Shown here piece by piece: positions 1 through 32,000 of a stretch of DNA of 32,000 nt. Under the pieces are notes generated by a model. That model worked only from the letters and a program-made list of their open reading frames with translations. It was not told the DNA's origin and searched no databases. The position numbers were made by a program, and so were the translations under genes. Numbering within the stretch: position 1 is the stretch's first letter; each line of letters starts with the position of its first letter. Source of the stretch: Geotalea uraniireducens Rf4. GTDB taxonomy: Bacteria > Desulfobacterota > Desulfuromonadia > Geobacterales > Geobacteraceae. Location of the stretch: assembly GCF_000016745.1 (NCBI RefSeq), contig NC_009483.1:1110001-1142000 (forward strand), read 5' to 3'.

Positions 1-1448
1 TGCTCGGCTTCAGCCGACTCGGCGGCAGCCCTCAGCTCTTCCTCTTTAAACCGGAGCAACTCTTCCGCAGCCAGTCTCTCGGCAACGGCGGCCTTTTCCG
101 CGTTCTGCGCTTCGGTGTATTTCTCTGCACTCCCTTTTTCAACTTCTGCAATTAATGCGGCGACTTCTTCTCCCGCGATTCTGTTCGCCTTCGCCTTTTC
201 AGCAGCGGCTTTCTCTTCAACGGCTTTTGCAACGGCAATCTTTTCTGCTTCTGTTTTTATTCTGGCTACCTCTTCCGCCGCCAGCCTCTCTGCTGTGGCT
301 GCTTGCTCGGCTTGCTGCGCTGCCATTGCCTTTTCCGCTGCAATCCGTTCTTCCTCGGCCATTTCAGCAACGGCTTTTTCCGCAGCGATCCTGTCGGCCT
401 TGGTCCGTTCGGCCATATCTCTTTGTTCTGCAACTGTCTCGGCAGCGCACCTCTCTGCCTCGACCAGTTTAGCTATTAGTTCTTCGGCAGCGCGCCGTTC
501 TCCAGCGGTCTTTTCATTCAGTTGTTTAATAAAAGCAACTTTTTCCGCGGCAATTCTTTCTGCTTCCATCCGTTCTTCTGAGGCGATTTCGGCGGCGCGC
601 ATTGCTTCTTCGGCCTTCATTGCGGCGGCTGCCATAGCAGCGCGCCGTTCCTCTTCGGCCTTGATCCTGGCAGCTTGCTCTGCAGCTAGCCGTTCCTGCT
701 CGGCCTTTATCCTTGCCGCTTCTTCAGCAACGATCCGTTCCTGCTCAGCCTTTATCCTTGCCGCTTCTTCAGCAGCGAGCCGTTCCTGCTCGGCCCTTAT
801 CCTTGCCGCTTCTTCCGCAGCAAGCCGTTCCTGCTCGGCCTTTATCCTGGCCGCTTCTTCCGCAGCGATCCGTTCCTGCTCGGCCTTTATCCGTACCGCC
901 TCTTCTGCGGCGCGCCGTTCTTCCTCCGCCTTTATCCTGGCGGCTTTCTCTGCGTTGAGTCGTTCTTCTTCAGCCTTCATCATTGTTTCTTCAGCAGCGC
1001 GCCGGTCCGTCTCGGCCTGTTGCGCCGCGGCTTTTTCGGCTTCAGCCCTTTGTTTCGCGGCGAGGCGGGGCGCGCTTACGGGGCGCAGCACGCGGATGCC
1101 GCGCAGGACTACCTCCCGAAGTGCCACGCTGTAGTTCAGGTTGACGCGCTCCATGACAAATCCCAGGGATTTTGCATAATCGAGGGCTTTATCCAGCTGG
1201 CGTTGGTAGTCAGCCGGCTCTTCCGACGCTTCAGGAGTGTAAATCCGGGTCTTTCTGCTGTTTTTAAGTGAGAGCGCCACATAGACACGAACGGCGCCAT
1301 TTTCTTTGACAGCACAGACGTAGGCATCACATGGTTGGTTTTGAAGGTTTTCCGGCGTGATGGCGATTGCGGCTGTGGACTGGTATACCTCAACCACGTC
1401 CGATTCTGCGGCTTCAATAAAACTGAGCGACGTATCCAGAGTAAACAT
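1..1448 (-). CDS. hypothetical coiled-coil protein, Glu/Ala/Arg/Lys-rich with 15-aa tandem repeats (partial; C-terminus lies beyond the left window edge)
   Basis: Hand translation of the minus strand from ATG at 1448-1446 (MFTLDTSLSFIEAAESDVVEVYQSTAAIAITPENLQ...) stays open for about 482 codons down to position 1. It is absent from the ORF track because it has no stop in the window. A ~125-aa non-repetitive N-terminus is followed by a long E/A/R/K-rich region including 7 EEAARIKAEQERLAA-like units. Track ORF 115..1134 (+) is its low-complexity antisense shadow. Confidence 0.65.
   Translation of the reverse strand, partial: MFTLDTSLSFIEAAESDVVEVYQSTAAIAITPENLQNQPCDAYVCAVKENGAVRVYVALSLKNSRKTRIYTPEASEEPADYQRQLDKALDYAKSLGFVMERVNLNYSVALREVVLRGIRVLRPVSAPRLAAKQRAEAEKAAAQQAETDRRAAEETMMKAEEERLNAEKAARIKAEEERRAAEEAVRIKAEQERIAAEEAARIKAEQERLAAEEAARIRAEQERLAAEEAARIKAEQERIVAEEAARIKAEQERLAAEQAARIKAEEERRAAMAAAAMKAEEAMRAAEIASEERMEAERIAAEKVAFIKQLNEKTAGERRAAEELIAKLVEAERCAAETVAEQRDMAERTKADRIAAEKAVAEMAEEERIAAEKAMAAQQAEQAATAERLAAEEVARIKTEAEKIAVAKAVEEKAAAEKAKANRIAGEEVAALIAEVEKGSAEKYTEAQNAEKAAVAERLAAEELLRFKEEELRAAAESAEAE
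630..945 (-). repeat. in-frame 45-bp (15-codon) tandem repeat, about 7 units, inside the coiled-coil CDS
   Basis: A unit such as ccttgccgcttcttcagcaacgatccgttcctgctcagcctttat recurs head-to-tail with a few substitutions. On the minus strand it encodes EEAARIKAEQER(L/I)AA. Confidence 0.8.
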
Positions 1449-1506
1449 CCGAACCCCACAATAGTGTTGAAAGAATTCCCGTCAGCTTAACCCGTTTGTA
1501 TTAATA

Positions 1507-1715
1507 CCAATTCCAATCAAGGCGCTATCTTCGTTGGCTCGTCTTCGGCTCCTCAACGTACCCCTCACTCTATCTCTCTCAGAGGGAGAGAGTATACTGT
1601 TTACCCTCTCCCTCCGGACCCAAAGGGCCTAAAGGAGAGGGTGGCCAAAGGCCAGGTGAGGGCCTTCATCGCCTCAATCCTCGCCGCCTTGATTTCATCC
1701 TTGATTTGAAATTGG
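1507..1715. repeat. MITE-like palindromic element, copy A (with a nested ~100-bp palindromic insert)
   Basis: The left end ccaattccaatcaaggcgctatcttcgttggctcgtcttcggctcctcaacgta (1507-1560) is nearly identical to 31908-31972. The right end ccttgatttgaaattgg (1699-1715) is the inverted complement of the left terminus. The centre (1561-1660) holds nested stems ccctcac/gtgaggg, ctctatctctctc/gagggagagag and accctctcc/ggagagggt. Confidence 0.6.
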
Positions 1716-1741
1716 AATAAGGGGCAACTTTTGCAGCATCT

Positions 1742-2932
1742 TCACAGGAACCAGCTTACCGGCGAGCAGAGCCGCTCCAAAAACCGCACGTACCAGCCCC
1801 GCTTTTCATGCTCCGCGAGCATTATCCGCCTTGATCCCGCCAAATCGACGGCCAGCATCTCCGCCACTTGTTTGCCGAATTCAAGACTGTCGACAATGAC
1901 ATTTACCTCGTAGTTACGGTGAAAGCTTCGCTGGTCGAGGTTGGCCGAGCCGATCACCGACCAGCACTCGTCGATGAGCATCACCTTGGCATGAAGCATG
2001 GTCCCTTCCCGCTCAAAGATCTCTATGCCGCTTCGCAACAGGGGCGCATAGTAGGTCCGACTGACAAGCTTGACCAGCGGCACGTCGCTCTTGGCAGGAA
2101 AGATGAGCCGGACTTGCACCCCGCGGCCGGCAGCCCGCAACAACGAACGCGTAACGCGCGGTCCCGGAATAAAATATGGATTGGCTATGGTTATGCTGTC
2201 GGAGGCCCCGGCAATGGCCATGCGGAAGGCGCTGCGGATGAAAGATCGGTTATGGTGCGGCCCGCCGTTTACTATGAATACTTCGTCGGCGCCCGGTGGG
2301 TCCGATAGCTGATAGTTGTCCGCGCAACCCTCGGGGACTTTCCGCTTTTCACTGTGCCAGCTTTCCCGGAAAAGTCTCTGTAATTCCTGGACAGCCGGGC
2401 CTTCTATTCGTATTCCCACATCCCGCCAGCGGTGGGCGTTTTCGCCGTGGCCGGCATACTCGTCGCCGATGTTGAGTCCGCCGGTGAAGGCCGTTTTCCC
2501 ATCGATAACGGCAATCTTCCGGTGATCACGTTTGTCGAACCAGGCAATCCCCTTTCTGAAGGGGGGCGGATTGAATGGACAGCAGGCGACTCCTCCCTTT
2601 TCCAGTCGGCGGAAAAACGAACCCGGCGTATCAAAGCAGCCGATGTAGTCATAGAGGAGGTAAACCATGACGCCGCGTGCCGCAGCTGCGAGGAGGGTGT
2701 CGGCAAAAGCACGGCCGGTAGCGTCATCGCGAATGATGTAAAATTCCAGGCATACCGTGCGCTCGGCCTGGTGAATCGCCTGGAACATGGCCGGGAAAAA
2801 TTCTCCTCCCTGCTTGAAGAGTTCAACCCGATTTCCCCTGGTGGAGAATGCCTCGGTGTTCCTTCTGAACAGATTGAAGAACCTGGGGGAGCGAAAGGCA
2901 AGATATTTTCTTTTCCGCCGCAATAAAGTCAT
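1742..2932 (-). CDS. cls: phospholipase D family protein / cardiolipin synthase (ClsB-like, two HKD motifs)
   Basis: There are two HxK(x)4D motifs: HRKIAVIDGKTAFTGGLNIGDEY and LHAKVMLIDECWSVIGSANLDQRS. The start is uncertain. ATG at 2932 (MTLLRRKRKY) is chosen; the track start at 3007 is a GTG. Confidence 0.85.
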   Translation of the reverse strand: MTLLRRKRKYLAFRSPRFFNLFRRNTEAFSTRGNRVELFKQGGEFFPAMFQAIHQAERTVCLEFYIIRDDATGRAFADTLLAAAARGVMVYLLYDYIGCFDTPGSFFRRLEKGGVACCPFNPPPFRKGIAWFDKRDHRKIAVIDGKTAFTGGLNIGDEYAGHGENAHRWRDVGIRIEGPAVQELQRLFRESWHSEKRKVPEGCADNYQLSDPPGADEVFIVNGGPHHNRSFIRSAFRMAIAGASDSITIANPYFIPGPRVTRSLLRAAGRGVQVRLIFPAKSDVPLVKLVSRTYYAPLLRSGIEIFEREGTMLHAKVMLIDECWSVIGSANLDQRSFHRNYEVNVIVDSLEFGKQVAEMLAVDLAGSRRIMLAEHEKRGWYVRFLERLCSPVSWFL

Positions 2933-3024
2933 AATAATCAGCCATTTTTGAGCGAGAATAGAAAAAGCGGGGATGTCTCCTCGCAGTCTATAAATGTGCT
3001 GCTGCACTATTATAACTTTTAAAT

Positions 3025-3063
3025 GGGGAAAAAGTAAAGGCGCGGATCGTAATCACGCGCCTT
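3025..3063 (-). terminator. putative intrinsic terminator after the 66-aa gene
   Basis: Stem aaggcgcg (3037-3044) pairs with cgcgcctt (3056-3063). On the minus strand it is followed by a T-rich tract (tacttttt). Confidence 0.45.
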
Positions 3064-3068
3064 ACCGG

Positions 3069-3269
3069 TTAATCTTCGTAAGCGACTACCCTTACCAGGC
3101 CGATCGTCTCTCCCTTGTCATCGGTCGTGGCCGAGTCGGAAACCGAGATGATCCGTTTTACACCATTTTCCGCGACAAACTGGTTTACCATAGCATCAAA
3201 CTCGTGGAGTTCCCTCATTGTTTTCATGGGCCTGATTTCTATGCCGAATGACTTGACTTTGAAAGACAT
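3069..3269 (-). CDS. small hypothetical protein (66 aa)
   Basis: ATG at 3269 is preceded by aaggaggtgcacc (strong RBS). The sequence is MSFKVKSFGIEIRPMKTMRELHEFDAMVNQF...; the longer track ORF (start 3335) lacks an RBS. No family recognised. Confidence 0.6.
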   Translation of the reverse strand: MSFKVKSFGIEIRPMKTMRELHEFDAMVNQFVAENGVKRIISVSDSATTDDKGETIGLVRVVAYED

Positions 3270-3348
3270 GGTGCACCTCCTTAACCGTTGATGTTGGGTG
3301 ATATGAGACAGCTGCAGCCACATGACGCCCGGCAAGCGGCGCCTGGAA

Positions 3349-3570
3349 TCAGACGGAAATTACTTCCTTCACTCCCGGCACCTTTTCCTTCAGGGTTCTT
3401 TCGATACCCATCTTCAATGTCATGGTAGACATGGGGCAATGGCCGCAGGCGCCGACCAGCTTCACTTTCACCACGCCGTCTTCGGTAACTTCCACCAGCT
3501 CCACATCGCCGCCGTCCGCCTGCAAATTGGGGCGGATCAGATCCAATACTTTCTTTACCTCTTCGATCAT
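3349..3570 (-). CDS. NifU C-terminal domain (Nfu-type) iron-sulfur cluster scaffold/carrier protein
   Basis: 73 aa containing the [20 protein letters not shown] CxxC motif typical of NifU/Nfu C-terminal domains. RBS aaggag lies upstream of the ATG. Confidence 0.9.
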
Positions 3571-3685
3571 TGTTTTCTCCTTTTTAGTGTTTTTCGTTCA
3601 AGGCTCAACGCATTTGTTCAACATGAACGTTCATCAAAGGGCGAACGCCGTTTGCCCCTACATTTCACCATTCACCAGTTACCAT

Positions 3686-5089
3686 TCACTGCCTTTTCCC
3701 CGGCACTCCGGGATTTGTCAATGGATATGGGTCGAGTATCTCCGCCAGCTTTTCCGGTGAGAGGATTTTGCGGGCGATGATGATTTCCTTGATGCTTTGT
3801 CCGCTTTGCATCGATTCCTTCGCCACTTCGGCCGCTGCCGCGTACCCCACGTAGGGGGCCAGCACAGTGGCCAGTCCCACCGATGCTTCCAGGTTGCTGT
3901 TGCAGCGCGTTTCGTTGGCGGTAATCCCCTTAATGCACGATTCGGTGAACTGTTTCACGCTGTTTCTTATAATTTCCATGGAAAAGAGGATATTGAAGGC
4001 GATCACCGGCATCATTACGTTCAGTTCCAGCTGTCCGGCCTGGGCTGCCAGTGTTACCGTGGTGTCGGCGCCGATGACCTGGAAGGCGACCATGTCGGTT
4101 ACCTCCGCCATCACCGGATTGACCTTGCCCGGCATGATGGACGAGCCTGGTTGCAATGCTGGCAGGTTGATTTCGTTGAATCCCGTCCGCGGGCCGGATG
4201 AGAGGAGACGGAGATCGTTGGCGATCCGCACCAGGTTGATGGCTAGCCCTTTTAGTGCGGAACTGAGGGTCACGAAGGGGTCCATATTCTGGGTGGTTTC
4301 GACCATGTTGGCCGCTCTGTAAACCGGCAGGCTCGTTTCCCTGCCGATTTCTTCGATCACCAGGTCGATATAGCGCGCTTCGGCATTGAGGCCGGTTCCT
4401 ACCGCAGTCCCGCCGAGGCCCAGTTCACAGAGATTGGGGCGGCAGCGTTCGAGGCCGGCCAGGTTTTTTTCCATGGCTGCGGCGTAGGCCTCGAACTCCT
4501 GGCCGAGCCGGATAGGGACTGCATCCTGGAGGTGGGTGCGTCCCGATTTGAGGATCCGGTCGAACTCCGTACCTTTGGCGTGCAATGCATCACACAGGGT
4601 TTCCAGTTCCTGGTGAAGGAGGAAGAGCATGTGCAATGCCGAGAGACGCATGGCTGTTGGAAAAACATCATTGGTGGACTGGGCCATGTTGACATGATCG
4701 TTGGGGTGCACCCGGTCGTATGCGCCGAGTGCTCCGCCGAGCAGCTCGTTGGCCCGGTTGGCAAGCACTTCGTTGACGTTCATGTTGTGGGAGGTGCCGG
4801 CGCCTGCCTGGAACGGGTCGACGACGAAGTGCCCGGCGAATTTTCCGGCCAGCGACTCTTCTGCGGCCTGCACAATGGCGGCCCCGATCTTTTCGTCAAG
4901 GCGGCCGGTGGCCATATTGGCCTTTGCCGCGCACTTTTTGATGACCAGTGTGCCCCAGACGAGGGCAGGGTGGGGCCGTAACCCGGAAATGTGAAAATTT
5001 GCCGCAGCCCGGGCGGTCTGTGCACCGTAGTATGCTTCAGCGGGAACCTCAACCGTGCCGAGTGTATCTTTTTCCAGACGTGTCGCCAT
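3686..5089 (-). CDS. aspA: aspartate ammonia-lyase (class II fumarase/aspartase superfamily)
   Basis: It has the GSSIMPGKVNP signature loop. LRLLSSGPRTGFNEINLPALQPGSSIMPGKVNPV resembles AspA (RLLSSGPRAGLNEINLP) more than FumC (WLASGPRCGIGEISIP). ATG at 5089 follows aaggag; the track start 5092 is a GTG one codon upstream. A fumarase-like activity cannot be excluded. Confidence 0.85.
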   Translation of the reverse strand: MATRLEKDTLGTVEVPAEAYYGAQTARAAANFHISGLRPHPALVWGTLVIKKCAAKANMATGRLDEKIGAAIVQAAEESLAGKFAGHFVVDPFQAGAGTSHNMNVNEVLANRANELLGGALGAYDRVHPNDHVNMAQSTNDVFPTAMRLSALHMLFLLHQELETLCDALHAKGTEFDRILKSGRTHLQDAVPIRLGQEFEAYAAAMEKNLAGLERCRPNLCELGLGGTAVGTGLNAEARYIDLVIEEIGRETSLPVYRAANMVETTQNMDPFVTLSSALKGLAINLVRIANDLRLLSSGPRTGFNEINLPALQPGSSIMPGKVNPVMAEVTDMVAFQVIGADTTVTLAAQAGQLELNVMMPVIAFNILFSMEIIRNSVKQFTESCIKGITANETRCNSNLEASVGLATVLAPYVGYAAAAEVAKESMQSGQSIKEIIIARKILSPEKLAEILDPYPLTNPGVPGKRQ

Positions 5090-5116
5090 CACTGCTCCTT
5101 AATGGAGGACCATGCA

Positions 5117-5227
5117 ACCACCGACCACCGACCACCGACCATCGACCACCGACCACCGACCACCGACCACCGACCACCGACCACCGACCACCGACCACCG
5201 ACCACCGACCGCCGACCGCCGACCGCC
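5117..5227. repeat. heptanucleotide tandem repeat (ACCACCG)n, about 16 units with ACCATCG and ACCGCCG variants
   Basis: It can be read directly: accaccg accaccg accaccg accatcg accaccg ... accgccg accgcc. It fills the spacer between the ferritin-like gene stop (5227-5229) and the aspA RBS/start. Confidence 0.95.
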
Positions 5228-5688
5228 TATTTACCGCCTTTAATCCCCTGATATTTTTCCGTAATCACCCGCAGGTGTTCGGCTTCTTCGTCCCGCAGTG
5301 TCTGGAGCATCATCCTGCCGTCAGGATCGACGGTTTTCTGCAACAGTTCGTCGAAATAGGCGATTCCCTTTTTTTCGATATCCATGGCGATTTGCAGGGC
5401 TTCAAGGTTGCTGGTTTCAAAGCCGACATGCGTCCCTTCAGTTTCCGGTTCCAGGGTGATGGTAGAGCCGCCGTAGAAGACCCAGCGGCCGCTCTCGTCA
5501 AGTGATGTGTAGAGTTCGCTCAGTTTCAGGTAGTGCTGCTCCTCGCTCTTGGCCAGCCACTTGAAAATCCGCTTTCCGCCAGGGTTAAAGGTCTTCTGTT
5601 CGGCCCCGGTATAGAAATCAAAGGTCTCCTTTTCGATTTCCATGGCGCGCATCAGGGCGTCCAGTACCTCTTTCTTGTTGTCGCTCAT
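5227..5688 (-). CDS. ferritin-like (rubrerythrin-type four-helix-bundle) domain protein
   Basis: MSDNKKEVLDALMRAMEIEKETFDFYTG...EEQHY...ALQIAMDIEKKGIAYFDEL...DEEAEHL shows two E...ExxH half-sites typical of ferritin-like diiron proteins. ATG at 5688 has RBS aaggagaacct. The track N-terminal extension has no support. Confidence 0.75.
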   Translation of the reverse strand: MSDNKKEVLDALMRAMEIEKETFDFYTGAEQKTFNPGGKRIFKWLAKSEEQHYLKLSELYTSLDESGRWVFYGGSTITLEPETEGTHVGFETSNLEALQIAMDIEKKGIAYFDELLQKTVDPDGRMMLQTLRDEEAEHLRVITEKYQGIKGGK

Positions 5689-6323
5689 AGGTTCTCCTTG
5701 GATAGTAGTTTTGCAAGGGAAAGCAGTTCCACCACGCTGTTGACGAGAAACACCGCGCACCCCATCGTTGCGGGGAGGCGCAGGTCGATGTCGTAACGGT
5801 CCCCGATAAACAGGCATTCGCCGGGCTTTCTGTCAATCACGTTCAGGATGGTTTCCAGGCTGTCCCGATCCGGTTTTGGCCGCCAGAAATCTTCAATGGT
5901 GAAGACGCGCCTGAATAGTCCGCTTACGCCGATCAGATCCATGATTGCGGTCGACAGCCGACGGTTGTTGTTGGTGTAAAGGTAAAGCTCGAAATTCTCG
6001 CCGAGGGTCTGCAGCAGATCCACCACCCGCCGGTCACGGCTGAGAAAGCTCTGGGGGCGTATCTCCTCTGCAAAGCGGTTGTGCAGTGCACGGAGATCTC
6101 CGCCGAGGGCCATTATTGCGTGGCTCAGGGTTGAATCGAAACCGCTTGATCGGGACAGGTTCTCTTTTGTCTGCCCGATGAGTGCGTCAGCCTCATCGTG
6201 TGTGACACCCTTCATGTCCGCAAGGTAGCGGCAGGCAACACTGGATATTTTCATGCCCAGGTCGTTGTTGACATAGAGGGTGCCGTCCAGATCAAAAACA
6301 AGTGCCTTCATCTCGTTCTGCAA
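5685..6323 (-). CDS. HAD-superfamily hydrolase
   Basis: It has the N-terminal FDLDGTLY (DxDxT) motif and a C-terminal GDRYDIDL motif. The start is either TTG at 6323 or ATG at 6311 (MKALVFDLDGT). Confidence 0.8.
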   Translation of the reverse strand: MQNEMKALVFDLDGTLYVNNDLGMKISSVACRYLADMKGVTHDEADALIGQTKENLSRSSGFDSTLSHAIMALGGDLRALHNRFAEEIRPQSFLSRDRRVVDLLQTLGENFELYLYTNNNRRLSTAIMDLIGVSGLFRRVFTIEDFWRPKPDRDSLETILNVIDRKPGECLFIGDRYDIDLRLPATMGCAVFLVNSVVELLSLAKLLSKENL

Positions 6324-6384
6324 ATGCGCATCCTTTTAAGATCGTTGAATGGTTGAGTCAAGTCTAGCATCATCCAGATGCCTG

Positions 6385-7542
6385 TCAAAAGCATTTCCCC
6401 CAGTCCCTCATGCAGAGGAGCTGCGGATTATCCACACCTTTTGCCTGGATCAGCACCTTGAAAGTGTCGCCCATACCGCCGTCGGGAAGCATGAGCTTTT
6501 TGAGCGCCAGCCGGTTTTTAATAAGTTCCGTTTCGGATACGCCGCTTTTTTCAAGGGCGAGCATCTCCTCCATGAGCCCTGCGCCCAAGAGGAAACGATA
6601 CTGCTCCCCGAACCAAACCGTGTGCAGCCCAAGTTCTTCGCCCCGTTCCATGAGTGCCGTGAAATTCACATGGCTGGTGATGTCCTGAAGGCCGACGCGG
6701 ATATAGGGGCTTTCTTCCGTTGTATGCTGGTAGTAGCAGAGGAGCGTGCCGTTCTTGCGCATAGGCGCGTAGAGTTCGTCGGCAGGATAGCCGTAATCGA
6801 TGGTCAGGACGAATCCCTTTTCAACAGCTTTTGCCGCTGCTTCCAGCCAGCCTATGGCCGCCAGGCTGATCTCGGCCCGCTGACCTGCGAAAAGCGAGAT
6901 GCCGAGGCGTTTCAGGTAGGCGGCCAGTTCCGGTGTGGACGGTTCGTCGAGCATTTCTCCGAATTCGCCATCCAATGCCGTGACGTAGACTTCCATGAGT
7001 CCGGCCGGGGTCATCTCCACCAGGTGGACCGGCATGGCGTCAATCAGCTCGTTGGACAAGAGGCAGCCGCTGAAGGTCGATCCGCCCTCGGCGAGCTCTT
7101 CCGGCGTATGCCAGTCGAGGCGCGCCAGGTGGTCTGCAAGCTTGGCCTTTTGGGCTTCCTTGAGGGTCGGTTCCTTCTCGACCAGGCAATAGGTCAGGGT
7201 GTCGTAAAATGGTAGGTTGATTCCCGCGATGGTATCGAGGATATCCTTTGCCAGTTGCCCCGCGCCTGCGCCAGCCTCGATGATGTCGAACCGGCCGGGA
7301 GAGCCCATGCTTTCCCACATGCGGCAGATTTCCCTGGCGACCAGGCGGCCGAATACCAGGTGGACGTTCATGCTCGTGTAGAAATCCCCTTCCGCCCCGA
7401 CCTTGCGACCAGGAGAGGTATAGTAGCCGAGCCCCGGCTCATAGAGGCAGGCTGCCATGAAATCGGCAAAGGTGATTCGGCCCTTCGACAGTATGCGGTC
7501 GAGGAGAATAGTTTTCAAAGGGGTCATAGTATCGGTTTCCAT
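6385..7542 (-). CDS. class I SAM-dependent methyltransferase, MidA/NDUFAF7 (DUF185) family
   Basis: ITFADFMAACLYEPGLGYYTS...GDFYTS...IIEAGAGAGQLAKDIL matches the MidA-type N-terminus and GxGxG SAM motif. ATG at 7542 is preceded by ggaggccgg. Confidence 0.8.
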   Translation of the reverse strand: METDTMTPLKTILLDRILSKGRITFADFMAACLYEPGLGYYTSPGRKVGAEGDFYTSMNVHLVFGRLVAREICRMWESMGSPGRFDIIEAGAGAGQLAKDILDTIAGINLPFYDTLTYCLVEKEPTLKEAQKAKLADHLARLDWHTPEELAEGGSTFSGCLLSNELIDAMPVHLVEMTPAGLMEVYVTALDGEFGEMLDEPSTPELAAYLKRLGISLFAGQRAEISLAAIGWLEAAAKAVEKGFVLTIDYGYPADELYAPMRKNGTLLCYYQHTTEESPYIRVGLQDITSHVNFTALMERGEELGLHTVWFGEQYRFLLGAGLMEEMLALEKSGVSETELIKNRLALKKLMLPDGGMGDTFKVLIQAKGVDNPQLLCMRDWGKCF

Positions 7543-7766
7543 CCGGCCTCCAGAAAGTCTCACCTTTATAGAGCATGCCCGCATTTTTGTCAACTTGGCG
7601 GCCTTTGCGCCACCTGCGAGAAACGTGGGGCTGTTCCGGGTGGTAACGTAGTGAGCTTTAATTGCGCGGATGAATTAAATGATCAAAATATGCGGATCAA
7701 ATAATATTAGTGGAGTTACGGTTAAAGTTTCGCAAGCCGCTGTCGAATAGGGAAATACCATGTACA

Positions 7767-7832
7767 GGCGGTCGGCAGTCGGCAGTCGGCAGTAGATGTT
7801 GATGAACCATCGACCACCGACTGCCGACTGCC
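7767..7832. repeat. inverted array of heptamers (GTCGGCA x3 / ACCATCG-ACCACCG-ACTGCCG-ACTGCC) forming a long hairpin
   Basis: ggcggtcggcagtcggcagtcggcagt (7767-7793) and accatcgaccaccgactgccgactgcc (7806-7832) are largely complementary. They are built from the same heptamer family as 5117-5227. The hairpin lies just downstream of the WYL gene stop, with a T-tract on the + strand side (cttttattta). Confidence 0.85.
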
Positions 7833-7835
7833 CTT

Positions 7836-8828
7836 TTATTTATAGAGCCCCGCCATCTCCGTCACGATTCCCTTTACCTCTTCCCGCAGATCCTCCGGTT
7901 CCAGCACCTCGGCGTAGCGTCCATAGGAAAGAATCCAGGAAATAATCTCCATCCTCCCCCCTGCGGTAAAGGAGAGGAGCGCGCTTCCGTCCCGTTCCCG
8001 CCGTATCTTCTGGGTCGGGTGCCAGAGCCGGTCGCCGACCGCATGGGCTATCTGCGGGGAGAATCTGACCTTGACCGTCATGGCCTTCTCTTCCACTATG
8101 CCGAAGGCGCTCTTCAGTTGCTCCTCTGGCCGGAATTCCTCCGGCATTTCAAACCGTTCCTTTTCCACCCTCACCTGGCTGATCCGCTCCACGGCAAAGG
8201 TGCGGAGCGCCTTGCGGTTATGGGCGTAGCCGAGCAGGTAGAGCCCACCCTTGTAGAAGATCAGCGTGTAGGGATCGACCTTGTATTCGGCGGTTCTTCT
8301 TTTGCCCGGAGGGCGATAGCCCAGGGTCAGCCGGTACTGGTAGAGGAGGGCGTCGCGCATCAGCTTCAATGGCTCCGCAACCTTGCCATAGTCCCGTCCC
8401 CCCTGCAAAAGCGGCAGGGACACCCTGGCGATCCGCTCCATGTGGGCGGCGTAGCGGGGAGGAAGAACCGAATTCACCTTGTGGAAGATCGCTTCCATGT
8501 CCTCCCGGAAGGGGGTTCCCTTGAGGATGTCGAGCTGGGAGCGGAGAAAGGAGAGGGTCATCAGTTCCTGGAGGGTGAAGTTGATCGGGGGGATATCCTT
8601 GAAACGGGTGAGGAAGCGGTAGGCCTTGCTCCCGTTCAGCCATTCGGAGACCAGCGGATAGCCGGCCTCCAGGATGGCATTCAGGTCGCGGTGGATGGTG
8701 CGGCGGTTGACGCCGGTTTCCTCGGCCAGTTCTTCGATGGTGATGCCGTGGCGGGCTTCGATGAGGCGGATGGTGTCATGGACCCGCCCAGCCTGGGAAT
8801 ATTTTTTGGCCGGTTTTCCCTTCTGCAT
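7836..8828 (-). CDS. HTH + WYL domain transcriptional regulator
   Basis: There is an N-terminal wHTH (ITIEELAEETGVNRRTIHRDLNAILEAGYPL). The central WYL-type segment is YKVDPYTLIFYKGGLYLLGYAHNRKALRTFAVERI. A C-terminal WCX-like region follows. Confidence 0.85.
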   Translation of the reverse strand: MQKGKPAKKYSQAGRVHDTIRLIEARHGITIEELAEETGVNRRTIHRDLNAILEAGYPLVSEWLNGSKAYRFLTRFKDIPPINFTLQELMTLSFLRSQLDILKGTPFREDMEAIFHKVNSVLPPRYAAHMERIARVSLPLLQGGRDYGKVAEPLKLMRDALLYQYRLTLGYRPPGKRRTAEYKVDPYTLIFYKGGLYLLGYAHNRKALRTFAVERISQVRVEKERFEMPEEFRPEEQLKSAFGIVEEKAMTVKVRFSPQIAHAVGDRLWHPTQKIRRERDGSALLSFTAGGRMEIISWILSYGRYAEVLEPEDLREEVKGIVTEMAGLYK

Positions 8829-8830
8829 GG

Positions 8831-10186
8831 CTACTGGGGCTGTCCTTCACCGGCCGGCTTTTTCTTTTGCGGCCGGCGGCGGCGCTTCTTCTCGCCTGCC
8901 TCACCCTCGCCGGCGGGTTTCTCGGCGCTCTTTTCAGCAGGCTTCTCAGTATGTTTTCCCGCTGGTTTGCCATGTCTTGGAGCGGGAGCCCTGCCGTGGG
9001 GTTTCGCTGCGGGTTTCGGCCTCGGCTTGCTCCGTATGTAATCGTGGACAAACAGCTCATCCTCGGCCCACTCCACCGGAATCCTCTCCTTGATGTACTC
9101 GTGGATGTCCTCCAGGTACAGCGCCCCATCCTCGTCGGCCAGGGAGATGGCTTTCCCTTCGGCCCCGGCCCGGGCGGTGCGGCCGATGCGGTGCACGTAG
9201 TCCTCCGCGTCCTGGGGGAGGTCGTAGTTGATGACGTGGGAGACCCCATCGATATGGAGGCCGCGGGAGGCGACGTCGGTGGCGATCATGATGGGCAGTT
9301 TACCGCTCTTGAAGTCTTCCAGGATGCGGAGGCGTTTCCTCTGCTCCACGTCGCCTGAGATGACCCGCGCCGGGAAGTCGTTGACATTGAGCCGGTCAAA
9401 GAGGAATTCCGCTTCCCGCTTGGTGTTGACGAAGATCATGGTCCGCTCCATCCCCTCCTTGCGCAGGAGCCCCAACAGAAGCGGGAACTTCTCCTTGCGC
9501 GACACGTGGTAGATGACCTGCTCGACCCGCTCGGCGGTCATCTGCTCCGGGGTGACGGCGACCTTTTCCGGCACGTTCATGAACTCGTAGGCCAGCTCCA
9601 TGACCCGCTGGTTGAGGGTGGCGGAGAACATCAGGTTCTGGCGCTCATCGAATGGGGGGAGGCGGCGCAGGATGAAGCGCAGGTCGGCGATGAACCCCAT
9701 GTCGAACATCCGGTCCGCCTCGTCGATAACGAGCGCCTCGATGTTCTTCAGGGAGTAGACCTTCTGCTTCAGGTAGTCGATGAGCCGGCCCGGGGTGCCG
9801 ATGACGATGTCCACCCCCTCCTTGAGGGCGTTCTTCTGCTTCATGTAGTCCACGCCGCCGTAAATGGCCTGGATGGTGAAGCCGGTATGTTTACCCAGCT
9901 GCTGGGCGTCCTTCTCGATCTGCACCACCAGCTCCCGGGTGGGGGCGAGGATCAGCGCCCGCGGGTGATGTTCGGTGCCGACTTTTTCCTGTTTCAGGAG
10001 GCGGGTGAAGAGGGAGATGAGAAATGCGGCGGTCTTGCCCGTGCCGGTCTGGGCTTGGCCTGCCACGTCCTTGCCCGCCAGGGCCGGCGGCAGGGCCTTT
10101 TCCTGGATGGGTGTGCATTCGGTGAAGCCGGTGTAGGCGATGCCCTGGAGCACCTGTTCCGGCAGATTTAAATCGGTGAATTTCAT
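8831..10186 (-). CDS. DEAD-box ATP-dependent RNA helicase (RhlE/CsdA-like) with a basic low-complexity C-terminal tail
   Basis: Motifs present are the Q motif (FTECTPIQ), AQTGTGKT, PTRELV, VIDEADRM, SAT and HRIGRTARAG. The tail is KPAAKPHGRAPAPRHGKPAGKHTEKPAEK...KKRRRRPQKKK. The preferred start is ATG at 10186 (MKFTDLNL) after aaagga; the track start is 10195. Confidence 0.92.
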   Translation of the reverse strand: MKFTDLNLPEQVLQGIAYTGFTECTPIQEKALPPALAGKDVAGQAQTGTGKTAAFLISLFTRLLKQEKVGTEHHPRALILAPTRELVVQIEKDAQQLGKHTGFTIQAIYGGVDYMKQKNALKEGVDIVIGTPGRLIDYLKQKVYSLKNIEALVIDEADRMFDMGFIADLRFILRRLPPFDERQNLMFSATLNQRVMELAYEFMNVPEKVAVTPEQMTAERVEQVIYHVSRKEKFPLLLGLLRKEGMERTMIFVNTKREAEFLFDRLNVNDFPARVISGDVEQRKRLRILEDFKSGKLPIMIATDVASRGLHIDGVSHVINYDLPQDAEDYVHRIGRTARAGAEGKAISLADEDGALYLEDIHEYIKERIPVEWAEDELFVHDYIRSKPRPKPAAKPHGRAPAPRHGKPAGKHTEKPAEKSAEKPAGEGEAGEKKRRRRPQKKKPAGEGQPQ

Positions 10187-10223
10187 TTGTAACATCCTTT
10201 TATTACATTATTTCAACAGGATA

Positions 10224-10252
10224 TCATTAACACACCGTTGTGCAAATGGCAA
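10224..10252 (-). promoter_or_regulatory. possible sigma70-type promoter for the helicase-WYL operon
   Basis: The minus strand reads TTGCCA, then a 17-nt spacer, then TAATGA, about 30 nt upstream of the helicase start. This is pattern matching only. Confidence 0.3.
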
Positions 10253-10721
10253 TGGGAAGAGTCGGCCGGATAATGAGCCGCAGCCGATAACGCCTTGACT
10301 TGACGGGTGTTCGGACGTATTTTAGGGCGCGTTAATAGGTTTTTTCTGAGCGGCTTTGTGCGCTTGCGGGGGGACATGCTGAAAGAGATGAAAACGCATA
10401 CCCATCATTGTGGGAGAAAAGGCCGGGAAGAAGGCCCTTCGAGACAGGCTGAAAGCTGTGGTAGGGAGATGGGAGCTGGAGGAAAGGCTCTGGCGTGTGC
10501 GTTTTGGATCGATTCGGGGCGATAGCGAGCTGGAAGAGAGAATTTTGAAGGATTGAAGCACAGGGTCTCAAGTACCTTGCACAAGGAAAAAGCTACCTGT
10601 ATAAGGAGCTTGTAAGATGCACTTGAAAACGACAAAAGTAACCTATATAGGCAACCACGACGCTCCCTATATAGGGAAACCTACTAATAAGTTGTTGTGC
10701 AATGAATCGAATGAGAAACCC

Positions 10722-11087
10722 ATGAAAATACAATCGATCGTACCACGAGCTGCCATCATCTTCGTCTCTGCACTAGTCGGTGCGTCACTGGACAAAGTAG
10801 GAGACTTTGATCAAGTGTATTCAGCCGTTTGCGGCGGGATTGTTGCTGCGGTAGCTGTTGGCATCGGAGCATTATTCAATACCAAAACGAAGGAATTAGA
10901 AAACACAACTCCGCCGAGAAAGTTACTAGGGCTACGAATCGGGGTTATTGGCTTTTGTGTGGCAGTAGTCGGTTGGCTAGTTGCTGTATATGCTTCCCAG
11001 CCTGCCGGTTTCGTACTTGCTGCCTCTGGTATTGGAATAGGCTTTGTAGGCATGGGAATCCACTACGTGAACATGTTCCGTAAGTAA
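10722..11087 (+). CDS. small integral membrane protein (about 4 predicted TM helices), hypothetical
   Basis: MKIQSIVPRAAIIFVSALVGASL...GGIVAAVAVGIGALF...IGVIGFCVAVVGWLVAVY...VLAASGIGIGFVGMGI shows repeated hydrophobic G/A/V/I-rich stretches. ATG at 10722 is chosen over the track start 10617. Confidence 0.55.
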   Translation: MKIQSIVPRAAIIFVSALVGASLDKVGDFDQVYSAVCGGIVAAVAVGIGALFNTKTKELENTTPPRKLLGLRIGVIGFCVAVVGWLVAVYASQPAGFVLAASGIGIGFVGMGIHYVNMFRK

Positions 11088-11324
11088 ACCGGTGCACAAC
11101 CACTCGGCGGCACGCGGTCTCCGCTTCGCTCCGCCGGTGCGCCTCGACCACGTTATGCATTGAAGGAGAGGTTATGAAGGGTCAATGGATAGGTATCTAT
11201 CAAGGAAGTGCTGAAGGAAGAGCGAAAAAAGGGGACAGATTTATTTTCTGACCTTCCTCGGCCTTCCCTGGAAAAGCTTAGCTCATTGCAAGAGGGCCGC
11301 TTACGCGGCAATGAGTGGGTCGAG

Positions 11325-11732
11325 TCAGGAGCGAGGGCGATGGAGCATAATTGGCAGATGGGTCTGAAACAGAGTGAAATCCCCATCCGTAGTAAAAATG
11401 GGGATCTTGTGCCGTGCCGCTATGGCGCATATGAGAAAGTCGGTATTTGATCCCTGAATTCCCTTACCACGACAGAGGTTGAAGAATTCAGCTGCCGTCT
11501 CGTAATCACGGGTTGTCAGTTCAAGATCGGGAAAAGTCCGCAGGTGATTGCGCAGCTTCTGGAATTGGGCCTGGTTCTTGACCCCGGAGAGGAGTTCCTG
11601 ACGTACCGGTCCGATCATCTGGACCCGAACCTCCTTGATCAACTCGATTAATTCAGTTACCTCAGGGCCATCATCGGGCAGATTGCGCCGCAGTGCCAGG
11701 GACCATACAGATGTGTCAACAAGGATCTTCAT
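11325..11732 (-). CDS. vapC: type II toxin, PIN-domain ribonuclease VapC
   Basis: MKILVDTSVW (N-terminal acidic Asp), ...IGPVRQELLSG... and ...TDFLICAIAARHKIPIFTTDGDF form the PIN acidic quartet pattern. It overlaps the upstream antitoxin gene by 4 nt. Confidence 0.88.
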   Translation of the reverse strand: MKILVDTSVWSLALRRNLPDDGPEVTELIELIKEVRVQMIGPVRQELLSGVKNQAQFQKLRNHLRTFPDLELTTRDYETAAEFFNLCRGKGIQGSNTDFLICAIAARHKIPIFTTDGDFTLFQTHLPIMLHRPRS

Positions 11733-11929
11733 TGCTTCTTTCGCTGTATCTTATAGTCGTAGTCGGGATCATACTCTACCGAATGGAACAGGTTAATAAT
11801 TTCGGCTTGTTTTCGGCGCTGAATGTATTCCGCAAGTGCTTCGTTAACCACCGCCTTTTTTGTTGCATGTTTGCCGACTGTGCGGGCTTCTTCGAGCAGT
11901 TTGTCGTCAATAGCCAAGTTTGTTGCCAT
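11729..11929 (-). CDS. vapB: type II antitoxin VapB
   Basis: 66 aa, MATNLAIDDKLLEEARTVGKHATKKAVVNEALAEYIQRRKQ, a typical VapB-antitoxin N-terminus. RBS ggaggtgcccc precedes it, with an ATGA-type overlap with vapC. Confidence 0.85.
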   Translation of the reverse strand: MATNLAIDDKLLEEARTVGKHATKKAVVNEALAEYIQRRKQAEIINLFHSVEYDPDYDYKIQRKKQ

Positions 11930-11941
11930 GGGGCACCTCCA

Positions 11942-11980
11942 TTACACAAATATTTACACCTCATATTGTGTAAAGTCAAG
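11942..11980 (-). promoter_or_regulatory. vapBC promoter with overlapping palindromic operator
   Basis: The minus strand reads TTGACT, a 17-nt spacer, then TAAATA. The imperfect palindrome ttacacaaatat...atattgtgtaa (11942-11974) spans the spacer and -10, as expected for an autoregulated TA operon. Confidence 0.5.
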
Positions 11981-12176
11981 CAGACGCTACGATAATTTCA
12001 GGGAAAGGTGGTTTGCTCCACTGCCGCAAAGAAGAAAGCGCCGAATCTGGACGTGGTGTCGGATGCCGCAAACAACGCGGCCCCGCACACGCCCAAAGCT
12101 GTTCGATCAGCAAACCTAACCCAAAAATCAACTTCGCAATTGACATGGGGAATAATATTCTCTAGACTTTTTCCAG

Positions 12177-12386
12177 ATGACCCGCCTACATCATAACCGA
12201 AATTGGAAAATCGCAGTCTTTGGCCGAGAGCACGGCGTTCCGCATTTCCATCTGTGGTGGCCTGATGGACGGGCATCCATAAACCTCGAAACCCTTGAGG
12301 TCATTATCGGAAACCCGCCAGCAGTCCTTCTTGCCGAAGCCCGTACATGGGCGAACGAGAACAGGGAGCGGATCTGGACAGAATGA
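12177..12386 (+). CDS. DUF4160 domain protein
   Basis: 69 aa with WKIAVFGREHGVPHFHLWW, matching the DUF4160 (x)HxPPHFH-type motif. Confidence 0.75.
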   Translation: MTRLHHNRNWKIAVFGREHGVPHFHLWWPDGRASINLETLEVIIGNPPAVLLAEARTWANENRERIWTE

Positions 12387-12411
12387 CAAAAACTGAACCG
12401 GAGATAAAATC

Positions 12412-12855
12412 ATGAATCAACAAAAAATCAAATCCGTTACTGCTGAAGCACCGTCACATTTAACAATATTGTGGCGCTCCGGCAAACATACCAGGGTTGA
12501 TATATCCGAATATTTCGACTCACCCGGGTATGAAAGGCTGAAGGAATCGAAGTTCTTTGAAACTGCTGTAGTCGAAGAATGGGGGCATGGGATAGAGTGG
12601 GCAGATGGAGAAATCGGCATGGACGCAGATTCCCTTTACAGACTGGGAAAAGAGCAGGCTGGCCTTGCCTTCCCGGTGACCGAGTTCAATGCTTGGATGG
12701 AACGTAACGGTCTTTCTCTGAGCGCTGCGGCCAAAGCGCTCGGCATTACACGCCGCACGATCGTGTACTATCACGGCGGACACAAGCCGATTCCCATCTA
12801 TATCAAGCTTGCCTGTATCGGGTGGGAAACCCTTCACTTGGAGCACGCAGCGTGA
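12412..12855 (+). CDS. DUF2442 domain protein with C-terminal helix-turn-helix
   Basis: The N-terminus (LTILWRSGKHTRVDISEYF...FETAVVEEWGHGIEWADGEIGMDADSLY) fits DUF2442. The C-terminus LSLSAAAKALGITRRTIVYYHGG looks like an HTH. Confidence 0.7.
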   Translation: MNQQKIKSVTAEAPSHLTILWRSGKHTRVDISEYFDSPGYERLKESKFFETAVVEEWGHGIEWADGEIGMDADSLYRLGKEQAGLAFPVTEFNAWMERNGLSLSAAAKALGITRRTIVYYHGGHKPIPIYIKLACIGWETLHLEHAA

Positions 12856-12878
12856 AAGAACAACGAGACCTAACCCCC

Positions 12879-13364
12879 ATGGATCTAATTAAGCATAAAT
12901 ATTTGAACAATACTTCCCGCTTTAAAAAATATTCTAATTCAACAACATATAAAATCGAAGCTAAAGAGCCAGACTATTTGTATATCAAGGAATCTCAAAT
13001 ACCTGGTTCTGGTAATGGTTTATTTACAGCAATTGCAATTTACAAGGATGAAGTAATTTCAATTTTCAAAGGAAAGATTTTATCAGATAAAGAAGCACAA
13101 TACAGAGCAACAAATGGTGAAGATGGATATTTTATAAACATGCCCGATGGAACAATATTGGATTCAATGAAAGTGAAGTGTTTTGCTAAATGTGCAAATG
13201 ATGCTTTGGGCTTTGTTAAAACAAAGTATAAAAACAATTCAAAAATAACGCTAGACGAAAATGGTAACGTTTGTATTGTAGCAAATAGAAATATATTGGT
13301 CGGTGAAGAAATATTCTGCAGCTATGGTAATAAATATTGGAAAAAATATTCGGAAAAATGGTGA
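12879..13364 (+). CDS. minimal SET-domain protein (putative protein lysine methyltransferase)
   Basis: IKESQIPGSGNGLFTAIAIYKDEVI is a GxG AdoMet-binding N-SET motif. KCANDALG sits in place of the NHS/C motif. VGEEIFCSYGNKYW is an ELxxxY-type C-terminal SET motif resembling viral vSET GEEITISYGDDYW. Very AT-rich (about 25-33% GC by eye). An alternative GTG start at 12852 overlaps the upstream stop. Confidence 0.7.
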   Translation: MDLIKHKYLNNTSRFKKYSNSTTYKIEAKEPDYLYIKESQIPGSGNGLFTAIAIYKDEVISIFKGKILSDKEAQYRATNGEDGYFINMPDGTILDSMKVKCFAKCANDALGFVKTKYKNNSKITLDENGNVCIVANRNILVGEEIFCSYGNKYWKKYSEKW

Positions 13365-13387
13365 ATTCACCTTCTAAGTGCACCACA

Positions 13388-13495
13388 GGAAGACTATGAG
13401 GAAGACTATGGGGTCAGGGGAAGACTATGGGGTCAGGGGGAAGACTATGGGGTCAGTATGGGGTCAGTGGGGTCAGTATGGGGTCAGGACTTGAT
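13388..13495. repeat. left REP-like array: 3 units of GGAAGACTATGGGGTCAGG plus 3 shorter (TA)TGGGGTCAG units
   Basis: It reads ggaagactatgag gaagactatggggtcagg ggaagactatggggtcaggg ggaagactatggggtcag tatggggtcag tggggtcag tatggggtcaggacttgat. The last 19 bp (13477-13495) are the exact inverted complement of 14471-14489. Confidence 0.9.
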
Positions 13496-13524
13496 AATTT
13501 GAATATCGGTGGTATTCTCTGACC

Positions 13525-14490
13525 ATGGCACGAAAACCCCGCATACACACGCCTGGTGCAATTTACCACGTAATCGTTCGTGGCAATGCACGTCAGGATA
13601 TTTTCTCAGATGATAAGGACCGGTATCGCTTCTATGAGATTCTCCAGAAATCGTGCGAGCGATTCCAGCACCGAATTCACGCCTTTTGCCTGATGACAAA
13701 CCATGTACATCTGGAGATTCAGGTGAGCGATATACCCTTATCAAGAATCATGCAGAACGTGTCTCTGAGGTACACGCAGTGGTTCAACTGGCGGCACAAA
13801 AAGTCGGGTCACGTTTTCCAGGGCAGATATAAGGCTGTTATGGTAGATGCCGACGCTTACCTTCTGGAACTGGCATCCTACATTCACCTCAATCCAGTGC
13901 GGGCGCGGATCGCGGGCCAGCCGGAAAATTACCGGTGGAGCAGTCACCAGGCATATCTTGGCAAGGAGAGCCTTCCATGGCTCGAAACCGATTTCATCCT
14001 TTCCCAGTTCTCCACCAATGTAACGGATGCTCGTATAAAGTTTGTGGTATTTGTGGGCGAGAGATTGGCGGAAGGCCGTCGGGAGGAGTTTCATGGGGAG
14101 AAGAACATCGACAGCCGCATCTTTGGAGATGACCATTTCGTCGATGGCGTGCTTGCAGAGGTGGAATCTCTGCCGGAACAAAAACCTGACGTGAATGCCG
14201 TAGTTGGAGCCGTGAAGAGGCTTTATGATATCCGCGATGATCGTCTCAGTGCGCAGGGTCGAGACCGGGTCACTTCCGAAGCTAGAGGCCTTGCGGCGTG
14301 GGCGACGCTAGAGCTTAGCAGTGGGAAGCTGACGGAGTTAGCGAGGCACGTGGGACGAGACCCCTCGACGTTAACATGTGCCCTGCGACGAATTGAGAAA
14401 CTGCGGGAAAAAGATCCCCTGCTTGTTGATAAAATGGAACGGCTACGGCGTGATTTGCTGGAGTCAAGTTATCAAGTCCTGACCCCATAG
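13525..14490 (+). CDS. REP-associated tyrosine transposase (RAYT, IS200/Y1 HUH family) with a DnaA-C-like HTH C-terminal domain
   Basis: The N-terminus is YHVIVRGNARQDIF...HAFCLMTNHVHLEIQ (HUH motif) ...GHVFQGRYKAV (catalytic Tyr) ...YIHLNPVRA. The C-terminus AAWATLELSSGKLTELARHVGRDPSTLTCALRRIEKLREKDPLL resembles the DnaA domain IV / Bac_DnaA_C helix-turn-helix. Confidence 0.85.
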   Translation: MARKPRIHTPGAIYHVIVRGNARQDIFSDDKDRYRFYEILQKSCERFQHRIHAFCLMTNHVHLEIQVSDIPLSRIMQNVSLRYTQWFNWRHKKSGHVFQGRYKAVMVDADAYLLELASYIHLNPVRARIAGQPENYRWSSHQAYLGKESLPWLETDFILSQFSTNVTDARIKFVVFVGERLAEGRREEFHGEKNIDSRIFGDDHFVDGVLAEVESLPEQKPDVNAVVGAVKRLYDIRDDRLSAQGRDRVTSEARGLAAWATLELSSGKLTELARHVGRDPSTLTCALRRIEKLREKDPLLVDKMERLRRDLLESSYQVLTP

Positions 14491-14515
14491 CATGCTCCTG
14501 ACCCCATAGCATGCT
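14471..14515. repeat. right REP-like array: atcaagt plus 2 units of CCTGACCCCATAGCATGCT (inverted relative to the left array)
   Basis: It reads atcaagtcctgaccccatagcatgct cctgaccccatagcatgct and overlaps the last codons and stop of the RAYT gene. Confidence 0.9.
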
Positions 14516-14727
14516 CTTAGCATGCATGGGTAGCGCTCCCCGTATCTCTATGCCCTCTACAGAAGATTGAATTTGGGGCAACCCGCCGGCCTCGAAACAC
14601 CATAATCGTTACAGCGTCCTCATAGCTTCTTTCAAATCTATTAAAATTTTAATTGACCGTAGCCAATTCTCGGTGGTATCGTCATCGCCGGCAAAACCAA
14701 ATTCCTATCGGTAAGGAGAAAATAAAG

Positions 14728-17700
14728 ATGGCAGAAGAAAACCACAAAAGACACTCCTTGTTTTCTATTGTGCAAAACCAAACAAGAGAAACAACTCAGG
14801 AGAGCTACAAGCGTGTTGGCGCCTGGTTTTTGGGGTCATGCGGCGAAAATGCCGATCTGATGGAAAATTTGGTAACCGCCAGTCTTAGCGAGCATGCCAA
14901 TTTTCGTAAAACCTACTTTAACGATCCGCCTTATATCGATACGGATATAAAATCTTCGCAGGAGTACAAAACAGCCTGCAATAACCTCGAAATCGCCCGC
15001 AAAGAGTTATCCCAAAAACTGCATGACAGCGTGCCTTTTTTTAGCGAACGCTACCAGGCACACATGAATTGGGATACCGTTTTACCGGCCAATGTCGGCT
15101 ATATTACCGCCATGATGTACAACCAAAATAATGTTGCCACCGAAGGCGGTCCCCAAACTTGTGCACTGGAAAAAGAGGTTGGTGAGCAGCTGTGCAGCTT
15201 GATGGGATTTGCCAAAGAGTTCGTGGTGAATACCAACGATAATCCAATTAAGGTTAATCCTTGGGGGCATATCACAGCTGACGGCACAATTGCTAATCTG
15301 GAATCCATGTGGGTAGCACGAAATTTGAAATTCTACCCTTTGGCTGTGAAAGAGGCTCTGTTTTGCTACAGGAAGAACGAGCTTGCCGAAGCCTATAATA
15401 AACTTACAGTTACCGTTTATGAAGCGGAAGATAACCCGACGATGATGGTACGTAAAACTAAACTCCTGGTTAATTGTACTACTTGGCAGCTGCTTAATCT
15501 GTTGCCTGATGAAGTTTCCTGTCTGGCTGAAAATATTATTCACTATTGTCCACAATATAAAGAAACCGGTATTGATAAATTTCTGACCCCGTTTTTAATC
15601 CAAAACAAGGGACTGATGTACTACACACAAACGTACCCTGAGATAAAAAGCATGAGAGTCTTCGTACCGGCTACCAACCACTATTCATGGCCAAAATCGG
15701 GAACTGTTCTGGGGCTGGGGCAAGATAGCGTTGTGGGTATTCCGGTTGACAATAATTGCCGCATGGATATTAACATTTTAAGAAATCAACTATTGGAATG
15801 CGCCCAAAACAAGATCCCTGTTTTAATGGTTGTCGGTGTAATCGGCAGTACCGAAGAAGGCGTGGTGGATAACCTTGAAGGTATTCTTAAACTGCGTAAA
15901 GAGACAATCAGTGGAAGCTATCAATTTAACGGATTAAATTTCCTTATCCACTGCGATGCAGCTTGGGGCGGCTACCTGCGCACTATGATGGTCAATCCTA
16001 AAACCGATAACGCAGAAGTTGTACAGGCCGAGTTTGTGGCCGATGTACCGCTCTCATCATATGCTCAAAAACAATATGCTCTTTTACAAATGGCTGACAC
16101 GCTGACTGTTGATCCGCACAAGGCAGGTTTTATACCGTACCCGGCCGGTTCGCTTTGTTATCGTAACGGATTCATGCGCTACTTCATTACATTTAACGCC
16201 GCCTACATTCATTCGGATAAAAATCTTAACATGGGTATCTTTGGCCTGGAAGGTTCCAAGCCGGGGGCTGCCGCTGCGGCTGTCTGGATGGCTCATCGTA
16301 CGATTCCATTGGATAACAGCGGCTATGGCTTGATTCTTGGCGAGTGTGCCTTCAGCGCAAAACTTTACTACTGCTACTGGCTGACACTGGCAGGCGACAG
16401 CGATGTTTTCAGAATAGAATCGCTGGTACCGCTGCCGGAAAAAATTACCGGCTATCAAGGTCAAACCTTAGCTACCGGTAAAGCAGACATTATCCGCTAT
16501 ATCAGAAACAACATTATCGGCAAAACCAACGAGCATTTGGCTAAAAATCCGGATCTGATTGCCGTTTTACAACAAATTGGTTCAGATGTGCTGATCAACT
16601 CCTTCGTGGTTAACTTTAAGAACAAAGACGGACGATGGAATACAGATCTTACCAAGCTGAATACGCTTAACAATAATCTGTTAAAGAAATTTTCCATTAC
16701 CACGCCTGAACAAGCCCATGAAAAAAATACACCATTTATCATTACCAGCTCTAATTTAACCAATCAAAACTACAAAGTACCATTGACAAGAATTGGTAAA
16801 GAGCTGGGCATTGCCATACCTGACGAACAGTCCATGACATTTATCATCAACACGATTTTGCATCCCTGGCCAACAACGAACGGCTTTATCAACACGATCA
16901 TGAGCCTGTTTAAACAGGAAGTTTTAAATCAAATCAAAACCCTGCAAACAACAGAAACCCTGCAACAGCTTGTCATGGAAGCCGTCGCAACTGACCGTGT
17001 AACAGCGATTCCAAGCGACGCCACCGCCAGACCTGCCCGCTGGTATAATCTCAATAACTCCTATGCCGGTTATGCTAAAGCCGATAAAAACGGCAACGAG
17101 CTGTTTTACTGGTTCTTTGAAAGCCAGACAAAACCAACCGAACAGACACCACTGGTACTTTGGCTTAATGGTGGACCGGGTGCATCCTCTTTAGCCGGTC
17201 TGTTTTTAGAAAACGGACCATTTGCCATGGGAAGTGATGGTATGCTTACACCAAACAGTTACAGCTGGAATACCAAAACCCATCTTATCTACTGGGATCA
17301 GCCTGCAGGCACCGGTTTCAGCACAAAAAAACCAAACACCTACGTTACAACCGAAGCGGAACTGGCCAAACAGTTTGTCAATGCCCTGCAGGATTTCTAT
17401 GCCAAACATCCTGAATACCGCAACAATCCACTCTATCTGACAGGGGAAAGTTATGCCGGTAAATATTTGCCGTACATTGCCACAGAGATCACAACACGCA
17501 ACAAAACAGGCAATGAGCTTAAGATTCACCTGCATGGCATAGCCATTGGTGACGGCTGGATGTACCCGGAAAAACAAACTCTTGATCAGATTGAGTATGC
17601 TTATATGCTTGGTTTGGTCGATGCCAATCAAAAAAGGCTTGCTCTAGAACAATTTGAGCAGTTCTCCGTGGATTTGAAAAAAGGGGATATGAAACAGGCA

Positions 17701-18309
17701 TTCACGGATGGAACAAAAGTAAGTTCCACTTTAACTGCCTGCGGCGGCGGTGAAAATATCTATGATGTCCGTAGTTGGTCGGATGCTTCATTGCAACCAT
17801 TGCGCAACTACCTGGGCAGCCCTTTGGTGAAACAGGCTATTCATGTGCCGCAAGAGGTTGTCTGGAGTTTTGAAGATGCTGCGGGACCGGTTTCCGATAA
17901 CCTGATTAACGACATGATGGCCTCGGTTACTGCGGTTATTCCCCCTTTGGTTGACATACAAAGCAACGGGAAGCCTGTCTACCAACTGCTCTTTTATACC
18001 GGCAACTTTGATATGTCCTGCGGTTTTTCCGGCACCGAACAGATTTTAAGAAACATGAATTGGTCAGGCAAAGAAAGCTGGGCCAAGTTGAAGCGCCAGG
18101 TTTGGTATACAACCGACAGCAACAATAAGAGAGTTACCCAAGGCTGCATTAAAAGACTTGCCAATCTGATGCAAATAGAGGTGCCGATGTCCGGCCATCA
18201 AGTACCATTGTATCAGCCAAAGATCTCCCAAGACATGCTGCATGCCTGGATATTTAATGAAGCGTTTAAGACCTATGATCCGTTATCTGAACAGGCAAAA
18301 GCTAAATAA
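14728..18309 (+). CDS. fusion protein: N-terminal group II PLP-dependent (tyrosine-decarboxylase-like) decarboxylase + C-terminal S10 family serine carboxypeptidase
   Basis: N-terminal part: GHITADGTIANLESMWVARNLKFYP, VPATNHYSWPKSG, LIHCDAAWGGY and TVDPHKAGFIPYPAGSLCYRN (PLP-Lys, nt 16111-16122). C-terminal part: LWLNGGPGASSLAGLFLENGPF (nt 17161-), YLTGESYAGKYLPYIA (nucleophile Ser, nt 17444-17461), and GHQVPLYQP (catalytic His, nt 18193-18207). ATG at 14728 follows aaggag. A single uninterrupted frame, about 42-45% GC by eye. Confidence 0.8.
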   Translation: MAEENHKRHSLFSIVQNQTRETTQESYKRVGAWFLGSCGENADLMENLVTASLSEHANFRKTYFNDPPYIDTDIKSSQEYKTACNNLEIARKELSQKLHDSVPFFSERYQAHMNWDTVLPANVGYITAMMYNQNNVATEGGPQTCALEKEVGEQLCSLMGFAKEFVVNTNDNPIKVNPWGHITADGTIANLESMWVARNLKFYPLAVKEALFCYRKNELAEAYNKLTVTVYEAEDNPTMMVRKTKLLVNCTTWQLLNLLPDEVSCLAENIIHYCPQYKETGIDKFLTPFLIQNKGLMYYTQTYPEIKSMRVFVPATNHYSWPKSGTVLGLGQDSVVGIPVDNNCRMDINILRNQLLECAQNKIPVLMVVGVIGSTEEGVVDNLEGILKLRKETISGSYQFNGLNFLIHCDAAWGGYLRTMMVNPKTDNAEVVQAEFVADVPLSSYAQKQYALLQMADTLTVDPHKAGFIPYPAGSLCYRNGFMRYFITFNAAYIHSDKNLNMGIFGLEGSKPGAAAAAVWMAHRTIPLDNSGYGLILGECAFSAKLYYCYWLTLAGDSDVFRIESLVPLPEKITGYQGQTLATGKADIIRYIRNNIIGKTNEHLAKNPDLIAVLQQIGSDVLINSFVVNFKNKDGRWNTDLTKLNTLNNNLLKKFSITTPEQAHEKNTPFIITSSNLTNQNYKVPLTRIGKELGIAIPDEQSMTFIINTILHPWPTTNGFINTIMSLFKQEVLNQIKTLQTTETLQQLVMEAVATDRVTAIPSDATARPARWYNLNNSYAGYAKADKNGNELFYWFFESQTKPTEQTPLVLWLNGGPGASSLAGLFLENGPFAMGSDGMLTPNSYSWNTKTHLIYWDQPAGTGFSTKKPNTYVTTEAELAKQFVNALQDFYAKHPEYRNNPLYLTGESYAGKYLPYIATEITTRNKTGNELKIHLHGIAIGDGWMYPEKQTLDQIEYAYMLGLVDANQKRLALEQFEQFSVDLKKGDMKQAFTDGTKVSSTLTACGGGENIYDVRSWSDASLQPLRNYLGSPLVKQAIHVPQEVVWSFEDAAGPVSDNLINDMMASVTAVIPPLVDIQSNGKPVYQLLFYTGNFDMSCGFSGTEQILRNMNWSGKESWAKLKRQVWYTTDSNNKRVTQGCIKRLANLMQIEVPMSGHQVPLYQPKISQDMLHAWIFNEAFKTYDPLSEQAKAK

Positions 18310-18362
18310 GTCCTAAAATAATGTTAAAACGGCAGTTACTCTCACAGGGCACACAGAGACGG

Positions 18363-18400
18363 GGGGAATGGAGACTCAACTCTCCATTCCCCATTTTTTT
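18363..18400 (+). terminator. rho-independent terminator of the fusion gene
   Basis: Stem ggggaatggaga (18363-18374), loop ctcaac, stem tctccattcccc (18381-18392), followed by attttttt. Confidence 0.85.
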
Positions 18401-18467
18401 CAAAAGGAGAACAGAGGGGGCAGCCCTTGGTGCGGGACAAATAAGAGGAGTCTAAAGCAAGTCAGTA

Positions 18468-18809
18468 TTAGTACCCCATTTCATGAAGTATGGAGCGCAG
18501 TTTTGCCACACTGATGTCTGATTGCTCAGATTTGGAGTAAACGGTGACCAGAATGATGTCGCGGGTTTTAAGGTAATAGATGCAACGGTAACCGGACCGT
18601 TTTCCTTTCTGGATGTCACTGTTTTGGAGACGTACCTAGAAGATGGTCAGGCTGACGCCAGGCACCTGGTCGCCGGGAAGCTCACCCGCCAGCAGATGAT
18701 CTATGAGTGGTTGAATATCGGAGCGGATGGAACGGTATTTCTTGGCAAGCGCACGCAGGTTGCGCTTGAATTCCAGGGTAAACGATATGATGACGTGCTC
18801 ACTGGGCAT
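18468..18809 (-). pseudogene. RelE/ParE-family type II toxin gene interrupted by an in-frame TAG at codon 58
   Basis: Hand translation gives MPSEHVIISFTLEFKRNLRALAKKYRSIRSDIQPLIDHLLAGELPGDQVPGVSLTIF*VRLQNSDIQKGKRSGYRCIYYLKTRDIILVTVYSKSEQSDISVAKLRSILHEMGY*. The stop is cta at 18636-18638 on the + strand, where homologues would be expected to have a sense codon; one base change gives Lys AAG. Both halves are under 60 aa and so are absent from the track. It overlaps the antitoxin stop by 11 nt. Confidence 0.7.
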
Positions 18810-19035
18810 CAATGCCCTTCCACAGTTCCGAAACAGGAAGAGTATTCCCTTCCAGCGCCTCCTTCATACCCGTCCGAATACTTTCAGCAGCTGGTTTGAG
18901 TAAGATGCCGTGGCGGAACCCTCGGACTATTTCAAGAAGGGCCGGTAAATATTCCTCAGGAGTGGTTTCTATCTCGTGATACAGTTCCTTGGCGCATACC
19001 GATTTTGCTGAACGCATGGCATACCTCATAATCAT
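18799..19035 (-). CDS. putative type II antitoxin (partner of the disrupted RelE/ParE-like toxin)
   Basis: A small acidic ORF immediately upstream of, and overlapping, the toxin gene. ATG at 19017 (MRSAKSV...) has the better RBS (gaggtatgcc). Family not recognised with certainty. Confidence 0.55.
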   Translation of the reverse strand: MIMRYAMRSAKSVCAKELYHEIETTPEEYLPALLEIVRGFRHGILLKPAAESIRTGMKEALEGNTLPVSELWKGIDAQ

Positions 19036-19047
19036 TTTTATTCAAAC

Positions 19048-19063
19048 TATTCATCAATGAATA
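19048..19063. promoter_or_regulatory. perfect palindrome TATTCAT-CA-ATGAATA upstream of the antitoxin gene (candidate operator)
   Basis: tattcatcaatgaata can be read directly, 13-30 nt upstream of the candidate antitoxin starts. Confidence 0.4.
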
Positions 19064-19243
19064 AGAAATGTCAAGGCATTACAAAAACAGCGGCAGTAAC
19101 AGTCCTCCTGGTGGCGATGGAAGGCAAATCCCCCTAAATCCCCCTTTCATAAAGGGGGGACTTGGTCTCTCGGAAGATTGGTACTGATCGGCAAGAACAA
19201 AGAGTACCTGACCCCCTATGGTTGCTGACATTAGCGAGATAAT

Positions 19244-19381
19244 ATGAATATCAATGAGATAAAAGAATCAATCAGAAAGTTGGGTAAGCCTGAAATAGCT
19301 GAAGTAAGCCGAAGATTTTTCAAGACCGGGCCGGGGCAGTATGGAGAAGGTTTCCAGAAGTTGAAAGGCAAAAATACCTGA
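19244..19381 (+). pseudogene. N-terminal fragment of a DNA alkylation repair (AlkD-like HEAT-repeat) protein gene
   Basis: MNINEIKESIRKLGKPEIAEVSRRFFKTGPGQYGEGFQKLKGKNT* The RFFKTGPGxYGEG motif matches the start of AlkD-family proteins, which are more than 200 aa. Here the frame stops after 45 codons. Confidence 0.5.
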
Positions 19382-19586
19382 AGAAGTAATCAGGCAGCCC
19401 AACCCTTTGCTGACCCCGCAAAAGTGTGATCCTACCAAAATCAGTTTCATGATAAATCAAACGTCTTGCAACACATTTTCTGATTGTTGGGCTATATTAG
19501 CGTGGTATAATTTGTCGGGTTCCTGTCCTGCCGGTTGGCCGGCGCAGGGTCCAAACAAAGGATAAAGAACGTGAGGGGTGACAGAC

Positions 19587-20888
19587 ATGAGAACCTTTAT
19601 ATCCATCGTGATCGTGGTGGTGTTGGGCATCACCGCTTATTATTTTTTGGGCACGCCAGCGCCTGCGGTGTCTCTGACGCCCGATGGCGGGCCGATCTCC
19701 GCAAGCCGCGAACTGGCCATTAAGCTGGACGCATCCGGAGCCCTGCTTAAAAAACTTACGGTGAGGGCCCTTCAAGGCGATAAGACGGTCGATGTCCTGG
19801 TCAAGGATTATCCCAAAGGCACCCACCAAGCCGGAGAAACCTTCAATTTCAGTCGGGCCGGCCTCAGGGAAGGCCCCTTCCAGCTGCAGATCAAGTCGAC
19901 AGATTCTCCCCTGCATTTCGGCGCCGGCAACAGTACTACACTTCTCCGCTCTTACGACATGCAGAATACGCCGCCAGTTGTCGCGGTGTTGAGCGCTGCC
20001 CACAACATCACCCGCGGAGGCGCCGGTCTGGTGGTATACACGCTCCCCAGAGAGGTTGAGAAAACAGGTGTAAAGTACGCTGACCAGTTCTCTCCCGGGT
20101 ACAGGCAGGGGGGGGGCTTTTACGCCTGTCTCTTTCCTTTCCCTTACAACATGGACCCCAAACAATACGTTCCGAGGGTGATAGCCGTTGACCGTGCCGG
20201 CAACGAGCGGCTCATGGGAATCAACTTCCATCTCCTTCCAAAAACCTTTTCCGCGGACAGGATCAATCTGTCCGACTCCTTTCTGGAGAAGGTTGCCGCT
20301 GAGTTCAAGAACAAATTTCCGCAGGCCGCAACACCACTGGAAATCTTCCAGAAGGCTAACAACCAGCTGCGGGAGCAGGATGCCAAAGCCCTTAATGAAT
20401 TCGCAAGGCAAACCTCGCCCGTGCCGCTCTGGCAGGGGGAGTTCCTGCGGTTGCCCAACTCCGCCCCACGCGGTTCCTTCGGCCAGTTCCGCATTTATCT
20501 GTATCAGGGAAAAGTCGTAGATCAGCAGACTCACCTGGGGGTCGACCTGGCCTCCCTTGCCCATTCCCCTGTGCCTGCTGCCAATCGCGGCAGGGTTGTC
20601 CATGCCGGCGACCTGGGCATTTACGGTCAGTGCATCGTAATCGACCATGGCCTGGGTCTGCAGACCCTCTACGGCCACTTGAGCCAAATGGTAGTTAAGG
20701 AAGGGGACAACGTGGAAAAAGGCCAGACTATCGGCAACACCGGGGCCACCGGCATGGCCGCCGGCGACCACCTCCACTTTGGAGTCATCGTATCCGGTGT
20801 TCCGGTCAATCCGATCGAATGGTGGGACCCGTCCTGGATCAGAAACAATGTCACGAACAAGCTCGATATGTATAAAACATCAAAATGA
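19587..20888 (+). CDS. M23 family (LytM-type) metallopeptidase with an N-terminal membrane anchor
   Basis: MRTFISIVIVVVLGITAYYFLG is a TM helix or signal anchor. The C-terminus HLGVDLA...IVIDHGLGLQTLYGHLS...GNTGATGMAAGDHLHFGV carries the HxxxD and HxH M23 motifs. ATG at 19587 follows gagggg. Confidence 0.9.
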   Translation: MRTFISIVIVVVLGITAYYFLGTPAPAVSLTPDGGPISASRELAIKLDASGALLKKLTVRALQGDKTVDVLVKDYPKGTHQAGETFNFSRAGLREGPFQLQIKSTDSPLHFGAGNSTTLLRSYDMQNTPPVVAVLSAAHNITRGGAGLVVYTLPREVEKTGVKYADQFSPGYRQGGGFYACLFPFPYNMDPKQYVPRVIAVDRAGNERLMGINFHLLPKTFSADRINLSDSFLEKVAAEFKNKFPQAATPLEIFQKANNQLREQDAKALNEFARQTSPVPLWQGEFLRLPNSAPRGSFGQFRIYLYQGKVVDQQTHLGVDLASLAHSPVPAANRGRVVHAGDLGIYGQCIVIDHGLGLQTLYGHLSQMVVKEGDNVEKGQTIGNTGATGMAAGDHLHFGVIVSGVPVNPIEWWDPSWIRNNVTNKLDMYKTSK

Positions 20889-21006
20889 GCAATCAGGCAA
20901 CCCGCAGAGCATCATGGGTTATTGCGCAGCCCGCAAATTGACCCTTCTCCCATGTCCCTTCCTGTGCTATCCTGCCCGTCCCAAATAAATCAAAAGGACG
21001 TAATGC

Positions 21007-21630
21007 ATGACACAATCCTTCATCCACATCGAATCCCCCAACTACCTGAAGGCGGAAACACTGGGAAGCCCTGCGGATTGGGCCGGCGTATTCGGCAACA
21101 ACCGGCCGCTGGCGCTTGAAATCGGCTGCGGTATCGGCGACTTCATGGTGAAGACCTCTCTCGATGCGCCGGAGACCAACTTCATCGCCATCGATTATTA
21201 CAACAAGGGGTGCTACAAGACCTGCCGCCGCATCGACCGCCACGGTCTCTCCAATGTCCGGGTGCTCAGGGAAGAGGCGCGCCAGTTCATTACCGAGCGG
21301 ATCGCCAAAGGCTCGTTATCCGCAGTCTACATCAACTGCCCCGACCCCTGGCCGAAGAAGAAGCACCGGAAGCGCCGGCTCGTGAACCGGCAATTCATGG
21401 AATTCCTCCGCGACTACCTCGCCCCGGGCGCCGACTTCTACTTCGCCACCGATTTCGACGACTACGGTATCGACGTGGCGGGGATGCTCCCCGGCGTTGA
21501 GGGGTTCGAGAATCGGCTGGCGCCGGACCTCTACGTACATGACCTGCCGGGCTATCACCTCTCCAAGTACATGCTCAAGTTCATGGCCGAGGGGAAGCGG
21601 ATCTATTTCGTTCACTACAAGCGGATCTAA
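21007..21630 (+). CDS. trmB: tRNA (guanine-N7)-methyltransferase
   Basis: [12 protein letters not shown] is the SAM motif. ...NFIAIDYY...[20 protein letters not shown] is the characteristic TrmB DPWxKxRHxKRR motif. Confidence 0.88.
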
Positions 21631-21640
21631 AGCATTTTAA

Positions 21641-21761
21641 CCACGAATTTGCACGAATATATAATCTCTTGTTGTGATGCAGAAGGCACTCACCAGGCTG
21701 GTGACTACTCAAGACTTAGCAGGGTGTTAAAAACATTCGTGTTTATTCGTGTCATTCGTGG
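21641..21761. repeat. inverted CACGAAT/ATTCGTG heptamer clusters flanking a ~75-nt spacer
   Basis: The left arm is ccacgaatttgcacgaat (21641-21658). The right arm is cattcgtgtttattcgtgtcattcgtgg (21734-21761), with three ATTCGTG copies. It lies in the convergent trmB/gdh intergenic region. Confidence 0.75.
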
Positions 21762-21865
21762 CTAACTGCCGTTTTGGGGTTTAAAGACCTATAACCGTTC
21801 AGCTTTACGCTTGCCTCGATATATTCGAAATCATGGGTAATCGTGAAGTAAGCGCGATGCTGAAA

Positions 21866-21905
21866 CTTAAAAAAGCCGGTCATCTCAAGGATGGCCGGCT
21901 TTTTC
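21866..21905 (-). terminator. bidirectional intrinsic terminator (gdh side)
   Basis: aaaaaagccggtcatctcaaggatggccggcttttt is a GC-rich stem with an A-tract before and a T-tract after, 11 nt past the gdh stop. Confidence 0.75.
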
Positions 21906-21915
21906 CGTCTGGAAC

Positions 21916-24876
21916 TCAGGCAGGGAAGTTTCGCGTCAGGTGGAGCCGGAGCGTGTCCTCGAAGGCCGCTTCCTGGTCTCCCCGGTATACGAGGGAGGAT
22001 GCGATCTCGGCGGCGAGAATGGCGAAGAGGTATTTCTGCGGCAGCTTGCCGATCCGCCGCCGGTAGCGTGTCTCTTCGCGGAGGATGCGCGGGAGGTGGG
22101 AGAGGATGGCCCGGCGGAAGATGGGTTGCAGGCAGAGTTCCGGGCGTCCCTGGAAGAATTTGAAGATGCGGGCGTAGAGGCCGTTGATCTCGCTGCTCAG
22201 CGCATCGGAGATCTCGGTGCAGAGGAGCATCGGCTGCTCTCGGCGGCGCCTGAGGATCAACTGCGCCTCGTCGCCGGCCCGTTTCTCCAGGATTTCGAGG
22301 ACGTCGGCCACGTAGCGTTCCTTCTCGGCCAGGAACTCTTGTTCGCTCAGGAGCAGGTTGGCGATGATCTCGTAGGAGGAGGAGATTACGCCGCACTTGT
22401 TGGCCGAGGCGTCGCGCATGATGATGACCCCATTTTTCTGGAGCTGGACGCGGGCCTCGGGGGTGATGAATGAGTTGGCCCCCTCGACGATGGCCTGCGC
22501 AGACGGGGTGCCGTCCGCCAGCAGGAATTCCTGCCAGTTCTCCTTGTCGATGGTCTCCGGGCGGCCTCCGGCGGGGATGAAGAGGTCCGCCTGCACGGTG
22601 AAGGGGAGCTCGTCGAACTCCCGGTAGAATTCGTCGATGGATATCCACTCCTCATGCAGGCCGGCCGGGGTCATGCTCACTTTGCGGTAGAGCTCCCTGA
22701 GCCCTTCTTTGCGGCTGCCGGTGCGGAAGAGCATGAAGCCGCCGGGGTGAAGGGCATGGGGGTCGAAGGCCTCCAGGTCTTCCTTGAGTATGATCCGTTT
22801 CAGCTCCGTCCGGTCGGCTCCCGATCCGTCGCAGAGGGCGGCGGTGCCGTCGAGGATGAGGCGGATCGCCATCTGCGGGCAGCGGTCGAGCATGATCCGC
22901 ATGGCGTTTCCAGCCACGTCGCCGTTGGGGCCTCCGGTGAACTTTACGGAGAACGGGTCCTTGCGGATGTCGATGCCCAGCTCCGCCATGGTGATTTCGG
23001 CGAACTTCACCACCCCGGTGGAGGTGACCCCGTACTCCTTGTGGTTGATCCCCACCTTTTTACTGGAGATGATGCCGATGCCGAGCAGGTACTCCCGCTT
23101 TTGCGACAGCCGGGCGATGGTCTCGATCATCGAGTCGTGCATGTTCTCGTCGGGCCCCAGTTCGATCGGCTCGTCTTCCCGGTAGTAGTCCAGCACCCGC
23201 GGGTCCCTGGCGACCCCGTTTTCGGTGACGAAGATGTCGAGGAAGGCGTTGATGATCCCGAACTGGAGCTTGTAGAGCCGCCACGTCTCCATTTCCCGCT
23301 CCCGGGCTCTCAGGTCCGAGACATCGAGGATCACCACCAGCTTCGACCCCCCCTCGTAGATATCCTTGTTTTTCAGATGCTGGGTGTGGGCCAGGACGAA
23401 GTTCTCGCGGAAGATGGTGCCGGCGTTGGTCAGATAGTCGTCGTTGGTGCGGGCGATGACGGTCCGCCAGCCGCCCCGGGCGATGTCGGAGAAGCCGATG
23501 TGATAGCCGAAGCCGAAGCGGCTGAAGAAGAAGGTGACCCGGAACGGCACGGCCTGCGGCAGGTCGGAGGTTGCCTCGGGGCCGAGCTTCGCCAGGTAGG
23601 CGGGGTCGAGGCGGAAGGCGAGGGCCTGCTTTTCCAGGACGAAGAAGTTGGTCTTCAGGGTATGGGTGATGAAGATGAGGCAGCAGCGGAAGATGGAGCG
23701 CCGCACCTCATCCAGGTAGCGGTGGCCGGTGTTGTACTCCTCGACGGCCTGCTCCGTTTCCGCGAGGACCGACCGGTATGCTTCGTCCCGGACGCCCCTG
23801 GCCGGATCGAAGCGCACCCTGAAGAGCTGTGCCAGTTGGAGGGCTATCTCCGGGTGGGAGAGGAAGGCGCTCCTGACTTCCGCCGAATCGAAGCGGTCCG
23901 GCTGGGTATGGGCCAGGTTCGTATGGCAGAAGGCGATGAAGGCGTTGATCAGCGAGGCCTCCTCGCCGCTCATAACCCCGTTCATGACGAAGTTGCGGAA
24001 GGCCTCCGATCTGGTGGGCAGGATCTGGGTGTTGTAAAGCTCCTGCTGGAGCCGGCTGAAGATCCCGTCCCCCTGCGCCAGCACCCCTCCGTCGCGCCGC
24101 TGCACGTAGAAGGTGCCGAGGAAGTAGGGATGGATGCCGTTGGAGATGGTGAGGCAGTAGGCGCGGTTCACCCCGAGGGAGAGACGGTTGAAGACCTCCA
24201 TGATCTGGAAGAGGAAATCCTGCTGGGGTGGGTTCCCCACGGCGAACAGGACCCGCCATTCGTTGCCGCTCGCCATCTCTTCCACACCCAGATAGAGCCC
24301 ACCCCCTTGATTGCTCCGCTGGTAGAGTTGCAGTATCTGGGCGACCCGTGCCGGCGCCGAGACCCGCACGTAGTTCGCGTTATTGAGCCAGAGGATGCGG
24401 AGGAGCCGGTCCAGCTCCTTAAGATCGAAAGAGGGGAAGTTTCGCTTCAGCTCGGCGGAAATCCTTCTCCTGATGCCGAGGGGAACCACCACATCCTTGC
24501 CGGCAATGATCTCCTCGTTGCTCTTCCGGTCAAACTCGAAGCGCTGGATCTCCAGGGCCTGCTCCATTCCGGGCATCGGTCCGGCGGAGTGGGCGATCAT
24601 GGCGTAGGATATTTCCCGTTCCTGGACCCGGCGCAGGGTGTCGTAGAGGGTGCCGGGGCGGTTGACGAAGGCCTGGATGTAGCTCTTTTCCCGGTCGGCA
24701 AGGATAAGCCGGCGGTTGTCGCGCAGGGTCGCCAGTTCCCGTTCGAGGATGGAGACGGCCTTCGGCTCGTCCTTCATGGAAATGAAAAAGTAGGGGTTCA
24801 TCCATTCCCGGAGCCAGCGGCGATTTTCCGCCCGCTCCGCGTTTCGCGTTCTACTGCCCGATTTGGCACTGTCCAT
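21916..24876 (-). CDS. gdh: large NAD-specific glutamate dehydrogenase (~1000-aa, about 115 kDa class)
   Basis: IARGGWRTV...LAHTQHLKNKDIYEGGSKLVV parallels the GGLRW...KNAVIVPVGAKGG substrate/Lys region of large GDHs. KFTGGPNGDVAGNAMRIM parallels the GDMSGDVFGNGML dinucleotide motif. EGANSFITPEAR...ASANKCGVISSSYEI is also present. A 986-aa uninterrupted frame with RBS gaggag. Confidence 0.8.
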   Translation of the reverse strand: MDSAKSGSRTRNAERAENRRWLREWMNPYFFISMKDEPKAVSILERELATLRDNRRLILADREKSYIQAFVNRPGTLYDTLRRVQEREISYAMIAHSAGPMPGMEQALEIQRFEFDRKSNEEIIAGKDVVVPLGIRRRISAELKRNFPSFDLKELDRLLRILWLNNANYVRVSAPARVAQILQLYQRSNQGGGLYLGVEEMASGNEWRVLFAVGNPPQQDFLFQIMEVFNRLSLGVNRAYCLTISNGIHPYFLGTFYVQRRDGGVLAQGDGIFSRLQQELYNTQILPTRSEAFRNFVMNGVMSGEEASLINAFIAFCHTNLAHTQPDRFDSAEVRSAFLSHPEIALQLAQLFRVRFDPARGVRDEAYRSVLAETEQAVEEYNTGHRYLDEVRRSIFRCCLIFITHTLKTNFFVLEKQALAFRLDPAYLAKLGPEATSDLPQAVPFRVTFFFSRFGFGYHIGFSDIARGGWRTVIARTNDDYLTNAGTIFRENFVLAHTQHLKNKDIYEGGSKLVVILDVSDLRAREREMETWRLYKLQFGIINAFLDIFVTENGVARDPRVLDYYREDEPIELGPDENMHDSMIETIARLSQKREYLLGIGIISSKKVGINHKEYGVTSTGVVKFAEITMAELGIDIRKDPFSVKFTGGPNGDVAGNAMRIMLDRCPQMAIRLILDGTAALCDGSGADRTELKRIILKEDLEAFDPHALHPGGFMLFRTGSRKEGLRELYRKVSMTPAGLHEEWISIDEFYREFDELPFTVQADLFIPAGGRPETIDKENWQEFLLADGTPSAQAIVEGANSFITPEARVQLQKNGVIIMRDASANKCGVISSSYEIIANLLLSEQEFLAEKERYVADVLEILEKRAGDEAQLILRRRREQPMLLCTEISDALSSEINGLYARIFKFFQGRPELCLQPIFRRAILSHLPRILREETRYRRRIGKLPQKYLFAILAAEIASSLVYRGDQEAAFEDTLRLHLTRNFPA

Positions 24877-25013
24877 TGTCGTGAACTCCTCATCGGGTCC
24901 TTGACCCGGAAAAATGATGTCAGAAGCTGACCTGGGAGCGGAGTAATCGACATAAAAAAAAGCCCCGCTGAATGAGTGAACATGCAGACGGGGCTGGTAT
25001 TGTGAAGCTATTG

Positions 25014-25523
25014 TCAGGCAACAGCCGTCAGATTCTCATGTTCGTCATCGTCAAAGAGCAGATTCAGGTCGAGCAGGATCAGGAGCCGCTGGTTGTGGTC
25101 CAGAATGCCGACGATGCAGTCCTGAACGCCGTCCATGTGAGCGACATTGGGCGCCGGCTGGATCGAGTCGCTTTGAATCCGTATTACCTCTGCTACGGAA
25201 TCTACGATAAAACCGGTCAAATTGCCACCTTTAAGTTCCATGACCAGGATGCGGGAATTCCGGTCGTTTTCGTGGCTATCCATGTTGAATCGTTTACGGA
25301 GAGAGATGACCGGGATCACTGTGCCGCGCAGATTGATGACCCCTTCGATGTAATGGGGAGCATTGGGCATTTTGGTCAGTTCTGGCATCCTGATGATCTC
25401 GCGGACGCTCAAAACTTCCACGCCGTATTCTTCCCGGTCAAGGGCGAAGGTGACCATCTGTATTATCTTGTTTTGTTTCAGTTTTTCTTCCGGGTGGGCA
25501 AATGGGACAATATCCGGCGACAT
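25014..25523 (-). CDS. cheW: chemotaxis coupling protein CheW
   Basis: MVTFALDREEYGVEVLSVREIIRMPELTKMPNAPHYIEGVINLRGTVIPVISLRKRF is the canonical CheW core. ATG at 25523 follows gggaggttgtt. Confidence 0.92.
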   Translation of the reverse strand: MSPDIVPFAHPEEKLKQNKIIQMVTFALDREEYGVEVLSVREIIRMPELTKMPNAPHYIEGVINLRGTVIPVISLRKRFNMDSHENDRNSRILVMELKGGNLTGFIVDSVAEVIRIQSDSIQPAPNVAHMDGVQDCIVGILDHNQRLLILLDLNLLFDDDEHENLTAVA

Positions 25524-25777
25524 AACAACCTCCCTTGAGCTTTGTTCTTTTGTTCGGCAAACCACCGGTTCTGCCGGTGTGACTTTAAAAGGCTGTGGCG
25601 TATGAGTATCTTGGCCGGTATTTCCTGAAGCCCTGATACTGAATCTGCATCCGGCGTATCTCCAAAGTTATGGGATATGATTCTAATCGGCTTGCTGAAG
25701 AATACCTTGAGCCCTTTTTATCGACTCTCAAGATCGTTATATATCTGCTGATGGAACTGATATTCCGCTCCACACAC

Positions 25778-25812
25778 AAAAAAAGCCCCGGATTTCTCCG
25801 GAGCTTTTTTTG
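25778..25812 (-). terminator. intrinsic terminator downstream of csp (bidirectional architecture)
   Basis: aaaaaaagccccggatttctccggagcttttttt: a stem gctccgga/tccggggc flanked by A- and T-tracts. Confidence 0.8.
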
Positions 25813-25830
25813 TCGAATCGAGCAGTGCGC

Positions 25831-26031
25831 TTAAACTCTGGTCACATTGGCTGCCTGTAGGCCCTTTGGCCCTTTGGTCACTTCGAAGGTTACATTGTCG
25901 CCTTCGTTCAGGGATTTAAACCCATCGCCCGTGATGGCCGAGAAATGGACAAATACGTCTTCACCATTCTCCTGCTCAAGAAATCCAAACCCCTTGCTGT
26001 CGTTGAACCATTTTACTTTGCCTTTTTCCAT
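25831..26031 (-). CDS. csp: cold-shock protein, CspA family
   Basis: [33 protein letters not shown] contains the RNP1 (KGFGF) and RNP2 (VFVHF) motifs. The third ATG (26031) has correct spacing from aggag. Confidence 0.93.
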
Positions 26032-26237
26032 TACCATCATTCTCCTGATACGTTTAGTTTTATCCTGACTTAGCCAGCGATATTAAAGAACTGTAACAAG
26101 CATGTCTGCAATGTCAAGCCGAAATCGACCAATTTATAAGTTATCAAGAGATGCCGATTATTTCATCTCCATCGCCCCTTCTTCCTTTTTCATTTCCGAT
26201 TGTCCTTCTTTGGATTGCAAGAAAGAAGATTGCCGGT

Positions 26238-26867
26238 TCAGGTCAGCCCTTCCCTGCGGAGGGCTTGAATGATGATCCGGGCAATGTCCTTGCTGACGGT
26301 AACCACCTTGCCCGGTTCCGAAGTCTCTAAAGTCCCTGCCCAGATGAGCTTGCCGCTCTCCGCATCGAACAGGTTTACCTGGATCGTGGCGACATTGTAC
26401 ATGACCATGGTCGGCGGTTCGTAGAAGGTCGTTGCGCCATAGTAGCCGTACATATCCCAATAGGGGAAAGCGGGTGGATACCAGTAGCCGGGATAGTTGT
26501 CGATATAGCCGGGTTGGACGTTGGTCCGCTTTTCGACCATGGTCGTTTGAATGCTGAGCACACCGTCTGCCCCGGACTCCTTCACTGCTTTTTCCAGTGT
26601 TTGCTGGCTAACCGGCTCATCCTTGGGCATCAGCAAATAGCTCGCTGCAGCTTCGATGCCGCTCTGCTTGAGTTCAGCGGCGATGACATCTTCGTAGACC
26701 TTGCGGGTATTGGAGCTTTTTACGATACTTGACACCAGCAGCTTGTGGTACTTCCGGTTGGCCAGGTCGGGGGGGTGCCAGGAATCGACGAGGGAAGTAG
26801 CTGCGCATGAGGAGAGTAAACCGGTTATGACGAACAGTCCCAGAATCTTGGCGAATACAGGGCGCAT
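26238..26867 (-). CDS. lipoprotein, DUF4136-like
   Basis: Signal peptide with a lipobox, MRPVFAKILGLFVITGLLSSC. The body resembles DUF4136 lipoproteins (assignment by recollection). RBS ggaggtgccgc. Confidence 0.7.
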   Translation of the reverse strand: MRPVFAKILGLFVITGLLSSCAATSLVDSWHPPDLANRKYHKLLVSSIVKSSNTRKVYEDVIAAELKQSGIEAAASYLLMPKDEPVSQQTLEKAVKESGADGVLSIQTTMVEKRTNVQPGYIDNYPGYWYPPAFPYWDMYGYYGATTFYEPPTMVMYNVATIQVNLFDAESGKLIWAGTLETSEPGKVVTVSKDIARIIIQALRREGLT

Positions 26868-27157
26868 GCGGCACCTCCATTATTGGTGTAGTTTAATTAT
26901 ATCACAATCATTGATAGTGCAAGCTGAGCGGGCATATGTGACAACGCTTGATTGATTGCGACTATCGATCGGCTATTGCAACTTATCGCTTGTTCCGGCA
27001 ATCGTTTTTCGTGATTGAAACATTTTGTGGAACTTAGAGGGCCTAAAAATATTTCTAAAGAATCTGTAACTAAATCCGAATAATGTTTGCATGAACCGTA
27101 TCCTTGTCCGGTTCTTTTCTAAAATATGCGGAATCTTTTGTACCGGGGTGGCAATGG

Positions 27158-27202
27158 TGCCTGTCCCTGCCATGCATAATGGCAGGGACAGGCATTTTTT
27201 GT
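27158..27202 (+). terminator. orphan rho-independent terminator in the lipoprotein/MCP intergenic region
   Basis: tgcctgtccctgccat gcat aatggcagggacaggca is a 16-bp perfect stem followed by ttttttgttt. No annotated + strand gene lies upstream of it. Confidence 0.7.
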
Positions 27203-27270
27203 TTCACGTCAAAATCCGGCCTTGGCTGTTTAATAAATATTGAGGCATTTACAATGGTGTGGAGGAAAAA

Positions 27271-29271
27271 ATGAAAAGTATATTTGTTCCTGCAATTGTC
27301 TTAATGAATCGATGTACATTTTTCCAGAAAATTGCCGTGGTTACGGGCATTTTTCTCTTACCGGTTATGTTGCTTGCATATTTTCTCGTAACAGATGCGC
27401 ATGAATTGATCGAGTTTGCCGCCAAGGAGCGTTTAGGAGTTGAATACAGCGTTCCAGTAAGACGCCTGCTCCAGGATGCTCAGGGAATGCGTGACTCTTC
27501 TGTAATCACTGGCGATGTTTCCGCAGAGGAAGCTAAATTGGCCTCTGATTTTCAAAACATGGAAAAAGTTGAGGAGCGGCTCTCTGGCGATCTGAACACC
27601 AAGGATGCATTAACTAAGCTCAAAAACACTGCAAATTCCATTAAAAGCACGCAGGGAAAGGCATTCGGAAAAATATACGCTGCCCATACTGTTTTTATCA
27701 GCGAACTTCTGAGTATGCTGACGCTTGTTGCAGATAATTCCAATCTTACCCTTGATCCCGATATCGACAGCTATTACCTGATGGACTCCATTGCAACAAA
27801 GCTTCCCGGTCTTGCCGAGGCGGTTTCCCGGGAATCGGTCCTCGTAAGGGAAGTGCTTGCCCGCAAAGCCATGACACCGGAGGAAAAAACGGAACTGACG
27901 GTTGTCTCGGGTCAGATAACGGCTTTGTTGGATGGGCTCAGGCAAAATATGAGCAAAGCCTTTGGAGCGAATGCCGATCTTCGGCGAAAATTGGAAAAGA
28001 ATTTTCAGTCTATTGAAAACGAAGTGGCCGCGTATGCTGAGACAATAAACCGCGATTTACTGGGGGGAAAAGAGAATCTGACGGATCCAGCCGGCTTTGC
28101 TGCGGCGGCAAAACGGGCAGCAGGAGCTGTTTACCAAGGCTATGACATTATTGTGCCTGAGCTGGACCATCTTCTCAACAAGCGCATAAACAAGCTGCAT
28201 AGTCACACGAACCGAAAAGTGATGGTCAGCTTTATGGCTGTTTTGCTGGGAATGTATCTTTTCCTCGGATTCTATCGATCTGTTCGGGACAATATACACG
28301 AGCTGCATCTTGCGGCACAGCAAGTGGCTGAGGGCAACCTCAACATGAAGTTGGCGATACCTTCCCGGGATGAAATCGGTGCAGTTTCCAGAAGCTTCAA
28401 CGCTATGGTGGGTGACCTGGGAGATATTGTGGGGAAGGTGTCGATTACGGCGACCCAGGTTGCAACTGCTGCAAGCCAGCTGACATCAACTGCGGACAAA
28501 ATTGCCATGGACTCGGAAAATGTTGCAATCCAGGCTACAGCAGTTGCGACTGCAAGCGAGCAGATGTTGGAGACCAGTACAGACATTGCCAGGAGTTGCT
28601 GCGATGCTGCCGGCAATTCTCAGCATAGCAACCGGATTGCCACGTCAGGAGTGGCGGTTTTGAAGGAAACCTTGACTGTGATGGAAGGAATTGCCTCACG
28701 GGTCAAGCTCTCGGCAACTTCGATAGGGGCGCTGGAAGCCAGGTCAAACAGCATCGGCGAGATAGTCAGCACTATCGAGGATATTGCCGATCAGACCAAC
28801 CTTTTGGCCTTGAACGCCGCCATTGAAGCAGCCAGAGCCGGCGAGCAGGGGAGAGGCTTCGCTGTCGTCGCAGACGAGGTCAGGGCCTTGGCGGAACGAA
28901 CTACCGTAGCCACCCGGCAGATCAGTGAAATGATCGGGTCTATTCAGAAGGAAACCCGCTCTGCTGTTGAGTTTATGGACAGCGGCGTGCAAGAGGTCGG
29001 CAACGGTATGGAAAAGGCGGCAGAATCAGAAGAAGCGTTAAAACAAATCTTCGAGCAAATAGATAGCGTGTCAACCCAGATCAGTCAGATAGCAGGCGCT
29101 GCGGAAGAGCAAACCGCCACGACCAATGTGATCTCAAAAAGCATCCAGGAAATGAATGCCATTTCGTACGAAACCGCCGGCGGTGCAAAAGAAAGCGCGG
29201 CAGCAGCTTCACAATTGTCAGATTTGTCCTGCGAACTGAAAAGTCTTGTCATGCGTTTCAGGCTTGCATGA
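27271..29271 (+). CDS. mcp: methyl-accepting chemotaxis protein (periplasmic sensor, HAMP, MA domain)
   Basis: Two TM segments ([22 protein letters not shown]; [18 protein letters not shown]). HAMP region ([28 protein letters not shown]). Highly conserved hairpin tip [45 protein letters not shown] at 27271 follows ggagg. Confidence 0.93.
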
Positions 29272-29297
29272 TATGTGTCGGCGATATCTGATAATCT

Positions 29298-29328
29298 AGT
29301 TTCCATCCGGAAACTCCGGATGGAAACT
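29298..29328 (+). terminator. perfect hairpin after the MCP gene (terminator or protein-binding palindrome; no T-tract)
   Basis: agtttccatccgga aac tccggatggaaact is a 14-bp perfect stem, 27 nt past the MCP stop. Confidence 0.45.
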
Positions 29329-29442
29329 AATCTAGCATTTCATCCCTGAAGCATCGTTCCGGTAATTGTCGCGTTGACATCACCATACGATGTGGTAATT
29401 TTAAATATTAGGCGTGACCAATAAATTCGGGGGTGAGAGAAA

Positions 29443-29793
29443 ATGCGGATGCTTGCAACGGGCTTACTGTCAATGGCGGTCATGGGGCTTCTTTGTTCGT
29501 CTGTCGGTGCAGCGGGTATGGTGGAAAAAGGTAAAGCCCTCTTCAACGATCCTAAGTTTGCTGAAGGCACCTCCGGCAAATCTTGCAATTCGTGCCACCC
29601 TGACGGAAAAGGATTGGAAAAGGCCGGACTGAGAGGGCGGAAGGAGTGGAAGAATCCGGGTGGAACCTGGCTCTCCCTGCAAGACGCAAATAATGTCTGC
29701 ATCATATTGGCTAACAAGGGGAAAGCAATCGATCCCAAATCAGCCGAAATGAAGGATCTGGTGGCGTACATCAAGTCACTGGCGAAAAAGTGA
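29443..29793 (+). CDS. small monohaem c-type cytochrome, secreted
   Basis: Signal peptide MRMLATGLLSMAVMGLLCSSVGAAG and a single CxxCH haem-binding site (CNSCH). The N-terminal KGKALFNDPKF context is class-I like. Confidence 0.8.
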   Translation: MRMLATGLLSMAVMGLLCSSVGAAGMVEKGKALFNDPKFAEGTSGKSCNSCHPDGKGLEKAGLRGRKEWKNPGGTWLSLQDANNVCIILANKGKAIDPKSAEMKDLVAYIKSLAKK

Positions 29794-29841
29794 TTGGTTT
29801 TCATCCGGAAACACCGGGTGAGGACCTATTTAGTTTCTGAA

Positions 29842-29870
29842 GGGAGAGCCGAACAGTCTCTCCCCTTTTT
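29842..29870 (+). terminator. intrinsic terminator after the cytochrome c gene
   Basis: gggagag ccgaacagt ctctccc followed by cttttt. Confidence 0.65.
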
Positions 29871-29960
29871 GATTGTCGATCGGAAGGTGTCTTTCGAGCT
29901 CGACACAGTTGCCCGCTCTGAAAACAGCCCATATCGTAACTGTTACAACTAGGGGGCACT

Positions 29961-31244
29961 TTGCCGCAACGAGTTTTCGAGACAATTAGAACAGGCCTTG
30001 AAGCCTTCTGGGGGGGCGCCACCGCCGATATTTTCAGACACGATGAAATATCCAGGGCGGATACCAAAGGCAGGCATACATTTGCGAAGAAAATCAAGAC
30101 AGATGTGGGGGATTACGTATTTGTACTGAAAAGAGGCGATCTCCCATTCTCCGAAACCGAAAAAAAGTTCGGTGAGGAGTTGGCCGGAGCATTTCAGGTC
30201 CTCTTCAACGGGTTCAAAAAGGACGAATACGCAGCGCATTATCGAACAGCCCTCCTTGCCTCCCTCATGGACGTAACCATAGCTCAATACCTGCGCCATG
30301 AACATCGTCGGGCTTTCTGGTCCATCCAGAGGCTGATCCAGCTTTTGAAAAACCTCTCTTATCAACGTTACGAGGGTACTCCCGTCACAACGGGCTTCAT
30401 CATATATCGGCATCAGTTGCAAAAATTTCGGGCAGCATGTAACTCTCTGGATTGCACCTGGAAAGATTTCAAGCCAAATGTGAGCATTTCCCCGGGGTTT
30501 TTCAAAAGTCCGTTGACCTATCGCCTTATCGATGGTCTGGGAACGTATTTCATGAGCAATATCAACATGCGGGTAACAGGAATGGTTAAATTCGGTAATT
30601 ACGGACAACATGATGCCGTTGACCGGCTCACCAATCGCGATACCTTTTCCCTGTTGAAAAAGGCCGGCAGCGGAGCATTTGCAGTCGATATTAACATCAG
30701 TTCCGAATTGGAGATCAAGACCTGTCCCGACAAGATATTTATCTGGCGGAAAGGGAGCTGGAGTCTATTCGATCCGAATGTATTCAGAAGCTTTCTTGCA
30801 GGGCATCTGGATGCAAAAGAAGCGGAATTGTTGATACTGACTGTATATTCCCTTTCAAAGATTCGTCACGGAACCATTGTGCTCATTTGCGACACGGAGA
30901 CACAGGATCTGGACAAACTCAAAAAAGGTTCTGTGGGAGGCAACGATTCCCTCAGCCGACTGCTTATCGATCAGGTGAAAGATCTGAAAATCAGCAGATT
31001 GAAGGAGTCCGGGCAGTTGATAAGGATTCTGTCTTCTGACGGTATGACCGTGTTCAACAATAACGGCGAACTGGTTGACACGGGATTTATTATCGACACA
31101 TCGAAAACCCCCGATCTGGTTGCGGGGGGAGGACGGACTACTGCGGCAAGCGCTGCGTCGTTGTGCGGCAAGGTGATAAAGGTATCGGAGGACGGCCCCA
31201 TAGAGCTGTACGAAAAAGGGAGAGTGATCTATACCTTTGGCTGA
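29961..31244 (+). CDS. hypothetical protein with a C-terminal DisA_N/diadenylate-cyclase-like domain (non-canonical motifs) and an uncharacterised N-terminal ~280-aa domain
   Basis: The C-terminal ~140 aa are SKIRHGTIVLI...LSSDGMTVFNNNGELVDTGFIIDTS...AGGGRTTAASAASLCGKVIKVSEDGPIELYEKG. They line up with the DAC pattern GALIVI...DGAVII...G..L...GTRHRAA.GISE..D...IVVSEETG.IS. DGA is replaced by DGM and RHR by GRT. The start is TTG at 29961 after aggggg (uncertain). GC is lower than in the neighbouring genes. Confidence 0.5.
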   Translation: MPQRVFETIRTGLEAFWGGATADIFRHDEISRADTKGRHTFAKKIKTDVGDYVFVLKRGDLPFSETEKKFGEELAGAFQVLFNGFKKDEYAAHYRTALLASLMDVTIAQYLRHEHRRAFWSIQRLIQLLKNLSYQRYEGTPVTTGFIIYRHQLQKFRAACNSLDCTWKDFKPNVSISPGFFKSPLTYRLIDGLGTYFMSNINMRVTGMVKFGNYGQHDAVDRLTNRDTFSLLKKAGSGAFAVDINISSELEIKTCPDKIFIWRKGSWSLFDPNVFRSFLAGHLDAKEAELLILTVYSLSKIRHGTIVLICDTETQDLDKLKKGSVGGNDSLSRLLIDQVKDLKISRLKESGQLIRILSSDGMTVFNNNGELVDTGFIIDTSKTPDLVAGGGRTTAASAASLCGKVIKVSEDGPIELYEKGRVIYTFG

Positions 31245-31287
31245 CGGGCGGGCAGATCAAGGCCGACACGTGGCGGTAGCTTGCCTT

Positions 31288-31887
31288 TTACCGCCAGATA
31301 TCCACCACGGGTATGGTTTTTTCCTGCACTTCGATCGCCTGCTGCCAGCAGTCACGATCCCTTTGTGCCAGCCGTGTGCTCCGGTTCCGGGCGATTTTCC
31401 GCATGTATACCGAAAAATCACCGTTAGAGAAATGGATGACCCGTCCGTGCTGTTTCCCCAGATCTTCGGCAACCAGAGGAATCCCTTCATTACTGAGAAA
31501 TTCACGGATAAATCTACAGTTGACATCGCTGACGCAGACAAAATTTCCCGCCGATTCCCGGTTCATGATGATAGTTGCCCCGCCGAACACCTTTGCCTTC
31601 AGGAAACGCCGGTCGGCGCCCTTGTCCAGCATCTCGTTGATGAGTAATTCCATGGCATGAATGCCGTAGCGACCGGCCTCAGAGGCGTAAATCGGCAAGT
31701 CCCTGGAGTAGCGACGGTTGCTGAGCAGGAAATGGTTCATGCCGATGATCTTGTTGGTCTGGTCATAGAGGCATGCTGCGATGCAGGAGCCGAGCAGGGT
31801 GGAAATGACGGTTGCATCTGTGGCGGCATGATATTCGCCGGGACTGAGTATTACGCGCTTGAATCTGCCGATGGTCTCGATTCTCAT
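31288..31887 (-). CDS. cheD: chemoreceptor glutamine deamidase CheD
   Basis: VISTLLGSCIAACLYDQTNKIIGMNHFLL contains the catalytic Cys and His context. ...AKVFGGA... is also present. ATG at 31887 (MRIETIGRF) is preferred over the TTG at 31917, which lies inside the repeat element. Confidence 0.88.
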   Translation of the reverse strand: MRIETIGRFKRVILSPGEYHAATDATVISTLLGSCIAACLYDQTNKIIGMNHFLLSNRRYSRDLPIYASEAGRYGIHAMELLINEMLDKGADRRFLKAKVFGGATIIMNRESAGNFVCVSDVNCRFIREFLSNEGIPLVAEDLGKQHGRVIHFSNGDFSVYMRKIARNRSTRLAQRDRDCWQQAIEVQEKTIPVVDIWR

Positions 31888-31907
31888 GGTATGTCCGTGT
31901 AGTAATT

Positions 31908-32000
31908 CCAATTCCAAATCAAGGCGCTATCTTCGTTGGCTCGTCTTCGGCTCCTCAACGTACTATCTGTACGCCTTCGTCGCCTCACTCTTCGCCGCCT
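31908..32000. repeat. MITE-like palindromic element, copy B (short form, truncated by the window edge)
   Basis: ccaattccaaatcaaggcgctatcttcgttggctcgtcttcggctcctcaacgta matches 1507-1560 with one indel. It continues ctatctgtac gccttcgtcgcctcactcttcgccgcct, which matches 1662-1689 of copy A. It lacks the ~100-bp insert of copy A. Confidence 0.7.

What the first reader, a model, noticed from the sequence alone, without database searches (positions are those of the whole stretch)
14728..18309. Single 1,193-codon ORF fusing a tyrosine-decarboxylase-like PLP enzyme to an S10 serine carboxypeptidase
Seen in sequence: one uninterrupted frame carries both enzyme signatures.
- The first ~760 aa have group II PLP-decarboxylase signatures (GHITADGTIANLESMWVARN, HCDAAWGGY, DPHK PLP-lysine).
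- The last ~420 aa have the full S10 carboxypeptidase signature set (WLNGGPGASS oxyanion region, GESYAG nucleophile, GHQVP histidine).

Established knowledge: S10 peptidases are overwhelmingly eukaryotic secreted or vacuolar enzymes. Large (~620 aa) tyrosine decarboxylases are typical of Firmicutes.

Inference: a carboxypeptidase that releases C-terminal residues, physically coupled to an amino-acid decarboxylase, suggests a channelled peptide-to-biogenic-amine (or amine-tailoring) pathway. No signal peptide is visible, which would be unusual for an S10 enzyme. The gene is about 15-20 GC points below the backbone and sits next to a RAYT, so it is probably horizontally acquired. I do not recognise this domain architecture.
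Basis: partly seen in the sequence, partly recalled or inferred. Interest (0 to 1): 0.85.

Follow-up and report, generated by a model that had tools for sequence, protein, structure and literature searches.

The report
Carboxypeptidase fused to amino-acid decarboxylase
A real Geobacter-group gene joins an aromatic-amino-acid-type decarboxylase to a serine carboxypeptidase, and relatives of that carboxypeptidase across bacteria and archaea almost always sit beside some decarboxylase, pointing to an unstudied two-step route from peptide ends to amines.

Summary
Window 14728-18309 (+) is one 1,193-codon gene, identical to Geotalea uraniireducens Rf4 protein A5GB80. It has its own ribosome-binding site and terminator. 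Residues 1-745 match the "non-canonical aromatic amino-acid decarboxylase" PcncAAAD (PDB 6EBN) end to end, not the Enterococcus tyrosine decarboxylase. Residues 757-1193 are a complete S10 carboxypeptidase. All catalytic residues of both halves are invariant in 17 fusion proteins (47-63% identity), so this is not an assembly artefact.

The main new result concerns the S10 half. It belongs to a prokaryotic S10 clade that mostly lacks signal peptides. In 57 of 64 genome loci a decarboxylase is adjacent to it or fused to it. The partner is usually an unrelated pyruvoyl enzyme (PSD/PsiD-like), sometimes a separate PLP decarboxylase. Partners from two unrelated folds argue that peptidase plus decarboxylase is one functional unit.

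The best reading is that the peptidase releases a C-terminal (probably aromatic) amino acid and the decarboxylase converts it to an amine. Substrates and channelling remain untested. The sequence has been public since about 2007, but I found no paper on it. The low GC of both halves and a strain-variable island indicate recent acquisition of the already fused gene.

The parts
14653..14682 (+). Sigma-70-like promoter candidate (TTGACC-18 nt-TATCGT, with a TG extension). Weak evidence only.
   Evidence: The number of such sites in the region does not exceed the shuffled expectation.
14713..14718 (+). Shine-Dalgarno sequence AAGGAG, 9 nt before the ATG.
14728..18309 (+). Complete coding sequence of the 1,193-aa bifunctional protein (identical to G. 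uraniireducens Rf4 A5GB80), stop codon included.
14728..16962 (+). N-terminal PLP-dependent group II decarboxylase module (aa 1-745) of the PcncAAAD / non-canonical AAAD type. Key residues: PLP lysine K465 (nt 16120-16122), H464, D410, H181, catalytic-loop Y493, rim-helix V136/A137, lid-loop F655/S656.
16963..16995 (+). Inter-domain hinge (aa 746-756). It lies at the end of a long connecting helix (aa 718-750) and includes the only low-confidence stretch between the domains (aa 747-752).
   Evidence: The conserved 'D-x-V-x-x-IP' motif that begins stand-alone S10 proteins follows directly.
16996..18306 (+). C-terminal S10 serine carboxypeptidase module (aa 757-1193). Catalytic triad: S908 (nt 17449-17451), D1095 (nt 18010-18012), H1157 (nt 18196-18198). 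Carboxylate/oxyanion network: W812, N814, G815, E828, E907. A819 replaces the disulfide cysteine of eukaryotic enzymes.
18363..18400 (+). Intrinsic terminator: 12-bp stem GGGGAATGGAGA / TCTCCATTCCCC, 6-nt loop, then a T7 tract.

Best explanation
The gene encodes a cytosolic, self-contained bifunctional enzyme.

Shown:
- Both halves are intact catalysts.
- The fusion is old and is inherited as a unit.
- Its S10 module belongs to a prokaryotic clade that is almost always partnered with an amino-acid decarboxylase, fused or as an operon neighbour.

Inferred mechanism:
1. The S10 module binds a peptide, or another acyl-amino-acid conjugate, through its free C-terminal carboxylate.
2. It hydrolyses off the C-terminal residue.
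3. The released L-amino acid is taken by the neighbouring PLP active site and decarboxylated to the corresponding amine plus CO2. The amino acid is most likely aromatic or hydrophobic, because the characterised relatives of two partner types (PcncAAAD and PsiD) are aromatic amino-acid decarboxylases. The expected product is a phenethylamine-, tyramine- or tryptamine-type amine.
4. The decarboxylase part presumably dimerises like PcncAAAD. The S10 module occupies the position of PcncAAAD's essential C-terminal appendage, next to the lid that caps the decarboxylase pocket. It may therefore also stabilise or gate that pocket.

In Geotalea the already fused gene was acquired recently by horizontal transfer into a strain-variable island.
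For: 1. Integrity. Pfam hits cover both halves. aa 18-737 align end to end with PcncAAAD 6EBN (E 2e-147; Foldseek E 7e-59). The S10 half aligns with cathepsin A and CPY, including the triad motifs (TM 0.80-0.83 on the target). AF2 mean pLDDT is 91.5.

2. Selection. In 17 fusions of 47-63% identity the following are invariant: H181, D410, H464, K465, Y493, V136/A137, S656 in the decarboxylase, and W812, N814, G815, E828, E907, S908, D1095, H1157 in the S10. These are the residues named functional in PcncAAAD (Lys443, His442, Tyr471, Val131/Ala132, Ser632; PMC13062060). By motif equivalence and from my own knowledge of CPY, they also cover the C-terminal carboxylate network of CPY (Trp49/Asn51/Glu65/Glu145).

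3. Coupling. Among 64 genome loci whose S10 is at least 38% identical to this one, 52 have a decarboxylase directly adjacent on the same strand or fused. Five more are adjacent or fused once HSP truncation is allowed for. Among 8 distant S10s, none is.

4. Partner diversity. The partners are five lineages from two unrelated folds:
- fused ncAAAD;
- a separate ncAAAD gene 10 bp downstream of the S10 gene (L088, 35% identity);
- another group II PLP decarboxylase 14 bp downstream (L060);
- an actinobacterial/methanosarcinal PSD-like pyruvoyl enzyme;
- a PsiD-type enzyme (E 1e-36 to L-tryptophan decarboxylase structures).
The two PSD-like types share only 22% identity. They keep the GGS self-cleavage motif (PsiD cleaves at GGSS, PMC11929908).

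5. No third gene is conserved next to the pair, and no neighbour is shared among the fusion loci. The pair is sufficient as a unit.

6. A second exopeptidase family (M28) is fused to an ncAAAD in P0289.

7. The domain trees are congruent for the two halves.

8. Cytosolic location. There is no signal peptide or membrane segment and only 3 Cys in the S10 half. The stand-alone relatives start directly at the D-x-V-x-x-IP motif.

9. Monocistronic unit with a Shine-Dalgarno sequence and a terminator.

10. Transfer. GC is 0.448 and GC3 0.48 against neighbours at 0.57-0.63 and 0.68-0.87. Both halves are equally low. Fusion genes in five other hosts match their flanks.
Against: - No biochemical data exist for any member of the fusion family or of the prokaryotic S10 clade. 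MEROPS calls the bacterial S10 homologues uncharacterised (PMC5753285).
- Substrate identity is extrapolated from relatives with 33% structure-based sequence identity (PcncAAAD) or less. One rim-helix position differs (F133 in PcncAAAD against T138 here).
- It is unclear why a cell with free cytosolic amino acids needs a dedicated carboxypeptidase to feed a decarboxylase.
- AF2 pTM is 0.70 and the hinge at 747-752 is low-confidence, so the domain interface, and hence channelling, is undetermined.
- The order of the two steps is inferred only from the conserved carboxylate-binding network.
- The genome scan used two S10 peptide patterns and is not exhaustive. It missed Desulfatibacillum.
- The trees are neighbour-joining without support values.
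Confidence: 0.55

Rival explanations
1. The order of the steps is reversed, or the S10 transfers an acyl group instead of hydrolysing. The decarboxylase makes an amine and the S10 module uses it as the nucleophile for its acyl-enzyme intermediate (aminolysis/transpeptidation). The products would be N-acyl-arylalkylamines or peptides capped with a C-terminal amine, rather than free amine.
For: From my own knowledge, S10 enzymes can transfer acyl groups: plant SCPL acyltransferases do so, and CPY-catalysed transpeptidation is used in peptide semisynthesis. The tight pairing with decarboxylases fits either order of steps. Fusion would keep the amine concentration high near the acyl-enzyme.
Against: The residues that bind a free alpha-carboxylate in the S1' site (W812, N814, E828, E907) are invariant in the fusions and largely conserved in the stand-alone clade. 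An amine acceptor has no carboxylate to bind. No acyl-donor-forming gene (glucosyltransferase, ligase) is conserved nearby.
Confidence: 0.12
2. The S10 module is mainly a structural or activating partner of the decarboxylase. It would act like the essential C-terminal appendage of PcncAAAD, the 'protective' role of cathepsin A, or the maturation factors of pyruvoyl enzymes (HdcB, PanZ, PrdH). Its peptidase chemistry would be secondary or unused.
For: The S10 starts at the position where PcncAAAD's appendage domain begins (aa 718 there, about 757 here). That appendage is required for PcncAAAD activity through the lid loop (PMC13062060). The lid motif F655-S656 is invariant here. Pyruvoyl enzymes sometimes need maturases (references in PMC11929908).
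Against: The full catalytic triad, the oxyanion residues and the carboxylate network are invariant over 47-63% identity and across the stand-alone genes. That is not expected for a purely structural role. Many ncAAAD relatives of about 700-730 aa exist with no appendage. A maturase role cannot apply to PLP enzymes, yet PLP partners occur three times. PSD and PsiD enzymes self-cleave.
Confidence: 0.13
3. The two activities are metabolically independent. The fusion and the gene pairs would merely reflect co-regulation of general peptide and amino-acid catabolism, or chance.
For: No third pathway gene and no transporter is conserved. The neighbourhoods of the fusion gene are unrelated. No physiological role is evident.
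Against: The association recurs with five decarboxylase lineages of two folds, in Actinomycetota, Desulfobacterota, Bacteroidota, Bacillota, Pseudomonadota, Myxococcota and Euryarchaeota. Intergenic gaps are mostly -4 to +60 bp. The association is absent from the distant S10s.
Confidence: 0.1
4. The ORF is an assembly chimera, or a pseudogene joined by a sequencing error.
For: None found.
Against: The identical protein is in a finished genome. A 98% identical copy lies on four independent contigs. There are 17 full-length homologues with the same junction and a conserved linker motif. Both halves have the same atypical GC.
Confidence: 0.01

Closest known systems
PcncAAAD, the non-canonical calcium-activated aromatic L-amino-acid decarboxylase of Psilocybe cubensis (PDB 6EBN)
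   Same: The ~720-aa catalytic N-terminal domain aligns end to end (E 2e-147; best Foldseek hit). The PLP Lys/His pair, the catalytic-loop Tyr, the rim-helix Val-Ala and the lid-loop Phe-Ser are conserved. Both carry an extra domain attached at the same C-terminal point.
   Different: The appended domain here is an S10 carboxypeptidase, not the double beta-barrel Ca2+-binding domain. The appendage-side calcium ligand (Asp971) has no counterpart. Structure-based sequence identity is 33%. The host is bacterial. Substrate range is untested.
Eukaryotic S10 serine carboxypeptidases (human cathepsin A / protective protein, yeast CPY, Kex1)
   Same: Same fold (TM 0.74-0.83 on the target). Same Ser-Asp-His triad, WLNGGPG oxyanion region and GESYAG nucleophile motif.
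   Different: No signal peptide or propeptide. The GGPGCSS cysteine is replaced by Ala, and the whole module has only 3 Cys, so it is predicted to be cytosolic. It is fused to, or in an operon with, a decarboxylase. Identity is about 25-28%.
Prokaryotic stand-alone S10 genes paired with PSD/PsiD-like pyruvoyl decarboxylases (Streptomyces, Kitasatospora, Actinomadura, Methanosarcina, Polyangia, Clostridia and gamma-proteobacterial MAGs). I found no paper describing these pairs.
   Same: The S10 module is 40-51% identical and starts with the same D-x-V-x-x-IP motif. All but one of the 18 stand-alone S10s aligned lack a signal peptide. All have a decarboxylase as immediate partner.
   Different: The partner is a separate gene and is a non-homologous, pyruvoyl-dependent enzyme rather than a PLP enzyme. 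The gene order is usually decarboxylase first, then S10.
Enterococcus / Lactobacillus tyrosine decarboxylase TdcA (TIGR03811; PDB 5HSI, 7CWX)
   Same: Same group II PLP fold with the large insertion and the tyr_de_CO2_C-type C-terminal region (TM 0.87 on the target; E 1e-80).
   Different: It scores 324 bits against the 905-bit equivalog cut-off. No tyrosine/tyramine antiporter or tyrS gene is nearby. Identity is about 26%.
Plant serine-carboxypeptidase-like (SCPL) acyltransferases
   Same: They are S10 fold enzymes recruited into small-molecule metabolism rather than bulk proteolysis. This is a conceptual parallel drawn from my own knowledge.
   Different: They are secreted or vacuolar, use glucose-ester donors and are not linked to decarboxylases. 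No sequence-level affinity was tested here.

Membership tests
Peptidase family S10 (Pfam PF00450, MEROPS S10) | Profile match above the curated threshold over the whole domain | tested here: met
   317 bits against 21.9; profile positions 10-419 of 420.
Peptidase family S10 (Pfam PF00450, MEROPS S10) | Catalytic triad Ser-Asp-His in that order, within the GESYAG, D-x-x-C and GH-x-VP motifs | tested here: met
   S908, D1095 and H1157 align with the cathepsin A motifs. They are invariant in 17 fusions and 19 stand-alone relatives.
Peptidase family S10 (Pfam PF00450, MEROPS S10) | C-terminal-carboxylate / oxyanion network (W-x-N-G-G, E-x-G-P, and Glu before the nucleophile) | tested here: met
   W812, N814, G815, E828 and E907 are invariant in the fusions. 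The Glu before Ser is Gln in 2 of 19 stand-alone relatives. The mapping to CPY residues is by motif and from my own knowledge.
Peptidase family S10 (Pfam PF00450, MEROPS S10) | Alpha/beta-hydrolase fold of CPY and cathepsin A | tested here: met
   Foldseek TM 0.80-0.83 (normalised on the target) to 4MWS, 4CIA, 1YSC.
Peptidase family S10 (Pfam PF00450, MEROPS S10) | Secretory or vacuolar targeting with conserved disulfides (typical of characterised members, not strictly defining) | tested here: not met
   No N-terminal hydrophobic segment. GGPGCSS has become GGPGASS. Only 3 Cys in the module.
Peptidase family S10 (Pfam PF00450, MEROPS S10) | Carboxypeptidase activity | not testable with these tools
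   Needs an enzyme assay.
Non-canonical AAAD family (PcncAAAD-like group II PLP decarboxylases) | Full-length similarity to the ~717-aa catalytic domain of PcncAAAD | tested here: met
   aa 18-737 align to 6EBN residues 11-710, E 2e-147. It is the top Foldseek hit.
Non-canonical AAAD family (PcncAAAD-like group II PLP decarboxylases) | PLP lysine with preceding His, catalytic-loop Tyr, rim helix and lid loop | tested here: met
   K465/H464, Y493, V136/A137 and F655/S656 correspond to Lys443/His442, Tyr471, Val131/Ala132 and Phe631/Ser632. All are invariant.
Non-canonical AAAD family (PcncAAAD-like group II PLP decarboxylases) | C-terminal double beta-barrel appendage with Ca2+ sites A and B | tested here: not met
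   The C-terminal 437 aa are an S10 domain. Many bacterial family members have no appendage at all, so this feature defines PcncAAAD itself rather than the family.
Non-canonical AAAD family (PcncAAAD-like group II PLP decarboxylases) | Decarboxylation of aromatic L-amino acids | not testable with these tools
   Needs an enzyme assay.
Enterococcus-type tyrosine decarboxylase (NCBIfam TIGR03811 equivalog) | Score at or above the equivalog cut-off | tested here: not met
   323.8 bits against a cut-off of 905.3, in two stretches.
S10 + decarboxylase module (grouping proposed here) | An S10 of this clade (at least ~38% identity) fused to, or immediately adjacent on the same strand to, an amino-acid decarboxylase gene | tested here: met
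   The window gene is the fused form. 57 of 64 clade loci show adjacency or fusion, against 0 of 8 distant S10 loci.

The most novel reading that the evidence does not exclude
The S10 and the decarboxylase do not simply run in series. Together they would remodel peptide C-termini. The S10 forms an acyl-enzyme while releasing the C-terminal residue. The adjacent decarboxylase converts that residue to its amine. The amine then attacks the acyl-enzyme. The net result is a peptide (or acyl chain) whose last residue has been 'decarboxylated' into a C-terminal arylalkylamide. That would be a ribosome-independent, cofactor-cheap route to amine-capped peptides or N-acyl-arylalkylamines, widespread in Streptomyces, anaerobes and methanogens.
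Probability: 0.07. Interest if true: 0.9.

Novelty: new variant of a known kind. Interest (0 to 1): 0.65.

Why it matters
Prokaryotic S10 peptidases are a blank spot. MEROPS lists them only as numerous uncharacterised homologues (PMC5753285). This work gives them a concrete, testable context: a cytosolic carboxypeptidase that is almost always wired to an amino-acid decarboxylase, with the decarboxylase drawn from two unrelated enzyme folds.

If the coupling is confirmed, it would define a new two-step route from peptide C-termini to biogenic or aromatic amines. The route would be present in actinomycetes that make natural products, in sulfate and metal reducers, in gut-type anaerobes and in methanogens.

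It would also provide the first bacterial members of the PcncAAAD family with a defined partner, and a natural single-polypeptide biocatalyst for making arylalkylamines from peptides. The host, Geotalea uraniireducens Rf4, is cultured, so experiments can start at once.

Tried and rejected
- Assembly chimera or frameshift: rejected.
- Firmicutes-type TyrDC membership: rejected, 324 bits against a 905-bit cut-off.
- A conserved operon around the fusion gene: five independent contexts share no neighbour.
- A third conserved gene next to the S10 + PSD-like pairs (transporter, ligase, precursor peptide): all-against-all clustering of 3,014 flank ORFs found only the two families plus shadow ORFs.
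- RNA elements: no tRNA and no Rfam match in the window.
- Literature: searches for the accessions, for uraniireducens plus serine carboxypeptidase, for S10 plus PSD plus Streptomyces, and for PsiD-like enzymes found nothing on this pairing.
- AF2 to see whether the two active sites face each other: both domains are confident, but pTM is 0.70 and the hinge is disordered, and the tool returns no contact or PAE data, so the interface could not be judged.
- Recent fission as the origin of the L088 split pair: rejected. Its decarboxylase is only 35% identical to the window's N-half, although its S10 is about 50% identical.
- P0328 and P0345 as alternative S10 fusions: they are tandem S10 proteins with no decarboxylase.
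- S10 as a pyruvoyl maturase: considered and disfavoured, because PLP partners also occur.

Full report
**1. What is in the sequence**

A single + strand ORF runs from 14653 (TTG) or 14728 (ATG) to the stop at 18307-18309. The ATG at 14728 is the likely start for three reasons. AAGGAG lies at 14713-14718, 9 nt upstream. The resulting 1,193 aa equal the length of the closest homologues. The extra 25 residues of the TTG form have no counterpart in those homologues. About 50 nt after the stop there is a textbook intrinsic terminator: a 12-bp stem at 18363-18392 followed by a T7 tract. A sigma-70-like site at 14653-14682 is only a consensus match. The gene therefore looks monocistronic. No tRNA or Rfam element occurs in the window.

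**2. The two halves**

- Pfam places Peptidase_S10 on aa 777-1176 (317 bits) and Pyridoxal_deC on aa 312-525.
- NCBIfam's best model is the Enterococcus tyrosine decarboxylase equivalog, but at 324 bits against a 905-bit cut-off. The protein is therefore not a member of that equivalog.
- Against solved structures, aa 18-737 align without large gaps to residues 11-710 of PDB 6EBN, the Psilocybe cubensis non-canonical aromatic amino-acid decarboxylase PcncAAAD (E 2e-147). The bacterial TyrDC structures follow at 1e-80.
- The C-terminal 447 aa match human cathepsin A (2e-51) and yeast CPY (3e-38), including GESYAG, the Asp of 'GNFDMSC' and 'GHQVP'.
- An AF2 model built on a 76-sequence alignment has a mean pLDDT of 91.5. 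Its only weak stretches are aa 1-6, 429-438 and a hinge at 747-752.
- Foldseek returns 6EBN first (E 7e-59), then TyrDC (TM 0.87 on the target), then cathepsin A, Kex1 and CPY (TM 0.74-0.83).

**3. Relation to PcncAAAD**

According to PMC13062060:
- PcncAAAD is a homodimer with a catalytic N-terminal domain (1-717) and a non-homologous C-terminal appendage (718-1013). The appendage is essential for activity.
- The appendage works by holding a 'lid' loop (Phe631-Leu647) over a 'rim' helix (Val131-Ala135) of the aromatic substrate pocket.
- The PLP lysine is Lys443, next to His442. The catalytic-loop tyrosine is Tyr471.
- Substrates are Phe, Tyr, Trp and kynurenines.

Using the alignment, these residues map to K465, H464, Y493, V136/A137 and F655/S656 (coordinates verified). 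In the window protein the S10 module begins exactly where PcncAAAD's appendage begins. One rim position differs (Phe133 there, Thr138 here), so substrate preference cannot simply be copied.

**4. The fusion is real, recurrent and old**

- The exact protein is ABQ25157.1 / WP_011937881.1 / UniProt A5GB80 of Geotalea (Geobacter) uraniireducens Rf4. It is annotated only as 'peptidase S10' or 'pyridoxal-dependent decarboxylase'.
- A 98% identical copy sits on four independent metagenome contigs.
- Seventeen further full-length fusions of 46-62% identity exist. One is in the finished genome of Desulfatibacillum (CP001322). Others are in Deltaproteobacteria and Bacteroidales MAGs, and an interrupted or partly matched copy lies in a Lachnobacterium MAG (L068).
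- In an alignment of 17 fusions, all the functional residues listed above are invariant, together with W812, N814, G815, E828, E907, S908, D1095 and H1157 of the S10 half.
- Neighbour-joining trees of the two halves show the same sub-clades, consistent with one ancient fusion inherited as a unit. These trees have no support values, so this is indicative only.
- Two stand-alone decarboxylases nest inside the fusion clade. One of them (Anaerosacchariphilus, L087) has no S10 nearby, which suggests secondary loss.
- In an exhaustive search of 1.84 billion representatives clustered at 50% identity, the family collapses to one full-length representative plus fragments. It is therefore rare.

**5. 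The unexpected part: the S10 clade and its partners**

Searching with the S10 half alone returned hundreds of prokaryotic stand-alone S10 proteins at 41-51% identity. They come from Streptomyces, Kitasatospora, Actinomadura, Nocardiopsis, gammaproteobacterial MAGs and Methanosarcina. Two are annotated 'tyrosine decarboxylase'.

These proteins start directly with the D-x-V-x-x-IP motif that follows the linker in the fusion. Of the 18 stand-alone proteins aligned, all but one lack a signal peptide. All have Ala, Gly or Pro where eukaryotic enzymes have the GGPGCSS disulfide cysteine.

Their gene neighbourhoods were striking:
- In Methanosarcina siciliae and Streptomyces tsukubensis, a PS_Dcarbxylase-family gene lies immediately upstream on the same strand.
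- In a Clostridia MAG, one lies immediately downstream, overlapping the S10 stop codon.
- A scan of GTDB species genomes gave 72 S10 loci. Among the 64 whose S10 is at least 38% identical to the window's, 50 have a PSD-like gene and 2 a fused ncAAAD directly adjacent. Five more are adjacent or fused once HSP truncation is allowed for. Five have none, and three of those five are contig-end or fragment cases.
- Among the 8 distant S10s (Legionella, Oligoflexia, Endozoicomonas, Thermoplasmatota), none has an adjacent decarboxylase.
- Intergenic gaps are mostly -4 to +60 bp.
- Clustering of all flank ORFs found no third conserved gene.

**6. Nature of the partners**

- The PSD-like proteins pass Pfam PF02666 but fall far below every NCBIfam phosphatidylserine-decarboxylase equivalog cut-off.
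- One subtype also carries PF12588 and matches the PsiD L-tryptophan decarboxylase structures at 1e-36, against 3e-7 for true PSD.
- The actinobacterial/methanosarcinal subtype is equally remote from both. It shares only 22% identity with the PsiD-like subtype.
- Across 63 partners, the 'GGS' cleavage site and the 'YH...P..G' motif are conserved at 90% or more. PsiD cleaves at GGSS, whereas PSD cleaves at LGST (PMC11929908).
- PLP partners also occur as separate genes. In L088 the S10 gene is followed 10 bp later by a 750-aa ncAAAD-family gene (35% identity to the window's N-half, with PF00282 and PF21391). In an Aminicenantes MAG (L060) the S10 gene is followed 14 bp later by a different 597-aa group II decarboxylase.
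- Separately, one metagenomic protein (P0289) fuses an M28 exopeptidase domain to an ncAAAD.

In total, five decarboxylase lineages from two unrelated folds partner with one S10 clade. This kind of non-homologous partner replacement is among the strongest genomic indications of a shared function.

**7. Mechanism**

Shown:
- Both active sites are intact and conserved.
- The S10 keeps the residues that, in CPY, bind the substrate's free C-terminal carboxylate. The mapping to CPY is by motif and from my own knowledge.
- The protein is predicted to be cytosolic.
- The pair is sufficient as a unit.

Inferred:
- The S10 removes a C-terminal residue from a peptide or acyl-amino-acid, and the decarboxylase converts that residue to an amine.
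- The conserved carboxylate-binding network favours this order over one in which the S10 acts on the amine.
- Characterised relatives of two partner types (PcncAAAD and PsiD) are aromatic amino-acid decarboxylases, and S10 enzymes generally prefer hydrophobic C-termini. An aromatic or hydrophobic residue is therefore the best guess.
- Because the S10 sits where PcncAAAD's activating appendage sits, it may additionally stabilise or gate the lid of the decarboxylase pocket.

Not shown: direct channelling. The AF2 pTM of 0.70 does not fix the domain arrangement.

Rivals:
- Acyl transfer to the amine.
- A structural, activating or maturase role for the S10.
- Mere co-regulation of two independent activities.
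- Artefact (refuted).

**8. Context and acquisition**

The window's housekeeping genes have GC 0.57-0.63 and GC3 0.68-0.87. They are a DEAD-box helicase, a WYL regulator, an M23 peptidase, TrmB and a large NAD-GDH. The fusion gene has GC 0.448 and GC3 0.48. Both halves are alike (0.438 and 0.465), so it arrived already fused.

It lies in a low-GC stretch (about 10000-19500) with a SET-domain gene (GC 0.33) and a Y1-transposase-like gene. In five other hosts the fusion gene matches its flanks.

The 98% identical metagenome siblings differ from the window in three ways. They have a VapBC pair and a DUF4331 gene upstream, which the window lacks. They have a 1,103-aa beta-helix/CARDB gene downstream, which the window lacks. 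The sequences diverge immediately after the stop codon and re-converge about 130 bp before the M23 gene.

**9. Novelty and verdict**

The sequence and its generic annotation have been public for years. MEROPS acknowledges numerous uncharacterised bacterial S10 homologues (PMC5753285). I found no paper on the fusion, on the accessions, or on an S10-decarboxylase pairing.

I rate it a new variant of known kinds: two known catalytic domains in an unstudied combination. The added finding is that the combination reflects a widespread two-component module that I did not find described in the literature. Interest is 0.65. The case is genuinely testable in cultured organisms and surprising for S10 biology, but it is built from familiar chemistry and has no biochemical proof yet.

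**Caveats**
- The genome scan relied on two S10 peptide patterns and missed at least Desulfatibacillum.
- The trees lack support values.
- Substrate predictions are extrapolations from distant relatives.

Noticed in passing
window 12822-13364 (+): A SET-domain protein gene (PF00856, E 1e-10) with very low GC (0.326; GC3 0.26) sits in a genome whose housekeeping genes are about 0.6 GC. It is a bacterial SET-domain methyltransferase candidate in the same island as the fusion gene. It is also present in the sibling contigs L001-L004.
   Followed up: partly
window 13525-14490 (+) and 14477-14514: A 321-aa protein combines a Y1_Tnp (IS200-like/RAYT-like) domain with a C-terminal DnaA-type helix-turn-helix (weak, below the Pfam cut-off). 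A perfect tandem 19-nt direct repeat (TCCTGACCCCATAGCATGC, two copies) spans its stop codon. This may be a REP-like element.
   Followed up: partly
window 18310-19450, compared with L001 12310-16150: The region differs between strains. Sibling contigs (fusion protein 98% identical) carry a 1,103-aa beta-helix/CARDB gene downstream and VapBC plus DUF4331 upstream. The window lacks all three and instead has about 1.1 kb of unrelated sequence, including an ORF (18522-18899) with no Pfam hit. The sequences diverge right after the fusion gene's stop codon and re-converge about 130 bp before the M23 gene.
   Followed up: partly
L089 6001-7689 (P0136); also P0133, P0145: Some stand-alone S10 proteins (about 560 aa) carry a conserved C-terminal extension of about 110 aa (…KWMDTGI…LSGTWTANP…GYTLPG.NEG.LCGK.G…FLCINDDL.G.YG.GF.DNEG…). 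It has no Pfam match. They are still paired with a PSD-like gene.
   Followed up: partly
P0289 (JGI metagenome contig, 1675 aa): A Peptidase_M28 domain (aa 326-538) is fused N-terminally to an ncAAAD-type decarboxylase (aa 661-1368; 33% identity to the window's N-half). This is a second, unrelated exopeptidase family fused to the same decarboxylase family. Organism unknown.
   Followed up: partly
P0247, and P0244/P0246/P0249/P0272/P0302: The ncAAAD family often carries extra domains. One member has an N-terminal beta/gamma-crystallin domain. Many members of 1,000-1,150 aa have C-terminal extensions of about 300 aa without Pfam hits, presumably PcncAAAD-like appendages.
   Followed up: no
P0242, P0243, P0245, P0308, P0313, P0315, P0333: Giant proteins (1,800-2,300 aa) match the S10 half in 7-8 stretches. 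The one scanned with Pfam (P0242) has four tandem S10 domains and a C-terminal ubiquitin-like domain. Probably eukaryotic; not pursued.
   Followed up: no
L010 9639-12570 (Methanosarcina siciliae C2J): Directly downstream of the PSD-like + S10 pair, on the opposite strand, lie a class III aminotransferase and an aldehyde dehydrogenase. That pair could convert an amine to the corresponding acid. A Y1 transposase gene is also nearby. The arrangement is seen in the Methanosarcina genome locus L010 and in one metagenome contig (L011) that carries the same S10 protein.
   Followed up: no
window 19497-20777 (-) against 19578-20888 (+); 21916-24876 (-) against 22654-24930 (+): Long antisense 'shadow' ORFs overlap the M23 peptidase and large GDH genes. 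This is typical of high-GC coding regions. The strand carrying the real gene was assigned by Pfam.
   Followed up: yes

Follow-up and report, generated by a model that had tools for sequence, protein, structure and literature searches.

Residues 286–427 of a 427-aa protein from Geotalea uraniireducens, encoded in the 32,000-nt stretch of DNA analysed here (i.e. the window), form a true but divergent DAC-fold domain, and the probable role of the protein is to make, or alternatively to sense, a nucleotide signal. DAC enzymes were for long believed to make c-di-AMP alone, from a site with DGA and RHR motifs. The chances are about even that this protein is a regulated, divergent cyclic-nucleotide synthase, soluble and cytoplasmic, of an uncharacterised clade of the DAC superfamily; its catalysis, product and regulation are what we infer from the evidence below.

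The + strand open reading frame is a genuine gene. It was present as described in the earlier note on this DNA (427 aa, TTG start), and the four blocks singled out there (i.e. HGTIVLI, SSDGMTVF, GGGRTTAASAAS and VIKVSEDGPIELYEKG) were all found in the translation. The gene and its upstream elements are as follows.

29961..31244, + strand: the frame that encodes the 427-aa DAC-like protein, from a TTG start to a stop codon at 31242-31244 (ORF list and homologs).
29952..29956, + strand: GGGGG, Shine-Dalgarno-like, 4 nt 5' of the TTG (read from the sequence).
29796..29870, + strand: two tandem hairpins 3' of the cytochrome c stop codon (terminator scan; RNA fold -34.9 kcal/mol, z = -3.1).

Use of the TTG start, as previously proposed, is favoured by an ATG at the exact aligned site in 28 of 29 orthologs and by the upstream GGGGG, which is also found in identical form in loci L005, L002 and L014. 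Expression of a minus-strand frame (29949..30611), or of nothing, in place of the + strand frame has a negligible probability. The antisense frame exists and spans 220 aa, but the + strand product has a constant length (423–427 aa) with identities of 48–92% over hundreds of homologs and folds confidently in an AlphaFold2 model. Antisense stop-free stretches vary erratically among orthologs, from 90 to 436 aa, and the antisense frame was rejected as a real gene on this ground; the possibility raised earlier that the + strand frame is not the gene was thus not borne out. The maximum 19-residue Kyte-Doolittle hydropathy of the protein was 1.33, indicating that it has no transmembrane segment.

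The neighbouring genes encode a DUF4136 protein, an MCP (HAMP and MCPsignal domains), a small cytochrome c and, in convergent orientation, CheD, and domain matches agreed with the earlier placement of the MCP and cytochrome c ahead of the gene and of cheD converging on it. In the terminator scan a U-run (29866-29870) comes after the second of the two hairpins (29842-29864), and together these elements likely form an intrinsic terminator between the MCP/cytochrome c unit and the gene. In the G. uraniireducens lineage the gene is predicted to be a stand-alone (i.e. monocistronic) transcription unit. A consensus scan returned no sigma-70 promoter upstream of the gene, and no riboswitch or known RNA was found near it. 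The GC content of the gene (0.484) is lower than those of the MCP (0.498), cytochrome c (0.516) and CheD (0.529) genes and of the whole window (0.528), as had been remarked, but the dip is small and 'visibly' lower was an overstatement. Horizontal transfer was rejected as a reading of the GC content because the difference is too small.

A survey of neighbourhood conservation showed that the MCP/cytochrome c linkage is not conserved. Both genes were absent from the locus of an 89%-identical ortholog (L005), from L002 and L006 and from all other Geotalea-clade loci. The convergent cheD, an orphan outside any che operon, was kept in just five or six Geotalea-clade loci, and no che genes were found near the family gene in ~70 other loci. 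The local synteny DUF4136 / gene / CheD is kept across the Geotalea clade. The suggested link to a chemotactic or redox input is therefore not supported, given the missing MCP and cytochrome c genes at ortholog loci, the two intervening hairpins and the convergent and limited occurrence of CheD; judged from gene order, the chemotaxis genes appear to be accidental neighbours.

The protein was divided into three parts plus a linking pair of helices, with the following coordinates.

29961..30242, + strand: residues 1-94, a variable alpha/beta cap (model secondary structure; identity profile).
30243..30359, + strand: residues 95-133, two long helices that connect cap and middle domain (H95-112 and H118-133 in the model).
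30360..30815, + strand: residues 134-285, a middle alpha/beta domain, conserved but of no recognised fold (conservation; Pfam and PDB negatives).
30816..31241, + strand: residues 286-427, a DAC (DisA_N)-fold domain (sub-threshold Pfam match, Foldseek, superfamily profile and relatives passing Pfam).

The DAC likeness of the C-terminal ~140 aa, claimed earlier from motif order and spacing, was upheld by several lines of evidence. Residues 295–421 aligned from end to end with the Pfam DAC profile (PF02457; profile positions 4–118 of 119, E 0.016); the score, at 15.3 bits, fails the gathering cut-off of 27 bits. Weak sub-threshold matches were also obtained for 18 of 34 close homologs (best E 3.7e-4). 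Four distant superfamily members (P0253, P0258, P0263 and P0249) exceed the cut-off with 30–36 bits, and the family profile retrieves them with E values between 1e-17 and 1e-20, so that homology of the 427-aa protein to DAC holds transitively. An AlphaFold2 model (pLDDT 83, pTM 0.86) was compared with the PDB using Foldseek, and the five best matches were all DAC structures (6gyx, 3c1y, 8ofj, 7y0d and 9g69), led by DacA 6gyx (E 6e-5, TM 0.61 normalised to the target) and including DisA 3c1y with an rmsd of 2.9 A over 136 columns; the lack of any DAC-fold match, against which the earlier note had set its reading, was not what was observed. The superfamily profile also matched the CdaA-type DAC chain 2fb5 (E 0.0086), in an alignment that keeps the motifs in register. 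Conservation along the protein is highest in the second half of the DAC domain.

Three motifs in this domain were located by profile alignment and by conservation in 52 superfamily representatives, each standing for one cluster at 50% identity or above.

31038..31046, + strand: D360-G361-M362, the DGA counterpart.
31125..31142, + strand: G389-G390-G391-R392-T393-T394, the counterpart of G-T-R-H-R.
31185..31199, + strand: S409-E410-D411-G412-P413, the counterpart of S-E-E-(T)-G.

Among the 52 representatives D360 and G361 were invariant, and the third position was occupied by L (28), M (14) or A (6). G390 was likewise invariant, R392 was present in 51 and T or S at position 393 in 50, and the second-Arg position (394) was variable. 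S400 was found in 51, and S409, D411 and G412 in all. Read strictly, neither the DGA nor the RHR motif is present: the former reads DGM and the latter R392-T393-T394, with only the first Arg retained, and the His before DG is replaced by Ser. The profile alignment to solved DACs places GGRTTAA opposite GTRHRAA. The change from DGA to DGM had thus been recognised correctly, but the 'GRT' assigned earlier to RHR is one residue out of register. S409 and D411 align with the Ser and second Glu of SEE, in a low-scoring profile alignment rather than a superposition; the Glu of canonical SEE with which D411 is aligned is taken to be metal-binding. The clade signature is DG[L/M]...GG-R-T-x-AA...K-V-S-x-D-G-P as compared to DGA...G-T-R-H-R...S-E-E-T-G. 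The minimal DAC core of D-G...G-x-R, with a Ser eight residues past the Arg, is present as D360, G361, G390, R392 and S400. Across ~1,200 DACs, D, G, G and R are the sole fully conserved residues (D68, G69, G103 and R105 in EcPanS), and in DisA D75 is a metal ligand and R108 a ribose contact (10.64898/2026.08.10.743972). The conservation of these residues points to a site that is remodelled and not decayed.

This is a real, widely conserved and unstudied gene of the Geobacter group. A homolog search retrieved 519 homologs of 423–427 aa, with hundreds of full-length homologs in Geobacterales/Desulfuromonadales; at least 174 species genomes/loci of Geobacterales carry a gene of the family, often with two or three paralogs per genome. 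The wider superfamily comprises ~1,086 representative clusters, and most members are annotated as 'hypothetical'; a Desulfatiglandales member (HUV59751.1) is named 'diadenylate cyclase' by NCBI and a Pelotalea relative 'DAC domain-containing protein' in UniRef. No usable literature was found on c-di-AMP in Geobacter.

The N-terminal 285 aa occur exclusively with this DAC clade, in a fixed three-part architecture. Residues 1–94 are the least conserved, their mean identity to the 427-aa protein being 39% within the close family and 16% over the superfamily, and are a candidate input or regulatory region; over the helix pair, members of the close family average 70% identity. The middle domain contains the superfamily-invariant residues E138 and W267 and the motifs YEG..TG and YR.VDG. 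The earlier statement that the N-terminal ~280 aa match nothing recognised held throughout: Pfam, NCBIfam and PADLOC gave no match, the Foldseek comparison with the PDB gave PAS/LOV/RhlR-like noise only (best E 0.5) and no DAC structure, and the family and superfamily profiles found nothing for this part among PDB sequences. Scanning of the 52 superfamily members with Pfam at E up to 10 yielded scattered single matches only, with none to DACNG or DACNH and, overall, none of the Pfam N-terminal DAC-associated domains matched. A single DACNK match (E 0.16) was at chance level and was not recovered among ten re-scanned members; its appearance indicates that the searched library contains DACN* models. 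A survey by Galperin (J Bacteriol 2023) reportedly lists 22 DAC families with named regulatory-domain architectures. The middle domain was also considered as a second, degenerate DAC (i.e. DACNH-like), a candidate rejected because hhalign of residues 95–285 or 134–285 against 286–427 gave probabilities of <1%; this rejection of an internal duplication holds at the sensitivity of the hhalign and fold searches used.

Known DAC systems share the fold and parts of the site. Enzymes of the CdaA/DacA type (S. aureus DacA 6gyx, B. cereus 2fb5) have the alpha/beta DAC fold in common with residues 286–427, and the order and register of Asp-Gly, Gly-x-Arg, the Ser past the Arg helix and Ser-x-acid-Gly are the same; their DGA, the Thr before RHR and RHR itself become DGM, Gly and RTT in the 427-aa protein. 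CdaA possesses three transmembrane helices at its N-terminus and a cdaR/glmM operon, neither of which was found here, where the DAC domain instead lies C-terminal to a soluble 285-aa module. In DisA (T. maritima 3c1y, M. smegmatis 7y0d) the fold is again common and both D75 (metal) and R108 (ribose) have conserved counterparts, whereas T107 and T111, which contact adenine, are replaced by Gly and Ala in the 427-aa protein. The domain order is also reversed, as the DAC domain of DisA is N-terminal and followed by a linker and an HhH DNA-binding domain that is absent here. A likeness in motifs is seen with PanS, the minimal DAC of Panoptoo/PanDA: both have a bulky hydrophobic residue after Asp-Gly (DGF in PanS, DGM/DGL here) and Gly-Gly-Arg in place of Gly-Thr-Arg. 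PanS is active, with cUA or c-di-AMP as product, and its DGF and GGR motifs are needed for activity (10.64898/2026.08.10.743927). It can make cUMP-AMP (10.64898/2026.08.10.743927; 10.64898/2026.08.10.743972). Catalysis can therefore survive motif changes of this kind, and these may make the choice of base less strict.

On the reading of the protein as a divergent synthase, D360-G361 would bind metal and ribose, G390-G391-R392 would supply Gly-x-Arg, S400 and S409 would contact phosphate, and D411 would occupy the second metal-ligand position. Two DAC domains would meet head to head, as in other DACs, and join two NTPs as a cyclic dinucleotide. This may be c-di-AMP or possibly a different or mixed dinucleotide, since the Thr-to-Gly change at an adenine-contacting position is also seen in PanS. 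The N-terminal 285 residues would gate oligomerisation or activity in response to some input signal.

The main rival, a possibility that we consider appreciable but lesser, is a pseudoenzyme or receptor in which the DAC fold binds a nucleotide (c-di-AMP, c-di-GMP, cGAMP or ATP) without cyclase activity and the N-terminal module relays the signal by protein-protein contacts. Several observations speak against a synthase and fit such a receptor. Thr-Thr stands in place of the His and the second Arg of RHR, Ser precedes DG instead of His, and neither the 427-aa protein nor any of its close homologs reaches the Pfam DAC threshold. Replacement of RHR by AAA abolishes ATP binding and activity in M. 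tuberculosis DacA, although that mutant also loses the first Arg, which is retained in the 427-aa protein. The conserved site would also suit a dedicated nucleotide-binding receptor, as a specific ligand pocket would be conserved just as strongly. Against this, the invariant residues are the catalytic and metal-binding ones of DACs, i.e. D360 (equivalent to DisA D75), R392 (R108) and D411, and a receptor has scant use for both acidic metal ligands, the role of D411 being presumed as above. We know of no receptor family on the DAC fold. The invariant catalytic core and the activity of PanS with its DGF/GGR site move the weight towards an active enzyme and away from a dead receptor; the earlier choice between a divergent cyclase and a nucleotide-binding module thus named the right alternatives, of which the catalytically dead one is now less favoured.

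Gene order in a paralogous clade bears on both readings. In clade A2 (53–60% identity, L028 included), eight of nine loci have a REC-HATPase gene upstream and a REC-GGDEF gene downstream on the same strand, with gaps of -34 to +183 nt, and the three genes are predicted to be co-transcribed as REC-histidine kinase / X / REC-GGDEF diguanylate cyclase operons. This arrangement places the family in second-messenger networks. A position between a kinase and a diguanylate cyclase is also a sensible one for an adaptor or receptor, which might contact the A2 REC-kinase or REC-GGDEF proteins. No effector, phosphodiesterase or riboswitch was found near the gene as a conserved product-reading partner. 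A small downstream partner was considered and rejected, the 116–128-aa frames in L004, L085 and L087 being mutually unrelated. Rhomboid and nitrogenase-like genes recur beside the gene in a 424-aa clade; their orientation varies between loci, so this recurrence was taken as synteny and rejected as an operon.

Other chemistry on the DAC scaffold, such as that of a nucleotidyltransferase, an ATPase/ADPase or a linear-dinucleotide synthase, is improbable, and equally so is the notion that the middle domain (E138, W267 and D191-G192) adds a second substrate site. The consistent Thr/Ser in place of His and the variable second-Arg position would fit such a change, the invariant middle-domain residues hint at a second functional site, and M. 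tuberculosis DacA has a side ATPase/ADPase activity. The literature covered, however, gives no precedent for a non-cyclase main activity of the DAC fold, the middle domain has no match among known catalytic folds, and this is the least parsimonious option.

The synthase reading can be extended, in a speculative form that we hold to be rather unlikely, to a clade with the DG[L/M]...GG-R-T...S-x-D-G signature of separate, ancient DAC-fold synthases of a messenger other than c-di-AMP (e.g. a mixed or pyrimidine-containing cyclic dinucleotide, as for PanS), equipped with a new sensor module and wired in Geobacterales to two-component and c-di-GMP signalling via the REC-kinase / X / REC-GGDEF operons. 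Electroactive bacteria already use c-di-GMP and cGAMP, and this extension, if true, would add an unseen second-messenger pathway. Remodelled DAC sites do make other dinucleotides (10.64898/2026.08.10.743927; 10.64898/2026.08.10.743972). The large clade of the 427-aa protein has a distinct, strictly conserved remodelling (RHR to R-T-x) with an N-terminal module found nowhere else. If active, the protein would extend what DACs are known to catalyse and where they are known to occur, and would provide an extra messenger-producing node in Geobacter signalling, in one clade beside c-di-GMP enzymes; an inactive protein would be the first receptor with a DAC fold.

A horizontally acquired part in anti-phage or mobile-element nucleotide signalling, comparable to PanS/PanDA or CdaG (DS-2C), is very improbable. 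The PanS-like motifs (DG plus hydrophobic, GGR), the defence-like or mobile contexts of some distant members (P0249 and P0140) and a GC content slightly under the window mean are in its favour. Both the PADLOC and the viral fold library searches were empty, however, with no structural relatives in the latter, and the assignment to a defence system was rejected on these grounds. There is neither an adjacent effector nor a conserved partner, the GC gap of ~4 points is shared by the MCP gene, and conservation is vertical, with the Geotalea-clade synteny and the wide presence within one order described above. The layout differs as well. PanS has ~150 aa, no regulatory domain, an HDGFH motif, a 2TM-beta effector in its operon and a location in defence islands; the 427-aa protein has a large N-terminal module, a Ser before Asp-Gly, no effector partner and no PADLOC match. 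CdaG (DACNG + DACNH + DAC) is likewise soluble and multi-domain, with large N-terminal domains presumed to be sensory, but is longer (~550–575 aa), CBASS-associated and has a canonical DisA_N; its DACNG and DACNH gave no match in the 52 superfamily members at E up to 10. The DACNH domain is reportedly distantly DAC-like, unlike the middle domain of the 427-aa protein, which has no detectable DAC similarity.

Superfamily members of the DGA type (HUV59751.1, P0253, P0258 and P0263) have the same layout as the 427-aa protein, with YE(G)..TG, VDG and the invariant Trp followed by the DAC domain, and the same G-x-R-T-x-AA and S-x-D-G motifs; they differ in having kept DGA and in passing the Pfam DAC threshold. 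Some contain a coiled-coil insertion (about 520–533 aa in total length) and some are in mobile or defence-like contexts. Among the distant members, P0249 adjoins MazE/PIN, Schlafen-AlbA_2, DUF4145 and GIY-YIG genes, and P0140 is surrounded by integrases, IS91 transposases and PemK.

The DAC-like gene, an open reading frame of 427 aa read from a TTG codon (29961..31244, + strand), is a real gene. A Shine-Dalgarno sequence (GGGGG) lies 4 nt 5' of the TTG. An ATG occupies the exactly aligned start position (M-P-x-x-V-F-E...) in 28 of 29 orthologous loci, and TTG was found there only in the window and in L005, the locus of an 89%-identical ortholog. A total of 519 homologs had lengths of 423–427 aa, and relatives were encoded at 174 genome loci, nearly all from Geobacterales/Desulfuromonadales. 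The AlphaFold2 model of the window protein was confident (pLDDT 83, pTM 0.86), and the protein lacked a membrane-spanning hydrophobic segment (19-residue hydropathy maximum of 1.33). A competing antisense frame was rejected as a shadow ORF because its stop-free length varied erratically among orthologs (90–436 aa) whilst the sense length was constant.

The earlier note had assigned a DAC fold to the C-terminus from sequence strings, all of which were present in the translation, and this assignment was borne out by profile and structure comparisons. Firstly, the Pfam DAC model (PF02457) was spanned in full (aa 295-421 versus positions 4-118 of 119) at a score of 15.3 bits, below the cut-off of 27, and the same weak match occurred in 18 of 34 close homologs. 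NCBIfam and PADLOC gave no match for the window protein, and a close-family profile retrieved no DAC from the PDB sequences. Secondly, the C-terminal fold was identified as DAC because the five best PDB structure matches of the model were S. aureus DacA, T. maritima DisA, CdaM, M. smegmatis DisA and CdaA-GlmM. The best of these was S. aureus DacA (6gyx; E 6e-5, target-normalised TM 0.61); T. maritima DisA (3c1y) gave an rmsd of 2.9 A across 136 columns, and beyond these five no PDB structure matched with E < 0.4. Thirdly, an exhaustive profile search yielded a superfamily of 1,086 representative clusters, in which four distant members passed the Pfam DAC threshold (P0253, 36.4; P0263, 33.1; P0258, 31.4; P0249, 30.3 bits) with profile E-values of 1e-17 to 1e-20. 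One Pfam-passing relative bears the NCBI name 'diadenylate cyclase'. As judged from these profile searches, homology of the window protein to DAC holds transitively. When 52 diverse members of the superfamily were combined into one profile, it reached DacA and also 2fb5, a CdaA-type chain (E 0.0086), and the motifs stayed in register.

In the profile alignment, GGRTTAA of the window protein was paired with GTRHRAA, and KVSED-GP with IVSEETGD. The counterpart of RHR is therefore R392-T393-T394 and that of DGA is D360-G361-M362; the DGM replacement described previously was correct, but the 'GRT' proposed for RHR was one residue out of register. Conservation was assessed in 52 representatives, each representing one cluster of proteins with ≥50% identity:

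D360, G361, G390, S409, D411, G412: invariant
R392, S400: 51 of 52
Position 393: Thr or Ser in 50 of 52
Position 394: variable
Position 362: Leu in 28, Met in 14, Ala in 6

RHR was found in none of the 52, including those members that keep DGA. Across ~1,200 curated DACs, full conservation is reported for D, G, G and R alone (10.64898/2026.08.10.743972). The same study assigns metal binding to D75 of DisA, ribose contact to R108 and adenine contact to T107/T111. Given the reported D-G/G-x-R core and the observed residue conservation, the window protein keeps the universal DAC core, together with an acidic residue aligned with the second Glu of SEE. Within the whole protein, conservation peaked in the second half of the DAC domain (mean identity of 73% in the close family and 48% in the superfamily). 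The site is thus remodelled and held by purifying selection rather than decayed.

Our best-supported prediction, with about an even chance of being right, is that the DAC-like protein belongs to a distinct DAC clade and makes a nucleotide signal as a soluble, regulated synthase. Two NTPs would be condensed at the D-G/G-x-R/S/S-x-D site, between two DAC domains facing head to head, with the N-terminal module controlling assembly or activity. The loss of the His and Arg of RHR favours a nucleotide-binding pseudoenzyme, a reading that is possible but doubtful; an RHR to AAA change in M. tuberculosis DacA abolishes ATP binding. PanS, the minimal DAC of Panoptoo (PanDA) defence, carries DGF for DGA and GGR for GTR, and is active with cUMP-AMP or c-di-AMP as the product; both motifs are needed for activity (10.64898/2026.08.10.743927). 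The window protein likewise has Gly for Thr beside the Arg and a bulky residue after Asp-Gly. Given these PanS-like changes, the product of the predicted synthase could be c-di-AMP or another dinucleotide; some other chemistry on the DAC scaffold is improbable. An active protein would represent a new synthase class, an inactive one the first DAC-fold receptor.

The model divides the N-terminal 285 residues into three parts:

aa 1-94: alpha/beta cap
aa 95-133: two long helices
aa 134-285: alpha/beta middle domain

Variability was greatest in the cap (superfamily identity of 16%). In the middle domain, E138 and W267 were invariant and Y137, G145 and D191-G192 nearly so. As the earlier note had reported for the N-terminal ~280 aa, no relationship was detected: Pfam gave no consistent match among 52 members at E-values up to 10, the best hit of a PDB fold search had an E-value of 0.5, and the viral fold library gave no match. 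DACNH, an N-terminal domain of CdaG, is described in the literature as a degenerate second DAC domain; a similar origin for the middle domain was rejected at the sensitivity of a profile-profile comparison (probability <1%). A profile of the N-terminal region alone recovered 292 matches, all with the same 423-437-aa architecture; the module thus belongs with this DAC clade and is not a shuffled sensor domain.

A neighbourhood survey of 84 loci and co-occurrence within single MAGs showed that the family has split into three or more paralogous clades in Geobacterales. Three MAGs each carry two members, of the 427-aa and 424-aa types (L005 and L011; L007 and L018; L009 and L026); clades A, A2 and B thus share genomes, which makes them paralogs. 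Clade A (≥65% identity, 6 loci) has opposite-strand neighbours on either side of the DAC-like gene, which is therefore monocistronic. In eight of nine clade A2 loci (53–60% identity), the gene has a REC-HATPase kinase gene upstream and a REC-GGDEF gene downstream, both on its own strand, with intergenic gaps of -34 to +183 nt; additional PAS-kinase and REC-GGDEF-EAL genes often flank this trio. The same-strand cluster (L008-L013, L028 and L083; e.g. L010, 1750..10236) comprises:

REC-PAS-histidine kinase
REC-HATPase kinase
DAC-like gene
REC-GGDEF
REC-GGDEF-EAL

Through these operons the family is connected with two-component and c-di-GMP signalling. A role in defence is very unlikely. No constant neighbour was found for clade B (424 aa, ~66 loci). 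Among the distant members, one from Pontibacter has a plain chromosomal setting. Two others, L085 (a Desulfatiglandales MAG) and L087 (an ENA metagenome contig), have mobile or defence-like surroundings: one adjoins MazE/PIN, Hypoth_Ymh, Schlafen-AlbA_2, DUF4145 and GIY-YIG genes, and the other lies amid repeated integrase/IS91 pairs and a PemK/RHH toxin-antitoxin pair. The DAC fold itself is already known and a few members have been flagged as DAC-domain proteins by automated pipelines. The changes of RHR to R-T-x and DGA to DG[L/M], the exclusive 285-aa module, the size and paralogy of the family in Geobacterales and the kinase/GGDEF operon appear to be undescribed, although the family may overlap one of Galperin's 22 DAC families (2023).

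The gene order in the window is DUF4136 (-), MCP (+), cytochrome c (+), DAC-like gene (+) and CheD (-). CheD is convergent, as originally noted, and the gap is 44 nt. Apart from adjacency in this single genome, nothing supports the chemotactic or redox input proposed from this arrangement: L005 and the Geotalea toluenoxydans and SG265 loci lack both the MCP gene and the cytochrome c gene and have DUF4136 directly upstream of the DAC-like gene. This 2.5 kb block (27259..29793) is bounded on the left by an 18-bp perfect hairpin (27156..27196) and on the right, after the cytochrome c stop codon, by two hairpins (29796..29870; z = -3.1), of which the second runs into a U-run. The block resembles a recent insertion restricted to the window lineage. 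No Rfam element was found near the gene, and the window holds no che operon. CheD is an orphan with unrelated genes after it and is kept only in a small Geotalea clade (five or six loci); the remainder of the window is ordinary housekeeping. The GC content of the DAC-like gene (0.484), previously called visibly lower, is indeed below the window mean (0.53), but only by ~4 points and close to the MCP value. In Geotalea toluenoxydans (L002, 9386..9652, -) and SG265 (L006), an 88-aa ORF without a Pfam match (cluster 12) separates the DAC-like gene from CheD; the window lacks this ORF, and CheD is the next gene there.

Other features of the window were as follows:

7836..10195 (-): HTH-WYL-WCX regulator that follows a same-strand DEAD-box helicase after a gap of 2 nt
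13525..14490 (+): IS200-like Y1 transposase with a DnaA_C-type HTH, directly upstream of the next ORF
14653..18309 (+): 1218-aa ORF with a PLP-dependent decarboxylase region at aa 337-550 and, fused to it, a serine carboxypeptidase S10 domain, complete, at aa 802-1201, a combination unusual in bacteria
21916..24876 (-): large NAD-glutamate dehydrogenase gene with a GC of 0.63 and GC3 of 0.87 (window, 0.53; surrounding genes, 0.48-0.55); Geotalea toluenoxydans has this gene at the equivalent position
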